Shown here: positions 1-64,000 of the stretch, piece after piece
Numbering within the stretch: the stretch's first letter is position 1
How the letters are laid out: the number at the start of each line of letters is the position of its first letter
Assembly: GCA_021785655.1 (NCBI GenBank)
Contig: JAJYET010000003.1
Span: forward strand, 34,937 to 98,936
Source: a bacterium
GTDB taxonomy: Bacteria; Chloroflexota; Dormibacteria; Aeolococcales; Bog-877
Direction of reading: 5' to 3'
DNA length: 64,000 nucleotides
The notes under the pieces: model-generated
What the model was told of the DNA's origin: nothing
The model's database searches: none
Seen by the model: only the letters and a program-made list of their open reading frames with translations
Translations under genes and position numbers: made by a program

Positions 1-2005
1 GTGACAGGTTGCAGAGGCAGACCAGATGGCGGCCGGGATCCTCTGCGAAGCGGGCGAAGGCGATGACGTTGGCGTCAGAGTTGCTGCCGTCGATCCAGCG
101 GAATCCCCGGCGATCGAAGTCCAGCTCGTGGAGCGCGGGATGGGCGCGGTAGATGCGGTTCAGGTCGCGGACCAAGCGCTGCACCCCGAGGTGTTCTGCG
201 AGGTCCAGGAGGTGCCAGTCCAAGCTTGAGTCCGAGTTCCACTCCCGGCGCTGGCCGAACTCGCTCCCCATGAACAGGAGCTGCTTGCCAGGGTGGGCCC
301 ACATGTAACCGTAGAGCGCGCGGAGATTGGCGAACTTGCGCCAGTCGTCGCCCGGCATGCGGCTGAGGAGCGAGCCCTTTCCGTGGACCACCTCGTCGTG
401 GGAGAGGGGCAGCAGGAAGTTCTCGCTGAACGCGTACATCAGGCTGAAGGTGAGGGAGTTGTGGTGGTAGCGGCGATGGATGGGGTCCCGGGAGAAGTAA
501 TCGAGGGTGTCGTGCATCCAGCCCAGGTTCCACTTGAGGCCGAAGCCCAACCCTCCCGTGTAGACCGGGCGGCTGACCCCCGGCCAGGCGGTGGACTCCT
601 CGGCAACCATCAGGGCGCCCGGATGCTCCCCGTACACCGCGACGTTGATCTCACGCAGGAACTCCACCGCCTCCAGATTCTCCCGGCCGCCGAACCGGTT
701 GGGGACCCACTCCCCCGGCCGGCGGCTGTAATCGAGATAGAGCATGGAGGCCACCGCATCGACTCGGAGCCCGTCCACATCGAACTCGTCCAGCCAGTAG
801 AGCGCGTTGGTCACGAGAAAGTTGCGCACCTCGCGACGCCCATAGTTGAAGATGGCGGTTCCCCAGTCGGGGTGCACTCCGAGGCGGGGATCCTGGTGCT
901 CGTACAGGGCGGTCCCATCGAAGCGGCTGAGGGCGAATTCGTCCCGGGGGAAGTGGGCTGGGACCCAGTCCAAGATCACGCCAACCCCGGCCTGGTGCAG
1001 CGAGCGGACCATGTCCAGGAAGTCCTGGGGACTGCCGTAGCGGGCGGTGGGAGCGTAGTAGCCGCTGACCTGGTAGCCCCAGGAGCCCCCGTAGGGGTGC
1101 TCCGCCACGGGCATCAGCTCCACATGGGTGAACCCCAGGTCCCGTGCGTAGGCACCGAGCTCCTCACCCAACTCGCGGTAGGTGAGCGGCGACCCGTCTT
1201 CCCTTCGGCGCCAGGAGCCCAGGTGCACCTCGTACACGCTGATGGGGGAGTGCAGCGGCTGGGCCGCGTCGCGGGCCCGGCGCCACTCGGGAGCGGGTGG
1301 AACCAGTGGCGCACTGACCACGCTCGCGGTGCGCGGAGGCAGCTCCATGCGTCTGCCCACCGGATCCGCCTTGTACACCCAGCTCCCGTCAGCGCGCAGG
1401 ATCCAGTACTTGTATAGGGTTCCCGCCCCCACCCCGGGGACGAAAATCTCCCAGATCCCGGACGCGCCCAGGTTGCGCATGGGCAGAATGGGGGAGTCCC
1501 AGCCACAGAAAGGGCCGACCAGGCGCACGCCCAGGGCGTTGGGTGCCCAGACCGAGAAGGCGGTCCCCTCAACCCCCTGATGGGTGCGGAAGTTGGCGCC
1601 GAGATGGCGGTAGAGATAGCGGTCGGTGCCCTCCCCGAGGAGGTGTAGGTCCTGGGGGCCGAGAGTCGGGCCCAGACTGTAGGGGTCCGCCGGAGCTGAC
1701 TTGAACCCTCCGGCCCCCTCCTGCTCGAGCAGGAACGGCGGGCGACCCGAGCGCGCCAGCTGCTCTGCGGCGGCCATCTGCCCCGGGGTCAGGACGGCCA
1801 GGTGAAACTCCGGGTCCGACTCCAGCGGGTGGAAGGAGAAGGTCATCTCGGCCAGCCGGCCCTTCAGGCGGGGTTCCCCCGGACGCCAGACCAATGCCAT
1901 CGCCGCCCCGCCACGGCGATGCAGGCCGAGTATGGAGTGGGGGTCCTGGCTGCGCCCGGAGCGCAGGAGTCCCAACTCCTCGGAGCTGACGAGCGGCTGG
2001 TTCAC
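1..2005 (-). CDS. glgB: 1,4-alpha-glucan branching enzyme GlgB (N-terminal ~670 codons; 3' end runs off the window start)
   Basis: Minus-strand translation from GTG at 2005 gives [29 protein letters not shown]...SVYEVHLGSWRR...YARDLGFTHVELMPVAEHPYGGSWGYQ, matching GH13 branching-enzyme N-terminal and catalytic-region signatures. The frame stays open to position 1, so it is missing from the ORF track (partial, GTG start). The GTG overlaps the mak stop as GTGA. Confidence 0.8.
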   Translation of the reverse strand, partial: MNQPLVSSEELGLLRSGRSQDPHSILGLHRRGGAAMALVWRPGEPRLKGRLAEMTFSFHPLESDPEFHLAVLTPGQMAAAEQLARSGRPPFLLEQEGAGGFKSAPADPYSLGPTLGPQDLHLLGEGTDRYLYRHLGANFRTHQGVEGTAFSVWAPNALGVRLVGPFCGWDSPILPMRNLGASGIWEIFVPGVGAGTLYKYWILRADGSWVYKADPVGRRMELPPRTASVVSAPLVPPAPEWRRARDAAQPLHSPISVYEVHLGSWRRREDGSPLTYRELGEELGAYARDLGFTHVELMPVAEHPYGGSWGYQVSGYYAPTARYGSPQDFLDMVRSLHQAGVGVILDWVPAHFPRDEFALSRFDGTALYEHQDPRLGVHPDWGTAIFNYGRREVRNFLVTNALYWLDEFDVDGLRVDAVASMLYLDYSRRPGEWVPNRFGGRENLEAVEFLREINVAVYGEHPGALMVAEESTAWPGVSRPVYTGGLGFGLKWNLGWMHDTLDYFSRDPIHRRYHHNSLTFSLMYAFSENFLLPLSHDEVVHGKGSLLSRMPGDDWRKFANLRALYGYMWAHPGKQLLFMGSEFGQRREWNSDSSLDWHLLDLAEHLGVQRLVRDLNRIYRAHPALHELDFDRRGFRWIDGSNSDANVIAFARFAEDPGRHLVCLCNLS

Positions 2006-3501
2006 CAGCTCCCCTCAGCGACCAGGCGGACGATCCCCTCCAGGGGAATCTCGATCCAGTCCGGGCGGAAGTTGAGCTCGTAATCCAGCTCATAGAGGCA
2101 CTGATTGAGCTCCAGAGCCCGCAGCAGGAGCTCCCGGTCCTCCCGCGCCGGAGGCAGCAGGGCCAGCATCCCGGGATCACGCCAGTAGGCCAGCCAGAAC
2201 GCCTCCCGCATCACCTCCGCCCAGGCCCTTCCGTATGGGCTGAGCGTTCTGGCGTTGGCCTCGTCCGGGTGAACCTGCTGCCGCAGGGCCAGGGCCGCTG
2301 CGTATTCCAGGGAGCGGAGCATCCCGGCCACGTCTCGCAGTGGAGACGCCGGCTGGCGGCGGAGCTCGGGCGGCTCGGTTGGACGGCCCTCGAAGTCCAG
2401 GAAGTGCCAGCCCTCATCGTTCCGGACCACCTGCCCGAGATGGAGGTCCCCATGAGCGCGGATCTTGCTCCCCGCCCGGTCCAGCCGACCAGCATCCATC
2501 AGCACCCGCCGAGCCTCCGCCGCGCGAACCCGTAGTGGTTCCAAGCGAGGCTCGGGAACCCTGAGCAGGCGCTCCAGCTGCTGGAGACCCCGGTCCCGGA
2601 TCGACAGCAGGTCGGAGCGCTCGATTGCGGCGGCCGCTGGCTCAAGGCCACTGGCCGGAGACGCCAGTGCCAGGTGCAGTGCCGCGGTCAGGTGGCCGAG
2701 CTCACGGGCGGCTGGCAGGAAGGAGCCCCCCTGCTCCAGCACGGCTCTCCGGCAGCGCTCGGGGGGTGGGACCTCGCCGTCAGCCTCCATGAGCAGGTCT
2801 CCCTCCAGATCCCGAAGCGAGGTGAGGGCGAGCACCATCCCCTCGGTGGAGTTGGCCAGGTAGCGCTGGATCAGGCCCAGGGTGGTGCGCTCACTCCCCA
2901 CCTCCAGCTCCAAGGACCCGAGGGCCGGGGCAATGGCGGGGAACCCGACCCGGGTGAGGGCCGAGGTCAGCTCCACCTCTGGACTGGGGGCAGGCCAGGC
3001 TCGGCGGTAGAACTTGACCAGCACCCGCTCGCCCACCACAAGGCTGCTGTTGCTCTGCTCCAGTCCAAGTGGCCGGGCCCCGTCGGCCGAGGTGAGGTAC
3101 TGTTCCGCACCTTCCGGCGTCACCACCAGGTGCGCCTGATTCTCCAATCCGGAGCGCGCAGCCCCGATGAGGGCCCGGGAAAACGCCGGCTCGGAAAGCA
3201 CCTCCCGTACCGACCAGGGCCTGCCCTCGTTGTCGGTTCCCTCCCAGATGACGTCGCCAGACCCTGCTGAGCTGGCGGGGTTGAAGTCCAGGCCCAGGTG
3301 GTAGGCGGCCACGGATCCAGACTCCAGACCGACCTCGGTCAAGACCAGGGCCTGGGGGTGGGGGAGAGGGGAGACCCAGAGGATCGCCCGCGGACGCACA
3401 AAAGTCAGGCCCTCCGCCTTGTGTCCGAACCAGCGCTGCCCGGGAAGCCAGTTGGCGATCTCGACGAACAGCTGCGGCAGGTGGTCCAGGTCCAGGGTCA
3501 A
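2002..3501 (-). CDS. mak: Maltokinase (maltose 1-phosphate forming), Mak/Pep2
   Basis: ORF 2002..3678 contains [26 protein letters not shown] near its true N-terminus (compare mycobacterial Mak WLSRQRWY). The start was moved to TTG at 3501, which overlaps the treS stop (TTGA). It lies between treS and glgB, as in GlgE-pathway operons. Confidence 0.7.
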
Positions 3502-5141
3502 GACCCTCGCTCGAGCCGCAGCCAGTAGAAGCCATGGGGTCCGAGCGTCAGGGGGTAGGGCGCCTTGCCGACCTTGGGGAAGGGGACCCGGCCCACTAGC
3601 TCCACCGGGGAGCGGCCGGCGTACCCAGGCAGCGCGAGGCCCGCGGGCTGGGCGAAGCGGGAGAGGTTGTTCACGCACAGCACCTCCTCATCAGCAGAGG
3701 ATCGCACGAAGGCGAAAACCGAGGGGTTGTTGACTTCCACGACCCTGAAGTCCCCGCGTCCGAAGACCGGGTGGGCCTGGCGTACTCGCACGAACCTCCG
3801 CACCCACTGTAACAGCGAGCTCTCACTGCGCTGCTGCTGTTCCACATTGCACGCCTGATAGCCGTACACCGGGTCCATTAGCGGGGGCAGGTACAGCTGG
3901 GCGAAGTCGGCCCGGGAAAAGCCACCGCAGCGGTCGGCGTTCCACTGCATCGGGGTGCGAACCCCGTCCCGGTCCCGCACGTAGACGTTGTCGCCCATTC
4001 CGATCTCATCCCCGTAATAGAGGATCGGGGTCCCGGGCAGGGAGAGGAGCAGGGCAATGAAGAGCTCCATCTGGCGACGGCCGTTGCCGAGGAGCGGAGC
4101 CAGGCGCCGACGGATGCCCAGGTTGAGCTTCATCCGGGGGTCGGCGGCGAATTCGGAGTACATGTAATCGCGCTCGGTGTCGGTCACCATCTCCAGGGTC
4201 AGCTCGTCGTGATTGCGCAGGAACAGGCCCCACTGGCAGCCTTCGGGAATCGGGGGCGTGTCAGCCAGGATCTCGGTGATCGGGTAGCGCTGCTCCTGGC
4301 GAAGGGCCATGAACATCCTCGGCATGAGGGGGAAGTGGAAGCACATCTGGCATTCGTCCCCGTCGCCGAAGTAGGCGCGGACGTCCCGAGGCCACTGGTT
4401 GGCCTCCGCCAGGAGCACCCGGTCGGGGAACTCCGCCTCCACGACCGCCCGGACCCGCCTCAGGTAGGCGTGGGTCTCCGGCAGGTTCTCGCAGTTGGTG
4501 TCCTCGCGCTCGAAGAGGTATGGGACCGCGTCCAGCCGCAGCCCGTCCAACCCCATCCCCAGCCAAAAGCGGATGACATCCAGCATGGCGTCCTGGACCT
4601 CGGGGTTGTCGTAGTTGAGGTCGGGCTGGTGGCGGAAGAAGCGGTGCCAGTAGTAGGCGCCGGCCATCTCGTCCCAGGTCCAGTTGGAGGTCTCGGTGTC
4701 CACGAAGATGACCCGGGCCTGGCGGTAGCGGGAGTTGGTATCGCTGAAGACGTACCAATCACGCTTCGGCGAGGTCGGGCCGCTCCGCGCCTCCTGGAAC
4801 CATGGATGCAGGTCCGAGGTGTGGTTCATCACCAGATCCGAGATGACTCGGATTCCCCTCGCATGGGCTGCCTCGATCAGCTCCCGGAAGTCGTCAACGG
4901 TGCCGTAGTCGGGGTGGATGGCGTAGAAGTCGGAGATGTCGTAGCCACCGTCCCGGAGGGGAGAGGCGTAGACCGGGAGCAGCCAGATGCAGTCCACACC
5001 CAGCCAGCTGAGGTAGTCGAGCTTGGAGGTGAGGCCGGGCAGGTCCCCGATGCCATCGGCGTTGCTGTCGTAGAAGCCGCGCACCAGCACCTCGTACATC
5101 ACCGCGTCCTGGTACCAGCGGGACGGCTCACGTGCGCTCAC
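3498..5141 (-). CDS. treS: Trehalose synthase / maltose alpha-D-glucosyltransferase TreS
   Basis: [29 protein letters not shown]...[16 protein letters not shown] is the TreS GH13 signature. The start was moved to GTG at 5141 (GTGA overlap with the glgE stop). The 88 upstream codons in the ORF track overlap glgE and are Arg/Pro/Gly-rich. Confidence 0.85.
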
Positions 5142-7108
5142 GGCACCACCGCGAAGAGATGACCGGGGCCCCGGGCCGGGTCCAGGCGCACGAAGTTGTG
5201 CGGTCCCTGCCAGCGGTACTCGGTCCCGTCCAGCAGGTCCCGGACCGCAAAGCTGGAGTCGGGGCTGAGGCCCAACTGGGCCAGGTCGAGGTGAACCATC
5301 GACTCGTGGGCCCGCCAAGGATCGAGATTCACGACCACGAGGACCCGGTCCTCGAGGCCCGGTGTGGTCTTCGAGTAGCACAGGAGGTCGGGGTGGTCGA
5401 CCCAATGGAAGAAGAGGCGTCGGAACTGCTGCAGGGCCGGGTGGGCCCGCCGGGCGGCGTTGACGGTGGCGATGAGCCCCTCCAGGGCCGGGTCGCCGTG
5501 GTCGGGTCGGGGACGGTACTGGTACTTCTCCGAGTCCAGGTACTCCTCACTCCCGGGCCGCAGCGCCTTTCTCTCCAGATACTCGAAGCCGCTGTAAATC
5601 CCATAGCTCGAGGATAGGGTGGAGGCGAGGAGGAGCCGGGAGCGGAAGGCACCCTCGCCGCCCTCCTGCAGCTGCGCGGTGAGAATGTCCGGCGTGTTGA
5701 CGAAGAAGTTCGGCCGCAGGAAGTCGGCGGTCTCATCCGCCAGCTCGCGCGCGTAGGCCACCAGGTCGTCCTTGGTCTGCCTCCAGGTGAAGTAGGTGTA
5801 GGACTGGGAGAAGCCGAGCTTGGCCAGCTCGCGCATCATGGCCGGGGCGGTGAACGCCTCCGCCAGCAGGATGACGTCCGGGTGCTCGAGCCGGAGCCGA
5901 CCCACGAGGTACTCCCAGAAGGGCACCGGCTTGGTGTGTGGGTTGTCCACGCGGAAGACCCGCACCCCCTGGCCGGCCCAGTGATCGAGGATCCCATAGC
6001 AGGCCTCCCAGAGGCCCCGCCAGTCCTGACAGTTGAAGTCCAGGGGGTAGATGTCGTCGTACCGCTTGGGGGGATTCTCCGCCGGCCGGATGGAGCCATC
6101 CGGGCGTCGGTGGAACCAGTCCGGGTGCTCCTTCACCCAGGGGTGGTCCCGTGAGCACTGGAGGGCGTAGTCCAGGGCCACCTCCATGCCCACCTCGTCG
6201 GCGCGCGCCACGAGCCGGCGGAAGTCCTCCATGGTTCCCAGCTCGGGGTCCACCTCCGTGTGGCCCCCGAGCTCGGAGCCGATGGCCCAGGGACTGCCCG
6301 GATCCCCGGGGAGGGCAAGCGGCGAGTTGTTCCGCCCTCGCCTGCCAGTAACCCCCACGGGGTGGATCGGGGCCAGGTAGAGGATGTCGAACCCCAGGGC
6401 CGCCAGGTGCGGGAGCCGGTCAGCGGTCGCGGAGAGAGAGCCGGGGTGGACTCCGTCAGATCCCTGGGAGCGCGAGAACAGCTCGTACCAGCTGCCGAAG
6501 AGAGCCCTGGGCCGCTCCACCCACAGAGGCCGCGCGGGCGAGGTCGCGAGCGGTCGCCAGAGCAGGGTCGCCAGCAGACCCTGAAGCTTCTCATCGAGAA
6601 GAAAGGCCAGCTCACGTTCGATGCCGGCCCCCGCGAGTTCCGTCGCAGCCCGATCGAGGGAGCGCGCCGCCTCGCCGGGCATCCGGCGGAGCGCCTGATG
6701 CACCAAAGCCCAGCCCTCCTCCATCTCGGGCGCTGGGTCAACACCGGTGTCGAGGCGGCGCGCCACGTCGTCGCACCAGGTTCCAAATCGGTCCTCCCAG
6801 GCCTCCAGCCGGAAGTGGCAGGAGCCGACGCGGTCCGGCACCAGATGGCCCTCCCACCAGTCGTCCACGGCGGGAGCGAGGGGGAAGGTCATTGCGGCTG
6901 GCCAGCCGTCTGCCTGTCCGGCGGGGAGGAGGCGCCCGCGGGCGCGGAGGCGCGCCCTGCCGTCCGCGAAGATACGGGCGCGCACCGGCACCGCCTCGCC
7001 GACCACTGCTTTGGCGGGTCGGCGCCCACAGTCCACGCTGGGCCGAATCTCGCCAATCACCACCCGGGGCGGAGGGGCAGAGCGCCGCGGCGCTGGGGTG
7101 GGGGCCAC
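5138..7108 (-). CDS. glgE: Alpha-1,4-glucan:maltose-1-phosphate maltosyltransferase GlgE
   Basis: N-terminal [24 protein letters not shown] matches the GlgE N-domain (mycobacterial [14 protein letters not shown]), followed by a GH13-like body. The start was moved to in-frame GTG at 7108, 33 aa before AKAVVGE. The upstream 66 codons overlap the PIG-L gene and look like GC-frame extension. Confidence 0.85.
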
Positions 7109-7172
7109 GAGGCAAGCTTGCCAAACCCGACCCCCCTCGCGCCCGCTGGCGCGCGCCGCACGCGTCTGGCCG

Positions 7173-8570
<1,398 letters not shown>

Positions 8571-8622
8571 CGATCCCTGCCCGTTCGGGTACCAGCCTGG
8601 AGTGGGGGAGGGGGCTCGGCGG

Positions 8623-9258
8623 TCAGCCGGTGAAGCCCCCCCCGGTGAGGTAGTGCGCCCAACCCAAGCTCGCAGGGAGGAAGGCGAGCCCCAGCACCAC
8701 GCCCACGGCCAGTCCCGCCGCTAACGTGGCTCGGCGACCTGCCACACCCCGCAGCCACGCGGACCCGGGACGCCAGTCGGCCAGGCCCGGCCCGGGTAGG
8801 TCGATGAGGTGGATGAGAACGTGGATGGTCATGGCTCCGAACCAGAGCACGAAGACCACCTTGTGCAGGGTCAGGAGGGAGCTTGGGCCGGCGGGGATCA
8901 GGATCAGACCGACTCCGGTTGCCAGCAGGCCCACGGTCAGGGCGGCCACCACCGGGCCGAGGAGCCTGGGAATGATCGCCGGTGGTCCGCGGCGGACGTA
9001 AGACCGGGAACCGAGGTAGTAGCGGGCGATGCGGTACCCGGTGCTGGCCAGCTTGACGACTGTGAGCGGCACGAGCACCACCCCCAGGAAGATGTGGACC
9101 ACCACCGACTGCCGCATCACCAGAAGGGTCACGCCCTCGATGGCGAGTACCACCAGCAGAACAACGGCCAGCCCGGCGGTGAGCCGCTCATTGCCTCGCG
9201 GCCCCTCATCCAGGAGGTTGGTGGGAAGTGAACTGGAGACTTTGTAGGGTCGGCTCAA
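8623..9258 (-). CDS. Hypothetical polytopic membrane protein (4-5 TM)
   Basis: The 211-aa ORF has several hydrophobic helices (LAVVLLVVLAIEGVTLLV, VVLVPLTVVKL, VVAALTVGLLATGVGLILI, VVFVLWFGAMTIHVLIHLI) and high GC3. I did not recognise a family. Confidence 0.5.
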   Translation of the reverse strand: MSRPYKVSSSLPTNLLDEGPRGNERLTAGLAVVLLVVLAIEGVTLLVMRQSVVVHIFLGVVLVPLTVVKLASTGYRIARYYLGSRSYVRRGPPAIIPRLLGPVVAALTVGLLATGVGLILIPAGPSSLLTLHKVVFVLWFGAMTIHVLIHLIDLPGPGLADWRPGSAWLRGVAGRRATLAAGLAVGVVLGLAFLPASLGWAHYLTGGGFTG

Positions 9259-9502
9259 GGTTCAGATGAAAGGGCCCGGGGCCAGGCTGGCTCGGTCTGC
9301 CCGAGTGTAGCGAACTTCGCCCCGGGGCTCCCGGCGGCCAGGCGCGCTTGGCCCCGATGGGAGCTGGTGCCAGCCGACCTCGGCCGGGTCTCCACCCGGT
9401 CCCGGGGCCCACAACGCTTAAAATCCGTCTCTCCCCGGGATCCGGTCCGATCAGTGAGAAGCGGAGTGGGACCTCGCCTCACCCCACCTGCGAGGGGCGC
9501 CA

Positions 9503-10741
9503 GTGCGATTCATCTCCGCCTTTCGGCTGGCGGCCCCTTTGCGGTCGAGGGACTACCGACTGCTCTGGAGCGCCAACCTGATCTCCCAGCTCGGTGACGG
9601 AGTCACGACGGTGGCCTTGGCGCTGGAGGCCCTGAGGCTGGATCCAGCTCCATCCGGTCTCGCCGCGGTGCTGGCGGCGCGCACCATCCCCGCGGTCGCC
9701 CTGGCTCTGCTTGGCGGGGTGGTGGCGGATCGCCTGCCGCGCCGGACCAGCCTTCTGGCGGCCGACGTGGTCAGGGGTCTCGCGGTGGGCCTGGTGGCAG
9801 GACTGGTGCTCTTGGCGGCCATCAACGTCTGGGGCCTAGCCGCCATGGCGGTGGTGTTCGGAATAGCGGACGCCTTCGGCGGGCCCGCCCAGACGGCGAT
9901 CCTGCCGGAGGTGGTGTCGGCTGACTCCCTGACGGCGGCCAACGCCCTTAACAGCACGACCTCCCAGCTCTCGGTGAACCTTGTCGGCCCGGCCCTGGGT
10001 GGCGTGGCGGCGGCGGCCGTCGGAGTCGCCGGCTCGTTCGCCTTCGATGCCGCCACCTTCGTCGTCTCGGCTGGGCTGACCGCCGCGGTCCAGACTCGGC
10101 AACGACCGCATGGTGAGCGCACCACCGTGGTCCGGGAGGCGCTCCAGGGCCTGCGCTACATCGCGTCGAGGCGCTGGCTCTTCATCCTGTTGGTGGGGGC
10201 CGCGCTGGCCAACCTGACCGGCCTCGGGCCGTACACGGTCCTGCTTCCGACCCTGGTCCGGCACGTGCTGCGGGCTGGCCCGGTGGCCCTCGGCCTCGTG
10301 TACGGGGCTGGAGGTGCGGCGGGGGTGGTGGCTTCCCTGCTGGCTGCAAGGCTCGGGGAGCCCAAACACCTGTTGGAGACGATGTGGGCCGCGTACGGTC
10401 TCTCCGGCCTCATGGTGGTGGCCCTCTCCCAGGCCCCGGACCCGTTTGCTGCTGGAGCCCTTTCCGCGGCCGCTGCCGGCCTCGTGGTGTACGGCGATGT
10501 GCTCTACTTCACCCGCCTGCAGCGCTCGGTACCCGCCGCACTCTTGGGTCGGGTATCTTCCGCTTCCTTCGTCATGGTGATGACCCTGACGCCGGTGGGC
10601 ATGGTCCTCGGGGGGGTGCTGGGAGGCGCCATCGGGGTACGAGCGACGCTGGCACTGAGCGGAGTCCTCTCAGCGCTGTGCGCACTGGCACTCCTGATCC
10701 CCGGAGCCCGCGACGTCGAGGCGCTGCCTTCATCGGGCTAG
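9503..10741 (+). CDS. MFS transporter (EntS/YbdA-like efflux family)
   Basis: The 412-aa ORF has 12 predicted TM segments. N-terminal RLLWSANLISQLGDGVTTVALAL is typical of the MFS_3 / enterobactin-exporter-like family. GTG start. Confidence 0.8.
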   Translation: MRFISAFRLAAPLRSRDYRLLWSANLISQLGDGVTTVALALEALRLDPAPSGLAAVLAARTIPAVALALLGGVVADRLPRRTSLLAADVVRGLAVGLVAGLVLLAAINVWGLAAMAVVFGIADAFGGPAQTAILPEVVSADSLTAANALNSTTSQLSVNLVGPALGGVAAAAVGVAGSFAFDAATFVVSAGLTAAVQTRQRPHGERTTVVREALQGLRYIASRRWLFILLVGAALANLTGLGPYTVLLPTLVRHVLRAGPVALGLVYGAGGAAGVVASLLAARLGEPKHLLETMWAAYGLSGLMVVALSQAPDPFAAGALSAAAAGLVVYGDVLYFTRLQRSVPAALLGRVSSASFVMVMTLTPVGMVLGGVLGGAIGVRATLALSGVLSALCALALLIPGARDVEALPSSG

Positions 10742-10950
10742 AGTCAGCGGAACCCTCCTCGGTGTTCCCCGAGCCCGGGCCCGGGGGAGGCGGGGGCCAG
10801 GGCTTGTGCCCGTGGCCGTGAGGTCCTGATAAGAGACCTTATCGTGTGCTGCGAGGACTCCCACCCCAAAGGCGCCTCAACCACTCGCCCGGGGCGGAAA
10901 GCCGGTCCGCCGCTTGCCAAAGCCAGGCCGCCCGCCTACGATCCCTGCAG

Positions 10951-11274
10951 ATGGTCGCCGCGGTCACGGTCCTGCTCGCGGCGGTGGTGATCGGAGCTCT
11001 GTACGCTGTGCTCGCCCGTGCCGATGGTCCGGGACCCAGCCGAACCCCCGGCCGCGTCGCCTACTCCGTGACCATAGGCGTGATCGGGATTCTGGCTGGC
11101 GTAGGCATGATCCTGAGCGGCCTCTGGCTCTTGCTCGTGGCGATTGCCGGCCCGGGTGTCCTCTTCAACGCCGCATCGCCCGCCCAGGCAGTCGTGGGGG
11201 TGCTGGGCCTGGTGGTGATCGTGTCCGGGGTGCTGATTTTCCGGTTGGCTCGCCGGCGCCTCCTCCAGAAGTAG
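10951..11274 (+). CDS. Small hypothetical membrane protein (3 TM)
   Basis: ATG at 10951 (MVAAVTVLLAAVVIGALYAVLA...) is followed by three hydrophobic helices. The 35 upstream codons in the ORF track are Arg-rich and probably non-coding. Confidence 0.4.
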   Translation: MVAAVTVLLAAVVIGALYAVLARADGPGPSRTPGRVAYSVTIGVIGILAGVGMILSGLWLLLVAIAGPGVLFNAASPAQAVVGVLGLVVIVSGVLIFRLARRRLLQK

Positions 11275-11309
11275 CCAATCCGCGGGCGCCACGGGCTCCC
11301 CGACGGCCC

Positions 11310-12221
11310 TCATCCCGTCGGGGATTCCGTCCAGTGCTCGGTGAGGTACATCCAGAAGGCAAGCCCCCGATACCGGCCGAAGGCTTCGAAGCGAGCTTCG
11401 ACCGCCCGGACGTCGGGAGCCGCGCCACTGCGCTTGGCCCACGTGGGTAGCGTCCAGGAGTCCAGGACCAGTCGGTGGTAGCGGCCGAGGGCGGTCAGCA
11501 TCAGGTGGCTCGCGGCGTACGGCCCCACCCCGGGCAGGGCGAGCAGGCGATGCTCCACCTCCTCGTCAGGCAGCCCCGGATCCCGGAGTTCCTCCAGCGC
11601 GACCCGGCCGCTGGCGACCATCTGGGCGCACTCCTGCAGGTACCTGGCGCGATAGCCCGCCCTCACGGTCTCGCGATAGATGGAGCCCGGGGCCTGGGCC
11701 ATCTGCTCAGCCGTCGTGGGAAAGGTGCGCCTCCCACCCGCCCCGGCGGCCCCGAGGTTCTGCACCAGCGCCTCCACCATCCGCTCGGTGGCTCCCCAGG
11801 AGCAGTTGGTGGTGCAGAGGGTCTTGATGAGCTCCTCGAACACCGTGGGCGCGGCCAGCATCCTCCCCGCGCCCGCGGCGACCCACCCCAGCTCCGGGTC
11901 GGCAGCTGCGAGCTCGTAGAAGGGCGAGAGGTCATCCTTGAGGCGCAGCATCCTGGTGGCTTGCTCCAGCCACCACTCCGCCTCACGGGCCGGCGGCCGA
12001 GGGCCGTCGCACGTAACGGTCGCGCTGTCGGCCCCCGAACGCCTCACCGTCAGCTGGCGAACCCCACCGTCCGGCCCGGCAAGCAAAGTTGTCAGAATCC
12101 CCGGGCGGACGATGTTGGGGGGCAGGGAGGCCACGCCATGGGAGAGGAAGACCCGGTCCAGGATCACCGGCTCCCCTCCCCCGCCACGCAGCTGCAGCAC
12201 ACCGCACGTATGTTCTGCCAT
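11310..12221 (-). CDS. DNA-3-methyladenine glycosylase II (AlkA) family, HhH-GPD
   Basis: LLALPGVGPYAASHLMLTALG...VLDSW is the HhH-GPD motif with the catalytic Asp. The start was set to ATG at 12221 (MAEHTCGVLQL). The upstream 153 codons of the ORF track are R/G/P-rich antisense-like extension. Confidence 0.7.
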   Translation of the reverse strand: MAEHTCGVLQLRGGGGEPVILDRVFLSHGVASLPPNIVRPGILTTLLAGPDGGVRQLTVRRSGADSATVTCDGPRPPAREAEWWLEQATRMLRLKDDLSPFYELAAADPELGWVAAGAGRMLAAPTVFEELIKTLCTTNCSWGATERMVEALVQNLGAAGAGGRRTFPTTAEQMAQAPGSIYRETVRAGYRARYLQECAQMVASGRVALEELRDPGLPDEEVEHRLLALPGVGPYAASHLMLTALGRYHRLVLDSWTLPTWAKRSGAAPDVRAVEARFEAFGRYRGLAFWMYLTEHWTESPTG

Positions 12222-12286
12222 CTTCTGATCATACCTCCGGTCACTGCCTCTGCTGGGGTCGCTGCCCCGGCTCACGGCGGCGCCCG

Positions 12287-12970
12287 GTGAACCCGGTAGC
12301 GGTGGCTCTTCCTCTCTCAGTCGCTGGCGCTGGCGCGCTGGCCTTCGCGGCTCGGCGCTCCCCAGCTGCCGCGTCCGCGCTGCGCCGTGCCCTCGCCTGC
12401 CTTTTGCTGGTATCGGAGGCCACCCTCCTCCTGTGGCCGATGGTCGCTCGGAGCTGGGCTGCCTCCTCGACCCTGCCGCTGCAGTTGTCGGACCTGGCCA
12501 CCATCCTCCTGATCGGCGCGCTGGCGTGGCCCCGCCGCCGCCGGCTGGCGGGCTTGGCCTACCTTCTGGCGGTTCCCAGCTCGCTGCTGGCGCTCGCATT
12601 CCCGGCGCCCGGCGCCATCCCCCCCTCCCCTCTCTACTACGCCTTCTGGGTGGACCACGCGAGCCTCCTGGCCGGAGCAATGGTCATCGCCGCCAGTCCG
12701 CCAGGCCCGAACATCGGCTGGACCCGAGTGGCCTGGGCCTGGCTCGCAACCGCGGCGCTGGCGGCGGTCGACGGGGCGGTCAATCTGGTGACCGAGGGCG
12801 ACTACATGTTCCTCCGGCGCCCCCCGGCAGGCTGGGATCCTCTGAGGGTCATGGGCCCGTGGCCGGCGTACGTCTTCGTCGCCTTCCTCGTGTGCCCCCT
12901 GGTCTTCGTGGTGGTGGGCCTACCGGTCTGGGGCCACGCCGACGCCACTCCCCGGCCCGAGGGCACCTGA
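12287..12970 (+). CDS. Hypothetical integral membrane protein
   Basis: GTG at 12287 (VNPVAVALPLSVAGAGALAF...) is followed by 6-7 TM helices and a YYAFWVDHASL / GPWPAYVFVAF motif. It is divergent from the AlkA-like gene. The ORF-track start at 12089 is an Arg-rich extension. Confidence 0.45.
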   Translation: MNPVAVALPLSVAGAGALAFAARRSPAAASALRRALACLLLVSEATLLLWPMVARSWAASSTLPLQLSDLATILLIGALAWPRRRRLAGLAYLLAVPSSLLALAFPAPGAIPPSPLYYAFWVDHASLLAGAMVIAASPPGPNIGWTRVAWAWLATAALAAVDGAVNLVTEGDYMFLRRPPAGWDPLRVMGPWPAYVFVAFLVCPLVFVVVGLPVWGHADATPRPEGT

Positions 12971-13157
12971 CGGGGCGGCCGCCGCTGCCTCCCCGACGCC
13001 CACCACAGACAGGCCAGCCCCCCCACAGCCGGAGCCGGCAGGGCGCAGGGGCGGAGTCGTGTGAACTCAGCAACCGCCACCGCTCAGACCTTCGGGGGCG
13101 CCACCGCTCTGCACTGACCCGTAGATGTTGAAGCGAGGGCCTGGTCGGGGGCCGGCC

Positions 13158-13505
13158 CTAACTGCGAAGGAGTCGCCAGGTGGCGGCCGCCCCCACCGCA
13201 GCCCCCGCCACCGGCATCCAGCCGATCCTGCCGCGCCGCCAGTGGACCAGAAGAACCGCCAGGTCACCCACCTGGATGGCCTGAGCCAGCCGTGACCAGG
13301 CTCCCGAACCGGGGCCTTCCCGACTCCGGGACCGCGCCATCGCCACACCGATAGCCACGTCCCGGACACCGGCCAGTTGCAGGCCCAAGTCGCCGGAGCC
13401 CGTCGCGCCCAACGCTCTTCGACTCACTGCCCCGCTGCCCGCGAGGAGCACCGTACCCACGGCGATCGCCAGCCAGCCAACTCGACGGGTACCCGTATCG
13501 GTCAT
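13158..13505 (-). CDS. Small hypothetical membrane protein
   Basis: The 115-aa ORF has two hydrophobic segments. Its start overlaps the stop of the upstream SRPBCC gene (4-nt overlap). High GC3. Confidence 0.35.
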   Translation of the reverse strand: MTDTGTRRVGWLAIAVGTVLLAGSGAVSRRALGATGSGDLGLQLAGVRDVAIGVAMARSRSREGPGSGAWSRLAQAIQVGDLAVLLVHWRRGRIGWMPVAGAAVGAAATWRLLRS

Positions 13506-14059
13506 ACCGAGCCCGGGGCATCCTCGGTCGGGCGGGGCTCGGTGAGCTCGGCGATGCGGTCCAGGGTGAGGGTCATGTTGCGCACGGTATGCCGGGGAGT
13601 GCCGAACTTGCCCAGCAGCCAGCGCTGCCTGTCCCCGGATATGTCCCAGGTCTCCCTCAACCTGGTGCCGCCCGGGACCTCCTCTAGCTCGTACCGCCAG
13701 ACCCTGCCCCCGGCCCAGCGGCCGAGCGCGCCGGCCACGGTGGTCCGCCAGGCTATGCGCCGGTCGGGCTCGAACTCGACCACCTCGTTCCGCATCGAGT
13801 AGCGCACCCCGACCCTCATCTCCATTCCGAACACCGCACCGAGCGAGAGCATCCGCGTGGCTCCAGGACGCAGGCGCCGGACGGTGCCAGAGCCGTCGAT
13901 GTCCGGATGGCGGGCCGCATCCGCCACCAGGGCGAAGACAGCCGCCGGGGAAGCGCGGATGGTGCGCTCCACCGAGTACGACTGCTGCACTTGAACACCC
14001 CGCTCAGAACCCGGGTCGGAGTGCCGGGCCCGACTTCGGCCCGGACCTTTGTCTACCAT
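13502..14059 (-). CDS. SRPBCC-superfamily protein (polyketide cyclase / AHSA1-like fold)
   Basis: SYSVERTIRASPAAVFALVADAARHPDIDGSG...EFEPDRRIAWRTT...TRLRETWDISGDRQRW is typical of SRPBCC (Bet v1-like) domains. The start is uncertain: ATG at 14059, or GTG near 13990. Confidence 0.55.
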   Translation of the reverse strand: MVDKGPGRSRARHSDPGSERGVQVQQSYSVERTIRASPAAVFALVADAARHPDIDGSGTVRRLRPGATRMLSLGAVFGMEMRVGVRYSMRNEVVEFEPDRRIAWRTTVAGALGRWAGGRVWRYELEEVPGGTRLRETWDISGDRQRWLLGKFGTPRHTVRNMTLTLDRIAELTEPRPTEDAPGSV

Positions 14060-14066
14060 ACTGGCC

Positions 14067-14528
14067 ATGGACCCGGCTAGCCCAGCGGCTCCCCCCGACT
14101 CGCCCAGGACGGTGCCGGGGGCCGATCTCTGGGACCGGGATCGGGCGTCCCGGTGGTTGGGCATGGCGCTTCTGGAGGTCGCCCCAGGTAGAAGCCGGGT
14201 CTCGATGCGGATCACTCCGCGGATGGCCAACGGGCATGGCATCTGTCACGGGGGCATGATCTTCGCCCTGGCGGACTCGGCCTTCGCCTTCGCCTCCAAC
14301 TCCCGGGGAGGAACGGTGGTGGCGGCCGGCGCGACGGTCGACTTCCTGAGCCCGGGTGTCATCGGAGAGGAGCTGGAGGCCACGGCCACCGTGCGCCATC
14401 TCCAGGGCAAGAGCGGCATCTACGATGTGACGGTCCGGGAGTCCACGAGCCAGCGGCTGGTGGCGGAGTTTCGAGGCCGCTCCCTGAGACTCTCGAACGA
14501 GGGCCCCGCCGCCCGAGAGCCCCTCTGA
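14067..14528 (+). CDS. paaI: Hydroxyphenylacetyl-CoA thioesterase PaaI (hotdog fold)
   Basis: GHGICHGGMIFALADSAFAFASNS...ATVDFLSPG is the PaaI/4HBT hotdog motif. ATG at 14067; the ORF track starts at TTG 14049. It sits immediately upstream of paaK. Confidence 0.7.
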   Translation: MDPASPAAPPDSPRTVPGADLWDRDRASRWLGMALLEVAPGRSRVSMRITPRMANGHGICHGGMIFALADSAFAFASNSRGGTVVAAGATVDFLSPGVIGEELEATATVRHLQGKSGIYDVTVRESTSQRLVAEFRGRSLRLSNEGPAAREPL

Positions 14529-14529
14529 T

Positions 14530-15849
14530 TTGCAGGACCTCACACCGGATCCCTCCACCCTCGACCCCGAGGAGCGGGCCCCCCGGGAACAGCTCCTGGA
14601 GATGCAGTTAACGCGTCTGCGCGAGACGGTGGCTCACGCCTCTCACAACGTGTCCTTCTACAAGCGTGCCCTGGGCGAGGCGGGCATGCAGCCCCAGGAC
14701 ATCAAGTCCCTCGACGATCTTCGCCGCCTTCCCTTCACCTACAAGGAGCAGCTCCGGCAGAACTACCCCCTGGGCATGCTCGCCGTCCCCCGCTCCCAGC
14801 TTCTGCGCATCCATGCCTCCAGCGGCACCACCGGCAAGCCGACGGTGGTCGCCTACACCCGCCGGGACCTGGACACCTGGTCGTCGTTGGTGGCTCGCAG
14901 CATCCGGGCGGCTGGGGGGCGGCCCGGTGACCTGGTTCACGTGGCCTACGGCTACGGGCTGTTCACAGGTGGCCTCGGGGCACACTACGGTGCCGAGCGG
15001 CTGGGATGCACCGTGGTGCCCGCGTCCGGAGGCATGACCGAGCGCCAGGTGACCCTGCTCCGAGACCTGCGGGCCGACGTGATCATGCTCACCCCGTCGT
15101 ACATGCTGGTCATCCTGGACGAGTTCGAGCGGCTGGGCCTCGATCCGCGGGAGTCCCACCTCAAGGTGGGGATCTTCGGCGCCGAGCCCTGGACCGAGGA
15201 GATGCGCCGCGAGATAGAGCAGCGCGCCGACATGCACGCCGTGGACATCTACGGACTCTCGGAGGTGATGGGACCGGGGGTGGCCCAGGAGTGCGTCGAG
15301 ACCAAGGACGGCCTCACGATATGGGAGGACCACTTCCTCCCCGAGGTGGTGGACCCGGTATCCGGTGACCCCCTGCCGGACGGGGAGGTTGGTGAGCTGG
15401 TCCTAACCACGCTCACCAAGGAGGCGATGCCGCTGCTGCGGTACCGTACCCGGGATCTGACCCGCCTGCTCCCGGGGACCGCCCGCCCCATGCGGCGCAT
15501 GGAGCGCATCCGCGGGCGAACCGACGACATGATCATCCTCCGCGGAGTCAATCTCTTCCCCAGCCAGGTGGAGGAGCTGATCCTGGGGATCCCCGGGCTC
15601 TCCCCTCATTTCCTCTGCGTGCTGAGCCGCCCCGAACGGCTGGACGAGATGACGGTCAGGGTCGAGGCGCGGCCGGAGTCCGCCAGCGCCGAGCGGAGGG
15701 AGCGGATGAGGGCCCAACTCTCCGAACGGTTGAAGCAGGCCCTGGGGGTCACCGTGGAAGCCGATGTGATCGAGCCCGGGCTCTTGGAGCGCTCCTTGGG
15801 GAAGGCCAAGCGAGTTTTGGACCTGCGCCCCCATCCACCAGGCGGCTGA
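14530..15849 (+). CDS. paaK: Phenylacetate-CoA ligase PaaK
   Basis: FYKRALGEAGMQPQDIKSLDDLRRLPFTYKEQLRQNYP...SSGTTGKPTVVAYT matches the PaaK N-domain and AMP-binding motif. The TTG start is 2 nt after the paaI stop. Confidence 0.85.
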   Translation: MQDLTPDPSTLDPEERAPREQLLEMQLTRLRETVAHASHNVSFYKRALGEAGMQPQDIKSLDDLRRLPFTYKEQLRQNYPLGMLAVPRSQLLRIHASSGTTGKPTVVAYTRRDLDTWSSLVARSIRAAGGRPGDLVHVAYGYGLFTGGLGAHYGAERLGCTVVPASGGMTERQVTLLRDLRADVIMLTPSYMLVILDEFERLGLDPRESHLKVGIFGAEPWTEEMRREIEQRADMHAVDIYGLSEVMGPGVAQECVETKDGLTIWEDHFLPEVVDPVSGDPLPDGEVGELVLTTLTKEAMPLLRYRTRDLTRLLPGTARPMRRMERIRGRTDDMIILRGVNLFPSQVEELILGIPGLSPHFLCVLSRPERLDEMTVRVEARPESASAERRERMRAQLSERLKQALGVTVEADVIEPGLLERSLGKAKRVLDLRPHPPGG

Positions 15850-16113
15850 CCCCCTCCGAGCCTCCTCGGGCTTCCCGCTCCAGCCGCCGGGACTGCTCGG
15901 CCTCCAGCCCGGGCACCAGCTGGCCGTTGGCGGTCACCACGCGCCACCAGGGTAGACCGCGGGAGGTGGCCAGCACCCTCCCGACCGCGCGGGCAGCCCC
16001 AGGGTGACCGGCGAGGCGGGCCACATCCCCATACGTGAGGATTTCGCCTGGCGAGGTGTCCAAGAGGACGGAGGCCACCATCTCACGGAAAGAAGCCACC
16101 TGGTCATCATCCA
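15749..16113 (-). CDS. Alkyltransferase-like protein (ATL; MGMT DNA-binding fold lacking the catalytic Cys)
   Basis: FREMVASVLLDTSPGEILTYGDVARLAGHPGAARAVGRVLATSRGLPWWRVVTANGQL is the Ogt/MGMT helix-turn-helix region, with PWWRV replacing the PCHRV active site. The start was set to in-frame GTG near 16113. The 3' end overlaps the convergent paaK by about 100 nt. Confidence 0.6.
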
Positions 16114-16702
16114 CGGTCCGGTGGCGCCCGGTCTCCTGCCGACTGCTGAGGAAGACCGGTCGAGTCGCGCCTGGCTCGGGCACCGGTGCCCCCTCCATCT
16201 CGACTTCGAGAACCTGGACCACCTGCTTGTGGCCTGGTCCAGCTCCAGGTGGACCGCCAGGTCTCACGGGTCGAGCAACTGGCCAGGGCTAAGCCGGGCC
16301 CGAGGTCCCGGCCGGCCTCATCATCGCCCGGCCGGCCGGGTGCTTCGCGAGCCGCGACCACCGTTTGCGACTTGGGCAACTCGGCTGCCTGGCGGTCTCC
16401 TCGCCACCGCCCGAGCCGTGGCGGACCACGTGTCCCCCTGATAGAGCTGGTCTCCGACCGTCATCGCACCGGGAAGGTGTGGGTCAGTTCCGGACGGACC
16501 CAGACCTTCAAGCGGCCCTGAACCTCAGGCCATGGGGGCGGGACAGCCCCGCCCGCGGCGGGCCGCTCGCCGGCAGGCCCGGCCGTCGGCGCCGTGAGCC
16601 CCCTGGTACTGCGGAGGTGGGCCGCCGTAAGGGCAGGGTAGCGCAGGCCCTGGACCGGCTGGGATAAAAAGGCGTCCCAGGAGATTCGCCCGGAGGAGGC
16701 GC

Positions 16703-17377
16703 TCAGCCGCTGCTCCGAGAGGAGCGGACCCTGGAGGTCAGACCCTCTCCCGGAGGGCCGAAGAGGCGGTCACCGGCATCCCCCAGCCCCGGGACTATGT
16801 ACCCACGCTCGTCCAGGCTGGGATCCACGGCAGCGCACCAGACCTCTACCCCCGGAGCCTCGGCATGGAAGCGCTGCAGTCCCGGCTGGCTGGCCACGAC
16901 GCTCAGGACCTGGACTCGAGCCGCCTGCCGCCTCTCCACGAATCGAACCGCCTCGATGAGCGACCCACCCGTGGCCAGCATGGGGTCGCAGACGACCACC
17001 CGCCGGCCGGTCAGATCGGCGGGGAGCCCGTCGAGATAGCAGATGGCGGCCAGGGTGGTCTCGTCGCGCTTCAACCCCAGATGGGCGACATCACAGGTCG
17101 GAGCCACCAACTGCACCCCCGGGACCATGCCCAGCCCGGCCCTCAGGATGGGCACCAGAAGCGGCGCCTCCACGATCTCCTGGCACTCCGCCTCCCCCAC
17201 CGGGGTCCGCACGGTGAGATGCCTGGTCTCCAGATCGGACAGCGCCTCGAAGGCGAGAAAGCTGGCCACCTCGGCAATCAGCTCGCGAAAGCGAGAGCGC
17301 GGGGTCGCCTCGGCCCGCAGCTGGGCCAGGCGATCCGCCACCGTAGGGTGGCGGCAGACGTGGACCGGATCCGTCAT
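16703..17377 (-). CDS. upp: Uracil phosphoribosyltransferase
   Basis: The 224-aa ORF is collinear with Upp, including VVVCDPMLATGGS, the PRPP-binding motif. Confidence 0.85.
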   Translation of the reverse strand: MTDPVHVCRHPTVADRLAQLRAEATPRSRFRELIAEVASFLAFEALSDLETRHLTVRTPVGEAECQEIVEAPLLVPILRAGLGMVPGVQLVAPTCDVAHLGLKRDETTLAAICYLDGLPADLTGRRVVVCDPMLATGGSLIEAVRFVERRQAARVQVLSVVASQPGLQRFHAEAPGVEVWCAAVDPSLDERGYIVPGLGDAGDRLFGPPGEGLTSRVRSSRSSG

Positions 17378-17923
17378 GGGTCGATCATCGCTCCGCCGGC
17401 CGTGGCGGCGCCGAGCCGCGCCGACCCACCCCTCCGTGGAGGCCCACTGAGCATGCCATCCCCACCAACTCGGCAGCGCTCATTGGACCTCCGGGCCCCT
17501 ACCACTCACTGATGGAGTTCGCCATCCCCGGGAGCAGCCCAGCGCCCACGCCAGGGCCCAGCCCCTGGCGGAGCGCTCCCGCGCTCGCCGGCGCGGCCGC
17601 CAGCACCGCGACGGTCCGGCGCAGTAGGTGCCCCAGCCGAGCGGCTGGCGGCCCCACACGCGCTCCTCCTTCTCGAGACCAGGGCATCAAGGGCTCGACT
17701 CAGGGCCCGGTGCCGGAAGGCCTGCCGGCTCGGAAACTGGTGGTGCATCTAGGACTTGCCCCGCTCCGCCGCCCGGCCCGGTTGCGCCATGCTGGTCACC
17801 TCATACCCGCGGCGGATGAATTGCGCCACCGCCACCTCGAGCGGGCGGTCCGGGTCGTACCGAGTTCGCTCGATCTCGCCACCTGCAACTCGATCAGCCA
17901 CGTCGCCAAGCATGGAGCGGAAA

Positions 17924-17952
17924 TTGACACCAACTGCGGCCCGGTCCAGAAT
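17924..17952 (+). promoter_or_regulatory. Putative paaA promoter, TTGACA-N17-CAGAAT
   Basis: A perfect -35 hexamer and a 17-nt spacer sit about 35 nt upstream of the paaA RBS GGAAAGGAG and ATG 17987. This AT-containing element stands out in a 70% GC background. Confidence 0.4.
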
Positions 17953-17986
17953 GGCAACCGAACGACCGGTCGGGAAAGGAGCAGCC

Positions 17987-18940
17987 ATGCCCCCCACCTA
18001 CTCCGAGAACAGCCGGGAACTGGCCTTCCAGGAAGCCATTGACGCGGACCGAACTGTGGAGCCGCGCGACTGGATGCCCGACCGGTACCGCAGCACCATG
18101 GTCCGCCAGATCGCCCAGCACGCCCACTCCGAGATCATCGGGATGCAGCCTGAGGGGAATTGGATCACCCGTGCTCCCTCCCTGAGGCGCAAGGCCATCC
18201 TCCTGGCCAAGGTCCAGGATGAGGCCGGTCACGGCCTCTACCTGTACGCGGCGGCCGAAACCCTCGGGGTGGAGCGGAGGGAGTTGCTTGACCTTCTCCT
18301 CGCCGGCCGCCAGAAGTACTCCAGCATCTTCAACTACCCGACCCTGACCTGGGCGGACGTGGGAGCGATCGGCTGGCTGGTGGATGGTGCTGCCATCACC
18401 AACCAGCTCGCCCTCACAAAGACCTCCTACGGGCCGTACGCCCGGGCCATGGTGCGGATCTGCCGGGAGGAGTCCTTCCATCAGCGCCAGGGATTCGAGT
18501 TGCTGGCCGAGCTCTCGCGAGGCACGCCGGCCCAGCACCAGATGGCCCAAGACGCGGTGAATCGGTGGTGGTGGCCGGCGTTGATGATGTTCGGGCCGCC
18601 GGACGCGGAATCCCCCAACACGGCCCAGTCGATGGCCTGGAAGATCAAGCGGGTGAGCAACGACGATCTCCGCCAGCGGTTCGTGGACATGACCGTGCCC
18701 CAGGCCGGGGCTCTGGGCCTGGATCTGCCGGACCCGCAACTGCACTGGAATGAGACCCGACGCCACTACGATTTCGGGCCCATCGACTGGGATGAGTTCC
18801 GCCAGGTGGTTGGCGGCCAAGGACCCTGCAACGTCCAGCGAACCGCGGTTCGCCGGGCAGCCGACCAAGAGGGGGCCTGGGTCCGGGAGGCGGCCAGAGC
18901 GTGGGAGGGCCGGCAGCAGGGCCGGACGTCCGCAGCGTGA
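17987..18940 (+). CDS. paaA: 1,2-phenylacetyl-CoA epoxidase subunit A
   Basis: [31 protein letters not shown]...[22 protein letters not shown] is the PaaA ferritin-like di-iron protein. ATG at 17987 has a strong SD. The ORF-track start at 17756 is an upstream extension. Confidence 0.9.
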
Positions 18941-19224
18941 GCGAGGCGGACGACTGGCCACTCTGGGAGGTCTTCCTGCGAGGAAGGCGGGGTCTCTCGC
19001 ACCAACATGTGGGGTCACTTCACGCCCCCGATCCGGAGCTGGCTCTGCAGAACGCCCGCGATCTGTACACCCGGAGAGGTGAGGGGGTCTCCATCTGGGT
19101 GGTCCGATCCACAGAGGTACACGCCTCTGATCCCGACGACCAAGGGCCGTTGTTTGATCCACCCGCGGACAAAGCCTATCGCCACCCCACCTTCTACAAG
19201 GTGCCCGAGGACCTGCACCTTTGA
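18937..19224 (+). CDS. paaB: 1,2-phenylacetyl-CoA epoxidase subunit B
   Basis: [50 protein letters not shown]...RHPTFY is near-identical in layout to E. coli PaaB (95 aa). The GTG start overlaps the paaA stop (GTGA). Confidence 0.85.
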
Positions 19225-19997
19225 CGGTCGAAGCTGCTGAGCTCTCGGCCGTCGGCATTCACGAGGTGGCACTGGCACTGGGGGACGACTGCCTGGTGCT
19301 GTCCCATCGGCTGGCCGAATGGACCGCCCATGCGCCCGAGCTGGAGGAGGAGGTGGCCCTCGCCAACCTGGCCCTGGACCTCCTGGGACAGGCCCGCTCC
19401 CTGCTGACCCTGGCCGGTGAGACGGAGGGCCGGGGCCGGGATGAGGACCAGCTCGCCTACTGGCGAGACGACCGGGAGTTCCGCAATCTCCTGCTGGTGG
19501 AGCAACCCAACGGGGACTTCGCCGTCACCATGACCCGCCAGCTGTTCTTCTCCACCTACCAGGAGCTCCTCTACGCCCGAATGGCGGCCGGGACCGAACC
19601 GCGGCTCGCTGCCATCGCCGCCAAGGGCGTCATGGAGGCCCGCTACCACCTCGAGCATTCCCGCCTCTGGGTCCAACGGCTGGGCGGGGGAACTGAGGAG
19701 AGCCACCGTAGGATGCAGCGCGCACTGGAGCTGCTCTGGCCCTACACGCACGAGCTCTTCGAGGCCAGCCCGCCCTGGGTTCGGGCCGCCGACGTGGGCG
19801 CGCTGCCGCCGCCGACCGCGATCGAGGAGCCCTGGCGGCATTCGATCGAGGCTCTGCTGGCGGCCTCGCAACTGGAGATCCCGGACTTCAGGGCATGGCA
19901 GTCGGGGGGGCGCCAGGGGCGCCATTCCGAGCACCTAGGTCACCTCTTGGCGGAGATGCAGCACCTGCACCGCTCCCACCCCAATGCCACCTGGTAG
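19221..19997 (+). CDS. paaC: 1,2-phenylacetyl-CoA epoxidase subunit C
   Basis: The 258-aa ferritin-like PaaC sits immediately after paaB. The TTG start overlaps the paaB stop (TTGA). Confidence 0.85.
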   Translation: MTVEAAELSAVGIHEVALALGDDCLVLSHRLAEWTAHAPELEEEVALANLALDLLGQARSLLTLAGETEGRGRDEDQLAYWRDDREFRNLLLVEQPNGDFAVTMTRQLFFSTYQELLYARMAAGTEPRLAAIAAKGVMEARYHLEHSRLWVQRLGGGTEESHRRMQRALELLWPYTHELFEASPPWVRAADVGALPPPTAIEEPWRHSIEALLAASQLEIPDFRAWQSGGRQGRHSEHLGHLLAEMQHLHRSHPNATW

Positions 19998-20463
19998 GGA
20001 CCTGGCCCAGCGGCTGGCCGCCGACGTGCCAGATCCCGAGCTCCCCTTCCTCACGCTGGGGGATCTGGGGATCCTCCGCCGGGTGGAGGTGGATCTCGAG
20101 GGCACGGTTAGGGTGGTGCTGACCCCCACGTACTCGGGATGTCCCGCTGTCAGCCATATGGCCAAGGAGGTCCGGCGCACCCTGATGGACGCGGGATTCC
20201 ATTCGGTCCAGGTGGACACCGAGTTGTCACCGGCCTGGAGCACCGATCGACTCGGTCCGAACGCCAGGGCCAAGTTGGAGGCCATGGAGATAGCCCCTCC
20301 CCCACCCCCGGCCGCAGCTCCGGTCGCGCTCACCCTCAAGTGCCCGCACTGTGGGTCGCTGCGGACCAGAGAGCTGAGTCACTTCGGCTCAACCGCCTGC
20401 AAGTCGCTCTGGCGGTGTCAGAATTGCAGCGAGCCCTTCGAGCACTTCAAGGCGCTGCGGTGA
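19984..20463 (+). CDS. paaD: Phenylacetate-CoA oxygenase subunit PaaD (DUF59/MIP18-like, with C-terminal Cys cluster)
   Basis: LTLGDLGILRRVEVD...VVLTPTYSGCPA (SufT/PaaD-like) plus C-terminal CPHCGS...CQNCSEPF. The ATG overlaps the paaC end by 14 nt. Confidence 0.8.
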   Translation: MPPGRDLAQRLAADVPDPELPFLTLGDLGILRRVEVDLEGTVRVVLTPTYSGCPAVSHMAKEVRRTLMDAGFHSVQVDTELSPAWSTDRLGPNARAKLEAMEIAPPPPPAAAPVALTLKCPHCGSLRTRELSHFGSTACKSLWRCQNCSEPFEHFKALR

Positions 20464-20471
20464 TAGCTCCC

Positions 20472-21563
20472 GTGGAGATCCCGCGGGGTGGTGCCCGGGG
20501 CAACTTTCACCGGCTGGCGGTCTCCGCAATCGAGCGGGTGGCGGACGATGCCGTGGCGGTCACCTTCGAGGCTCCCGTGGACCGCCCGAAGGCCTTCCAG
20601 TTCCGGGCCGGCCAGCACCTCACCGTGCGCTTCGCACTCGCGGCTGGGGACCAGCGCCGTTCCTACTCCATCTGCAGTCCCGCCCCTCTCGGATCGCTTC
20701 GGGTCGGAGTCAGGAGGCTGGCCGGAGGCCTGGTGTCCACCCACATCCACGACCACCTTCGGGTGGGGGACCTGGTCGACGTGATGCCCCCGGCGGGCTC
20801 GTTCACCTTGGCGCCTGGCCCCCACCTCGGACGGTTGGTGGCTCTGGCGGCTGGCTCGGGGATCACCCCGGTTCTCTCCCTGGTGGCCACCGCCCTGCGG
20901 TCCGATCCCCAGGCGGAGTTCACGGTGGTGTACTCGAATCGCTCGGTGAGTTCGGCGATGTTCCTCGACGAACTAGCCGACCTCAAGGACCGGTGGCCGG
21001 CGCGGCTGCAGCTCATCCACCTCTTCTCCCGGGAACCCCAGACCTTGGCTGCCCGCAACGGCAGGCTCGACCGCTCCAGGCTCCTTGGTCTGATGGACGA
21101 GCTGCTGCGGCCAGAGACCGTGTCCGCGTGGTATCTCTGCGGCCCCGTGGGGATGGTGGGAACTGCCCAAGAGGTCCTCGCCGAGGCGGGGATCCCTCCG
21201 GAGAGGATCAAGCGGGAGCTGTTCTTCGTCGAGGACGAGCCTCCCGTTCGCTCCGCCGCCGAGGCCATCGAGCTCGCCCGTCCGGGCGAGGTCACCGTGA
21301 GGGCCCGCCTCAACGGTCGGGAGACGACCTTCGTCACCCGCCGCGACCTCGCCCTTGTCGATGGGCTGGCGGCGGTCCGGGAGGATGCCCCCTTCTCGTG
21401 CAAGGGCGGGGTCTGCGCCACCTGCCGCGCTCGGCTCCTCGAAGGTCGGGTCGCGATGGACCACACCTACGCCCTCGACGCGAGCGATCGGGAGCGCGGC
21501 TTCGTGCTCACCTGCCAGGCTCACCCGCTCACGGATGTGATCGCTCTCGACTACGACGCCTGA
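20472..21563 (+). CDS. paaE: Phenylacetate-CoA oxygenase/reductase PaaE (FNR-like reductase with plant-type 2Fe-2S domain)
   Basis: FHRLAVSAIERVADDAVAVTFE (FAD-binding beta-barrel), RSYSICS, and C-terminal CKGGVCATCRARLLEG...C (2Fe-2S). GTG at 20472 is in frame 9 nt after the paaD stop. The ORF-track start at 20139 overlaps paaD. Confidence 0.85.
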   Translation: MEIPRGGARGNFHRLAVSAIERVADDAVAVTFEAPVDRPKAFQFRAGQHLTVRFALAAGDQRRSYSICSPAPLGSLRVGVRRLAGGLVSTHIHDHLRVGDLVDVMPPAGSFTLAPGPHLGRLVALAAGSGITPVLSLVATALRSDPQAEFTVVYSNRSVSSAMFLDELADLKDRWPARLQLIHLFSREPQTLAARNGRLDRSRLLGLMDELLRPETVSAWYLCGPVGMVGTAQEVLAEAGIPPERIKRELFFVEDEPPVRSAAEAIELARPGEVTVRARLNGRETTFVTRRDLALVDGLAAVREDAPFSCKGGVCATCRARLLEGRVAMDHTYALDASDRERGFVLTCQAHPLTDVIALDYDA

Positions 21564-21686
21564 CGGCGAGGGGCTGCGCCACGGAGCCCAGGTGTAATCC
21601 GGGGGGCGGCCGGAGGAGTCCCGATGGGATCATAGGACCGTTCCCGTGGAACCAGGTCCACGACGCCCAGCTCTGGAGGGCCCCAG

Positions 21687-22982
21687 GTGAATACTGGCAT
21701 CGCCGATCTTAGGGCGCGAGAGATTCTTGACTCGCGCGGCAATCCCACCGTGGAGGTCGAGGCCTTTCTGGAAGGCGGTGCCATGGCTCGAGCGGCGGTG
21801 CCGTCCGGGGCCTCGACGGGAAGCAAGGAGGCGGTCGAACTTCGAGACGGGGAGCAGGGACGCTACGGGGGCAAGGGCGTCCGGCGGGCCCTCGCCGAAG
21901 TCCGGGGTTCGATCCTCCCTGCGCTGCGCGGGATGGACGCCCGCCACCAGGCCCAAATCGACCAGACTCTGATCGACCTTGACGGCACTCCCAACAAGGG
22001 ACGGATCGGCGCCAACGTCATCCTCGGAGTCTCGCTCGCCTGTGCCCGGGCCGCGGCTCAAGCCGGCGGCCTTCCCCTCTATCGGTACCTGGGCGGGGTG
22101 GGCGCCAACCGCCTGCCGGTGCCGATGATGAACATCCTCAACGGGGGGGTCCACGCCCACTGGCAGGGCGCCGACTTCCAGGAGTTCATGATCGCGCCCT
22201 ACGGGGCGCCCAACTTCGCCGAGGCGCTGCGGTGGGGCTCGGAAGTCTACCGGGCGCTGCAGTCAGAGCTGGTCGCCCGGGAGATGTCCGTGGGGGTCGG
22301 GGACGAGGGCGGCTTCGCGCCCAGGGTAGGGTCCAACCGGGAGCCCCTGGACCTCATCATGGCCGCCGTGGAGAGGGCCGGTCTCCGGCCCGGTCCCGAT
22401 GTGGGGATCGCCATGGACCCGGCCTCCAGCGAGTTTCACCGAAACGGTCGCTACCACCTGCGCCGAGACGGCCTGCAGCTCGGCTCCGAGGAGATGGCCG
22501 CCTACTACGCCGAGCTGGTCGCTGAATATCCGATCTGCGTCCTGGAGGACGGCCTGGCCGAGGACGACTGGGATGGCTGGAAGGCCTTGAACCGGCTCAT
22601 CGGGCCGACCACCGAGCTGGTGGGCGATGACCTCTTCTGCACCAACCCCGCGCTCATCCAGCGGGGGATCGACGAGGACGTCGCCAACGCCGCTCTCATC
22701 AAGCTGAACCAGATCGGCACCCTGTCGGAGACCGTGGCCGCCACGCGGCTGGCGCAGTTCCACGGCTGGGGCGCCTTCGTCTCCCATCGCTCGGGAGAGA
22801 CCGTGGACAGCTTCATCGCCGACCTGACTGTGGGGCTGGACACCGGCCATCTGAAGTCGGGCGCCCCATCCCGGGGCGAGCGGGTGGAGAAGTACAACCA
22901 GCTCCTGCGGATCGAGGAGGAGCTGGGCCCCCAGGCTCGGTTCGCGGGCAAGGCGGCGTTCTCGCGCCCAGTGCGCTTCTAG
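21687..22982 (+). CDS. eno: Enolase (phosphopyruvate hydratase)
   Basis: IADLRAREILDSRGNPTVEVEAFLEGGAMARAAVPSGASTGSKEAVELRD is the canonical enolase N-terminus. 431 aa. Confidence 0.9.
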   Translation: MNTGIADLRAREILDSRGNPTVEVEAFLEGGAMARAAVPSGASTGSKEAVELRDGEQGRYGGKGVRRALAEVRGSILPALRGMDARHQAQIDQTLIDLDGTPNKGRIGANVILGVSLACARAAAQAGGLPLYRYLGGVGANRLPVPMMNILNGGVHAHWQGADFQEFMIAPYGAPNFAEALRWGSEVYRALQSELVAREMSVGVGDEGGFAPRVGSNREPLDLIMAAVERAGLRPGPDVGIAMDPASSEFHRNGRYHLRRDGLQLGSEEMAAYYAELVAEYPICVLEDGLAEDDWDGWKALNRLIGPTTELVGDDLFCTNPALIQRGIDEDVANAALIKLNQIGTLSETVAATRLAQFHGWGAFVSHRSGETVDSFIADLTVGLDTGHLKSGAPSRGERVEKYNQLLRIEEELGPQARFAGKAAFSRPVRF

Positions 22983-23008
22983 GGACAGGGGCGCACGGTG
23001 CCCCTGGG

Positions 23009-23989
23009 TCAGCCGAAGAGCCGCCGCAGCCGGTACCGGTGCCGGGCGTAAACGTAGGCGACGAGTCCGGCGGCGGTGGCCACTCCCTGGTCCGCCACCC
23101 GCTGCATCAGGGCCACCGCCGTGGCCGGTGCCGGAGGCAACCCGGCCACGATGAGGATCCCGGCGAAGGTCGCCTCAGAGGCCCCAAGGCCTCCGGGGAT
23201 GAGGCTGATCGCCCCGCCGATGCTGGCGACCGCGTAGACCGAGGCCGCCTCGGGCCAGCTCAACCGCCCGGGGGCCAGGGCGCTGAGCACGAGCCAGAAC
23301 GCCGTGCTCATGGCCATCACCTGGGCCAGGCTGATGAAGGACCAGCCCAGGGTGTCAGGCCGGTGGAGCAGCTCCACCGTCTCGGCGTGCAGCTCGTCCA
23401 GGGGGTCGAGCAGCCGACGTACCCCCAGGATGCGCTCCCCCGTGGCGTGCAGGACGTGGAAAAGCGAGGGCACGGTGAGCACGGCCAGTGCCAACCCGGC
23501 CACCACCACCGCGACGACCGGGATCGCCGGATTGACTTGGAACTCGAACAGCCCTGGCACCGCCACCACCACCAGGAGCAGCCCATAGATCAACTCCTGG
23601 ACCGTGACGGTGGCCAGGACGTCGCTGAATGGCGCCCGGGCCTGGCGCGCGGCCAGCACCACCCGGGTCAGCTCCCCCAGCGGCAGCAGCGTCGTCACTT
23701 GGCCAGCGAGGTTGATCGAGATCGTCTCGCCCCAGCTGAGGCGCACCCCAACATCCCGAAGAAGGAACTGCCAGCGCACTCCCTGAAGGGTGTAGTACCC
23801 GACCGAGCAGGCGATGATCGCCGGGATCAGGAGCAGGTCGAAGTGCTCGAGCGAGCTGCCCAACTTGCTGGGGTTGATGAGCAGGATCAGGGCGGCCACG
23901 CCGGCGAGCCCCACCACGCCGGCGAGCCATGTGCCCAGGCGACGGCGCCCCCGCTGCCGGCCGCCGTCGTCCAACCTCATGGGCTGCAT
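23009..23989 (-). CDS. Flippase-like / lysylphosphatidylglycerol-synthase TM-region family membrane protein (UPF0104)
   Basis: Polytopic membrane protein with the LPGS_2/UPF0104-type layout (LGTWLAGVVGLAGVAALILL..., many TM helices). Start set to an internal ATG (MQPMRLDD), because the first ~50 ORF-track codons are Arg/Pro-rich. Confidence 0.6.
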   Translation of the reverse strand: MQPMRLDDGGRQRGRRRLGTWLAGVVGLAGVAALILLINPSKLGSSLEHFDLLLIPAIIACSVGYYTLQGVRWQFLLRDVGVRLSWGETISINLAGQVTTLLPLGELTRVVLAARQARAPFSDVLATVTVQELIYGLLLVVVAVPGLFEFQVNPAIPVVAVVVAGLALAVLTVPSLFHVLHATGERILGVRRLLDPLDELHAETVELLHRPDTLGWSFISLAQVMAMSTAFWLVLSALAPGRLSWPEAASVYAVASIGGAISLIPGGLGASEATFAGILIVAGLPPAPATAVALMQRVADQGVATAAGLVAYVYARHRYRLRRLFG

Positions 23990-24099
23990 GGTCCTCCCCG
24001 GCCCGACTGCCTCCTCCATCCTTGGTCGCCTCGTAGCGTACGAAGACGAAGCGGTGGCCGCCACCGCCCCGGGGTGGGGCAGCTGACTATGCTCCCTTC

Positions 24100-25104
24100 G
24101 TGGACTCCGCCCCCTGGCCGCTCCTGCCGGCCGACCTGGAGGATGCACGCCGGCGGCTCGAAGGCCGGGTCCACCGGACCCCCCTGTTTCACTCCCGGCT
24201 CCTGGACGAGAGGGTCGGCCGAACCGTGTGGCTGAAGGCGGAGAACCTGCAACGCGCGGGATCGTTCAAGGCCAGAGGCGCGTTCAACGCCGTTCTCGCG
24301 GGCCTCGAGGCCGGCGACAGGCGCGGCGTCCTGGCCGTCTCCTCAGGCAACCACGGCCAGGCGGTGGCTCTGGCGGCGGGCGAACTCGGCCTGCCCGCCA
24401 CGATCGTGATGCCCGAAAACAGCTCCCAGGTGAAGGTCACCGCGGTGCGGGCATACAACGCCCGGGTGGTGACTGCCGGGGTGACAGGGCAAAACCGTGA
24501 GCAGGTGGCCGCGGACCTCGCTGCCAGGCAAGGGCTGCGGCTGATCCACCCCCACGACGATCCCCTGGTGATGGCCGGCCAGTCCACCGTGGCGATGGAG
24601 CTGGCAGAGCAGCTGGCCGAGCTGGGAGCCCGGCCCTGGGCCGTCCTGGCGCCCCTGGGGGGCGGGGGGCTCCTCTCCGGGCTATGCCTCGGAGTGGCGA
24701 GCTGGCTGCCCGGGGTCCATGTCCTGGGGGTCGAGCCCGAGACCGCCGACGATGGCGCCAGGTCCTTCTACTCGGGCGACCTGGTCACCCTGGACGAGGT
24801 GCCCCAGACCGCGGCAGACGGGGTGCGCACCCTTCACCTGGGCCGGCGCTGCTGGGAGGTGATCCGGGCCCGGGCCCAGGGGGTCCTGACCGTCGGCGAG
24901 ACCGAGCTGGCCGAGGCCGCGTACTGGCTGTTCACCCGCCTCAAGCTCGTCGTGGAGCCCACCGGAGCGCTGGCCGTCGCCGCCCTCCTGCATGAGCGAC
25001 CCGAGATCCCGGCGGGAATGGAGGCGGTGTGCATCCTGAGCGGTGGCAACTGCCTGCCGGAGCAGCTCGCAGAGTTCACGGCGAGTCGTAGCCACCCGGT
25101 CTGA
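24100..25104 (+). CDS. PLP-dependent threonine/serine dehydratase (IlvA/TdcB catalytic domain only, no ACT domain)
   Basis: WLKAENLQRAGSFKARGAFNAV (PLP-lysine motif), VSSGNHGQAVALAAG, SGGNC. 334 aa. Confidence 0.75.
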   Translation: MDSAPWPLLPADLEDARRRLEGRVHRTPLFHSRLLDERVGRTVWLKAENLQRAGSFKARGAFNAVLAGLEAGDRRGVLAVSSGNHGQAVALAAGELGLPATIVMPENSSQVKVTAVRAYNARVVTAGVTGQNREQVAADLAARQGLRLIHPHDDPLVMAGQSTVAMELAEQLAELGARPWAVLAPLGGGGLLSGLCLGVASWLPGVHVLGVEPETADDGARSFYSGDLVTLDEVPQTAADGVRTLHLGRRCWEVIRARAQGVLTVGETELAEAAYWLFTRLKLVVEPTGALAVAALLHERPEIPAGMEAVCILSGGNCLPEQLAEFTASRSHPV

Positions 25105-25125
25105 ACTGAAGCACTCCGGGCGCCG

Positions 25126-26592
25126 TCAGCTGGCCACCCTCTGCCAGCGGCCTCCGGAGAAGAGCCAGGTGGCGGAGCTGAACCCCGACCCGGTGCTGGT
25201 ACCACCCCCGAAGAGCAGGACGCCTCTCCCCGACGGCGCTGCCGCCATCGCTTCGAAGGAGTAGACCGGTGGTCCGCCCTGGCCCCCGATGGGCACCCAG
25301 CCGGTACCCTCCAGCGCCCAGGTGCGATGGGCCGCCCCGGCCCCGGCGTACAGAACGACGGTCCCCAGGGCGGGGTCGGTGGCCATGGCCGAGTAGGCCA
25401 GAGGTCCGGGGGCTGAGGAGGCAGCCACCTCCTTCCACCCCACCCCCGTCCAGGCCCAGGTGTCCTGGAGCCGGGCACTGCCGTTGGAGCCCCCGTAGAG
25501 GACCAGCTCGCCGAGCTGAGGATCGTAAGCCAAGGCCGCCGCCGTGCGCGCCTCGGGAGAGATGGCAAGGCGCAGCCGGCGCCACCCCGTCCGGGACCAC
25601 AGCATGGTGTCACCCAGGGCGCGACCCGCGGCGGTGTCACCCCCGAACAGCAGGAGCTGTCCGCTGCGCGGGTCGTAAGCCACGGCCGGGAAGCGCCGCC
25701 CCGTCAGAGTTCCGCTCGGGAGGGTCCGCCACCCTCCGTCCCAGCTCCAGGTGGACCGGAGCGCCGGCCCCAGACCCTGGGACCCCGCCCCGCCCACGAT
25801 CACCGCCCCGCCCCAGCCGGCGTCGTAGGCCCCACCCGCGTACCCCAAGGGCGGTGGGCCGGAGGAACTGCTGGTCCTCGTCCAGCCTCTCCCGTTCCAC
25901 AGCCATGGCGAATTGGAGCAGGTGAGCCGGTTGCACCCCCCGACGAGCAGGTCCTGATTGCGCAGGGCATCGAAGACCAGCACCGACCCGCCCAGGGCGG
26001 GAGGGCCAGCCACCCCGGGGGCCCGCAACTGCTGCGCCACGCTGAGGGCCGTCACGGCCGAGACGGCCACCACCGCTACTCCAGCAGCCAGAGCTTCGAT
26101 CCGGCGTCGGGCCGACCCACCCTTCGCCGCGTCGCTCCAAGCCCAAAGGCTGAGCCCTTGCCAGCTCCCGGTGCGCCAGAGGACCAGCGCCAAAAGGGTG
26201 TAGACGGGTCCTGAGCTGAGGTCGGTGGTCCCACCCGCAAAGGGGAGCCCGAGCCCCTGACCGAAGAGCCAGATCAGAAGAAAGAGGGGTATCGCTGCCA
26301 CCAGCGCGGGCTCGGCGAAGCTGCCCACGGTGATCGCCAGCCCCATGAGCGCCTCCACCCCCGCCAGCAGCCCGTTGGCGACCGCCGGGTTGTGGGCTGC
26401 CGTCTCAGCCGCCATGAGCAGGAGCGAGCGGAGCGGCTCGGGGCTGACCGAGGCGTTGGAGTACAGGATCCCGTCGAAGACCTGGTAGGTGCCCGGCTGG
26501 AACTCCAAGGCGGAGTCGGCCAGGAGCAAGAGCCCGAAGGCGATCCGTACCAGGGGAAGCCAGCGTGGGAGCCCAGCTCGCTCCCGAGACAT
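25126..26592 (-). CDS. Membrane-anchored Kelch-repeat (beta-propeller) protein
   Basis: An N-terminal ~170 aa with 4 hydrophobic helices is followed by repeated Kelch-like blades (AYDPRSGQLLLFGG, AYDPQLGELVLYGG, GTVVLYAG, GVLLFGGG; W..GxGW spacing). Confidence 0.6.
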   Translation of the reverse strand: MSRERAGLPRWLPLVRIAFGLLLLADSALEFQPGTYQVFDGILYSNASVSPEPLRSLLLMAAETAAHNPAVANGLLAGVEALMGLAITVGSFAEPALVAAIPLFLLIWLFGQGLGLPFAGGTTDLSSGPVYTLLALVLWRTGSWQGLSLWAWSDAAKGGSARRRIEALAAGVAVVAVSAVTALSVAQQLRAPGVAGPPALGGSVLVFDALRNQDLLVGGCNRLTCSNSPWLWNGRGWTRTSSSSGPPPLGYAGGAYDAGWGGAVIVGGAGSQGLGPALRSTWSWDGGWRTLPSGTLTGRRFPAVAYDPRSGQLLLFGGDTAAGRALGDTMLWSRTGWRRLRLAISPEARTAAALAYDPQLGELVLYGGSNGSARLQDTWAWTGVGWKEVAASSAPGPLAYSAMATDPALGTVVLYAGAGAAHRTWALEGTGWVPIGGQGGPPVYSFEAMAAAPSGRGVLLFGGGTSTGSGFSSATWLFSGGRWQRVAS

Positions 26593-26600
26593 CGTGGGAG

Positions 26601-27812
26601 TCAGCCCAGAAGCCGCAGCAGTCTGGCCATACCCTCAGCCAGGTCCTGGTCAGCCAAGGCATAGGAGAAGCGCACATAGCCGGGGGCCCCGAAGGCCTCT
26701 CCCGGAACCACGGCTACCCGGGCCTCCTCCAGGAGGACCGCAGCCAGCTCGGCGGAGGTGTCCACCCGGTGCCCGCCGATCTCCCTTCCCAGCGCACCTC
26801 GAACTGAGGGAAACAGGTAGAAGGCCCCCTCCGGCGCCGGACACTCGAAGCCCGGGACCCGATCCATGTAAGCCAGCATCGCCGACCGGCGGCGGGCGAA
26901 GGCCGCGCGCATCTCCTCCAGCGCGGGCGCTCCGTGCTCCAGCGCGGCCAGGGCGGCCAGCTGGGAGATGTTGCTGATGTTGCCGCAGACGTGGGACTGC
27001 AGGTTGGCGGCGGCCTCCACCGTGCTCCGCGGCCCCACCATCCAGCCCACGCGCCACCCGGTCATCGAGTAGGCCTTGGCCACCCCATTGAGCCGAAGAG
27101 CCCGACCTGCAAGCTCGGGCACCACCGCCGGGAGGGAGTTGAATTCGGCACCATCGTAGGTGAAGTGGTCGTAGATCTCGTCGCACACCACCCACAACCC
27201 GTGGTCCAGCGCCCAGCGCCCGATGGCCAGCATCTGCTCCCTCCGGTACACCGACCCGGTGGGATTGGATGGGGAAACGAACAAGAGAGCCTTAGTCCTG
27301 GGGGTTAGATGCTGGTCCAGGTCCCCCGGGCTGACGCGGAAGCCGGTGGCCTCAGTGGTGGGAACTGGCACCGCCCGCCCCCCCGCCAGAGCGATGGCCT
27401 CGGGGAAGGTCACCCAGTACGGGCTGGGGACCAGCACCTCGTCTCCGGGGTCAAGGAGGACGGTAAAGGCATGGGCCACGGCCTGCTTGGTCCCGTTGGT
27501 GATCAGCACCTGCTCGGGAAACAGGTCCAACCCGTCCCGCCTTCCGGTCTGGCGGGCCACGGCTTGCCGAAGCTCCGGCAGGCCCGCCGCCGGGGTGTAG
27601 TGGTGCAGCCGCGGGTCGTGGCACGCCCTTGCAGCGGCCTCGACCACCACCTGGGGGGTGTCGAAATCGGGCTCCCCGGCAGCGAACGAGATCACGTCGC
27701 TCCCAGCGGCACGGAGCTCCTTGACCCGCCGGTCCAGGGCGAGGGTGGCCGACTCCGAGATCGCGGCCACCCGCCGGGAGATCGCCTGGTGATCCGCTTC
27801 CCCTGAGGGCAC
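26601..27812 (-). CDS. Aspartate/aromatic aminotransferase, class I PLP (AspAT Ib-like)
   Basis: ISRRVAAISESATLALDRRVKELRAAGSDVISFAAGEPDFDTP...NPTG...SKAYSMTGWRVG matches Thermus-type AspAT. The start was moved to GTG at 27812, which is preceded by GGAGGA at -7. The ORF-track start at 27863 would overlap serC. Confidence 0.8.
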   Translation of the reverse strand: MPSGEADHQAISRRVAAISESATLALDRRVKELRAAGSDVISFAAGEPDFDTPQVVVEAAARACHDPRLHHYTPAAGLPELRQAVARQTGRRDGLDLFPEQVLITNGTKQAVAHAFTVLLDPGDEVLVPSPYWVTFPEAIALAGGRAVPVPTTEATGFRVSPGDLDQHLTPRTKALLFVSPSNPTGSVYRREQMLAIGRWALDHGLWVVCDEIYDHFTYDGAEFNSLPAVVPELAGRALRLNGVAKAYSMTGWRVGWMVGPRSTVEAAANLQSHVCGNISNISQLAALAALEHGAPALEEMRAAFARRRSAMLAYMDRVPGFECPAPEGAFYLFPSVRGALGREIGGHRVDTSAELAAVLLEEARVAVVPGEAFGAPGYVRFSYALADQDLAEGMARLLRLLG

Positions 27813-27826
27813 TAGACTTCCTCCTG

Positions 27827-28972
27827 ATGGCCACCGATAGTGGTGCCGACCTGCTGATACCACAGGATCTGCTTCCTGGCGATGGGCGGTTCGGGTGTGG
27901 CCCCTCTAAGGTACCGGCTACGGCCGTCGCCAGACTGGCCGAGGCCGCACCTCTGCTCCTCGGCACCAGTCACCGTCAGCCCCCGGTGAAACAGCTGGTG
28001 GGCCGCCTCCGTTCCGGGATCAGCCAGTTGTTCTCCCTGCCGGAGGGGTACGAGGTGGCTCTGGGGAATGGTGGTGCAAGTCTCTTCTGGGATCTGGCGA
28101 CCCTCTGTCTGATCGAGCGCCGCAGCCAGCACCTGGTTTTCGGGGAGTTTTCATCCAAGTTCGCCCAGATCGTGCAAAACGCTCCTCACCTGGCGCCTCC
28201 GGAGGTGATCGAAAGCGAGCCGGGCACCTGCCCCCAGCCGCACTCCGATGAGGACCTGGATGCCTACTGCCTCACCCACAACGAGACCTCCACAGGGGTC
28301 CAGGGCGAGGTTCGCCGGATTGGCTCACCGGGGCAGTTGGTTCTGGTCGACGGCACCTCAGCGGCGGGAGGGCTGCCACTGGACGCCGGCTCCGTCGACG
28401 CCTACTACTTCTCCCCGCAGAAGTGCTTTGCCTCGGACGGCGGTCTCTGGGTCGCGCTCCTCTCGCCCGCCGCGATCGAGCGCTCCGACCGACTCGGGAG
28501 CACATCCCGGTGGATTCCGAGCTCCCTAGATCTGAACCTGGCGCTCCAGAACTCGCGCCAGGACCAGACCTACAATACCCCCGCCGTGGCGACTCTGTTT
28601 CTCTTCGCCCAGCAGGTGGAGTGGATCCTTGACCAGGGCGGGTTGTCCTGGGCGGCCGCCCGCTGCCGCCAGTCGGCGAGCATCGTGTACGGGTGGGCGG
28701 ACCGGGCAGATTACGCAACACCCTTCGTCCAGGATCCGAACCGGCGCAGCCAGGTGGTCGCCACCATCGACCTCTCCCCCGAGGTCCCCGCCGGCGCAGT
28801 TTCCAAGGTTCTCAGGCGAAACGGGATCGTGGACATCGACGGCTACCGCAAGCTGGGACGCAACCAGTTGCGCATCGGGCTCTTCCCCGCCGTCGAGCCG
28901 GAGGACGCCGCCCGCCTCACCCGGGCGATCGACTGGGTGGCCGAACGGATCGGTGTCGCAGATCACGCTTAG
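27827..28972 (+). CDS. serC: Phosphoserine aminotransferase, actinobacterial SerC type
   Basis: DGRFGCGPSKVPA...FGTSHRQPPVKQLVGRLRSGISQLFSLPEGYEVALGNGGA...NETSTGV...YYFSPQKCFASDGGLW is collinear with mycobacterial SerC (DGRFGSGPSKV...). Confidence 0.85.
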   Translation: MATDSGADLLIPQDLLPGDGRFGCGPSKVPATAVARLAEAAPLLLGTSHRQPPVKQLVGRLRSGISQLFSLPEGYEVALGNGGASLFWDLATLCLIERRSQHLVFGEFSSKFAQIVQNAPHLAPPEVIESEPGTCPQPHSDEDLDAYCLTHNETSTGVQGEVRRIGSPGQLVLVDGTSAAGGLPLDAGSVDAYYFSPQKCFASDGGLWVALLSPAAIERSDRLGSTSRWIPSSLDLNLALQNSRQDQTYNTPAVATLFLFAQQVEWILDQGGLSWAAARCRQSASIVYGWADRADYATPFVQDPNRRSQVVATIDLSPEVPAGAVSKVLRRNGIVDIDGYRKLGRNQLRIGLFPAVEPEDAARLTRAIDWVAERIGVADHA

Positions 28973-29041
28973 GGGCGCGGCGGCGGGGCGCACGCGGTGC
29001 GCTGATCCGGGGGCGGTCTCCGCCCGCCGACCCGGGACGCG

Positions 29042-30001
29042 GTGATGCTCGCCGACGACTTCGGCGTAGGCGACAAGGTCGAGGAGGCATTCCTTCGGCT
29101 GGGCTCAGGCGACCTCGAGGTCCTGCGCCCCTTGCTTCGGGAGCGGGCCGAGGCCCAGGTTGGAGATGCGGTGCTTGCCGGGCTGGTGGCCCAGCAGGTG
29201 CTGCTCGACCTCTCCGCGCGCACCCTGCTGGACTTTGCGTCCCCGGGCGACCTCGCCGCGTGGCTGGCGATTCGGATCCCCCAGACGGCGGCCCTGTTCC
29301 TCGGTGCCCTGCCCCCCCTGTCGGCTGCCCCCACCCCAGCCCCATCGGGCAGCCTGCGGACGGTGTGGTCCCGGGTCTGGGCGGCGGCCGTCACCCTTCC
29401 CACGCTGGCGGCGGCGACCGCCGTGGCGTCGATCGGATCCGCCTCCGCCGCGGTCCTTCTCACGGCGACCATCGCCTCGTCTCCGGCCGCCCTGGGGCCC
29501 GCGCCGTCGCTGGTCACCCCCCTTCCCATTGCCTCCAGCCCCCGGGTGCTTCCGGCACCCACCCCCCAGGCCGTCCCCGCCCCCCGCAGCGTCCCAACCA
29601 CCACTCCCCCGCGATCCGCGTCCGTTCCCGCCGCCCTCGCACCGGTCTCGGTTTCCAGCCCCCCTCCGGCCACTTCTCCGCACACCACGCCGACTCCCCC
29701 GACCACGCCACCCACACCACCCCCACCATCCCCACCGCCCACCTCCACTCCACCTCCGGCCCCCACCCCCTCGCCTGGCTGTGGGAGCCAGGACCAGGGG
29801 CCGCCCGGGTGCCCCTGCACGGGCGGTGACGACCACGACGACGGCGGACCGCCAGGCTGTCACTGCCCGGTGAACGGCGACGGGTGCCACCACCATCATC
29901 ACGACCATCCGCCGTGCGACCCGCCGGCTGGCGGGTCACCCAATCCTGCCCCTGATCCGGGCGCGGCATCCCCTGGACATGCGGATCGCCCTGGCAGCTG
30001 A
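29042..30001 (+). CDS. Hypothetical protein: N-terminal alpha domain, hydrophobic segment, Pro/Thr/Ser-rich linker, Cys/His-rich C-terminal tail
   Basis: 319-aa ORF with high GC3 throughout. The tail is GCGSQDQGPPGCPCTGGDDHDDGGPPGCHCPVNGDGCHHHHHDHPPCDPP. The stop overlaps the start of the downstream recombinase gene by 23 nt. Confidence 0.45.
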   Translation: MMLADDFGVGDKVEEAFLRLGSGDLEVLRPLLRERAEAQVGDAVLAGLVAQQVLLDLSARTLLDFASPGDLAAWLAIRIPQTAALFLGALPPLSAAPTPAPSGSLRTVWSRVWAAAVTLPTLAAATAVASIGSASAAVLLTATIASSPAALGPAPSLVTPLPIASSPRVLPAPTPQAVPAPRSVPTTTPPRSASVPAALAPVSVSSPPPATSPHTTPTPPTTPPTPPPPSPPPTSTPPPAPTPSPGCGSQDQGPPGCPCTGGDDHDDGGPPGCHCPVNGDGCHHHHHDHPPCDPPAGGSPNPAPDPGAASPGHADRPGS

Positions 30002-30902
30002 CGAGTACCTGACCTACCTGGCGGTAGACAGGGCCAGGAGCCCGCAGACCCTGCGGGCCTACGGGCTAGACCTGCAGCGGGCCCTCGAATTCTGGTCGGG
30101 ATTGAGCCGGCGGCCCGAGCAGGTCTCAGAGCTCGACCGCGACCTGGTTCGCGCCTATCAGCGCCACCTGGGTGAGAGCGGCCTGGCCCTGAGCTCCCGG
30201 GCCCGCCGCCTCCAGGCGCTCCGCAGCTTTCTGCACCACTGCGAGCGGGAGGGGTGGACCGACCAGGACCTCGCCGCCCACATCGACATCCCCAAGGTGT
30301 CGGCTCCACTCCCCAAGCCGCTCAGCACCGCCGATACGCGGCGCCTTCTGGCGTCGCTCCCCGTCGCCGCCGAGGAGGAGCTGCGCGACCGGGCCCTGGT
30401 CCACTTCCTGGTCAGCTCGGGGTGCCGCATCTCCGAGGCCCTGGCCCTCGACCGCAGTGACATCAACCCCGAGGGCCGGCTGGTGGTGCGGGGAAAGGGC
30501 TCGAAGGAGCGCATGGTGGAGCTGACTCCGGCGGCCCTGGACGCCATTTCCAGTTACCTGGAGGCCCGCCACGATCGGGAATCCGCGCTCTTCCTCAATT
30601 ACGACCGTCGCTCCAAGGCCCGCGGCGGTCGGCGCCTCACGGCCGCCGGCGCTCGCCACGTGATCCGCCGCCTGCGCCGGGAGCTGGGGGTGGAGGGGCT
30701 GCGCTCACCCCACGTCCTGCGTCACACCACGGCCACCGAACTGCTGACCATCACCGGCAACGTCCGGCTGGTCCAGGAGGTGCTGGGGCACGCCAACCTC
30801 AACACGATGCAGGGGTACACCAAGGTGGTGGACCAGTCGCGCCGGGCCGCCTACCGGGAGCTGGCGCGCCGGCTCGAGCCCTCGCTGCCGCCTACGGAGT
30901 AG
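29979..30902 (+). CDS. Tyrosine site-specific recombinase, XerC/XerD family
   Basis: N-terminal SAM-like core-binding domain (EYLTYLAVDRARSPQTLRAYGLDLQRALEF). The catalytic domain has R...HVLRHTTATELL...GHANLNTMQGYTKV (R-H-R-Y signature). 307 aa. Confidence 0.8.
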   Translation: MRIALAADEYLTYLAVDRARSPQTLRAYGLDLQRALEFWSGLSRRPEQVSELDRDLVRAYQRHLGESGLALSSRARRLQALRSFLHHCEREGWTDQDLAAHIDIPKVSAPLPKPLSTADTRRLLASLPVAAEEELRDRALVHFLVSSGCRISEALALDRSDINPEGRLVVRGKGSKERMVELTPAALDAISSYLEARHDRESALFLNYDRRSKARGGRRLTAAGARHVIRRLRRELGVEGLRSPHVLRHTTATELLTITGNVRLVQEVLGHANLNTMQGYTKVVDQSRRAAYRELARRLEPSLPPTE

Positions 30903-31632
30903 CCCCGGCCGCCGGAAGAGGGAACTTGAAGGTGCCCAGGAACAGCTGGAAGTCGGCCCCGGTGGTGGCGGCGCCGCCCTTGGCCACGATCAGGAAGGCC
31001 AGCCCCGGGGAAGCCTGGAAGGCCACTGCCCCCAGGTAGCCATTGGCGGCCGCGAAGGTGACCAGTGACGTGGTCACGCCGTACACGACGACCGCGGAAA
31101 CGCCGGAGGTGGCGGTGCCCGACGGGGCAGCGGGGGGGAGTTGCGCCGTGCTGGCCGCGGTGGTGACGGAGATCGACTCGCCACCGGGACCGTTGAAGTC
31201 GATCGCGCCGGTGGGAAGCTGGGCGAACTGCCACCCAGCGGGATAGAGGACCGACCAGTTGGAGCTGCCACCGGACTGGTAAGTCTGGAAGGAGGCGGTC
31301 GAGGTGTCCTCCGGATTGGAGGTCACCCATCCGGTGGCGGTGTTGCCCCTGACCTCCCACCAGCCTCCCCCGGCGGAGGTCTCGGAGACGATGGGCAGGG
31401 TGACCCCTTGGGAGATCACCTGGATCACGGGGGCCGTGGTGCTCGGCGCCGTCCGGAAGTTCACCCCGTCGGGAGCGATGACCGTGACCGAGGTCGGCGG
31501 GGGCGACGCGGACGGGGTCGGCGACGGCCGAGGTGACGGGCCAGCCGGCCGAGGGCTGCTGGCACCACACCCCGCTACCACCGCCGCCACCACTACCAAA
31601 AGCGTGCAGGTGACAGGGGCCCGCATGTGCAT
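30892..31632 (-). CDS. Lipoprotein with bacterial SH3 (SH3b) domain
   Basis: Signal peptide plus lipobox (LLVVVAAVVAGCGASSP), a Pro/Ser/Thr-rich linker, then VNFRTAPSTTAPVIQVISQGVTLPIVSETSAGGGWWEVRGNTATGWVTSN (SH3_3-like). Confidence 0.65.
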   Translation of the reverse strand: MHMRAPVTCTLLVVVAAVVAGCGASSPRPAGPSPRPSPTPSASPPPTSVTVIAPDGVNFRTAPSTTAPVIQVISQGVTLPIVSETSAGGGWWEVRGNTATGWVTSNPEDTSTASFQTYQSGGSSNWSVLYPAGWQFAQLPTGAIDFNGPGGESISVTTAASTAQLPPAAPSGTATSGVSAVVVYGVTTSLVTFAAANGYLGAVAFQASPGLAFLIVAKGGAATTGADFQLFLGTFKFPLPAAGATP

Positions 31633-31635
31633 AAC

Positions 31636-32472
31636 CTACTCGGATGTCTGCTCGGCTGCCGCGATCCGTTGGTGAAGCTCGGCGGCGGCCCTGCTGGCCG
31701 CCTCGGCGAAGTCTCGGCCCCTGGACGCCGCCGCCACCCCGCGGGACACCGAGATCAGGTAGGAGCCCGCAGTCCCGGCCAGTTCCCGGACACAGGCCTC
31801 CAGATCGCCGCCCTGGGCCCCGACCCCGGGAATGAGCAGGGGAAGGCCAGGGGCCTCCTCCCGCACTCGGCCCAGCTCCTGCGGCCAGGTGGCCCCCACA
31901 ACGAGTCCCGCGGTGCCCGCCGGAGGCTCCCTGTCCCACATCGCCACGGCCTTGGCGACCTGGATGTAGAGGGGAGCGCCCCCTCCGCCGACCGGCAGGT
32001 CCTGGAAGTCCGCGGCGCCGGGATTGCTGGTCCGACAGAGCACGAAGGCGAGGCGGTCGGCCCGGTCCAGGAAGGGGCTGAGCGCGTCTCTCCCCAGGTA
32101 GGGATTCACCGTGCAGGCGTCCGCTCCCAGCCCGTCGAAGATGGCGCGGGCGTAGGCGGCGGCGGTGCTGCCGATGTCCCCCCGCTTGGCGTCTACCACC
32201 ACCAGCGCTCTCCGGCCCGCCGCCTGCACCACTTCCCGAAGGAGTTCCCAGCCCTCATGCCCCAGTTGCTCGAAGAACGCCGAATTGGGCTTGAAGGCCG
32301 CCGCTTGGTCGGCAGTGGCCTCGATCAGCTCTAGGCAGAATCGCCGCACCGCGCCCACACCAACCCCGAGGTGGGGCGGCAGGGAAGCGGGCTCCGGGTC
32401 GATGCCGACACACAGTCGGGATGTGGAGGCAGCCAGCCGGTCTCGGAACGGTTCCCGCGATCCCCCTACCAC
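31636..32472 (-). CDS. pyrF: Orotidine 5'-phosphate decarboxylase (type 2, long form)
   Basis: LCVGIDPEPASLP...VVVDAKRGDIGSTAAAYARAIF...ADACTVNPYLGRDAL matches type-2 OMP decarboxylase. GTG start. Confidence 0.8.
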   Translation of the reverse strand: MVGGSREPFRDRLAASTSRLCVGIDPEPASLPPHLGVGVGAVRRFCLELIEATADQAAAFKPNSAFFEQLGHEGWELLREVVQAAGRRALVVVDAKRGDIGSTAAAYARAIFDGLGADACTVNPYLGRDALSPFLDRADRLAFVLCRTSNPGAADFQDLPVGGGGAPLYIQVAKAVAMWDREPPAGTAGLVVGATWPQELGRVREEAPGLPLLIPGVGAQGGDLEACVRELAGTAGSYLISVSRGVAAASRGRDFAEAASRAAAELHQRIAAAEQTSE

Positions 32473-32660
32473 GAAGTCCGGGAGGTACTGGTCTGCGCTG
32501 CCCCCGGGGCCTGGGGGGCGTACGGAATCTGAATCCGGTCATGCTGAGATTGCATGCAGCCGGAGCAGACGGAGCTGATCTCCCCATCGAGGAGCACCGC
32601 TGCCAGCCGGTAGATCGGGAACTCCCGGCCGCAGTTGGCGCAGCGCCGCATCCAGGGCAT
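32466..32660 (-). CDS. Small zinc-ribbon protein (CxxC-x21-CxxC), 64 aa
   Basis: MPWMRRCANCGREFPIYRLAAVLLDGEISSVCSGC... The ATG at 32660 is preceded by GAGGAGG at -9, GC3 is high, and the stop overlaps the pyrF GTG by 7 nt. Confidence 0.45.
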   Translation of the reverse strand: MPWMRRCANCGREFPIYRLAAVLLDGEISSVCSGCMQSQHDRIQIPYAPQAPGAAQTSTSRTSW

Positions 32661-32728
32661 GGCCGGGCCTCCTCAGCTTTGGTGTCCGGGGCCGATTATA
32701 GGTGTTTTGTTATGCTCTCCGAGTTCGA

Positions 32729-32805
32729 CGGGGAGTGGCGCAGATGGTTAGCGCACCAGTCTGGGGGACTGGGGGTCGCAGGTTCGAGTCCTGTCTCCCC
32801 GACCA
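32729..32805 (+). tRNA. tRNA-Pro (anticodon GGG)
   Basis: Hand-folded cloverleaf with acceptor CGGGGAG/CTCCCCG, D-arm GCGC-AGATGGTTA-GCGC, anticodon stem CCAGT/ACTGG with loop CUGGGGG (GGG at 34-36, G37), T-arm GCAGG-TTCGAGT-CCTGT, discriminator A and an encoded CCA. Confidence 0.85.
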
Positions 32806-33127
32806 CTCCCAAGACCCCCCTCTTCGGGCGGGGCCTGACTAGCTCGACAGCGCCACAGGTGAGGCCCGAACGAGGTCAAATCCGCCGAGGCCGCGTGACC
32901 ACAGGGCGAACTGGATGGCGTCCCTACTTCCGAACGGCTCGGCGCTGACACCCCGGGCACCTCGCTGGTGGTTTTCGGCACATCCCCGTCCGTCTGGTGA
33001 CCGCGGAGCCAGCCGCGAAGAGGCGAAGGCGACGTCCGACCGCAAGCTTTCTCGTCCCCCTTGCCGCGTGCCATGATTTCTTCGACGCCGGCGGCGTGGT
33101 TCGCACCGTTGAGACGGTCCACAACAA

Positions 33128-34084
33128 TTGAGGTCCCCACCCATGACAACGGATAGCGCGTCCGGCCACTCCGCGCCCTTCTTCGGTTCTCAGCGCGACT
33201 TCTGGTGGAACGAGGACTTCGTCGGATTGGTCGTTGAGCGCCTGGGCCTTACCGGCACGCGATCAGTTCTGGACGTGGGCTGCGGGTTGGGCCACTGGTC
33301 TCGGGTGCTCTCCCGGGTGCTCCCCGCGGTTTCGGAGATCACGGGCATCGACCCAGAAGGAGCATGGGTCAGGCAGGCGCGCCTGGTTGATGCGGACCGT
33401 GGGCGGCCAATACAGGCTTCCGTGGACCGGGGATGGGGGGAGCGGCTTCCCTACCCCGACGCGCGCTTCGACCTCGTCACCTGCCAGACCGTCCTGATCC
33501 ATGTGGCGGACGTACCGACGGTACTGCGCGAGATGTGCCGGGTTGTTCAGCCCGGTGGAACGGTGCTCGTGGCCGAGCCTAACAACTTGGCCGGCCAGCT
33601 CGTTCGCTCGAGCGTCTCGGCCCAGAACGACCCGGAGGCACTCGCCTCCTCGATCCACTTCTACGCCACGTGTGAAGCCGGAAAGATCAAGGTTGGAGAA
33701 GGAAACACCTCCGTCGGAGATCTCCTGCCTGGCTATTTCGCCGAGGCGGGGCTCGATCTCGTGGGGTGCTACCTCTCGGACAAGTCGTCGCCGCTGTGGC
33801 CGCCGTACTCCTCTCCTGAGCAGGCCGCTTTGGTACGGGCGATCGAAGCTGCAGCCGAAGACGAGCGATGTCCGTGGAACAGGGACGAGGCTCGCCGATA
33901 CTTTCTCGCTGGTGGCGGCAGTGAGGCTGCGTTTGCGGAAGCCTGGTCGACGAGGGTCCGGGCGGTTCAGGCGGACTTAGCCGCGGTTCAGAGCGGATCG
34001 TTCTGGTCGGGTGGCGGGCAACTGATGTACCTCGTCGGGGGCCAGAAGCGCCCGACGGTAAAGCAGCCGACTACCGAGAGTTGA
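33128..34084 (+). CDS. Class I SAM-dependent methyltransferase
   Basis: VLDVGCGLGHWSRVL (motif I, GxGxG), DLVTCQTVLIHVAD, VVQPGGTVLVAEPN. The start could be ATG 33143 (MTTDSASG). Confidence 0.7.
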   Translation: MRSPPMTTDSASGHSAPFFGSQRDFWWNEDFVGLVVERLGLTGTRSVLDVGCGLGHWSRVLSRVLPAVSEITGIDPEGAWVRQARLVDADRGRPIQASVDRGWGERLPYPDARFDLVTCQTVLIHVADVPTVLREMCRVVQPGGTVLVAEPNNLAGQLVRSSVSAQNDPEALASSIHFYATCEAGKIKVGEGNTSVGDLLPGYFAEAGLDLVGCYLSDKSSPLWPPYSSPEQAALVRAIEAAAEDERCPWNRDEARRYFLAGGGSEAAFAEAWSTRVRAVQADLAAVQSGSFWSGGGQLMYLVGGQKRPTVKQPTTES

Positions 34085-34489
34085 GGGGAGTCCCGAAGAA
34101 AGCTCTACATCCCCGCGCCGCCCATCTGAGCTCTTCGTCCACCTTGGCCAGGCATTCCTGCTCCTGCAGCTCCCGCGGCTTGAAGCCCCCAGCGGGTACC
34201 GAGGGACCCAGGTTCCGCTGCCTCTCCACGTCCCCTGGCCCGGGACCGACGGCCTTCAAGGAGCCCGCTGCCTGCACCCTCTTGAGCCAGCATGCCCATG
34301 AGAGGGCTTCCTCGCAGGGCGTTGACGCCGCAGTGAAGTCGCCGGGCACCATACCCGTCAGCAGACCGCAGGCCGCCAGGCTGAGGCCCCGCCATTGACC
34401 ACGATACTTCGGTTATTGGACCGGCGGGATGCATTCGAGGAGGTTGCCTGCGGGCGTGGTCCACCCGCAGGGGGTAGGAGGGCTGTGGG

Positions 34490-34873
34490 TTGCCAAGGTA
34501 TCTGATCTCCTTCAACGCCCGGGCGATGGACCACATCCCCGAGGAGGACATGCCTTCTGTGGCAGCGGCGGCACACGCCGTAATCCAGGAGGCGCTGAGC
34601 GCGGGCGTCTACATCTTCAGCGGAGGGCTCGAGAACCAGAGAGCGAGCATCGTGGGCTCTGACGGGATGGTGACCGAGGGGCCGCACCCGGAGGCCATCG
34701 GCGGAGCGGCGATCGTCGACGTTTCCGCACACGATGAAGCGCTCGAGTGGGCCGGGAAGATCGCGGTCGCCTGTCGCTGCCCGCAGGAAGTCAGGGCGTT
34801 TGCGCAAGACCCCGAGCTCGCCCAGATGCTCCGCCAAGTTGAAACCCCAAGGCGACCTCCCGGCGACGTTTGA
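34490..34873 (+). CDS. YciI-like (DGPF/YCII-related) small protein
   Basis: MPRYLISFNARAMDHIPEEDMPSVAAAAHAVIQEALSAGVYIFSGGLE... is 127 aa. The TTG start is preceded by AGGAGG at -7. Confidence 0.6.
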   Translation: MPRYLISFNARAMDHIPEEDMPSVAAAAHAVIQEALSAGVYIFSGGLENQRASIVGSDGMVTEGPHPEAIGGAAIVDVSAHDEALEWAGKIAVACRCPQEVRAFAQDPELAQMLRQVETPRRPPGDV

Positions 34874-35647
34874 TCCCTTGTGACCTGCCACTCTCTCCCA
34901 GGCTGGCCCCACCTGGATCACCTCGAGGCGACGCCCAGGGTCAGCGGGGCCACCAGCGCGATCAAGTCGGCGACCCACCCACCACGAAGTGAGGCCGAAC
35001 CCGGGCGCCGCGATTGGTGCGGTGCTGCGGGGGCCCGCCACCGATTCCGGCCAGCAGGGATTCGCGGTGACGGCCCCAACTATAGCCCCCATGTGGCTCC
35101 CCGCCAGACGACGACACTCTGACTCCGCTGGGGCTGCGGCGCACCGGATCCTTCAAGTCCGGTTCTCGGCCCCGACAGCACGACAGCCCCGCCAGCTTGA
35201 GCGCGACCCCGGCTCCGGTTCCTCCGGCTGCCGAGGAGCCGCGCCCGGTACGCGCCACCTGGCGGGCAGTGCCACTGCATCTCAGTGCCCCGAGCTGCTC
35301 CCGGATTGGTGTCTACTCGCCCCGTCGCCCAGGCAGGACCGGCGCCCCACCGTCCAGACCGGGCCGTCCGCACTTTCACCCTGGCCAACTGGACCGGGTG
35401 GGTCCCGCTCCGTGTTGCCGGGCTCGGCGTCGGCCATGGGTTGCGCCGACTCCCTGTTCCAGCTACACTCGCGGCCACAACCAAGGGCGAGCCTACAGGT
35501 CGGGTGCGGACGGCGCCACTCTGGGGAGAGGCAAGGTCACGCGGAATCAGTGAGCCATCGGATCCACCAATCAGCCGGCCGCCCCCTGCTGGTGCAGGCG
35601 TCGGGGACGGAGCCGGTGCCATCAGTGTGTTCGTGGAGGGAAACACC

Positions 35648-37381
35648 ATGCACCTGTTAGATCGTCGAATGCGAATTCTGACCCGGCTGGGGGCCATTCT
35701 CGGAGCTGTGGCAGTGGTTTCCGCGGCCCAGTTGAGCGCAGGACCAGCTGTCGCTGCCGGGGGCGGATGGGTTAAGGCGCCCGCACAGGGTGAGCTGGAC
35801 TGCAACGGGTACAGCACGGTGCAGAAGTCGATCAAAGTCACGCTCCCCTGCACCGATCCTCACGGAGCCAACGGGTCACGCTTCTTCGACAACGGCTACT
35901 ACGTGGGCCACGACGAGCCCAACCTCCGGTTCGTGTCCAACGCCCCCGGATCCGGAGACAACGTCACCTGGACCCAGACGCTGCCCGTGGACCCGACATC
36001 CACCCCAACCGTCAGCACGCCGGGCAGCGACGTGACCCACTTCTTTGAGCTCTCCGTGGCGCCCTGGTTCTCCATGGCCATCTGCGACCCCAACTCCTAC
36101 CCGCAGACGCCGTGCACGCCCATGAGCAACTCCAATGCCCCCTCTGGCACCTACCCAGGAGGCGGAAGCGCGTTCATGGAGCTGCAGTTCTACCCGCCCG
36201 GGTTTGCCCCCTTCGTGAACAGCATCAGCTGCAACATCCCAGGCAGCACCACCCCGCTCACCGACGGGAACGGGGGATGGTGCGCGGCGCTCACCATCGA
36301 CAGTCTGGAGTGCACCAACCAGTTCAATTACTGCAACCCCGCGTGCACCGAGCCGGTCAACTTCGCCTTCATCCAGAAGAACGGCGTGCCCACCGGCCCC
36401 CCCAGCCCCCAGAGCGCCAACCTCTTGACCTTCACCCCTAACTCCCAAACCCTGTTCTTCTCTCCCGGGGATACGATCACGACCCAAATCTTCGACAACC
36501 CAAGACTGAAGGCGCTCGAGGCCATAGTCACGGACGACACGACGCACCAGAGCGGGTACATGGTGGCGGACGCCGGCAACGGCTTCCAGAACACCAACTA
36601 CCAGACCTGCGCCGGCACGCCGTTCAACTTCCAGCCCGAGTACAACTCCGCGGCCGCACCCAACTTCGTGCCGTGGGCGGCCTTGACGACCGACATCAGC
36701 ACCACCTTCGAGATCGGCCACTTCACTCCCTGCACCTCGCTGAGCAACCCTGTACGCGGGACGAGCGGGTACAACGTATGCAATGGTGCCTACGAGTCCG
36801 CCACCACACGGGACGGAGCCGTGGCACCGGCAACCCACACGCCGATCGAGGCATCGAAGGGAGATGGGCCCTGCTTCCCTGCGGGCGACACGCACGGCCT
36901 CGGGGGATCGGGAGGCGAGACGACGGCCCCCAACCTGGTGACCGGCTGCGACAACTTCAACAACGGAGGCGACCTGGACTACGATGGCACACCCTACTGG
37001 CCGGACTGGCCCACCGGGACCAGCCCCACCAGCTTCCCCTCCACCATGGTGATCCAGCCTCCTGGTTTCGGGAAGAGGTCGCAGGGGTACAGCCAGGTCG
37101 AGTTCGAGACTGACAACCCAGCCTCAGACTTCCTCTGCAACGTCAGCACCGGGCTGGGCTGCAGCGTCCCACCCCCCGGCCCGGGGAAGTTCTACCCGTA
37201 CTGGAGCCAGGTCTCGGGCGGCGGCTCAGCCTGCGTCTGGGAGTTCGGCAACATCGGAGGGACTGACTTCGGAGGAGCCGCGCAGTATGGCTCGGCCGGC
37301 GCCTCCGGCAACGGTTACAACGGCACCGACGGCAGCTCGCTGATGCCCCTCACCTCTGGGGGGTGCGTGGCCAGCTCCTGA
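35648..37381 (+). CDS. Secreted cysteine-rich hypothetical protein (577 aa) with signal peptide, possibly Tat-type
   Basis: ATG at 35648 is preceded by GGAGGG. MHLLDRRMRILTRLGAILGAVAVVSAAQLSAGPAVAA is the signal peptide. The mature part is N/G/T/S/P/F/Y-rich with about 30 Cys and very few Lys/Arg/Glu. I recognised no domain. The ORF-track start at 35285 is an upstream extension. Confidence 0.6.
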   Translation: MHLLDRRMRILTRLGAILGAVAVVSAAQLSAGPAVAAGGGWVKAPAQGELDCNGYSTVQKSIKVTLPCTDPHGANGSRFFDNGYYVGHDEPNLRFVSNAPGSGDNVTWTQTLPVDPTSTPTVSTPGSDVTHFFELSVAPWFSMAICDPNSYPQTPCTPMSNSNAPSGTYPGGGSAFMELQFYPPGFAPFVNSISCNIPGSTTPLTDGNGGWCAALTIDSLECTNQFNYCNPACTEPVNFAFIQKNGVPTGPPSPQSANLLTFTPNSQTLFFSPGDTITTQIFDNPRLKALEAIVTDDTTHQSGYMVADAGNGFQNTNYQTCAGTPFNFQPEYNSAAAPNFVPWAALTTDISTTFEIGHFTPCTSLSNPVRGTSGYNVCNGAYESATTRDGAVAPATHTPIEASKGDGPCFPAGDTHGLGGSGGETTAPNLVTGCDNFNNGGDLDYDGTPYWPDWPTGTSPTSFPSTMVIQPPGFGKRSQGYSQVEFETDNPASDFLCNVSTGLGCSVPPPGPGKFYPYWSQVSGGGSACVWEFGNIGGTDFGGAAQYGSAGASGNGYNGTDGSSLMPLTSGGCVASS

Positions 37382-37399
37382 GGCCGGTTACCGACTGAG

Positions 37400-37434
37400 C
37401 CCCCGGGGCGGGTGCCCAAGGCGCCCGCCCCGGG
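37400..37434. terminator. GC-rich hairpin CCCCCGGGGCGGGTGCC-CAAG-GCGCCCGCCCCGGG, candidate bidirectional terminator
   Basis: A 14-bp near-perfect stem with a 4-nt loop lies 18 nt after the secreted-protein stop and 38 nt before the convergent der stop. It has no U-tract, which is common in high-GC genomes. Confidence 0.4.
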
Positions 37435-37471
37435 ATTCGCCGCTGTCCATGGGCCCCGTCCCCGAAGTGGA

Positions 37472-38797
37472 TTACCCGGACCCGGTGGACTTCCTGGTCA
37501 AGAGCCGGATCGGGACGCCGGCGAACCCGAACCGCTGCCGGAGCTGATTTTCCAAGTAGCGGGAGTAGCTGAAGTGCAGCAGCTCGGGATCGTTGACGAA
37601 GAGGACGAAGGTGGGTACCTGGCTTCTGGCCTGGGTGGCGTAGTACAGGCGCAGGCGGCGCCCCGACTTTCCGCTCGGGGGCGGCCTTCGCTCCATCATC
37701 GCGCCGAAGGCACCGTTGAGTTCCGGGGTGGGGATCCGGGCGGCCCTTGCCCGGGCCAGGCTGAAGATCGCCGGTACCACGCGCTGCAGCCCCCGACCGG
37801 TGAGCGCGCTGACGTAGAGGAACGGGGTGCCCGGGGCGAAGTCGTAGGCCGCGCGGAGCTCCCGCAGGAGCGCCCGGTCCGATCGCTCATCGTGGTCCAA
37901 GAGGTCCCACTTGTTCAGGACCACCAGGGTGGCGGCCCCGGCTTCCCGCGCCTGCCCGGCGATGTGGCGGTCCTGGGCCAGGAACGGCTTCTGGGCATCC
38001 ACCACCACCATGGCAACGTCGGCCCGCTCCACCGCCCTCAGGGCCCGCACCAAGCTGTAGAACTCCACATCCTTGGTCACCCCCGGGCGGCGGATTCCCG
38101 CCGTGTCGACCAGTAGAAGGGGACCCTCCTCGGTCTCCAACCAGGTGTCCACCGGATCCCGGGTGGTGCCGGAGACCGCGCTCACCAAGGATCGGTCCTG
38201 CCCAAGGAGGGAGTTGAGGATCGAGGACTTGCCGACGTTGGGACGGCCCACGATGGCGCAGCGCACCATCTCCCCCTGTGGAGCCTCCTCCTCAGCCACC
38301 AGGGGCAGCCGGTCGAGAAGCAGGTCCAGCAGGTCACCCGTGCCCACTCCGGAGATGGCACTCACCGGGACCGGGTCGCCCAACCCGAGCCGATAGAGGT
38401 CATTCAGCTCCAGGGAGTCGGGCCTCCCCTCGCTCTTGTTGGCGACGAGCAGGACCGGCTGAGGGGCGCGCCGGAGCTGGTCCACAACGTCCAGGTCGGC
38501 CGCGGTGATACCCTCCCGCTGATCGATGAGGAGGCAGATCACGTCCGCCTGCTCGATGGCGGCCTGGGCCTGGGCCTGGGTGTTGGCGGGCAGGTCAAGC
38601 TCCGGACCGTCCCGGACCACCCTGTCCAGGCCGGCGGTGTCGACCAGTCCAAATGTCCTCCCCCCCCACTCGACACGCCCGTAGATGCGGTCCCGGGTGA
38701 GGCCCGGCTGAGGGGAGACGATCGCCCGGCGCTGGCCGGTGAGCCGGTTGAAGAGCGTGGACTTGCCCACGTTGGGCCTTCCCACCAGCGCCACCAA
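37472..38797 (-). CDS. der: Ribosome-associated GTPase Der (EngA)
   Basis: Two tandem GTPase domains (LVALVGRPNVGKSTLFNRL and CAIVGRPNVGKSSILNSL) plus a KH-like C-terminus. The start was moved to TTG/GTG at 38797/38794 (LVALVG). The ORF-track N-terminus overlaps gpmI and is His/Arg/Gly-rich. Confidence 0.8.
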   Translation of the reverse strand: MVALVGRPNVGKSTLFNRLTGQRRAIVSPQPGLTRDRIYGRVEWGGRTFGLVDTAGLDRVVRDGPELDLPANTQAQAQAAIEQADVICLLIDQREGITAADLDVVDQLRRAPQPVLLVANKSEGRPDSLELNDLYRLGLGDPVPVSAISGVGTGDLLDLLLDRLPLVAEEEAPQGEMVRCAIVGRPNVGKSSILNSLLGQDRSLVSAVSGTTRDPVDTWLETEEGPLLLVDTAGIRRPGVTKDVEFYSLVRALRAVERADVAMVVVDAQKPFLAQDRHIAGQAREAGAATLVVLNKWDLLDHDERSDRALLRELRAAYDFAPGTPFLYVSALTGRGLQRVVPAIFSLARARAARIPTPELNGAFGAMMERRPPPSGKSGRRLRLYYATQARSQVPTFVLFVNDPELLHFSYSRYLENQLRQRFGFAGVPIRLLTRKSTGSG

Positions 38798-38874
38798 GGG
38801 CAGGGCGCCCGGAGTTATGGGGAACGTTTGGTCCGGTCCCGCATGCCCGCGCCGGCGGACCCGCGAGGGCGGGG

Positions 38875-40401
38875 TCACCGAACCCGGCGCAGGTCTTCGC
38901 CGGTCATCTCGTCCGGCACTGGCAGACCCATCACCGAGAGTATTGTCGGCGCCACATCGCGCAGGCCGCCACCTGGTCGAAGTGGCCCCGCCTCCGAGGT
39001 GAGGATGACCGGCACGGGGCTGGTGGTGTGCGACGTGACCACGGCACCGGTGGTCTCGTCCACCATGCACTCCGCGTTGCCGTGATCAGCGGTCACCAGG
39101 AGGCGATAGCCGTTGGCCCCCGCCGACTGGGCCAGGCGCCCGAGGCAGCTGTCAAGGAACTCCACGGCCCGGATGGTGGCGGCCAGGTCGCCGGTATGTC
39201 CCACCATGTCGGCGTTGGCGTAGTTCATCACCAGGAGGCTGCTCTCCTGCCGCTCCATCTCCGCCACGGCCGCCTCCGTGATGCCGGCCGCGCTCATCTC
39301 CGGCTTCAGGTCGTAGGTCGCGACCTTGGACGACGGGACGAGGAGCCGGCGTTCCCTGGGAAAGGGCTCCTCGCGACCGCCGTTGACGAAGTAGGTGACG
39401 TGGGCGTACTTCTCCGTCTCGGCGACGTGGAACTGCGCCAGACCCGCCTCGGCCACCACCTCCGCCAGGGTGTGGCGCACCTCGGGCTTGGGGAAGACCA
39501 CCGGCACCTCCAGGGTCTCGTCGTAGGAGGTGAAGGTGACCAGGTCCACCGGGCGGCTCCAGGGACCGCGGTCGAACGACGAGAATTTGAGGTCCACCAG
39601 GGCGTGGGACAGCTCGCGGGCGCGGTCGGGCCGAAAGTTGAAGTGGATCACGACGTCGCTGGGCCGCACTCCCACCGGCTGTCCTCCATCCGGCACGATC
39701 GCGGCGGGAAGCAGGAACTCGTCGTAGACGCCCTCAGCGTACGAGGCCCGCGCATAGGCCGCGGCGTCTGGAGCCGTCCGCTCGGGGTAGCCCAGGATGG
39801 TGAGGAACGCCGGCTGGACCCGCTCCCACCGGCGGTCCCGGTCCATGGCGTAGTAGCGCCCCGAAATCGAGGTGAACCGGGCGGGGGACACGGCGGCCAA
39901 CCGCCGCCCTACGTCCTCAAGATAGGCGGCGCCGGCATCGGTGGGGGTGTCCCGCCCGTCGGTCACCGCGTGCACCGCGATATCCGCGACCCCCAGCCGA
40001 CCGGCCATCTCAGCGAGGGCCACCAGGTGATCCTGGTGGCTGTGCACCCCCCCGGGCGAGACCAGGCCGACCAGGTGCAGCCGGGACTCCCGGCTGCGCT
40101 GCAGGGCGGCTCGGAGAACCTCGTTGTCGAAGAACGAGCCGTCGGAGATGGCGGCGTCGATGCGGGTCAGGTCCTGGAGCACCACCCGGCCGGAGCCGAT
40201 GGTGAGGTGACCCACCTCCGAGTTGCCCTGCTGCCCCTCCGGGAGCCCCACCGCGAGCCCGCTGGCGACCAGCTCAGCACGGGCCCACTGGCTCCACAGG
40301 GCGTCGAAGTTGGGGGTGCGCGCCTGGGCGATGGCGTTGCCGCCCACTTCGGCGCGGCAACCGTATCCATCCAGGATGCAAAGGACCGCCCGTTGGACCA
40401 T
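38875..40401 (-). CDS. gpmI: 2,3-bisphosphoglycerate-independent phosphoglycerate mutase
   Basis: MVQRAVLCILDGYGCRAE...VSPGGVHSHQDHLVALAEMA...DGRDTPTDAG are iPGM signatures. ATG at 40401 overlaps the tpiA stop (TGATG). The upstream 89 ORF-track codons are Gly/Arg-rich extension. Confidence 0.85.
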   Translation of the reverse strand: MVQRAVLCILDGYGCRAEVGGNAIAQARTPNFDALWSQWARAELVASGLAVGLPEGQQGNSEVGHLTIGSGRVVLQDLTRIDAAISDGSFFDNEVLRAALQRSRESRLHLVGLVSPGGVHSHQDHLVALAEMAGRLGVADIAVHAVTDGRDTPTDAGAAYLEDVGRRLAAVSPARFTSISGRYYAMDRDRRWERVQPAFLTILGYPERTAPDAAAYARASYAEGVYDEFLLPAAIVPDGGQPVGVRPSDVVIHFNFRPDRARELSHALVDLKFSSFDRGPWSRPVDLVTFTSYDETLEVPVVFPKPEVRHTLAEVVAEAGLAQFHVAETEKYAHVTYFVNGGREEPFPRERRLLVPSSKVATYDLKPEMSAAGITEAAVAEMERQESSLLVMNYANADMVGHTGDLAATIRAVEFLDSCLGRLAQSAGANGYRLLVTADHGNAECMVDETTGAVVTSHTTSPVPVILTSEAGPLRPGGGLRDVAPTILSVMGLPVPDEMTGEDLRRVR

Positions 40402-41168
40402 CAACCAGCCGCCGCGACGATGCCGGCGAACTCGTCTGCCCTCAAACTGGCACCACCCACCAGGGCTCCCCGGACCCCCGGGGCGCTCAGGAGGGAGGCG
40501 GCGTTGGCGGGGGTCACACTCCCACCGTACAGGACGCGGACCTCCACCTCCCCACTGGAGAGCTCCGCCACCACCCGGTGGATCACCGCCGCGGCCGCCG
40601 CGGCGTCGTCCGGTGTGGCGGTGGCCCCGGTGCCGATGGCCCAGACCGGCTCGTAGGCCACCGTGCATCTGCCGATCTCGCCGATGGCGAGGCCCTCAAG
40701 CCCGGCCCGCGCCTGACGCTCGACCACCGCCTCGGTCACTCCGGCCGAGCGTTCGGCCGCGGTCTCCCCCACCGCCAGCACGGGCAGCAGCCCGGCCACC
40801 AATACGGCGTCGAGCTTCCTCCGCACCACGTTGTCGGACTCCCCCATCAAGTGCCGGCGCTCACTGTGGCCCACGAGCACGTAGTCGCAGAGCGGGGCCA
40901 GCATCGGGGCGCTGATCTCTCCCGTGAAGGCGCCGGCTGCCTCGTGGTGACAGTTCTGGGCGCCCACCCGGACCCGCGTGTCTCCTCCCAACTCCTCCAC
41001 CACGGCCTCGAGGGCCGTGAACGGCGGCAGGAGGAGCACCTCGGCCGCGGGCTCAGCCGCCAGCTGCCCCAGCAATGAGCGAACCAGACCCCGGGCCTCC
41101 GCCGGTGTCTTGTGCATCTTCCAGTTCCCGGCGATGAGAGGCGCCTTGCGCCAGGGGTCAGGGGTCAT
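40401..41168 (-). CDS. tpiA: Triosephosphate isomerase
   Basis: PLIAGNWKMHKT...VGHSERR...AYEPVWAIGTG are canonical TIM motifs. Confidence 0.9.
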   Translation of the reverse strand: MTPDPWRKAPLIAGNWKMHKTPAEARGLVRSLLGQLAAEPAAEVLLLPPFTALEAVVEELGGDTRVRVGAQNCHHEAAGAFTGEISAPMLAPLCDYVLVGHSERRHLMGESDNVVRRKLDAVLVAGLLPVLAVGETAAERSAGVTEAVVERQARAGLEGLAIGEIGRCTVAYEPVWAIGTGATATPDDAAAAAAVIHRVVAELSSGEVEVRVLYGGSVTPANAASLLSAPGVRGALVGGASLRADEFAGIVAAAG

Positions 41169-42361
41169 GGCAGGGCGACCCGCTCGCGCAGTGCCTCCAC
41201 CCCCGGCAGCTCCCGCCCCTCCAGGAACTCCAGGGTGGCGCCCCCACCGGTGCTGACGTGGGTGAACTTGGAGGCGAGGCCCAGCGACTCCAGCGCCGCC
41301 TGGAGGTCACCGCCCCCGGTCACGCTCACCGCCGAGCTCTCCCCGATGGCGGCCGCCACCTGCCGGGTGGCGCCGGCAAAGGCCGGGTTCTCGTAAACAC
41401 CGAGCGGTCCGTTCCAGACCACGGTCCCCGCGCGCCGCACCAGCTCCGCCCAGCGCTGGGCCGTGGCGGGGCCGACGTCAAGGATCATCTCCTCGCCCCC
41501 CACCTCCTCCACCAGGCAGGATCTCGCCTCGGCGGCCGTGGACTCGGGGCCAGCCGCGACCATCACGTCCGTGGGCAGGTACACCTCGGTGCCCAGGGAC
41601 GGAGCTCGGCCCAGGATCTCAGACGCCCTGGCGACGAAGTCCGGCTCCACCAGGGAGCGTCCCACCGAGACCCCCTCGGCGACCAGGAACGTGGCCGCCA
41701 TCCCGCCGCCCAGAAGCAGCTGCTGAACCCTGGGCAGGAGGTGGTCGATCACCCCCAGCTTGGTACTCAGCTTGCTGCCGCCCATGATGGCCACGAGCGG
41801 CCGCGACGGCGACTCGAGGATCCCAGCGAGCGCAGCCAGCTCCCGCTCCATGAGCCTGCCGGCGTAAGCCGGCAGGATGTGCGCCACGCCCTCGGTGGAG
41901 GCGTGGGCCCGGTGGGCGGTCCCGAAAGCGTCGTTGACATAGAGATCGGCCAGAGCGGCCAGCTGCGCGGCGAACCCCGGGTCGTTGGCCTCCTCCTCTG
42001 GGTGGAAGCGGAGGTTCTCCAGCAGCAGCACCTCGCCGTCGGCAAGGGCCCCGGCCGCGGCCTCCGCCACCGGGCCGACGCACTCCGAGCACCAGCTCAC
42101 CTCCGAACCCAGGAGCTCCGAGAGGTGGGTCGCCAAGGGCCGGGTGGACAGCGCCTCCACCGGCTTCCCCTTGGGGCGTCCGAGGTGGGTTGCCAGAATC
42201 ACCCTGGCCGACCTGGAGCGCAGCTCCTGGATCGTGGGCAGGCAGGCCCGAATCCGCGCATCGTCGCGGATCCCGCCGTCCTCCAGGAGGGGAACGTTGA
42301 AGTCCACCCGGACCAGCACCCGCCTGCCCTCCGGGTTGAGGTCGTCCAGTCCCGCCTTCAC
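41165..42361 (-). CDS. pgk: Phosphoglycerate kinase
   Basis: RVLVRVDFNVPL... is a 398-aa PGK N-terminus. It overlaps the tpiA start by 4 nt. Confidence 0.9.
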   Translation of the reverse strand: MKAGLDDLNPEGRRVLVRVDFNVPLLEDGGIRDDARIRACLPTIQELRSRSARVILATHLGRPKGKPVEALSTRPLATHLSELLGSEVSWCSECVGPVAEAAAGALADGEVLLLENLRFHPEEEANDPGFAAQLAALADLYVNDAFGTAHRAHASTEGVAHILPAYAGRLMERELAALAGILESPSRPLVAIMGGSKLSTKLGVIDHLLPRVQQLLLGGGMAATFLVAEGVSVGRSLVEPDFVARASEILGRAPSLGTEVYLPTDVMVAAGPESTAAEARSCLVEEVGGEEMILDVGPATAQRWAELVRRAGTVVWNGPLGVYENPAFAGATRQVAAAIGESSAVSVTGGGDLQAALESLGLASKFTHVSTGGGATLEFLEGRELPGVEALRERVALP

Positions 42362-42363
42362 AG

Positions 42364-43380
<1,017 letters not shown>

Positions 43381-43558
43381 TCACCTCCTGCTGCCCGTGC
43401 GCCCCTCGCCCCGGCCCCGGCCGAGTATATGGACCGGCCTCCGGGCCCCAGTGTCACCCAGAAGTCTGGCAGGACCGGCCGGGATGGCTGCACGGTGTCA
43501 CCACCCGACTCCGGGTGCAGGATTCCACCTTCGGCGGGGGCCTGACCGGACCCCGCCC

Positions 43559-44281
43559 TCACTCCTCCAGGTCGCGGTGCCAGACCACCGCCCGCACACC
43601 CCGCCCCCTCAGCCGCCGGCACAGCTCCTCGGCGAGGGCAACGGACCGGTGGCGCCCGCCCGTGCAGCCCACCGCCAGCCGGATCAGCGGCCGCGACCGC
43701 CCATCCGGCCGGAGCTGGGACTCCACCAACTGCTCCGCCGCGCCCAGAAGCCGGCTGGCCTCCTCCTGGCCGAGAACGAAGGAACTCACCCTGGGGTCGG
43801 TCCCCGGAAACGGCCGCAGCTCCTCCACCCAGTAGGGGTTCGAGACCGGGCGTGCGTCGAGGCAGCAGTCCAGGTCCAGGGGAACTCCCTTGATGAAGGA
43901 GAAGGACTCGGCGACCACCACCGGATCGGCGCCCCCGTCCAGCCAGGACCCGGGCAGCGCTGCCAGCGCTCGGGAGACCGCTCCCGGGTCCCGGTGAGTG
44001 GTGTCCAGCACCACCCGGGTGGCGGTGAGCAGGTGCCGCTGCCGCTCGCGGGCCGCCAGCCACCTCCGGGCGCTCCCGCGGCCACCCTGGGGCCACCTGG
44101 CGAGACACGCTTCCAGGGAAGCCACAGTTCGCACCAGGCGGAGGGAGCCACCACCCTCCCGGCCCGGATCCGGCTGGGGCCCCAGCCCGTCCCAGACCAA
44201 CGCCGGGGCCCCCAGCCCGGTCAGCTCGGCCGCCAGCTGATCGGGCCCCGACCCCGGGGGGCCATAAACCAGCACCGACAT
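43559..44281 (-). CDS. rapZ: RapZ/YvcJ-family protein with degenerate N-terminal P-loop
   Basis: The C-terminal half matches RapZ (VVAESFSFIKGVPLDLDCCLDARPVSNPYWVEELRPF...LIRLAVGCTGGRHRSVALAEEL...VVWHRDLEE). The N-terminus reads VLVYGPPGSGPD instead of the GxSGSGKS Walker A. The start overlaps the uvrC stop (TGATG). Confidence 0.7.
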   Translation of the reverse strand: MSVLVYGPPGSGPDQLAAELTGLGAPALVWDGLGPQPDPGREGGGSLRLVRTVASLEACLARWPQGGRGSARRWLAARERQRHLLTATRVVLDTTHRDPGAVSRALAALPGSWLDGGADPVVVAESFSFIKGVPLDLDCCLDARPVSNPYWVEELRPFPGTDPRVSSFVLGQEEASRLLGAAEQLVESQLRPDGRSRPLIRLAVGCTGGRHRSVALAEELCRRLRGRGVRAVVWHRDLEE

Positions 44282-46197
44282 CAGAGGAGCTCCTTGAGAG
44301 CTGCCGCCACCGGGCGGGTGATGCCCGGCACGGCCACCAGCTCCTCCAGCGTGGCCTCGCGGATCCCCGTCACCGAGCCGAAGTGGGCCAGGAGCGCCCG
44401 TTTGCGCTTTGGACCCAGCCCGGTCACCTCGTCGAGGCGGCTGCGCAGGCCCGCGCGCTGACGCCGCTGGCGGTGCCGGGTGATGGCGAAGCGGTGGGCC
44501 TCGTCCCGGACCCGCTGGACCAGGAAGAGCGGTTCGCTGCCCTGGGGAAGGTGCAGGGGGAGGGCGCCACCAACCCGATGCAGCTCCTCAAAGCGCTTGG
44601 CGAGACCGAAATGCGGGATGTCCTCCAGCCCCAGGGTCCGCAGGGCCCGGTCCGCTGCCGCCAGCTGGCCCTCCCCGCCGTCGACGATTACCAGGTCGGG
44701 CCGGGCGCCCAGGCTCTCCTCAGTGGGCTGGGCCAAATGCCGGAACCGGCGCCGGATCACCTCCTCCATGCTGGCGAAGTCGTTGGGGCCCTCCACCTCC
44801 CGGATGGCGAAGATCCGGTAGTCGGACGGCTTGGGCCGAGCGTCCTCGAAGACCACCATCGAACCGACGCTCTGCTCCCCCATGGTGTTGCTGATGTCGT
44901 AGCACTCGATCCGCCTGGGCGGGGCGGCCAGCCCCAGGAGTCCCCTCAGATCCTCCAGCACCTGGGCCGCCCGCACCGAGTCGTAGTCCTCGCGCAGGCG
45001 CGCCTGCTCCAGGGCGGCCTGCGCCGTCTGCTCGGCCAGCCGCACAGCGCGCACCAAATGCCCCCGCTGGGGCACCACAAGTCGCACGGCCGCCCCCCTC
45101 CGGGCCGTCAGGTACTCCTCCAGGAGGTGCCGGTCGGCGACCGCCCACGGGATGACCACCCGGGAGGGAACGAAGGGGGCGGCGGCGTAATGCTGCGAGA
45201 GGAAGCTGGAAAGGATCTCTTGCGGCTCCACCTCGCCAAGCCCCAACAACGGGTGGCGCTCCGCCCCCTGCACCCGACCCTCGCGGACCGGCAGGACGGC
45301 GGCCATCCCGGTCCCCTTGCCCACGGCCAGGCCCACCGCGTCCACTGTGCCTCCAGCCCGGGGAACTCGCGCCTGCTCGGCGGTGAGGCGGTCGATCGCC
45401 CGCAGGCGGTCGCGCAGAGCGGCGGCGCGCTCGAAGTCGAGCTCCTTGCTGGCCTGTTGCATGGCCGCCAGGAGCTCGCGGCGCACCTCCTCAGTCCGCC
45501 CGGCCAGGAATTCGGCCGCCTGGTCAAGGAGCCGGGCATGTCCCTCGGGGGAGATCCGGTTCTCACAGGGCCCGGCGCAGATCCCCAGGTGAAAGTCGAG
45601 GCAGATCCGGCCCCTGCGGAAGACGGCATCGGCGCAGGCGCGGAAGGGGGCCACAGTCCGCAACTCGCGCAGCGACCTTCTCAGCGCTCCGGCGTCGGTG
45701 TAGGGGCCGAAGTAGCGGGCGCCGTCCGTCCGGATCCGACGGGTCAGCTCCGGCCGGGGATAGGCCGCCTGACGCCCGGCGGCATCCAGGGCGCCACCTT
45801 GCCCCAGCTGCGGTAGCGGCACCCGCACGTACAGGTAGTTCTTGTCGTCGCGCAGCCGCACGTTGAAGCGCGGGTGGTAGCGCTTGATCAGGGTGTTCTC
45901 CAGGATGAGAGCCTCCTGCTCCGTGCCCGTGGCCACCACCTCGAAGTCCACTGCCGACCCCACCAGCTGGCGGATGCGCGCGGAGTGGGCCTGGGGCGCG
46001 GTGAAGTAGCTGCGCAGCCGATCCCGCAGGCTGGACGACTTGCCGACGTAGGCCACCGAACCGTCCGCGCCGCGGAACAGGTAGACGCCGGGCTGCGCTG
46101 GGACCGCCCTCAGCCGTGCTCGGAGCAGCTCGGGGCGCTCCAGGAGCCGGTCGGGGATGCTGGCTCGAACTGTCACCACCGAATCCTCAGCGCACAC
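44281..46197 (-). CDS. uvrC: Excinuclease ABC subunit C
   Basis: GIY-YIG motif (PGVYLFRGADGSVAYVGKSSSLRDRL), UvrBC interaction domain, RNase H-like and HhH C-terminus. The GTG start may lie a few codons downstream. Confidence 0.9.
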   Translation of the reverse strand: MCAEDSVVTVRASIPDRLLERPELLRARLRAVPAQPGVYLFRGADGSVAYVGKSSSLRDRLRSYFTAPQAHSARIRQLVGSAVDFEVVATGTEQEALILENTLIKRYHPRFNVRLRDDKNYLYVRVPLPQLGQGGALDAAGRQAAYPRPELTRRIRTDGARYFGPYTDAGALRRSLRELRTVAPFRACADAVFRRGRICLDFHLGICAGPCENRISPEGHARLLDQAAEFLAGRTEEVRRELLAAMQQASKELDFERAAALRDRLRAIDRLTAEQARVPRAGGTVDAVGLAVGKGTGMAAVLPVREGRVQGAERHPLLGLGEVEPQEILSSFLSQHYAAAPFVPSRVVIPWAVADRHLLEEYLTARRGAAVRLVVPQRGHLVRAVRLAEQTAQAALEQARLREDYDSVRAAQVLEDLRGLLGLAAPPRRIECYDISNTMGEQSVGSMVVFEDARPKPSDYRIFAIREVEGPNDFASMEEVIRRRFRHLAQPTEESLGARPDLVIVDGGEGQLAAADRALRTLGLEDIPHFGLAKRFEELHRVGGALPLHLPQGSEPLFLVQRVRDEAHRFAITRHRQRRQRAGLRSRLDEVTGLGPKRKRALLAHFGSVTGIREATLEELVAVPGITRPVAAALKELL

Positions 46198-46341
46198 CCA
46201 GCAGTTGGAGGATTACCGCCACCAACAGCAGCGTAGTGAGCAGGGCCAGGATCATCACCCCACCGATGCAGGCACCCCGCTGCCACCCTCGGAAGGTGGC
46301 GGGAGCCCTCTGCGGCTCCTCCCCTACGGGCCCGCCCACCC

Positions 46342-49197
<2,856 letters not shown>

Positions 49198-49206
49198 CAG
49201 TCAAGG

Positions 49207-51171
49207 TTACCGTGCCGCCGGGGCCGCCCCTCCACCTCGGCCCTGGGACCCTTCGGCCACCTCGGGTATGAGCTCGATTTCCAGCTCCCCCGCAGCGGCC
49301 CGCGGCACCACGTAGACCGCCGCCCCCTGCACCAGGCGCTCCACCCCGCTGAGGGTCGAACCCACGGCGACGATCCGCTCCCAGGTGTGGTCGAAGTGGC
49401 CCCTTATCGCCAGCTGGCCGGTGGCGCCGGCCTGCATGACCCTCACGCCCCCCGGGAAGCTCCGGACAGCGACCGAGTCCGCCTTCCTCCCCGACGCCCA
49501 GGGGCAGGCCCTGACCTCCACTGCGAGACCTGAGGCCGGCGAGCCGTCCCGATCGAGCCGGTAGCTAGCCCGGAGGCCCGACTCGGTTGCCGTCAGCCAC
49601 TTGCGGAGCCGGAGCCCATCGCGCTCGGCGCTCAAGACCGCCCCCGTCGGCAGCACCTCGACGCCGTAGGGGAGGCCCCAGACCGCCCCGTTCACGGAGT
49701 CCCTGAGGGCCCCCACCTCCTCCGCGTCGAAGGGCTGATCCGTGGAAACACCTGAGGGAGCCTCCAGAGGGGCCAGCTCCATCCCCCGCGCCGGAAGCGA
49801 CGCCGTTTTCCCCTCCAGGTGGTAGGACTCCTGGTGGCGCCCCATCACCGCCACCAGGTTGGCCTCGGCCTCCCAGCTGACCAGCTCCACGACCTGGCCA
49901 CCCAGATGGGAGTCCACGGTGGCATATCCCCAGGGGCCGAAGATTCGCAGCTCCGGCAGGCCGTCCCCGTCCAGGTCTGTGACCTCCACCCCCCACCGCC
50001 GTGGCCGGCTCGCCAACCGCTCGGCCCGGACCAGGTGGTGCCAGAGCCCGAGCCGGAGAAAGGTGAGGTAGGCCCCCCCGAAGGTGCCGTGCCAGTAGCC
50101 GCAGTTGCACTGGCCCCGGTGGAGCTCGGCAACCGCCGCCTCGGCGCTTCCTTCGGACGCCACCACCCCGCTCACCCGCACCATCTGCTGCTGGAGCCGG
50201 GCCACCTCCGGGTACTTCGCCTGGAAGCCGCGCCACGGCACCCCCCGGACGTACGGGGCCACCTGAAGGGGATCGCTGGCCGCCAGCCCGGCCGACGCCA
50301 GCTCCAGCCGGTGGCGGACTGGAGTGGGCAGGGCCCAGGTCATCATCTCGTCATAAGAGCTGGAGGGCAGCTGCACCGGGGTTGGGGAGCCCTCTCCCGC
50401 CGCCTGCCCGGCCTGGACCAGCCGCAGCCGCCCGGCCTGGGCCCCTTCCCGAAGCCGCTCCAGGAAGCGCTCCAACCAGCGGCGCCGATACACCTGCCGG
50501 GAGGTGCCCGGCCACTCGCCGAACTTTTCGCCGTCGTCCGCGTACAGGGAGAGCCACCCAGGCGGCGAGGCCACCAGCTCGCGCACCACCGACTGCGGTG
50601 GGGAGTAAGGGATGCGATAGCGAAGGCGGCGGCTGGCGGCCAGGATCCTCACCGTGAGCCCCTGGTGCTCGGTGACGAACACCCCGCCCAGCCGATCCTC
50701 CTCAACTCCGACCGCCCGGAGGGTGGTGTCGTCGAGGATCGCGTAGTGGATTCCGGAACGGCTCAGGGTGGAGGCCAGGTCGGGCTCCCAGACCCGCTCC
50801 GCCAGCCAGAGCCCCCGGGGTCGCTGGCCGAACCATGACTCCAGCAGAGAGGCCATGCGCGCGATCTGGGCCTCCCGGTCCCGCTCCGGCAGGGACGCCA
50901 GAATGGGCTCCTCCAAGCCCCCGCCGAGCAGCTCCACCTGGCCGGCCCGCACCCGCTCCTGGAGCCGTTCCAGGACCACCGGGGCAACCCGCTCCAACCA
51001 GGCCAATAGACACCCGGAGTAATGCAGGGTGAAGGGCACCTCGGGATGGCGGGCGATGGCCTCCAGAAACGGCAGGTAGCACCGCCGGGCCGCCCGCGCC
51101 ACCACCCGTTCGAGGTTGTCCACCGGCTGGTGGAAGTGCACCACCAGGGCCAGTCGGGGAGCCTCAGCCAT
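49207..51171 (-). CDS. Glycoside hydrolase family 57 protein (branching-enzyme/4-alpha-glucanotransferase-like) with long C-terminal extension
   Basis: LALVVHFHQPVDNLERV...LLGGGLEEPILASLPERD... (GH57 HxHQP region and catalytic E/D segment), about 655 aa. ATG at 51171 ([11 protein letters not shown]). The ORF-track N-terminus overlaps glgX. Confidence 0.75.
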   Translation of the reverse strand: MAEAPRLALVVHFHQPVDNLERVVARAARRCYLPFLEAIARHPEVPFTLHYSGCLLAWLERVAPVVLERLQERVRAGQVELLGGGLEEPILASLPERDREAQIARMASLLESWFGQRPRGLWLAERVWEPDLASTLSRSGIHYAILDDTTLRAVGVEEDRLGGVFVTEHQGLTVRILAASRRLRYRIPYSPPQSVVRELVASPPGWLSLYADDGEKFGEWPGTSRQVYRRRWLERFLERLREGAQAGRLRLVQAGQAAGEGSPTPVQLPSSSYDEMMTWALPTPVRHRLELASAGLAASDPLQVAPYVRGVPWRGFQAKYPEVARLQQQMVRVSGVVASEGSAEAAVAELHRGQCNCGYWHGTFGGAYLTFLRLGLWHHLVRAERLASRPRRWGVEVTDLDGDGLPELRIFGPWGYATVDSHLGGQVVELVSWEAEANLVAVMGRHQESYHLEGKTASLPARGMELAPLEAPSGVSTDQPFDAEEVGALRDSVNGAVWGLPYGVEVLPTGAVLSAERDGLRLRKWLTATESGLRASYRLDRDGSPASGLAVEVRACPWASGRKADSVAVRSFPGGVRVMQAGATGQLAIRGHFDHTWERIVAVGSTLSGVERLVQGAAVYVVPRAAAGELEIELIPEVAEGSQGRGGGAAPAAR

Positions 51172-53263
51172 GCCGGGAGAGCACCACCAGAGCCCGCGCC
51201 GGGACCACGAGCTCCTCCCCGGCGTGGTGGTGCGGCGCCGCCGTGAGCGGCTCAGGCTCCGCGGTGCTGACCTCCAGCTCCCAGCCGTCCCCCCAGGCCA
51301 GGCTGGGAAGCCGGAAGGCCACCGGCTGACTGTGCGCATTGAAGAGCAGGCCGAGGCTGGAGCCGGGGTCGTGGCCGGCCGTCTCCCCGTTGAGGAACAC
51401 CGCCACCGACTTCACGAACCCCTGCCCCCACTCCTCATCCCCCATCTCCTCCCCGCTGGGGGTGAACCAGCCGATGTCGGCCACCCCAGCCCCGTGCAGC
51501 GGCACCCCCTCGAACCAGCGCCGGCGGCGCAGCACCGGGTGCCGTCGGCGCAGCTGGACCAGCCGCCGAGTGAAGTCGAGCAGCTCGGAGTTGGCCTGGG
51601 CCAGCTGCCAATCCACCCATGAGGTCTCGTTGTCCTGGCAGAAGGCGTTGTTGTTGCCGGCCTGAGTGCGGCCAAACTCGTCCCCCGCCAGGAGCATCGG
51701 CACTCCCTGGGACACCAGCAGGGTGGCCAGGAAGTTGCGCTGCTGGCGAGCGCGCATACGCTCCACCTCCGGGTCGGAGCTGGGCCCCTCCACGCCGCAG
51801 TTCCAGGAGCGGTTGTCGTCGGTGCCGTCGCGGTTCTCCTCGCCATTGGCCTCGTTGTGCTTCTGCCCGTAGGTCACCAGGTCGCGGAGGGTGAAGCCGT
51901 CATGGCAGGTCACGAAGTTGACGCTGGCGAAGGGACGGCGACCGGTGGAGGCGTAGAGGTCCGAGCTGCCGGTGAGGCGGTTGGCGAACTCGGCCACGCC
52001 GCTCTCCGCTCCCCGCCAGTAGTCCCGGACGGTGTCGCGGTACTTGCCGTTCCACTCCGACCACAGGGGCGGGAAGTTTCCTACCTGGTACCCGCCCTCG
52101 CCCACGTCCCAGGGCTCGGCGATCAGCTTGACCCGGTTGATAACCGGGTCCTGCTGGATGATGTCGAAGAAGGCCGACAGCCGGTCGACGTCGTGGAGCT
52201 CCCGGGCCAGGGTCGCCGCCAGGTCGAAGCGGAAGCCGTCGACGTGCATCTCCTGGATCCAGTAGCGGAGGCTGTCCATGATCAGCTGGAGGACGTGGGG
52301 GTGGCGCATGTTGAGGGTGTTCCCGGTCCCGGTGTAGTCCAGGTAGAGGCGGGGATCATCGGGGACCAGGCGGTAGTAGGCGGCGTTGTCGATCCCCCGG
52401 AAGGAGAGGGTGGGCCCGAGGTGGTTGCCCTCGGCGGTGTGGTTGTAGACCACGTCCAGGATCACCTCGATCCCCGCCCTGTGCAGCTGCCGGACCATCT
52501 CCTTGAACTCTCGAACCTGCCCCCCCAGCTGGCCCGAGGCCGCGTAGTGCCCGTGCGGCGCCAGATAGCAGATCGAGTTGTAGCCCCAGTAGTTGCGCAG
52601 CCCCCGCTGGACGAGGGCGTGGTCATGGATGAACTGGTGCACCGGCATCAGTTCCACGGCGGTCACGCCCAGCTGCTGCAGGTGCTCCAGGATGGGCGGG
52701 CTGGCGACGCCCGCGTAGGTGCCCCGGAGGTCCGGCGGAACCTCGGGGTGCAGCCGCGTCAGCCCACGCACATGGGCCTCGTAGACCACCGTCTCGTGCC
52801 AGGGGACGCGCAGCTGGCGGTCCTCTCCCCAGTCAAAGGAGCGGTCCACGACCACCGAGACCGGCATGGAGTCGCGGGAGTCCAGAACGCTCACGCTGCC
52901 ATCCCCCGACCCCAACTCGTACCCGTACACCTCGGGCCCCCAGCGGATGTCGCCGGCCACGGCCTTGGCGTAGGGGTCGAGGAGAAGCTTGGCCGGGTTG
53001 CAGCGCAATCCCGCCTCGGGAAGGTAGGGCCCGTGGACCCGATATCCGTACCGCTGCCCCGGGCCCACCTCGGGAAGCCAGGCGTGCCAGCAGAATCCGT
53101 CTCGCTCCCGCAGCTCCACCCTCTCCTCCCGGCCGACCGGGTCCAGCAGACAGAGCTCGACCCGGTCGGCTGCCTCGGAGAAGACGGAGAAGTTGGTCCC
53201 GCCTCCGTCCCAGGTCGCCCCCAGGGGATAGGCCTCTCCCGGCCGCGCCGCGCCCCGGCTCAC
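51164..53263 (-). CDS. glgX: Glycogen debranching enzyme GlgX (isoamylase-type, GH13_11)
   Basis: [23 protein letters not shown]...[17 protein letters not shown]...[14 protein letters not shown]...LIAEPWD are GlgX signatures. The GTG start overlaps the uvrB stop (GTGA). Confidence 0.9.
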
Positions 53264-55302
53264 GGCCCCCGGCGGCGCCGGACCGGGCGTCGCTCGCGAG
53301 AGCGTGGCGCCACCGGCCGCGAGGCGCCCGACTCGGCCAGCTGACCCCGGAGCTCGACTACCCGGTCTCGGAGCTGGGCCGCCCGCTCGAACTCCAAGTT
53401 GCCCGCCGCTCTCTGCATTGCGCGCTCCAGATCAAGGACCAGCCGCAGGAGCTCGTCGGGGGGCAGCCCCTGCCGCTCCTGGAACTCCACCGCCTCGGCC
53501 TCGTGGTTGAGCTTGGCCATCTCCTGCTCGCGCACCGCCTTGACGATGGTGGTGGGGGTGATCCCGCGCTCCTCGTTGTAGGCGGCCTGTGCGCGCCGCC
53601 GCCTCTCGGTCTCGCCGATGGTCTGGCCCATCGCGTCCGACACCCGGTCGGCATACATGACCACCCGGCCATGGACATTGCGTGCCGCCCGCCCGGCGGT
53701 CTGGATCAAGGCCCGGGCGCTGCGCAGGTAACCCTCCTTGTCGGCGTCGAGAATCGCGATCAGGCTGACCTCGGGGAGGTCCAGACCCTCCCGGAGCAGG
53801 TTGATGCCCACCAGGACGTCGTAGACGCCGAGGCGCAGGTCGCGGATCACCTCCACCCGCTCCAGGGTGTCGACGTCCGAGTGCAGGTATTGCACCTTGA
53901 CCCCCGTCTCCCGGAGGTAGTCGGCGAGGTCCTCCGCCATCCGCTTGGTGAGAGTGGTGACCAGGGTGCGCTCCCCGGCCGCCGCAGTGCGGCGGATCTC
54001 GGCCAGCAGGTCGTCGATCTGCCCCGCGGTGGGCCGGACCTCGATCTCCGGGTCCAGCAGCCCGGTGGGCCTGATCAGCTGCTCCGCCACCTGCGTCGAT
54101 CTCTCCAGCTCATAAGGCCCGGGTGTGGCGGAGACGTAGATGAGCTGGTTCACGGACGCCTCCCACTCGGCGAAGGTGAGGGGCCGGTTGTCCAGGGCCG
54201 AGGGGAGCCGGAACCCGTATTCCACCAGGGGAAGCTTCCGCGATCGGTCTCCCCCATACATGGCGCCGATCTGCGGCACCGCCACGTGGGACTCGTCCAC
54301 GATCACCACGGTCTCCTCGGGCAGGAAGTCCATGAGGGTGAAGGGCCTCTCCCCCTCGGCCCGGCCGGTCAGGTGGCGCGAGTAGTTCTCGATCCCAGCG
54401 CACGATCCGGTCTCCCTGATCATCTCCAGGTCGAACAGCGTTCGCTGCCGCAGGCGCTGGGCCTCAAGCAGCCGGCCCTGCAGCTCCAGCTCTCGCAGCC
54501 GCCCCTCCAGCTCCTCCTCGATGGCCACCAGCGCCCGCTCCCGTCTGTCGCGGGGGGTGACGTAGTGGCTGGCGGGGAAAACCTGAAGCTCCTCCCGCTC
54601 GGCCAGGATCTCACCGGTCAGGGGGTCGAACTCGACTATCCGCTCCACCTCGTCCCCGAAGAACTCGATCCGGGTGGCCACCTCCTCGTAGGCGGGCTGC
54701 ACGTCGACCACGTCTCCGCGGACCCGGAAGCGCGACCGCCCGAAGTCGACGTCGTTGCGCTGGTACTGCAGGTCGGCGAACTTGCGCAGCAGGATGTCGC
54801 GCCGCCAGCTCTCGTGGCGCCGGACCCGCACCGACTCTCCCAGGTAGTCTTCTGGGGAGCCCACCCCATAGATGCAGGAGATCGAGGCCACCACGATCAC
54901 GTCCCGCCTGGTCAAGAGCGAGCGGGTGGCAGCGTTGCGCAGGCGGTCGATCTCCTCGTTGCGGGAGGAGTCCTTCTCGATGTAGGTGTCGGTCCGCGGC
55001 AGGTACGCTTCGGGCTGGTAGTAGTCATAGTAGGAGACGAAGTACTCGACCGCGTTCTCCGGGAAGAACGCCTTGAACTCGGCCCAGAGCTGGGCCGCCA
55101 GCGTCTTGTTGGGGCTCAGCACCAGCGCCGGCCGTCCCACCTGGGCCAGCACATTGGAGATAGTGAAAGTCTTTCCGCTTCCCGTCACCCCCAGGAGCAC
55201 CTGGTCACGATCGCCCCGCTCCAGTCCCTGGATCAGCGAGGCGATGGCCGCCGGCTGGTCCCCGGTCGGCTCGAAGGGTGATCTCAGGCTCAGCTGGGCC
55301 AC
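53260..55302 (-). CDS. uvrB: Excinuclease ABC subunit B
   Basis: From GTG at 55302, [47 protein letters not shown] matches the E. coli UvrB N-terminus (FKPSGDQPEAI...[12 protein letters not shown]). The remaining 340 upstream codons of the 1021-aa ORF are antisense to the ABC-F gene. Confidence 0.9.
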
Positions 55303-55365
55303 GTCGCGAGTATGGCAGGGGCGGGCGGGGACGCCCGGAGGCGCCAGCCCTGGGGTAGATGAACC

Positions 55366-57204
<1,839 letters not shown>

Positions 57205-58252
57205 ACCTCCGCGATCCGGGGTCGGACGGCGTTCCAGGAATACTTCTGGCGCACCGCCTCGAGACCCTGCGCCGACACCTCCCGCCAACGGGCGCCATCC
57301 AGCAGCAGAGTCTGCACCGCCTGGCGCATCGCGCCCTGATCCCCTGGGGCCACCAGCGCCACCCCTGTGTCCGCCAGATCGCGCAGCCCGGGCACGTCCA
57401 TCGCCACCACCGGGGTGCCGCAGGCCATGGCCTCCAGGGCGGTCAGCCCCAACCCCTCATATCGGGAGGGCATCACCAGCACGTGCGCCCGCCGGTACGC
57501 CTCCCTCAGCTCGTCATCGCTCACTCGGCCCAGCACCCGCAGGCGGCCCCCCAGTCCTTCGGCCGCGGTCACCGCCGCGTGGAAGAGCACCCCATCTCCA
57601 CATACCTCGGCCTCGAGGTCCGGGTGGTCCGTCAGAAGGCGACGGAACATGGCCACGAAGTACTGCACGCCCTTGGTGGGCACCAGCCGACCCACGAACA
57701 GGATGGTGGACCTGGGCCGATCCTGCTCATCGGGGAAGAGCCAGGCGGTGTCGACCCCCGCCGGGATCACCGAGATCCGCGCCGCAGGCACCCCGGAGTC
57801 CGCCATCAGGGACGCGGCGGTGGAGGGGGAGACCGCGATCACATGCTCAGCGAAGCGGTAGCCCCGGGACTCGAGGTACCCCATGGGCATGGTGGCGATG
57901 CCCCGCCCGTGGGCCGTGCGATAGGTGTGGTGCGAGGTGTAGACGAGAGGCGCATCCGGCGGGTGCCGCCGAAGCAGCACCCCTCCAGGCCCACCCTGGG
58001 CATGCCAGAGGTCGGGGCGGACGGAGTCCGCCACCGCGCGCAACCTGGTGCGCAGAAAGAGGGAGAAGTCCAGAGGGGGGCGCCGGGTGCGATGGGGCAC
58101 CTTCAGCTCCTCCCCCCAGGGGCCGCGCCGCGGCGACACCATCGCCACCTCCCACCCCTCGCGCGGCAGCTCGGCCTCCAAGGAGCCCACGTACCTGCCC
58201 TGCCCCCCGATGGGAGGCAGGTCGTCGAAGGTGAGCACCGCCACCCTGGGAC

Positions 58253-59077
58253 TCATCGCTGGCACCACCGGCAGTAAACGGTGGTTCGCCCGGCAACCCG
58301 CCCGGCGACCAGCGGCCGGCCACAGCGCACACAGGGAAGCCCCGCCCGGCCGTAGACCATGAGTGATTCATAGGCCTCTCCCCGGGCGCCGAACCCATCT
58401 CTGTAGTCCGAGAAGGAGGTGCCGCGCCGTCGGATGGCCTCCCTCATCACCACGGTGAGCGCCGCGGCGAGCCGAGCCCATTGCGACGCGGAGAGCGAGG
58501 CTGCGGCTCGGGTGGGGCGCAGCCGCCCGAGGTAGAGGGCTTCATCGGCGTAGATGTTGCCGCATCCGGCCACCACCTGCTGGTCCAGGAGAAGCGCCTT
58601 CACCGCCCTCCGGCTGCTCCGCACCCGCCCATCCTCCGGCCAGCCGGCGAAGGTGCGGGCCAGCGGATCCGGCCCCAGGGACGGCAAGAGCCCGGCCTTC
58701 GTCAGCTGCCGTGCGGAGCCCAGCAGCACCCGGCCGAAGCGCCGGGGGTCTCGGTAGCGGAGCTCCTGGCCCGAGTCCAGCCTGAGGCGCAGGTGGGTGT
58801 GAGGTCGCACCGGCGCCGCCCCGGGATCCAGGGTCAGTGTCCCGGTCATCCCCAGATGCACCACCAAGTGCTCCCCGCTGGACAGGGGGGCGTGAATGAA
58901 CTTCCCACGGCGACCCAGGACCCCGAAGACGGCGCCCTCGGCGGCGGCCCGGAACGACTCCGCCGAGGGAAACCGCAGGACCACCGGATTCAGGCTCAGA
59001 ACTGCCTCCAGGCGCCGTCCCCGGAGGTGAGGACGCAGGTCGCGCACGATCGTCTCTACCTCGGGGAGCTCGGGCAA
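58253..59077 (-). CDS. fpg: Formamidopyrimidine-DNA glycosylase (Fpg/MutM)
   Basis: MPELPEVETIVRDL (catalytic Pro2/Glu3), H2TH domain, C-terminal zinc finger CVRCGRPL...VYCRWCQ. Confidence 0.85.
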   Translation of the reverse strand: MPELPEVETIVRDLRPHLRGRRLEAVLSLNPVVLRFPSAESFRAAAEGAVFGVLGRRGKFIHAPLSSGEHLVVHLGMTGTLTLDPGAAPVRPHTHLRLRLDSGQELRYRDPRRFGRVLLGSARQLTKAGLLPSLGPDPLARTFAGWPEDGRVRSSRRAVKALLLDQQVVAGCGNIYADEALYLGRLRPTRAAASLSASQWARLAAALTVVMREAIRRRGTSFSDYRDGFGARGEAYESLMVYGRAGLPCVRCGRPLVAGRVAGRTTVYCRWCQR

Positions 59078-59086
59078 GGCTTGAAC

Positions 59087-61759
59087 TCACTGCCTGGCCA
59101 GCCGCAGCGGGACCAGGTCACGCCAGTTGGGGCCTGACTTGAGCTCCACCACCAGGGGCACGGCAAGTTCCATCACCCCCTCCATCGCCGTCCGGGCCAG
59201 GCGACCGACCGCAGCCACCTCCTCTGGGGGCGCCTCGAGCAGGAGCTCGTCATGAACCTGGAGGAGCGCCTGCGCGCGCAGCCCCTCCCTGCGGAGGACG
59301 CGGTCCGCCTCGATCATGCCCAGCTTCATGAGGTCCGCCGCCGACCCCTGCAGCGGCATGTTGATGGCCATGCGCTCGTTGGCCTCCCTCACCTGCCGGC
59401 TGCTGGAGGTGATCTCCGGCAGATAGCGCCGCCGCCCCAGGAGGGTCGCCACGTAACCCTTGGCCCGCGCCTCCTCCCGCACCCCCTCCAGGTAGCCGGC
59501 CACCCCGGCGTAGGTGGCGAAGTACCGAGCGATGAACTCCTCAGCGTCGGCCGGGGGCATTCCCAGGTCACGCGCCAGCCCGTAGCTGGACAGGCCGTAA
59601 AGCACCCCGAAGTTGACCACCTTGGCCATGCGCCGCTGGTCCGGGCTGACCTGGTCCCGCTCCACCCCGAACACCCTGGCCGCGGTGTCCGCGTGGATGT
59701 CGTCTCCCCTGCCGAACGCCGCCAGCAGCTCGGGGTCGCGACTGAGATGGGCCAGGAGTCTCAGCTCGATCTGCGAGTAGTCGGCCGAGACCAGCTCCCA
59801 CCCCTTTTCCCCGGGGATGAATGCCGCCCGGATCCGGCGCCCCAGCTCGGTGCGCACCGGGATGTTCTGAAGATTGGGGTCGCTTGAGGAAAGCCGCCCG
59901 GTGGCTGCGACCGCCTGGTTGAAGCTGGTGTGCACCCGGCCGTCCTCCGGGTCCACCAGGGCGGGCAGCTGGTCCACATAGGTGCTCTTGAGCTTGGTCA
60001 CCTGGCGCCACTCCAGGATCAGCGGGACCAAGGGGTGCTCGTCCCGCAGCCCCTCCAGGGCGTGGGCGTCGGTGGAGCGTCCCGTCTTAGTGCGGCGGGA
60101 GCTGCGCAGCCCCAGCTCGTCGTAGAGGATCGCCGCCAGCTGCTGTGGCGACCCAGGGAGGAACTCACGTCCCGCCAGCCGGAACATCTCCGCCTCCAGC
60201 CCGCCGATCTGGGCCCGGAGCTCGGCCGAGAGCGCCTGCAGCTGGCTCGAGTCCAGCCGCACTCCGGCCCGCTCCATGGAGGCCAGGATCGCTGCCACCG
60301 GTAGCTCGACGGTGCGCAGGAGGTCCTCGCCTCCCGCTTCCCTGAGTCTCGCCCTAAGCCCTGGCAGGACGGAGGCCACGCAGGCGGCCTCCTCCGCCAG
60401 CGTCTCCCGGGTGGACGGGGGTTCCGGCGCCCTGAGCCCTCCGTGCTCTCTGGCGAGGGTGGACAGGCTCGGCGTCCGCCCCCGGGAGTCGCTCAGGTAC
60501 CCGGCGAGAACCAGGTCGAAGTCGACTCCCAGCAGGCTCCAACCAGCGCCCCCCAGCGCCAGCAGGTCCTCCTTGAAGTTGTAGCTGGCCTTGGGCACCG
60601 CGGGGTCTGCCAGCAATCGCCGCACGGGCTCCAGACCCTCGGGGGCCGCTCCGTGGAACGGCACCAGATATGCGCGGGCAGGGTCCCCGGCGATGGCGAG
60701 GGCGGCCACCCGCCCGTGGCGGGGGGGACCGTCGGCGAGAACCCTGATGGCGACGGTGGCCCCGCGACCGGCAAGCTCCCCCACTATCTCCTGGAGCCGG
60801 TCCCTCCCCTCCACCACTTCGGAGTCGGGTGCAGTCGGCACCTCCGCGGCGGCGGCCACTGACCCGGCCGAGGTGGGCAGGCGGGCCACCAGGCTGGGCA
60901 TGCCCAGCTCCTCAAGCAGCTGGCGCGCCGCGCCCCGGTCGTACTCGCTCAGCCGGCAGCGGGTCAGGTCCAGCTGGACTCCGGGGACATCCCTCACGAT
61001 GGTCACCATCTCCCGCCCGAAGAGAGCCTCCTCCCGGTGGGCCTCCAAGGTGCTCCGCACCCTACCCGGAGGCATGGTGGGAACCGAGGCCAGGATCTGG
61101 TCCAGGTCGCCGAACTGCTGGATGAGCTGGGTAGCGGTCTTCTCCCCTATCCCCGGGACCCCGGGGATGTTGTCGCTGGCATCGCCCCTGAGGGCCTTGA
61201 AGTCCACCATCCGCGCCGGGGGAAAGCCATACCGCACCTCGACCGCCTGAGGGTCGTAGACGACTGGGTCACTGGCCCCTCGCCTGCTGGTCTGGACATT
61301 GGTGACCTGGTCCACGAGCTGGATCAGGTCCATGTCGCCGGTCAGGATGGTCGTCTGGCAATCGAGATCGCGGGCCTGCAAGGCCAGGGTGCCCAGGACG
61401 TCATCGGCCTCGAATCCGGGCACGACCTCCGTGGGGATGTTGAGCACGTTGGTGATCAGCTCCAGGACCGGGATCTGGTCGATGAGCTCCTGGGGAGTGG
61501 GCGCCCGATGGGCCTTGTAGGTGGCCAGCTTCCGGTCGCGGAAGGTGGGACCAGGGGGGTCGAAGGCGGCCACCGCGCAGTCGAAGCCCTGGCTCAGGGC
61601 CAGCAGGAGCATGGAGGTGTAGCCATAGGCCACCCGTATCGGCACCCCGTGGCTGTTGGTCATCTCGGGGAGTGCGTGATAGGCGCGGAAGGCCAGCCCG
61701 TGGCCATCGACCAGAAGTAGGCGGGTGCGAGGCATTCCACGAGTCGACATCCCCGCCAT
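59087..61759 (-). CDS. polA: DNA polymerase I
   Basis: TRLLLVDGHGLAFRAYHA (5'-3' exonuclease), a 3'-5' exo-like domain, and polymerase motifs (RRRAKAVNFG-like, VHDELLLEAP). ATG at 61759 (MAGMSTRG) overlaps the upstream methyltransferase stop (TAATG). The 130 upstream ORF-track codons are Arg/Pro/Gly-rich extension. Confidence 0.9.
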   Translation of the reverse strand: MAGMSTRGMPRTRLLLVDGHGLAFRAYHALPEMTNSHGVPIRVAYGYTSMLLLALSQGFDCAVAAFDPPGPTFRDRKLATYKAHRAPTPQELIDQIPVLELITNVLNIPTEVVPGFEADDVLGTLALQARDLDCQTTILTGDMDLIQLVDQVTNVQTSRRGASDPVVYDPQAVEVRYGFPPARMVDFKALRGDASDNIPGVPGIGEKTATQLIQQFGDLDQILASVPTMPPGRVRSTLEAHREEALFGREMVTIVRDVPGVQLDLTRCRLSEYDRGAARQLLEELGMPSLVARLPTSAGSVAAAAEVPTAPDSEVVEGRDRLQEIVGELAGRGATVAIRVLADGPPRHGRVAALAIAGDPARAYLVPFHGAAPEGLEPVRRLLADPAVPKASYNFKEDLLALGGAGWSLLGVDFDLVLAGYLSDSRGRTPSLSTLAREHGGLRAPEPPSTRETLAEEAACVASVLPGLRARLREAGGEDLLRTVELPVAAILASMERAGVRLDSSQLQALSAELRAQIGGLEAEMFRLAGREFLPGSPQQLAAILYDELGLRSSRRTKTGRSTDAHALEGLRDEHPLVPLILEWRQVTKLKSTYVDQLPALVDPEDGRVHTSFNQAVAATGRLSSSDPNLQNIPVRTELGRRIRAAFIPGEKGWELVSADYSQIELRLLAHLSRDPELLAAFGRGDDIHADTAARVFGVERDQVSPDQRRMAKVVNFGVLYGLSSYGLARDLGMPPADAEEFIARYFATYAGVAGYLEGVREEARAKGYVATLLGRRRYLPEITSSSRQVREANERMAINMPLQGSAADLMKLGMIEADRVLRREGLRAQALLQVHDELLLEAPPEEVAAVGRLARTAMEGVMELAVPLVVELKSGPNWRDLVPLRLARQ

Positions 61760-62619
61760 TATGGGAAGTCGCCAGGTGCCTCCAGCCGCTGCGCCAGGTA
61801 CAATCGCGACTCCCAGGTCACGAGATAGCTGTCCCCGGCGGCGTTGATCACCTCCTCGATCGCGGCCAGGAGCAGGTGGCGGCGGGAGGGGGGCAGGCGG
61901 CGGTGGTCGGATTGGGTTGCCATCAGCTCGGCGTAGGCGCGGGCGTCGTAGCGCAGCTCGAAGGTGAATCGCTCCAGCCGGGGCTCGCGAAAGCGCCGTG
62001 AGGCGGCGATCTCCCACCTGCGGTCGAGATCCAGCTCCCCAGGCGCCCGGCCGGCAAGGTCCGGGGCCAGCCGGGTGTAGACGCCGTCCAGCCTGGCGCG
62101 CACCTCCGCGTCCCCCCCAGTGGACCGGTTCCAGATCAGGGCGAGCCATCCCCCCGGGGCCAGAACCGCGGCGGACTTGCCGTACCGGACCTCGGGATCC
62201 ACCCAGTGCCAGGCCTGCGCCGAGATCACCGCACCGAAGTCCGCCCGGTCCGGGCGCCAGTCCTCGAAGGACGAGGCCACGGCCCGGAGCCTTCCGGTTG
62301 GCCCCAGACTCTCCTGGGCCACCGCCATCATCTCCGGGCTGGGCTCAAGGCCAGTCACGTAGAGGCCACGCCGGACGAGCTCCTGGGTGGCTATCCCGGT
62401 GCCCATCCCCACCTCGAGCACGGGATCTCCAGCGCCCAGCCCCGAGACCTCAAGGAACTGGTCGAAGACCGCCGCGGGGTAGCGTGGCCGGCTGCTGTGG
62501 TATCGGTCCGCCACCTCCCCGAACAGCTCGGACACCGCCCGTTCCGACAAGCCGACTCCTCCCGGCGACGCTCCAGGGCGAGGCCGGCCCGAGCCGGCGC
62601 CGGGGCTATCATGGGCCAC
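61759..62619 (-). CDS. Class I SAM-dependent methyltransferase
   Basis: VLEVGMGTGIATQELVRRG (motif I) and AVISAQAWHWVD; 286 aa. It is co-directional with, and overlapping, the polA start. Confidence 0.7.
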   Translation of the reverse strand: MAHDSPGAGSGRPRPGASPGGVGLSERAVSELFGEVADRYHSSRPRYPAAVFDQFLEVSGLGAGDPVLEVGMGTGIATQELVRRGLYVTGLEPSPEMMAVAQESLGPTGRLRAVASSFEDWRPDRADFGAVISAQAWHWVDPEVRYGKSAAVLAPGGWLALIWNRSTGGDAEVRARLDGVYTRLAPDLAGRAPGELDLDRRWEIAASRRFREPRLERFTFELRYDARAYAELMATQSDHRRLPPSRRHLLLAAIEEVINAAGDSYLVTWESRLYLAQRLEAPGDFP

Positions 62620-62686
62620 GAAGGCGGCCCTGGTCCGGGAACCAGCCGGAGGGGATCGTCCCCGACCACCTCAGCGGTGAGGAGCC

Positions 62687-63178
62687 ATGGATCTGATCGA
62701 GATGGCGGTGGACAGCATCCGGATCCACATGCCCAGCGGGCAGCACGTAGTCGTCCTCAAGGAGAAGGACGCCGAGCGGTTCCTCCCCATCTGGGTGGGG
62801 AGCGCCGAGGCCAACGCCATCGCCCTCAAGATGGACGGGATTGACACGGAGCGGCCCGTGACCCATGACCTGATGGCCAACATGCTGGAGGCCCTCGGCG
62901 TGACCATCACCCGGGTGGTGGTCTCCGAGCTCCGCAACGACACCTTCCACGCTCGGATCCTGGGCCGGGTCGGGGGGCGAGACCTGGAGCTCGACTCCCG
63001 GTCCAGCGATGCCATCGCCCTGGCCCTCCGCGTAAACTCGCCCATCTACGTTTCCAGCGAGGTGATGGACCAGGCCGCGGTCATCCCTCGGGGCGAGGAC
63101 GAGGAATCCAAGTTGGAGGTCTTCCAGCAGATGGTCAATGAGATGAACCTCCCGGACCTCGACGATCGGGAAAGCTGA
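62687..63178 (+). CDS. Bifunctional nuclease family protein (BFN/DUF151)
   Basis: VVLKEKDAERFLPIWVGSAEANAIALKMDGIDTERPVTHDLMANMLEALGVTITRVVVSELRNDTFHARI is collinear with the BFN domain. The ATG is preceded by GAGGAG. Confidence 0.7.
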   Translation: MDLIEMAVDSIRIHMPSGQHVVVLKEKDAERFLPIWVGSAEANAIALKMDGIDTERPVTHDLMANMLEALGVTITRVVVSELRNDTFHARILGRVGGRDLELDSRSSDAIALALRVNSPIYVSSEVMDQAAVIPRGEDEESKLEVFQQMVNEMNLPDLDDRES

Positions 63179-63198
63179 TCGGCGGCCGCCCATCCCGG

Positions 63199-63284
63199 GC
63201 CAGCATGGCGGAATGGCAGACGCGGCGGTCTCAAAAACCGTTGGGCGCAAGCTCGTGTGGGTTCGACTCCCACTGCTGGCACCA
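63199..63284 (+). tRNA. tRNA-Leu (anticodon CAA), type II with long variable arm
   Basis: Acceptor GCCAGCA/TGCTGGC, anticodon stem GCGGT/ACCGT with loop CUCAAAA (CAA at 34-36), a long variable arm, T-arm GTGGG-TTCGACT-CCCAC, discriminator A and an encoded CCA. Confidence 0.85.
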
Positions 63285-63543
63285 TTTCCTGATCTCCCCT
63301 GACGGCCGACCACGCTACTCCAGATCTCAGGTGGGGGCACTTGCGGAGCCGTGGTGGGGCATCGTGCTCCAGCCGAGCCTCCCGTTCGAGCCATCTGGAG
63401 CAGGAAGTCGACGGTGTCTACCGCCGCCCGGCTCATGGACTGGGTGACAACTGGGTGCGTGTTCGCGGTGGCCCCTGTCTCGCACCTTGTGGCCACGGAG
63501 GGCCTCCGCCCGCTCTGAGGCGCCCGCGCCCGTCGACCAACGC

Positions 63544-63957
63544 TCAGGGCGCCGTCAGCGCCACGGGGATCGAGATCACGTCGATTCGGGTCCCGTCCTT
63601 CGCGGAGAGGTCGAAGGCTGTGAGCCGCCCGGGACCTGGGAGATCGGTGTGGCATGCGAAGGTGGCGTCGAAGAGGCCGCGCTGCCCCGTCCCAGAGCTG
63701 GCCATCACCGGCTCAGCGAGGACCAGGTTGCCACCGGCGTCCAAGAGCTCGATCCGGAACTGGGCCTCGAAGACATCAGCCGATCCCTCCACCCGAAGCG
63801 AGGTGGAAACGGCGTCTCCGGGGGCCGGTGACTCGACAAGAATCGCCGGAAGCACGGACTCGAAGTCAGACCGCTGCACCGGTGCATCGAGCCGGACGGC
63901 GGCCCCCAGCAAGTGGGTGAACACCTGGCCCTGAAACTGAAACTGGACGCGACTCAC
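63544..63957 (-). CDS. Gmad2 immunoglobulin-like domain protein (C-terminal part; N-terminus may extend beyond the window)
   Basis: SLRVEGSADVFEAQFRIELLDAGGNLVLAEPVMASSGTGQRGLFDATF is Gmad2-like. The listed M at 63957 may be internal, because the window ends at 64000. Confidence 0.5.
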   Translation of the reverse strand: MSRVQFQFQGQVFTHLLGAAVRLDAPVQRSDFESVLPAILVESPAPGDAVSTSLRVEGSADVFEAQFRIELLDAGGNLVLAEPVMASSGTGQRGLFDATFACHTDLPGPGRLTAFDLSAKDGTRIDVISIPVALTAP

Positions 63958-64000
63958 GCCGGGTAGGTGGGTCAGGGTGAACGTGACCTGAGCGACCCTC

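Follow-up and report, generated by a model that had tools for sequence, protein, structure and literature searches.

A putative single-pass membrane protein of Dormibacterota with a predicted sigma-2-like domain and a Cys/His-rich tail

In the ECF52 protein SCO4117 of S. coelicolor, an ECF domain and a zinc finger precede a transmembrane (TM) helix, beyond which lie a Pro-rich region in the periplasm and a sensor domain; a proteolysis model has been put forward for this protein (PMC8999054). The window analysed here, a 64,000-nucleotide stretch of bacterial DNA, encodes a 318-residue, acidic-to-neutral protein that would resemble ECF52, ECF48/53 and IutY of P. putida in joining a sigma-type domain in the cytoplasm, through a membrane helix, to a long Pro-rich outer region with an end module (PMC8999054). 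Control by proteolysis, as in these proteins, is plausible. The described proteins have complete sigma-2 and sigma-4 regions, followed ahead of the membrane helix by a zinc-finger anti-sigma domain, and an outer module of the carbohydrate-binding or FecR type, whereas the window protein would have a sigma-2 domain only, no zinc finger and a short Cys/His cluster as its outer module.

A second point of comparison is CorE, a metal sensor that relies for detection on its Cys-rich extension and CxC motif (PMC8999054); the Cys-rich segment binds Cu, Cd or Zn, thereby setting activity (PMC8999054, PMC7826278). The window protein is similar to CorE/CorE2 of Myxococcus xanthus and to ECF287/ECF288 in combining a sigma-type domain with a C-terminal Cys-rich CxC segment (PMC8999054, PMC7826278). 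The Cys-rich domain of CorE is cytoplasmic and touches sigma-2 and sigma-4 directly, whereas here a membrane helix and a stalk of ~90 residues part the tail from the sigma-2-like domain, so the tail would be outside the cell.

Sigma-2-type domains are also known to work without a complete sigma factor, either as an anti-sigma decoy (PhyR) or as parts of two-protein sigmas (RsoA and phage T4 gp55). In the SigO-RsoA pair, sigma-2 and sigma-4 reside on separate polypeptides (PMC7826278). PhyR retains sigma-4 and a receiver domain, and RsoA and gp55 are small, soluble and encoded beside their partners; none of PhyR, SigO-RsoA and T4 gp55 is membrane-anchored, unlike the family protein. In canonical ECF sigmas the DAED motif of region 2.2 binds the clamp helices of the RNA polymerase beta' subunit, and EcfP of ECF43, which is without DAED, is inactive on its own (PMC8999054).

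Actinobacterial anti-sigma factors of the RsdA/RskA/RslA type have a helical cytoplasmic domain of ~90 residues, one membrane helix and often a Pro-rich outer C-terminus, like the window protein (PMC7826278). The HxxxCxxC zinc motif of the zinc-binding anti-sigmas is missing here, and the fold predicted for the window protein is sigma-2-like. Unlike the genes for class I anti-sigmas, this gene adjoins no ECF sigma gene in the window or the 30 fetched loci. No anti-sigma family in Pfam or NCBIfam matched, and the best structural matches were sigma factors. We rejected an anti-sigma assignment because there is no zinc motif and no sigma neighbour, and the predicted fold is not that of an anti-sigma domain. 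Our literature search on Dormibacterota sigma factors and on sigma proteins without region 4 found nothing relevant to the protein.

Table 1. Coordinates of the gene, its domains and its same-strand neighbours in the window.
Feature	Position	Strand	Basis
serC, phosphoserine transaminase, serC_3 type, 72 nt 5' of the gene	27827..28972	+	TIGR01366, 524 bits, above cut-off
Family-protein CDS, 318 aa plus stop	29045..30001	+	ORF listing, dN/dS and frame tests, conserved ATG
N-terminal domain, aa 1-95, four-helix, ECF sigma-factor region-2-like	29045..29329	+	predicted model
Juxtamembrane helix, aa 105-115, LRTVWSRVWAA, carrying Arg residues N-terminal to the TM helix	29357..29389	+	predicted helix, K/R counts
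Single TM helix, aa 120-142, rich in Ala, Gly, Ser and Thr	29402..29470	+	helix prediction, hydropathy, dN/dS
Pro/Thr/Ser-rich stalk, aa 151-243, predicted extracytoplasmic and disordered	29495..29773	+	composition, dN/dS
Cys/His/Asp cluster, aa 244-292, PGCGSQDQGPPGCPCTGGDDHDDGGPPGCHCPVNGDGCHHHHHDHPPCD	29774..29920	+	dN/dS, composition
Overlap of 23 nt: last 8 gene codons (..HADRPGS and stop) and first xer codons (MRIALAAD)	29979..30001	+	sequence
xer, Xer-type tyrosine recombinase, 307 aa	29979..30902	+	Pfam Phage_integrase and Phage_int_SAM_1

The gene and its genomic neighbourhood

The original prediction took high GC3 as a sign that the ORF is coding. The ORF is indeed coding, but the GC3 argument did not hold: the plus-strand value of 0.80 is non-discriminating by itself, with minus-strand ORFs 28969..29820 and 29105..29908 reaching 0.835 and 0.743. 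Comparison with five close orthologues was decisive. Only plus frame 0 is free of stop codons throughout the five, the others carrying 1-8, and in all four regions compared its dN/dS is the lowest. Indels among these orthologues are 48, 12 or 3 nt long, all multiples of 3. Relative to the orthologue in locus L001, the N-domain has a dN/dS of 0.16 at a dS of 0.68, and 41 of the 64 substitutions fall at third codon positions; the neighbouring serC has a dN/dS of 0.12. Across most of the gene the ratio lies between 0.14 and 0.31, falling to 0.05 in the Cys/His tail. The frame is settled because the ratios, stop codons and indels all favour the plus frame, and the plus-strand ORF is a real gene. 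The two minus-strand ORFs, which had been named as possible real genes, are ruled out by the stop codons and dN/dS values in the orthologues.

The ORF spans 29042..30001 on the plus strand and encodes 319 residues when read from GTG 29042, an alternative start one codon 5' of ATG 29045. The position of this ATG is the start in 5/5 close orthologues, in which the preceding codon is CTG, and the orthologue comparison places a GGAGGAG Shine-Dalgarno sequence 5 nt upstream of the conserved ATG. ATG 29045 is therefore probably the true start.

Scans of the protein against Pfam and NCBIfam returned no family, an exact-sequence look-up of the window protein found no record, and word-index homologue searches yielded only 1 and 5 short proteins. 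An exhaustive search of representatives, by contrast, recovered 21 clusters at 50% identity (E<1e-3). The protein, originally described as an orphan, accordingly has no Pfam or NCBIfam family but does belong to a small family of homologues. Evidence for the family also comes from 21 further loci. We fetched 30 related loci besides the window. All named family members are from Candidatus Dormibacterota, an uncultured soil phylum throughout which the gene is single-copy and syntenic. Judged by these sequences, the family is Dormibacterota-specific and vertically inherited.

Gene order is the same throughout the loci: aspAT points away from serC, which is followed on its own strand by the gene and xer, and then by SH3 and pyrF on the opposite strand. 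serC lies directly upstream in every locus long enough to show it. The recombinase scores 227 bits against the NCBIfam XerC model (cut-off 335) and 209 bits against XerD (cut-off 330), both below the equivalog cut-offs, and by these scores it is a Xer-type enzyme assignable to neither XerC nor XerD. We take it to be a housekeeping Xer, strongly conserved between species. Its start is backed by conserved N-termini ~8 codons ahead of an EYLTYL motif. The 23-nt same-direction overlap with the recombinase gene, as originally predicted, is real and kept in orthologues: its length is the same in L002-L005, L007 and L015, and dS drops to 0.07 inside it. Elsewhere the junction varies, with an overlap of 23, 4, 50 or ~149 nt across loci and gaps of 29 nt in L010 and 217 nt in L024. 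In L013, xer lies 2.3 kb away and the gene is intact; a TnpB-like insertion between the two accounts for this sole wide separation. Homologues adjoin the same tyrosine recombinase in 23 of 24 sufficiently long loci (window included), so the originally suggested check of whether they always do so gave one exception.

The gene and xer probably share one transcript. We detected no terminator-like site in the serC/gene/xer intervals and no sigma-70-type promoter, using scans that may not suit this phylum. No mobile-element genes or repeats were found around the gene. A tRNA-Pro gene lies 1.8 kb away, on the far side of SH3 and pyrF. We considered and rejected an integrated mobile element carrying integrase and Xis, since the block is housekeeping and syntenic and SH3 and pyrF stand between the tRNA-Pro gene and xer.

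Recombination directionality factors (RDFs) such as Xis belong to mobile elements and are small, soluble, basic proteins that bind DNA. What the gene shares with those for Xis/RDF proteins and Xer accessory factors is only its position immediately 5' of a tyrosine recombinase gene that it overlaps. Its product differs from them as a 318-residue membrane protein encoded in a housekeeping block, next to a Xer protein that is 95-97% identical between species (L002-L005, in which serC is 86% identical). The aspAT/serC/gene/xer/SH3/pyrF block is conserved as a whole, and therefore adjacency to xer is indistinguishable from inherited synteny. For these reasons we do not uphold the suggestion that the gene encodes an accessory or directionality factor: serC is equally adjacent, the junction is variable, and the predicted sigma region-2 fold is not that of an Xis/RDF protein. 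Nothing shows the gene product working with the recombinase; a functional tie would nonetheless fit a linkage that is this close, and often overlapping, across the phylum, and the explanation favored below takes the linkage as incidental.

Candidate regulatory partners were likewise not found nearby. A phmmer search with E. coli RpoE (E<1) identified no ECF-like ORF in the window and 15 loci, and neither the window nor any related locus contains sigma, anti-sigma or site-2 protease genes. A gene encoding sigma-4 only was not found in any locus.

Protein architecture and the predicted sigma-2-like fold

Family members have a common layout, in which a predicted cytoplasmic four-helix domain of ~90 residues is followed by an Ala/Gly-rich TM helix, a Pro/Thr/Ser stalk and a variable C-terminus rich in Cys, His and Asp. 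Each element of the architecture originally read from the window protein is borne out. The helical N-domain of about 90 residues is modelled as four helices with pLDDT values of 85-97. The single hydrophobic segment has a Kyte-Doolittle 19-residue maximum of 1.85, and the corresponding value is 1.6-2.2 in all full-length members. The TM helix has a dN/dS of 0.14 and is as well conserved as the N-domain. We found no signal peptide. Family members carry 1-5 K/R residues N-terminal to the hydrophobic segment and 0-2 C-terminal to it. Cys is nearly missing from the first 150 residues family-wide, being restricted to the C-terminal part, and the window protein has none there. These features support the originally proposed membrane anchoring, as a single pass, and suggest an N-in/C-out orientation.

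The predicted low-complexity segment of about 90 residues corresponds to the stalk, which is 39% Pro, 16% Thr and 14% Ser. It is the fastest-evolving part of the protein (dN/dS 0.30, with a 12-nt indel), and its DNA contains short CCACACCAC and CCCCCA repeats. The CxC/His-cluster tail is also present as described, with 7 Cys and 8 His among its 49 residues, including CPC, CHC and CHHHHHDH. A unit of ~16 residues, GPPGC[PH]C.(x)G(D/x)D, is repeated in the tail, and the L002 protein has one extra copy that arose as a 48-nt in-frame duplication. The dN/dS of 0.05 in the tail, at a dS of 0.77, is the lowest of the gene in this clade. Such strong constraint fits a specific function, for example metal binding or disulfide chemistry; the likeliest roles of the cluster are coordination of a transition metal or formation of redox-sensitive disulfides. 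The Cys/His cluster does not occur throughout the family, some members having only 0-2 Cys, and the tails are too divergent to align across the family. Metal sensing may be limited to this clade.

Family-wide conservation is found in the N-domain, in which 20 columns are invariant among 22 sequences: L27, R28, P29, L31, A35, D41, A45, L47, Q50, Q51, V52 and D55, followed by W73, L74, R77, Q80, T81, L84, F85 and G87. Sequence searches did not link this domain to sigma factors. Pfam Sigma70_r2 (PF04542) did not match the window protein at E<=0.1, and a Pfam scan of the 22 family N-domains at E<=10 returned no sigma family. Searching PDB sequences with the N-domain alignment as a profile gave only a chance match, NarI (E 0.85).

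We then considered predicted structure, using two N-domain models that were both predicted from one and the same 21-sequence alignment. In structural comparisons, the best 12 and best 15 matches were all sigma factors, and PhyR and phage T4 gp55 were among the structural matches. The sigma-2 region of M. tuberculosis SigC (2o7g) superposes on the models over 76-82 of 88 residues at 2.5 A. Foldseek against the PDB gave ECF sigmas and the PhyR sigma-like domain as best matches, with E values (E>=1.2) that are not significant. Alignment of the family profile by hhalign to three sigma-2 targets was also not significant (E 0.047-0.14); the targets were E. coli RpoE sigma-2, a 6-sequence ECF alignment in which one of the six sequences, RpoE, was confirmed against the PDB, and 120 PF04542 proteins. 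Together, the models indicate that the N-domain has a sigma-2-like predicted fold.

The three hhalign runs gave the same register, in which D41..[ML]A45.L47VAQ50Q51V corresponds to 'gd..dAeDlvQEvf' and W73L74 to the ECF 'WL'. In this non-significant register, the family agrees with ECF sigma-2 domains (PF04542; SigC 2o7g, B. subtilis SigW 5wuq, S. coelicolor SigR N-fragment 1h3l) at 'GD', 'A', 'Q' and 'WL', and the invariant QQ coincides with the 'QE' of ECF region 2.2. In the same register, which lacks significance, the DAED positions are hydrophobic or small, reading [ML]-A-x-L without an acidic residue in 22/22 members, and the 'N..D..R' of ECF regions 2.3-2.4 is not retained but replaced by Q-T..L-F.G. 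The acidic core-binding motif thus appears to have been lost or replaced. The protein further differs from ECF sigma-2 proteins in giving no significant PF04542 match, in having a membrane helix after the domain and in being without sigma-4: Pfam found no sigma-4 match (PF08281/PF04545) in the window protein, and beyond residue 90 the model consists only of a linker, the juxtamembrane helix, the membrane helix and disorder. With no sigma-4 and an apparent loss of DAED, the protein would therefore not be a self-sufficient sigma factor.

Possible modes of action

The explanation we favor, tentatively and at somewhat less than an even chance, is that the protein is a transmembrane pseudo-sigma or signalling protein, derived from an ECF sigma, whose metal- or redox-binding tail lies outside the cell, and not a directionality factor. 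As parts of this explanation, the N-domain would be a divergent derivative of ECF sigma-factor region 2, and the position of the gene between serC and xer would reflect an old conserved operon-like block rather than a role in recombination. The extended Pro/Thr/Ser stalk would present a compact Cys/His/Asp cluster outside the cell, in this clade as 2-3 CxC repeats and a His run. Depending on its state, this outer tail could then act on the sigma-2-like domain inside the cell by way of proteolysis, oligomerisation or conformation. The domain would in turn bind a partner able to recognise a sigma-2 surface, which may be RNA polymerase, a separate sigma-4-type protein or one of the anti-sigma type. 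By analogy, its mode of action is probably like that of transmembrane one-component ECF sigma/anti-sigma fusions (ECF52 SCO4117, IutY) or of the sigma mimic PhyR.

An unlikely alternative is that the protein acts at the envelope or surface, where the outer stalk and Cys/His knob would serve metal capture, storage, buffering or wall attachment and the N-domain would be a mere anchor or localiser with no regulatory output. Pro/Thr stalks are typical of wall-spanning spacers, and metallochaperones and metallothioneins have metal-binding tails resembling the His run and CxC motifs. A surface role would also agree with the tail being the most constrained region and with the lack of a nearby regulatory partner gene. 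Family-wide, however, conservation sits in the N-domain and TM helix and not in the tails, which diverge beyond alignment and in some members have no Cys. An anchor alone would not need a conserved 90-residue fold with invariant polar residues (R28, D41, Q50, Q51, D55, R77 and Q80).

Slightly less probable is a partnership with Xer, in which the protein would tether or regulate the co-expressed recombinase at the membrane or division site, partly replacing the role of FtsK for XerCD, with translational coupling setting the stoichiometry. The same-strand pairing with xer extends to lineages in which serC is 59-72% identical to that of the window, most lineages have a stop/start overlap, no terminator-like site separates the genes, and the lone wide separation is explained by the insertion. 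The linkage of serC, SH3 and pyrF is equally invariable, so adjacency is not xer-specific. The junction is also unfixed, as the gaps in L010 and L024 illustrate, and in L013 the gene has stayed intact despite its distance from xer. Moreover, the cytoplasmic domain is sigma-like, unlike any known Xer or FtsK partner, and the bulk of the protein would be extracellular.

We regard as improbable that the protein is half of a true split sigma, whose sigma-2-like domain would be freed by regulated proteolysis, pair with a separate sigma-4-type protein as in SigO-RsoA or act like T4 gp55/gp33, and direct transcription. The predicted fold and the QQ at the 'QE' place would suit such a role, as would a TM helix rich in small, helix-breaking residues (Pro, Gly, Ser), which may liken it to site-2 protease substrates; a split ECF sigma also has precedent (PMC7826278). 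Against it stand the altered DAED and 'N..D..R' positions and the lack of a sigma-4-only gene at any locus, although the motif arguments depend on the non-significant alignment register. Finally, that there is no gene here or that the frame is wrong, with a minus-strand ORF being real or the Pro-rich part a GC-rich artefact, has a negligible chance: the minus-strand ORFs are long and high in GC3, and the antisense frame sharing the wobble position also has a dN/dS below 1 (0.14-0.33), but only plus frame 0 stays open with the lowest ratios and in-frame indels, and distant homologues repeat the full-length architecture.

Returning to the pseudo-sigma or signalling protein that we favor, its interest lies in the unusual use of the domain. 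Sigma-derived domains usually belong to complete sigmas or to soluble mimics such as PhyR and RsoA, whereas here a sigma-2-only domain would be fixed to the membrane. The combination of a sigma-2-only domain, TM helix, Pro-rich stalk and Cys/His cluster has no entry in Pfam, NCBIfam or, as far as we found, the ECF classifications. If the N-domain still contacts RNA polymerase or an anti-sigma-like partner, the family would extend the known designs of ECF-type signalling; if it makes no such contact, it would still be a clean case of sigma-domain reuse. A bolder version, to which we give only a slim chance, is that the protein represents the sigma-2 portion of a split sigma, kept at the membrane, or else a decoy, and is switched or freed by metal binding or oxidation of the outer cluster and possibly tied to the co-translated Xer and the cell cycle. 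If true, it would represent an undescribed route in Dormibacterota by which an outside signal reaches RNA polymerase through half a sigma factor. The analysis removes a tempting but unsupported reading as a recombinase accessory, and it provides a name and a testable hypothesis for a "hypothetical protein" that marks Dormibacterota genomes.

Coding evidence and anatomy of the gene between serC and xer

The original prediction had taken the ORF between serC and xer to be coding because of its high GC3. The window is ~70% G+C, and GC3 is therefore weak evidence here, because it is equally high in the antisense ORFs of the region. Comparison with related sequences nevertheless bears the claim out. 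A Candidatus Dormibacteria MAG carries a partial orthologue (P0001/L001); of the 64 substitutions that separate it from the window, 41 fall at third codon positions, and dN/dS is 0.16 (at dS 0.68) for the gene and 0.12 for the neighboring serC. We also compared the window with four orthologues of full length, each taken from a different species-level genome (L002-L005). Across these five sequences, dN/dS was lowest in the forward frame for all four regions compared, and only this frame, out of six, was free of stop codons in all five; indels were 48, 12 or 3 nt in length only. The comparison excludes the minus-strand ORFs, which had been named as the competing reading, and refutes the possibility that the region holds no gene. 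On this comparative evidence, it is virtually certain that the gene is real. The start codon is conserved, with GGAGGAG upstream at a spacing of 5 nt in the orthologues, and the product is 318 residues long.

Features of the window and of related loci (L013, L017, L021) discussed in the text
Feature	Locus	Position	Strand	Evidence or remark
Phenylacetate catabolism cluster	window	14530..20463		two PaaA/PaaC-family proteins, PaaD, AMP-binding ligase
aspAT	window	26601..27863	-	overlaps serC at 27827..27863
serC	window	27827..28972	+	TIGR01366, 524 bits
Family gene	window	29042..30001	+	ORF listing; ATG at 29045
xer (tyrosine recombinase)	window	29979..30902	+	Pfam Phage_integrase, Phage_int_SAM_1
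SH3-domain lipoprotein gene	window	30892..31632	-	overlaps xer at 30892..30902
64-aa ORF	window	32466..32660	-	two CxxC pairs, zinc-ribbon-like
tRNA-Pro(GGG)	window	32729..32805		just past pyrF
698-aa ORF	window	35285..37381	+	many Cys
Insertion between gene and xer	L013	4767..7046
ORF at insertion	L013	4616..5692	-	weak Cas12f1-like TNB (TnpB) match, 24 bits (cut-off 26.3)
Family ORF	L017	5845..6942		365 aa, stop to stop
Family ORF	L021	2238..3407		389 aa, stop to stop

An AlphaFold2 model built from the 21-sequence family alignment contains a confident four-helix N-domain (residues 1-95; pLDDT 85-97; helices 9-19, 24-39, 42-57 and 67-86), followed by a short helix (105-115), a long helix (120-142) and then disorder. 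The 19-residue Kyte-Doolittle mean of the hydrophobic segment peaks at 1.85 in the window protein and at 1.6-2.2 in every full-length member, and the segment is flanked by one to five Lys/Arg residues on its N-terminal side versus none to two on its C-terminal side. Together with the acidic N-terminus and the absence of a signal peptide from the family protein, these features suggest an N-in/C-out topology, and the product is very probably a single-pass, N-in membrane protein. The stalk (residues 151-243) is 39% Pro, 16% Thr and 14% Ser. It leads into a cluster of seven Cys and eight His (residues 244-292, PGCGSQDQGPPGCPCTGGDDHDDGGPPGCHCPVNGDGCHHHHHDHPPCD) built from a ~16-residue repeat unit, which occurs a third time, in frame, in L002. 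Across the five close orthologues, dN/dS was 0.16 for the N-domain, 0.14 for the juxtamembrane and transmembrane region, 0.30 for the stalk, 0.05 (at dS 0.77) for the Cys/His cluster and 0.28 for the segment that follows it; in the window clade the gene is thus under its tightest constraint in the tail. Over the last eight codons dS drops to only 0.07, as expected from dual coding with xer. The protein had been described as a helical N-domain, one hydrophobic segment, a Pro/Thr/Ser stretch and a Cys/His tail, which is right, and the accompanying guess of a membrane-anchored metal-binding protein is reasonable.

Synteny and the junction with xer

We compared 30 related loci and found the same gene order wherever the contig was long enough: aspAT (-), serC, the gene, xer, SH3 lipoprotein (-) and pyrF (-). 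Counting the window, xer lies directly downstream in 23 of the 24 loci that include the downstream region, the exception being L013. In that locus a 2.3-kb insertion, probably an IS200/IS605-type element judging from its TnpB-like ORF, has split the pair. The junction itself is an overlap of 23 nt in the window clade, L007 and L015, 4 nt in L018 and L022, ~50 nt in L029 and ~149 nt in L012, L017, L021, L027, L030 and L031, and a gap of 29 nt in L010 and 217 nt in L024. In the ~149-nt clade, the family ORF runs into xer and ~49 codons can be read in two frames; the conserved tail motif GVPDL...VLG...GRH, in an extension predicted from the ORF, mirrors in another frame the N-terminus that is conserved in Xer.

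Identity among close loci is 95-97% for xer, versus 86% for serC and 72-78% for the family gene. A scan found no terminator-like site between serC, the gene and xer, and the three are probably co-transcribed. Elsewhere the window carries housekeeping genes (paa genes, enolase, a PALP enzyme, Der GTPase and phosphoglycerate mutase); its phenylacetate cluster is ordinary metabolism and provides context for the window as core chromosome. We conclude that the syntenic block is old, has been inherited vertically and belongs to the core chromosome. The recombinase is a chromosomal Xer, although it scores below both the XerC and the XerD equivalog cut-offs of NCBIfam, and we rejected a mobile-element integrase given the syntenic housekeeping block and the Xer-type recombinase.

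As listed, aspAT and serC overlap head-to-head by 37 nt, a geometry that recurs in L002-L004, and their true start codons are probably further in. The xer and SH3 lipoprotein genes overlap tail-to-tail by 11 nt. Directly downstream of pyrF, the 64-aa ORF, whose sole Pfam signal is a weak Zn_ribbon_NUD match, occupies the position of a 61-64-aa gene called in L007, L008, L010 and L012, and encodes a conserved small protein of the same block. The 698-aa ORF, with no match in a Pfam scan, has an internal Met, after which comes a signal-peptide-like segment. The stretch around it is lower in G+C (0.65) and shows strong GC and AT skews; the product of the ORF is probably a secreted Cys-rich protein.

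The family and the fold of its N-domain

Pfam and NCBIfam scans of the family protein returned no match. We searched 1.84 billion representatives exhaustively with HMMER, using the N-domain as query, and found 21 proteins at E<1e-3; the only source names attached to family members are Candidatus Dormibacteria, Dormibacteraeota and Dormiibacterota. In all 21, the conserved N-domain is accompanied by a single hydrophobic segment and a Pro-rich region, and the C-terminus is polar, with abundant Cys, His, Asp and Gly. The tails diverge fast: most members place their first Cys immediately after the stalk and have two to seven in total, a few have none, and the Cys/His cluster is specific to the window clade. 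In its place, the near-identical homologues at L017 and L021 carry a second kind of Cys-containing repeat (CPPPPPPPPCPPPPCTQPPP-type), which differs in copy number between them.

Twenty N-domain columns are invariant among 22 sequences, which give the motif LRP.L...A.....D...A.L.AQQV..D ... WL..R..QT..LF.G. ECF sigma region 2 has the pattern gd..dAeDlvQEvF ... WLy.Ia.N, and this resemblance led us to suspect ECF region 2. For the N-domain model, Foldseek ranked ECF sigmas at the top together with PhyR's sigma-like domain, though at E>=1.2. Using hhalign, we aligned the family profile with RpoE, a small ECF alignment and 120 PF04542 proteins; the E-values (0.047-0.14) were not significant, but the register was identical in all three runs, placing Q50-Q51 on the ECF Q-E, W73-L74 on W-L and F64 on the conserved Phe. 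A sigma-2-like fold is thus very likely for the N-domain, an assignment that is well supported for the predicted models, and it is likely, though unproven, that the domain descends from an ECF sigma.

The protein is nonetheless not a member of the ECF sigma family proper. No family member matched Sigma70_r2 in hmmscan, and neither the Pfam scan nor the AlphaFold2 model contains a sigma-4 domain. By the same non-significant hhalign register, the DAED positions of region 2.2 are [ML]-A-x-L in all members and the N..D..R of regions 2.3/2.4 is replaced by Q-T..L-F.G. The DAED stretch is required for beta' binding, and ECF43 sigmas that lack it are inactive until phosphorylated (PMC8999054).

Candidate functions

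The protein has the layout of transmembrane one-component ECF sigmas: the sigma-type domain is cytoplasmic, a single membrane helix follows, and an extracytoplasmic stalk rich in Pro carries the terminal module. In PhyR, a sigma-type domain acts as a decoy for an anti-sigma rather than as a full sigma. ECF52 SCO4117 combines an ECF domain, zinc finger, transmembrane helix, periplasmic Pro-rich region and carbohydrate-binding domain; IutY is another transmembrane example, and activation of such proteins by proteolysis is thought or shown (PMC8999054). CorE and CorE2 sense Cu, Cd or Zn through Cys-rich extensions with CxC motifs, and similar sensing extensions are suspected in ECF287 and ECF288 (PMC8999054, PMC7826278). 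Sigma-2 and sigma-4 are split over two polypeptides in SigO-RsoA (PMC7826278). Based on this layout, the Cys-rich sensors and the partial-sigma precedents, we tentatively propose an ECF-derived transmembrane protein, in which the outer Cys/His cluster would bind metal or change redox state and thereby control the action of the cytoplasmic sigma-2-like domain on a partner. The path that leads from fold to signal is one that we infer, and no partner gene lies nearby in the window or the related loci.

The main alternative is that the protein works with the Xer recombinase, which would explain why a tight, often overlapping junction is kept across the phylum. Linkage to serC, SH3 and pyrF is just as invariant, however, the junction is variable, the gene stays intact without overlap in L013 and L024, and the fold points to transcription rather than recombination; the original suggestion of a recombinase accessory or directionality factor is accordingly unsupported. 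The constrained tail would suit a protein that acts only outside the cell, in metal capture or wall attachment, but the family-wide conservation of the N-domain, invariant polar residues included, does not fit such a role. A true split sigma factor would be the most interesting possibility and is improbable.

The novelty lies in a protein family with a sigma-2-only domain, a membrane anchor and a Pro-rich stalk, which is absent from Pfam and NCBIfam and is a syntenic marker of Dormibacterota. Its host phylum is uncultured and its mechanism inferred, yet the family, which sits with ECF-type transmembrane regulators and sigma-domain mimics, would surprise a sigma-factor specialist.

Follow-up and report, generated by a model that had tools for sequence, protein, structure and literature searches.

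A probable housekeeping Xer recombinase and a candidate dif site in Candidatus Dormibacterota

Introduction

Chromosome dimers are resolved in E. coli and most bacteria by the XerC/XerD-dif system, and the XerD arm of dif is conserved in many bacterial phyla. Systems with a single recombinase are also known: XerS/difSL in streptococci and lactococci, XerH/difH in epsilon-proteobacteria, XerL/dif in Legionellales, and XerA/dif in archaea. The difSL and difH sites span 31-40 bp and have a different consensus. To our knowledge, Xer genes in general have no fixed genomic context. Bacterial and archaeal dif sites have an 11-6-11 geometry with ATAA/TTAT inner arms (PMC5357621). The inner arms are conserved while the outer arms and the surroundings vary (Carnoy & Roten, PMC2731167), and a central hexamer conserved between species is unusual (PMC2731167). 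The sites follow the shift point of the GC skew; xerC genes mostly lie close to dif, and xerD genes close to the origin (PMC3025954).

Here we describe a xer gene in a window of 64 kb, the whole stretch of DNA that was analysed, and compare it with these systems. The encoded protein is, with a probability of roughly three in four, the housekeeping dimer-resolution recombinase of its Candidatus Dormibacterota lineage, a role assigned from family membership. The features discussed are listed in Table 1.

Table 1. Position of xer, its neighbours, and the candidate recombination site in the window
Feature	Position	Strand	Basis or remark
Candidate dif, 28 bp, 11-6-11	10822-10849	+	GGTCCTGATAA GAGACC TTATCGTGTGC; intergenic, just after MFS_3 transporter gene
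GC-skew switch, putative replication terminus	10850..10856	.	Cumulative G-C maximum 10856, best change point 10850
serC	27827..28972		TIGR01366, 524 bits
orfX, Pro/Thr-rich protein with Cys/His-rich tail	29042..30001	+	ORF call
xer, Xer-family tyrosine recombinase	29979..30902	+	ORF call, complete, 307 aa
SH3_3-domain lipoprotein-like gene	30892..31632	-	Pfam; conserved neighbour, convergent with xer
pyrF	31636..32472	-	ORF and profile match
tRNA-Pro(GGG)	32729-32805	+	Conserved landmark, integration hot spot; outside the Xer system
Variable segment, tRNA-Pro to der	32806..37471	.	Methyltransferase, 127-aa, and 698-aa proteins

Results

The Xer Protein and Its Family

The original prediction described xer as encoding a complete recombinase with R-H-R-Y catalytic residues. 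The open reading frame is real and the full R-K-H-R-H-Y hexad is present (R150, K173, H245, R248, H271, and Y280); these residues align with the XerD and XerC motifs and are invariant across a 17-sequence alignment (A1). Pfam matches comprise a SAM-like N-domain (PF02899, residues 8-92, 60 bits) and PF00589 (residues 121-285, 106 bits). The composition of the gene is native, with a GC content of 0.711 and a GC3 of 0.90, at or above those of the neighbouring genes.

The best NCBIfam matches of the protein are the XerC, XerD, and XerA models, but all Xer equivalog scores fall short of their curated cut-offs: 227.3 bits for XerC (TIGR02224, cut-off 335.15), 209 bits for XerD (TIGR02225, cut-off 329.6), 166.8 bits for XerA (NF040815, cut-off 220), and 84 bits for XerS (NF003462, cut-off 267), so that the protein is a member of neither XerA nor XerS. 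The orthologues score 192-228 bits against the XerC model and 167-205 bits against the XerD model. The score against the XerH structure 5jjv is only 48 bits, and the models for the integron integrase IntI (TIGR02249, 69 bits, cut-off 265) and for tyrosine DNA invertases (42.8 bits, cut-off 222) do not recruit it either. In the PDB the best match is E. coli XerD (1a0p, E=7e-34, full-length alignment), followed by archaeal XerA. The protein is 33-35% identical to both E. coli XerC (125 bits) and E. coli XerD (127 bits), and a simple NJ tree places it outside the branch that unites these two. On these comparisons it is equally far from XerC and XerD, clustering specifically with neither, and appears to fall in an Xer clade specific to Dormibacterota and distinct from both. 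Its two domains and its catalytic residues are those of the broad XerC/XerD/XerA family. A literature search combining Dormibacterota with XerC gave no match.

Three Xer subclades occur in Dormibacterota, and they do not co-occur; no assembly appeared twice among 80 GTDB loci when the collection was scanned with two clade-specific peptide patterns, which would miss a distant paralogue. A tblastn search with Xer found no second copy in the 64 kb window, and about 1.2 Mb of related loci held none except prophage or island integrases.

A Conserved Neighbourhood Followed by an Integration Hot Spot

As the original prediction had it, xer lies between serC and a lipoprotein/pyrF region, both flanks being identified, and its convergent overlap with the SH3b lipoprotein gene is 11 nt (30892-30902); the corresponding overlaps in two relatives (L002 and L004) are 20-29 nt. 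The upstream orfX has no Pfam or NCBIfam match. Its stop overlaps the start of xer by 23 nt, so the two genes are probably co-transcribed. A tblastn search located orfX at the corresponding position in relatives, with 51-57% identity over the N-terminal ~65 aa and 77% overall in one of them (L009).

A comparison of synteny showed that the order aspC-serC-orfX-xer-SH3-pyrF-zn64-tRNA-Pro is kept in about 18 loci (L002-L005, L008-L022, and L089) whose Xer proteins are 64-97% identical, and the block was found in every related Dormibacterota locus having enough flank. The gene had been thought to stand outside its usual chromosomal context, a view that this result contradicts, since the context is the same in all close relatives. 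Together with the native GC3 and the lack of any assembly represented twice among the 80 loci, the conserved synteny argues that xer is a core, vertically inherited gene and not one borne by an element.

The tRNA-Pro starts 1827 nt downstream of xer, in agreement with the predicted 1.8 kb, and the segment behind it is islet-like as was proposed: the content of 32.8-37.4 kb differs among relatives and its GC content is slightly lower (0.667 vs 0.70). In three relatives (L002, L003, and L011) the tRNA is followed directly by the integrase of a prophage or island. The tRNA-Pro(GGG) beside pyrF is thus a recurrent integration hot spot in the lineage, and the variable segment is a separate hot spot, independent of xer.

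Repeats flanking xer, which had been suspected near 29000 and 37400, were sought in direct and inverted orientation over 27.5-38.5 kb. The best reached ~70% over about 30-35 nt inside coding DNA, and nothing rose above chance. One pair (29954-29985 and 37733-37764) was rejected as a chance match, being ~70% alike over ~30 nt in coding DNA of 70% GC. As for an att site at the tRNA-Pro, the tRNA and its 3' flank share no directly repeated word of 11 nt or more with the sequence as far as 41 kb.

A Candidate dif Site

The window contains a single ATAA-N6-TTAT, and this forms the core of the candidate dif site. Its 11-bp arms are cored by GATAA and TTATC around the 6-bp centre GAGACC. The site lies ~19 kb upstream of xer here, and the two are 7-9 kb apart in relatives. 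Each of eight related loci (L002, L003, L004, L017, L018, L088, L089, and L090) has a single copy of the core GAtAAGrGACCTTATCG, which was also found beside glgE in metagenome loci (L130/L210 and L197). No other block of the matching intergenic DNA is invariant across about ten relatives, nor in intergenic DNA that is 52% identical. The right arm reads TTATCGnnnnC at all sites, and the left arm varies (GATAA, CATAA, TATAA, or GAGAA); the consensus is G-T--cGATAA GrGACC TTATCG----C, with arms that are alike (G-T--CGATAA). The footprint thus has conserved inner arms with variable outer arms and surroundings, and conservation across species extends to the centre GAGACC. The flanking genes vary from genome to genome (SDR, a Paa-cluster insertion, acetyltransferase, MFS_1 vs MFS_3), but the motif keeps the same orientation and always lies between glgE and serC-xer.

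From these features, the 28-mer is probably the dif target of Xer. The original prediction saw no dif-associated partners nearby, which is probably wrong in view of this dif-like sequence 19 kb upstream at the GC-skew maximum of the window. Canonical dif patterns (TTATGTHAA and related) are absent from the 64 kb window, the XerD arm TTATGTnAAnT does not occur in the candidate, and GACCTTAT was found in 0 of 641 published dif predictions. In the group-2 relatives no such site lies within 10 kb of xer. Dif-like palindromes do occur near xer in two loci (L068 and L028), where they are without orthologous sequence in other loci. Most matches to the 16-mer core in scans of metagenomes and viral sequences were chance ones lacking arm symmetry; only the glgE-linked metagenome loci named above, and perhaps one more (L170), were informative, and the other matches had no Xer gene nearby. 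An RNA explanation of the motif was also considered and set aside, as the motif has no Rfam match and folds only weakly (z = -2.0).

GC Skew and the Putative Terminus

The candidate site lies 7 nt from the maximum of the cumulative skew in the window. Single 20-kb loci were too noisy for this analysis, which became informative only after extra left-arm sequence had been stitched on. In three relatives treated in this way the skew is positive to the left of the site and negative to the right, and the change points are found at 177 nt, 3 kb, and 7 kb from it. The skew is weak, and its best change point misses the site by 3-7 kb in two of the four genomes. We take the switch at the candidate site as a putative replication terminus. 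The KOPS-like word GGGGTGG changes strand at the candidate site in the window and in L090, a close relative, whereas L004 and L017 show no such change; its polarity, which the Pro-rich orfX also inflates, is weak evidence only.

Discussion

The dormibacterial Xer shares with XerC and XerD the two-domain architecture, the catalytic hexad, and an identity of about one third, and its candidate target resembles the E. coli type of dif in its 11-6-11 bp layout, its ATAA/TTAT inner arms, and its intergenic position at a GC-skew switch. Like xerC genes, xer is found on the terminus side (PMC3025954). It differs from that system in its scores under the equivalog cut-offs and its branching outside XerC and XerD, in having TTATCGnnnnC in place of the canonical XerD arm, in a centre conserved across species, and in that no partner recombinase was found in the window or in the fetched loci. 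The resemblance to single-recombinase systems lies in the one clade-specific Xer per assembly seen in the pattern scan of Dormibacterota, in a non-canonical candidate dif with two similar arms, and in the location of gene and site in the same chromosomal neighbourhood. By sequence, however, the protein is not a member of XerS, XerA, or XerH, and whereas xerS/difSL and most xerH/difH form adjacent modules (PMC2731167), xer and the candidate dif are 7-19 kb apart. If the assignment is correct, Xer would pair two dif copies and so resolve chromosome dimers, strand exchange would proceed through the R-K-H-R-H-Y active site, and the most likely target would be the candidate 28-bp site at the putative terminus.

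The original prediction left the choice between a housekeeping XerC/D and the remnant integrase of a mobile or invertible element. Of the outcomes named there as speaking against an unusual gene, the conserved synteny is observed, and a specific grouping with XerC or XerD is not. The housekeeping part is supported by the synteny of about 18 loci, the native composition, the subclades that do not co-occur, and the candidate dif at the skew switch; the remnant integrase is not. In the latter case xer would be a remnant or domesticated integrase, serving either the tRNA-Pro islet or an inversion switch for the neighbouring genes, an idea that draws on the tRNA 1.8 kb downstream, on the variable segment of slightly lower GC that follows, on the failed XerC and XerD cut-offs, and on the PF00589 catalytic superfamily that Xer has in common with phage, ICE, and integron integrases and FimB/E invertases. 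Unlike these enzymes, the protein has an Xer-type SAM-like N-domain, its gene is flanked by neither att sites nor inverted repeats, and the invertase (43 vs 222) and integron-integrase (69 vs 265) scores are far under the cut-offs. Moreover, the position of xer is constant among all the relatives irrespective of what comes after the tRNA; pyrF, the SH3 gene, and zn64 intervene between xer and the tRNA, and the composition of xer is native. The elements at the tRNA-Pro carry their own integrases directly after it, only 28-30% identical to Xer, while xer is fixed in the core synteny. With no flanking repeat better than ~70% over ~30 nt, no repeat of the tRNA 3' end, and an islet served by other integrases in relatives, a mobile or invertible origin is already largely refuted and has very little probability left. 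A different doubt concerns only the site: Xer may be the housekeeping enzyme while the 28-mer is a palindromic operator or another protein-binding site and the true dif lies elsewhere. The conserved part is indeed a short palindrome, GATAAG-N4-CTTATC, that includes the centre, as would suit a dimeric regulator; metagenomes contain the 16-mer many times by chance or in unrelated settings, and in two genomes the skew changes 3-7 kb away. We nevertheless consider an operator unlikely, since the motif keeps its orientation and its position from glgE to serC-xer when the flanking genes differ, lies downstream of the 3' end of a gene and not in a promoter region, is present in one copy per locus, and has the geometry of bacterial and archaeal dif sites (PMC5357621).

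Taking Xer as the housekeeping enzyme, we turn to the number of recombinases. Xer could be the XerC-like half of a XerC/XerD pair whose divergent partner is encoded elsewhere, typically nearer the origin; the partner would bind the better-conserved right arm (TTATCG...) and Xer the more variable left arm. In this direction point the XerC model as best NCBIfam match (227 vs 209 bits), the usual placement of xerC near dif and of xerD near the origin (PMC3025954), the invariant right and varying left arm, which is the usual XerD/XerC asymmetry (PMC2731167), and the clade-specific patterns of the genome scan, which would miss a distant paralogue. Against this, Xer is at equal distance from E. coli XerC and XerD and outside their common branch, no further Xer was seen in the window or in about 1.2 Mb of related loci, prophage and island integrases aside, and the site is devoid of the canonical XerD arm. 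We rate such a pair at slightly under an even chance. The odds are about even that Xer acts on both arms by itself, and our lean towards a lone enzyme comes from a clade that is neither XerC nor XerD and from a site without the canonical XerD arm. The fuller proposal, that Dormibacterota may resolve dimers with a single lineage-specific Xer and a non-canonical dif that has no XerD arm and keeps its central hexamer across species, is tentative and on balance doubtful. If true, it would add a further independent single-recombinase Xer/dif system, from an uncultured phylum, to XerS, XerH, XerL, and archaeal XerA.

In itself the finding is ordinary: a recombinase with a probable housekeeping role, set among conserved core genes. 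A Dormibacterota Xer that appears to form its own clade, as far from XerC as from XerD, is a modest addition, useful for an uncultured phylum, and it raises the testable question of whether one recombinase or two are at work there. The candidate dif and terminus provide a landmark by which Dormibacterota MAG assemblies can be oriented and checked and dif-integrating elements sought. Among the single-recombinase enzymes, archaeal XerA offers a further point of likeness, being the second-best PDB match of Xer and acting at a dif that is also 11-6-11 (PMC5357621).

The Xer Gene and Its Product

In the protein encoded by xer (the Xer), residues 8-92 form an N-terminal Phage_int_SAM_1 domain (PF02899) and residues 121-285 a Phage_integrase catalytic domain (PF00589). 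R150, K173, H245, R248, H271 and Y280 were all found, and none of them varied when 17 relatives were aligned. With its 307 aa, both domains and an unchanged catalytic set, the recombinase is shown to be complete and, as far as its sequence can tell, catalytically intact, as the original prediction had it. Close homologues (65-97% identity) were all from Candidatus Dormibacterota MAGs.

Among the NCBIfam models the best match to the Xer was XerC (227 bits, cut-off 335), followed by XerD (209 bits, cut-off 330), the generic Xer subfamily (205 bits, cut-off 279) and archaeal XerA (167 bits, cut-off 220), with far lower scores for the XerS, integron integrase and invertase models. The same pattern was obtained with the orthologues and with the group-2 proteins (the Dormibacterota subclade with 51-57% identity to the window protein). 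The closest solved structures were E. coli XerD, Pyrococcus XerA and Thermoplasma XerA, XerH being distant. When the E. coli proteins of NC_000913.3 served as reference, identity of the Xer was 35% to XerC (125 bits) and 33% to XerD (127 bits); XerC and XerD score 186 bits against each other. In a simple NJ tree, computed without bootstraps, the three Dormibacterota subclades (64-97%, 51-57% and 40-48% identical to the window's Xer) clustered together, outside the E. coli XerC and XerD branch. No assembly appeared twice among the 80 best GTDB loci, which suggests that the subclades replace one another and do not co-occur. By these comparisons the Xer lies outside the curated XerC, XerD, XerS, XerA and IntI equivalogs, and it belongs to the broad Xer family, in whose manner it is predicted to work. 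The proposal of a housekeeping XerC/D is upheld for core-gene status and fails for specific membership in XerC or XerD, since the protein is below both cut-offs and equidistant from the two.

Gene Neighbourhood and the tRNA-Pro Segment

Features of the xer region, the candidate dif site and the tRNA-Pro integrase segments (window coordinates unless a locus is named)
Feature	Position	Strand	Remarks
MFS_3 transporter gene	9503..10741		candidate dif in intergenic DNA just past its end
candidate dif	10822-10849		GGTCCTGATAA GAGACC TTATCGTGTGC; only ATAA-N6-TTAT match in window
serC	27827..28972	+	TIGR01366, 524 bits
orfX	29042..30001	+	319 aa, overlaps xer start by 23 nt
xer	29979..30902	+	ORF, 307 aa
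SH3_3-domain gene	30892..31632	-	overlaps xer stop, 11 nt
pyrF	31636..32472	-	
zinc-ribbon-like ORF	32466-32660	-	64 aa, two CxxC pairs; between pyrF and tRNA-Pro
tRNA-Pro(GGG)	32729-32805	+	
integrase segment after tRNA-Pro(GGG)	L002:12779-20942		also in L003
integrase segment after tRNA-Pro(GGG)	L011:7455-8614		

Synteny was compared in the DNA round xer orthologues from long contigs and GTDB species representatives. The order aspC(-), serC(+), orfX(+), xer(+), SH3(-), pyrF(-), 64-aa ORF(-), tRNA-Pro(+) was found in every group-1 locus with enough flank (L002-L005, L008-L022 and L089), and these loci span 64-97% Xer identity. The neighbours first described (serC, the SH3 gene with its 11-nt overlap, pyrF and tRNA-Pro) are all in place, and the idea that xer stands outside its usual context is contradicted by this identical order. 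Compared across genomes, xer behaves as a fixed core gene. The group-2 neighbourhood differs (acyltransferase-xer-patatin).

The protein of orfX, the ORF directly upstream of xer, is conserved over its N-terminal ~65 aa; it also contains a long low-complexity stretch rich in Pro, Thr and Ser, and its tail is rich in Cys and His (...GCHCPVNGDGCHHHHHDHPPC...). Its position is kept in relatives and a family search gave no match; orfX also causes a local GC-skew trough. The zinc-ribbon-like ORF is kept in all relatives (67-97% identity) and is without family assignment on record.

The DNA after tRNA-Pro varies between genomes. The window and L009 have a methyltransferase gene there and two further genes, for proteins of 127 aa and 698 aa; in L004 the genes are those of a DEAD helicase and of a protein with a VTT domain. 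In L002, L003 and L011 a tyrosine integrase, 28-30% identical to the Xer, directly follows the tRNA gene; that of L002 and L003 is part of a prophage, which also carries HTH, AAA_25, RusA and terminase genes. These other integrases suggest that the tRNA-Pro beside pyrF is a recurrent integration hot spot in the lineage. The variable islet that had been noted there is real, its tie to xer is not borne out because the islets of some relatives bring other integrases, and it is best read as a hot spot at tRNA-Pro where recombinases other than the Xer carry out integration.

It had also been proposed that the Xer is the remnant integrase of a mobile or invertible element, with repeats to be sought in the flanks. 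The best repeats round xer reached only ~70% over ~30 nt, and no part of tRNA-Pro was found to recur downstream in direct orientation. In the window, of ~70% GC, xer has a GC of 0.711 and a GC3 of 0.90, those of its neighbours being no higher. We rejected a mobile element because gene order is conserved, xer resembles its neighbours in GC and GC3, the repeats are weak and the tRNA is not repeated; an invertase was rejected on the same synteny, composition and repeat results.

A Candidate dif Site at the GC-Skew Switch

The motif ATAA-N6-TTAT is the universal inner-arm signature of dif, and the window and all loci were scanned for it. The prediction had seen no dif partners nearby; the scan found a candidate dif, a 28-mer of 11-6-11 form, 19.1 kb from xer in the window, the distance being 7.4-8.8 kb in L089, L002, L004 and L018. 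The core GAtAAGrGACCTTATCG is present in one copy each in L002, L003, L004, L017, L018, L088, L089 and L090, and also beside glgE in three metagenome contigs (L130, L197, L210). The candidate is the sole invariant block of an intergenic alignment with a mean identity of 52%, and it keeps its orientation between the mak-treS-glgE and serC-xer blocks. The genes adjoining it vary: MFS_1, MFS_3 or acetyltransferase on the left, depending on the genome, and on the right an SDR gene (L002, L004, L089) or a 13-kb insertion including paa genes (window, L088, L090). Such differing neighbours argue against a gene-specific operator, and the lack of a match in an RNA family search, with only a weak fold, makes an RNA element unlikely. 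Left arms read G-T---GAtAA and right arms, reverse-complemented, G----CGATAA, so that the two arms resemble each other, with the better conservation on the right. GATAA-N6-TTATC with at most one mismatch is rare, matching 20 times in ~1.26 Mb of loci, where chance was estimated to give ~2 such matches and ~0.04 exact ones.

On the + strand, a change of skew from positive to negative is the polarity of a terminus. The cumulative G-C count of the window has its maximum at 10856, and 10850 is its best single change point; these positions lie 1-7 nt from the 28-mer. In three relatives the left arm was lengthened by stitching on the loci round lexA and the MFS gene; 11/11, 11/12 and 13/16 two-kb bins left of the site had positive skew, mean skew right of it was negative in all three, and the best change points lay 177 nt, 3 kb and 7 kb away. 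The switch at the candidate dif is read as a putative terminus. It is known that dif sites follow the skew shift point and that xerC genes tend towards the vicinity of dif (PMC3025954), and that dif typically has inner arms that are conserved, outer arms that vary and genetic surroundings that vary as well (PMC2731167). At the level of nucleotide comparison, a conserved dif-shaped site near xer, at the skew switch, is shown.

Other points speak against the dif assignment. The candidate is without a canonical XerD arm, and GACCTTAT is in none of 641 published predicted dif sites. Conservation of the central hexamer from species to species, as seen here, is uncommon in dif (PMC2731167). The skew supporting the terminus is weak, most occurrences of the 16-mer core in metagenomes look like chance, and a search of group-2 loci up to 10 kb from xer gave no site of this kind.

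The insertion (window 10850-24100, from the candidate dif to the PALP gene) is absent in L089, L002 and L004, and holds TMEM164-like, polyketide cyclase, thioesterase, AMP-ligase, UPRTase, TetR and paaABCD genes; no integrase was seen in it, and the genes immediately next to the putative terminus vary. At the left end of the window (1-7306) are the maltokinase, TreS and GlgE genes of the alpha-glucan pathway (- strand). They are syntenic in relatives, where beta-lactamase-like, lexA, hflX, miaA, mutL and mutS genes come further left, and all of these help to mark out the terminus-proximal left arm. In L093 (8116-9819) an IS-type DDE_Tnp_1 transposase adjoins lexA on the left replication arm; it is absent there in L091 and L092. 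In the window, the heptamer GGGGTGG is on the + strand in 12 of 15 cases left of the candidate dif and on the - strand in 37 of 47 right of it. This strand switch was also seen in L090, not in L004 or L017, and may be KOPS-like or a by-product of skew and Pro codons.

One Recombinase or Two

By analogy with the Xer family (PMC5357621), the Xer would bind the two arms of the 28-mer, synapse two copies of the site on a dimeric chromosome and exchange strands across the 6-bp centre, giving monomers before division. It possibly acts alone on both arms, as its equal distance from XerC and XerD, the presence of a single clade member in each assembly represented by the 80 best GTDB loci, and the similar, non-canonical arms would suggest. 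The alternative is that it acts with a partner recombinase; XerCD occurs very widely, conservation of the arms is unequal and the paralogue search was of limited reach. In geometry XerCD/dif is nearest to the Dormibacterota arrangement; nearest to it in joining a recombinase peculiar to one lineage to a non-canonical site are the single-recombinase systems XerS, XerH, XerL and XerA (PMC5357621, PMC9765430). A literature search found no paper on Xer in Dormibacterota. The Xer itself is an ordinary finding, and moderate interest attaches only to the candidate dif and to the possibility that one recombinase makes up the system.

Other dif-Like Sites

Three unrelated metagenome contigs (L206, L137 and L170) carry the 16-mer core within longer arms whose symmetry is perfect or nearly so (for example CTGCCCGATAA GGGACC TTATCGGGCAG), and no xer was found in their fetched flanks. 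In the group-2 locus L028 (7829-7856), GATAA CCCGGG TTATC with palindromic flanks lies 4 kb downstream of xer; it is the only one of its kind among ~50 group-2 loci and may be a chance occurrence. A near-perfect palindromic dif-like site, ACTCCTGATAA TGTATC TTATCAGGAAC, lies in L068 (7489-7516), 2.5 kb upstream of a group-3 Xer (46% identical), and its arm TCCTGATAA is identical in sequence to the left arm of the window's candidate dif.

Follow-up and report, generated by a model that had tools for sequence, protein, structure and literature searches.

Does a long stretch without genes, lying directly upstream of the gene for a secreted Cys-rich protein, hide a regulatory RNA? A preliminary description of a 64-kb window (the whole stretch of 64,000 nt analyzed here; GC ~68%, with Candidatus Dormibacteria MAGs as its best annotated protein matches) had read this stretch as a 770-nt leader holding a candidate riboswitch or sRNA. 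The gap between the YCII-like ORF and the secreted-protein gene extends exactly from 34874 to 35647 (774 nt; Table 1). Our analysis indicated that the gap is probably composite, with a drifting spacer followed by the promoter and leader module of the secreted gene. Loci from other genomes are cited by number; the closest relative, L008, is JAKATL010000042.1 (protein identity ~89%).

Table 1. Features at the locus, in window coordinates.
Feature	Position	Strand	Remarks
YCII-like ORF, 127 aa	34490–34873	+	weak match to Pfam YCII (E = 0.0086); coding GC3 pattern
Distal spacer, ~570 nt	34874–35440		non-coding, lineage-specific, apparently unconstrained
Predicted −35 hexamer, TTGCGC	35441–35446	+	motif conserved in 13/13 orthologs
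Predicted −10 hexamer, TACACT	35464–35469	+	TAGACT or TAGAAT in relatives
Predicted 5' UTR, ~172 nt	35476–35647	+	start placed ~7 nt after the −10 hexamer
SD-like purine motif, GGGGAGAGG	35523–35531	+	GGAGG or GGAGGUG in relatives
Local imperfect hairpin, CGG..C.CCCC...GGGG..G...CCG	35576–35615	+	weakly supported
True SD, GGAGGG	35635–35640	+	7 nt before ATG; GGGAGGGA nearly invariant in orthologs
Secreted Cys-rich protein gene, 577 aa, ConA-like jelly-roll core	35648–37381	+	

Coding capacity of the gap

The gap is real and non-coding. Its codon-phase GC spread was at most 0.15 over 34860–35640, compared with 0.3–0.5 in both flanking genes, and an independent gene caller placed no gene in the same 775 nt, a longer gap than any other in that 21.7-kb stretch of the contig. 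Open frames do occur, one of 223 aa on the plus strand, one of 257 aa on the minus strand, and a 121-codon in-frame extension of the secreted gene. At ~70% GC long open frames are expected; the 223-aa and 257-aa frames had no Pfam match, and the long frames were not kept in L008. A search with the six-frame translation of 34874–35470 against 5.8 billion proteins returned no match at E ≤ 0.01.

Comparison with the closest relative pointed the same way. The gap aligned over its full length with its counterpart in L008, the indels being 2, 4, 2, 1, 16, 6 and 1 nt long, and these frame-breaking indels argue against a protein-coding reading. Mismatches were spread evenly over the three phases in the gap (p = 0.4–0.86), in contrast to the secreted gene, where they fell 15:10:62 by phase (p = 5e-13). 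A period-3 substitution pattern was absent from the gap at scales of 60–250 nt and in every 90-nt sub-window. The earlier statement that no frame here has coding-like composition was thus borne out by the flat codon-phase GC, the lack of homologs, the missing period-3 signal and the indels. The probability that a real protein-coding gene or a small ORF, such as a leader peptide, is hidden in the gap appears negligible, even with open frames of this length at hand.

The strong SDs reported for the flanking genes were also confirmed: the secreted gene has the GGAGGG listed in Table 1, and the YCII-like ORF has GGTAGGAGGG 7 nt before its start, a TTG at 34490, from which it runs to a stop at 34873. 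This ORF was 0.87/0.88/0.69 identical to that of L008 by codon position; it belongs to the cargo of the island described below and, at this locus, is common only to the window and L008. The secreted protein, whose gene starts with the ATG at 35648, has a signal-peptide-like N-terminus and 18 Cys. Downstream of it all relatives keep the same gene order, der-gpmI-tpiA-pgk-gap. A paralog of the secreted gene, hinted at by a 31-nt repeat, was sought in the window and none was found. As a separate observation, in several actinomycete genomes the homolog of the secreted gene is followed, at ~110–580 nt, by an RNase P RNA gene (L017 4704–5092, L018 4775–5160, L020 5174–5561, L021 4758–5143, L030 4764–5161), an arrangement not seen in the window.

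Divergence of the distal spacer

When the upstream region of the window was compared with relatives by BLAST, the distal spacer was homologous only in L008. Homology to L011 began only at 35422, and L002, L003 and L004 shared only the proximal leader, BLAST matching its final ~76 nt and MAFFT aligning the promoter block as well. Identity to L008 was 0.62 over 34874–35420, against 0.63–0.76 at third codon positions of three flanking genes; over 35421–35647 it was 0.77, with one gap column. Identity in the distal ~570 nt was therefore no better than at third codon positions, so this part behaves as unconstrained DNA, the neutral divergence being that of one pairwise comparison, window against L008. 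Lineage specificity and a roughly neutral rate of divergence set the distal ~570 nt apart, so the leader is predicted to be ~172 nt rather than 770 nt. Of the long leader first described, then, an unusually long and clade-conserved leader appears to stand at its predicted ~172 nt, and the remaining ~570 nt is spacer.

Searches for any other identity of the spacer were negative. There was no Rfam match below E = 0.1, and a generic promoter and terminator scan of 34000–36000 called neither terminator-like sites nor consensus promoters. Searches of the spacer for similarity to phage and plasmid DNA gave no match, searches for repeats, MITEs and tandem repeats gave nothing beyond chance, blastn and tblastx against 80 loci with YCII homologs gave only compositional noise, and tblastn of the relatives' upstream genes against the gap found no similarity. 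The GC content of the spacer was ~0.70–0.72, like that of coding DNA.

A gap that is long and non-coding could also house a separate sRNA gene, on one strand or the other, and one candidate emerged, a GC-rich hairpin at 35209–35232 with a sub-threshold match to L31-Actinobacteria (E = 0.11; 23.6 bits, where the gathering score is 35). We rejected this match: it covers the GC stem only, skipping 26 of the 48 model positions, and it falls at the 16-nt deletion in L008, in sequence of ~0.54 identity. An sRNA gene should also show its own promoter and terminator around a short conserved transcript. The generic scan found neither kind of site in the distal part, conservation extends to L008 only, and folding energy was no better than that of shuffles. 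We thus consider an sRNA gene very improbable, only slightly less so than a hidden coding gene.

The tRNA-adjacent interval

The spacer lies in an interval that begins at tRNA-Pro(GGG) (32729–32805) and ends at the secreted gene, and this interval differs in every genome compared. It holds a phage terminase and a lipoprotein in L002, MazE in L003 and L004, a TetR regulator in L006, and in L011 a 546-aa secreted ORF without an assigned family; it is nearly empty in L005 and L010. (On reading the L005 sequence we had the impression of an uncalled ORF in its 'empty' interval, at ~4290–4700 on the minus strand.) Copies of the tRNA-Pro 3' end, 46–51 nt long, were found at 2979–3024 in L002, 3030–3080 in L003 and 1451–1501 in L004. 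Copies of a tRNA 3' end are the usual scar of site-specific integration, and those in L002, L003 and L004 mark integration events at this site. We concluded that this interval is a hotspot of integration with hypervariable content.

In the window itself the cargo consists of a methyltransferase and the YCII-like gene, with a GC content of 0.64–0.68 against 0.70–0.74 in the flanks. The segment resembles a tRNA-linked island in lying directly downstream of tRNA-Pro(GGG), in its lower GC, in holding genes that vary among relatives (L002–L006, L011), and in the tRNA repeats of L002, L003 and L004. It differs in that the window holds no second copy of the tRNA 3' end and no integrase (none of the ORFs between 32806 and 35647 that were scanned against Pfam matched one). 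It is a remnant that has degraded or become fixed, not an intact mobile island. A second gap (34085–34489, 405 nt) separates the methyltransferase from the YCII-like gene. Codon-phase GC there hints at a minus-strand ORF of 93 aa (34071–34352) with no family match, and with only ~50% identity to L008 this is the least conserved stretch of the island.

Given this setting, the distal ~570 nt might be a decayed gene or the end of a mobile element, that is, a pseudogene or an island terminus rather than mere spacer. Its position in a tRNA-adjacent interval with other cargo in every relative, the att-like tRNA copies in three of them, its coding-like GC and its neutral evolution, as for a dead gene, are all consistent with such a remnant. 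Weighing against it, the six-frame search gave no protein similarity and the long ORFs no Pfam family; nothing similar lies beside the 80 YCII homologs or among the neighbors' upstream genes; and phage or plasmid matches, internal repeats and a second tRNA-derived repeat in the window were all lacking. We regard a decayed remnant as rather unlikely, and prefer to read 34874–35440 as a non-functional or weakly functional spacer that would form the right-hand end of the variable cargo segment, common only to the nearest relative and presumably drifting at about the synonymous rate.

A conserved promoter upstream of the secreted gene

The proximal ~205 nt was conserved in 13/13 Dormibacteria orthologs. 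An alignment was built from the 265-nt upstream regions of 10 orthologs, with three more added later (13 orthologs or paralogs in all); its clearest conserved block was CTTGCG(C/A)-N17-(GC)TA(C/G)ACT. In every one of the 13 upstream regions (330 nt each), TTGNNN-N17-TAnAnT occurred exactly once, always with a 17-nt spacer, and the −10 hexamer ended 129–199 nt before the start codon. The same motif had no other match on either strand of the 64-kb window, where shuffles gave an expectation of 0.5. Either this genome has few near-consensus promoters or its promoters mostly look different.

Among 77 family loci, the motif was found in the Dormibacteria orthologs and at one other locus only; upstream of homologs at ~50% identity the strict form was absent with that one exception. 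The exception was L027, a MAG labelled as a proteobacterium, whose TTGGCA-N17-TATACT precedes the conserved GELDCNG anchor by ~285 nt. The distance is close to that in the Dormibacteria orthologs, perhaps by coincidence, perhaps through a shared long-leader architecture.

With −35 and −10 hexamers at 17 ± 1 nt conserved upstream of the gene, 35441–35469 is a predicted housekeeping promoter of the sigma-70 type. It resembles sigma-70/sigma-A promoters in its −35 TTGnnn, 17-nt spacer and −10 TAnAnT in all 13 orthologs, followed by a leader and a canonical SD. It departs from them in that the window hexamers, whose use is predicted, match the consensus (that of E. coli) at only 7/12 positions. 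The −35 hexamer matches the consensus at only 3/6 positions, which explains why the generic scan did not call this site. We know of essentially no experimental data on Dormibacterota promoters. Given the conserved motif, transcription would start near 35476, ~7 nt after the −10 hexamer, and would yield a 5' UTR of ~172 nt. That is, 35441–35647 would be the secreted gene's own conserved expression module, comprising a sigma-70-type promoter, a leader and a strong SD.

Structure of the leader

The leader was searched for known RNA families at several levels. No Rfam family reached its gathering score in a scan of the whole window, tRNAs and RNase P aside; at E ≤ 10 the region 34000–35800 gave the truncated L31-leader stem and three obvious chance matches, with nothing below E = 0.1 and no cyclic-dinucleotide family (RF00379, RF01051, RF01786). 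The check proposed in the preliminary description, a scan for ydaO/kimA, GEMM-I/II and msiK, was extended from the window to 12 ortholog loci, and neither the covariance models for c-di-GMP (GEMM-I RF01051, c-di-GMP-II RF01786), c-di-AMP (RF00379) and the msiK leader nor any other family matched at threshold. In gathering mode, the 12 ortholog loci and 19 loci of distant homologs gave only tRNAs and RNase P RNA and no known riboswitch. A search by nhmmer with the promoter-plus-leader alignment matched only the training orthologs and L169.

Folding gave no stronger signal. Compared with dinucleotide shuffles, the MFE of the leader had z = +1.27 and that of the whole gap z = −0.30, no better than chance, and leader z-scores over the 13 orthologs ranged from −2.5 to +1.5, centered near 0. 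With 8 sequences RNAalifold reached a consensus of −5.9 kcal/mol, and with all 13 it predicted not a single pair. A missing Rfam hit and a lack of conserved structure had been named beforehand as telling against the riboswitch proposal, and the Rfam scans, the alignment-wide fold and the z-scores showed just that; a promoter within 50 nt of the start codon had been named as well, and the predicted promoter lies ~180 nt upstream of it. Leaders of orthologs with 65–89% protein identity were barely alignable (52% column identity), a degree of divergence not expected of riboswitch aptamers at such protein identity. The conserved aptamer structure with covariation that marks riboswitches in general was not seen among these 13 orthologs, which represent only ~6–7 independent lineages; power to detect covariation is consequently low, and a small or fast-evolving structure could be missed.

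Cyclic-dinucleotide riboswitches (ydaO/kimA c-di-AMP, RF00379; c-di-GMP-I/II, RF01051/RF01786) were the natural comparison, as they occur upstream of secreted cell-wall enzymes in Actinobacteria. The present locus resembles them in having a long leader before a secreted gene in a high-GC soil bacterium, and in its G-rich and GGGGA-type motifs. It differs in that none of their covariance models matched 34000–35800 at E ≤ 10 and no structure is conserved. The motifs cited in support of the original proposal were all present, and all within the leader (GGGGAGAGGCAAGG at 35523–35536, ACGCGGAATCAG at 35539–35550, ACCAATCAGCCGGCC at 35567–35581 and CGGGGACGGAGCCGG at 35602–35616), but they were mostly not conserved, and the AAUCAG repeat was not kept even in L008. 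The proposal of a riboswitch or sRNA found no support, with no Rfam family and no conserved or unusually stable structure. The leader contains no riboswitch of a described class and no strongly structured RNA.

A novel riboswitch or other structured cis-regulatory RNA, specific to Dormibacteria and held within the ~172-nt leader, is a separate matter. Leader length and a mid-leader GGAGG motif are conserved, and the local hairpin at 35576–35615 was paired in 90% of cells in 6 close sequences, with one compensatory change of C-G to G-C; the hairpin was, however, broken in L005, L010 and L006. One form such an element could take is an SD-sequestering switch, in which the mid-leader GGAGG and the true SD would compete for a CCUCC-like anti-SD. 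A CCUCC-like element does lie between the two GGAGG sites in L002, L003, L005, L013 and L169, and L013 and L169 can form alternative GGAGGCG/CGCCUCC pairings. Most orthologs lack the element, and the window has no anti-SD-like element at all; nor was the predicted SD consistently sequestered in most cases. With a CCUCC-like partner in only a minority of the 13 leaders, the SD/anti-SD switch is not general, and we rejected it as a general device. Taken with the missing Rfam match, the missing consensus structure, z-scores centered on 0 and the poor alignability of the leaders, these results make a novel structured RNA improbable, if less so than an sRNA gene. We concluded that what precedes the secreted gene is probably an ordinary promoter and a long leader, with one mildly interesting conserved SD-like motif.

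An SD-like motif within the leader

That SD-like motif appears, on alignment of the 13 leaders, to be the only clade-wide internal feature of the leader. It lay at +47 to +57 from the predicted transcription start in all 13 orthologs, and preceded the start codon by 106–143 nt in 12 of them, with 68–82 nt in the shorter leader of L170. The window copy, GGGGAGAGG, is degenerate. Duplex energies were computed with an assumed canonical anti-SD rather than the host's own 16S 3' end; they ranged from −10.5 to −17.2 kcal/mol for the SD-like motif, with −10.9 kcal/mol in the window. The motif was the strongest predicted anti-SD site of the leader in 8/13 cases, under a canonical tail that may not be the host's, and in most of the other five leaders it came within ~1.4 kcal/mol of the strongest site. 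In 12 of the 13 leaders its predicted duplex was at least as strong as that of the true SD.

A leader peptide, the small-ORF form of the hidden-gene reading, could account for an SD placed here, and in some orthologs a GTG does follow the mid-leader GGAGG. That GTG is only 2 nt from the motif, however, and the peptides it would start differ in both length and sequence. In silico, no start codon follows the motif at a spacing of 5–9 nt in the window, in L008 or in L011, and these three have no candidate uORF at all; across the 13 orthologs no conserved uORF follows it. We therefore rejected a uORF or leader-peptide role.

A closer parallel is the STAB-SD of Bacillus thuringiensis cry3A, which was reportedly described by Agaisse & Lereclus 1996 and Mathy et al. 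2007. One defining feature of such an element, a 5'-UTR SD-like sequence complementary to the canonical 16S 3' end, was present in all 13 leaders. The cry3A element is SD-like and precedes the start codon by ~129 nt; it binds 30S without initiating translation and protects the mRNA from RNase J1 (PMC4113751). The two are alike in several respects: an SD-like sequence in the 5' UTR more than 100 nt upstream of the start (−125 to −117 here, near −129 in cry3A), complementarity to the 16S 3' end, and a place upstream of a highly expressed gene for a secreted or exported protein (expression predicted here); the motif here may also resemble that of cry3A in not directing translation. They differ in that the window motif is ~50 nt from the predicted 5' end, whereas the cry3A element is at the very 5' end of the processed transcript, and in that the window copy is degenerate; the likeness is one of architecture, with 30S binding and a stabilizing role suggested by analogy.

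By this analogy, a STAB-SD mRNA stabilizer or a ribosome standby site is the most likely role of the motif, and we put it forward as a tentative possibility. The motif would bind the 30S anti-SD, and the bound 30S would act either as a 5' stabilizer of the mRNA, blocking a 5'-3' exonuclease as in cry3A, or as a standby site. Together with the near-consensus promoter, the motif would support high expression of the secreted protein. The broader proposal, that the leader with its fixed GGAGG constitutes a new Dormibacterota-specific post-transcriptional element (a STAB-SD-like stabilizer or standby site, or else a fast-evolving translational switch), seems to us slightly more doubtful still, though likelier than a decayed remnant in the spacer.

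Discussion

The main outcome of this study is that a false lead has been cleared. A long stretch free of ORFs in a very GC-rich genome can readily pass for a riboswitch; here it is mostly drifting spacer, situated in a recombination-prone interval next to a tRNA gene. There is also a modest gain, in the form of a well-supported promoter prediction for Dormibacterota (TTGnnn-N17-TAnAnT) and of a long, conserved leader, with an SD-like motif inside it, that lies before a member of a very widespread and uncharacterized family of secreted jelly-roll proteins. If the motif is a stabilizer that binds 30S, control of the STAB-SD type would reach far outside the Firmicutes. If the leader does hold a post-transcriptional element, the Dormibacterota, an uncultured phylum, would gain their first described cis-regulatory RNA element.
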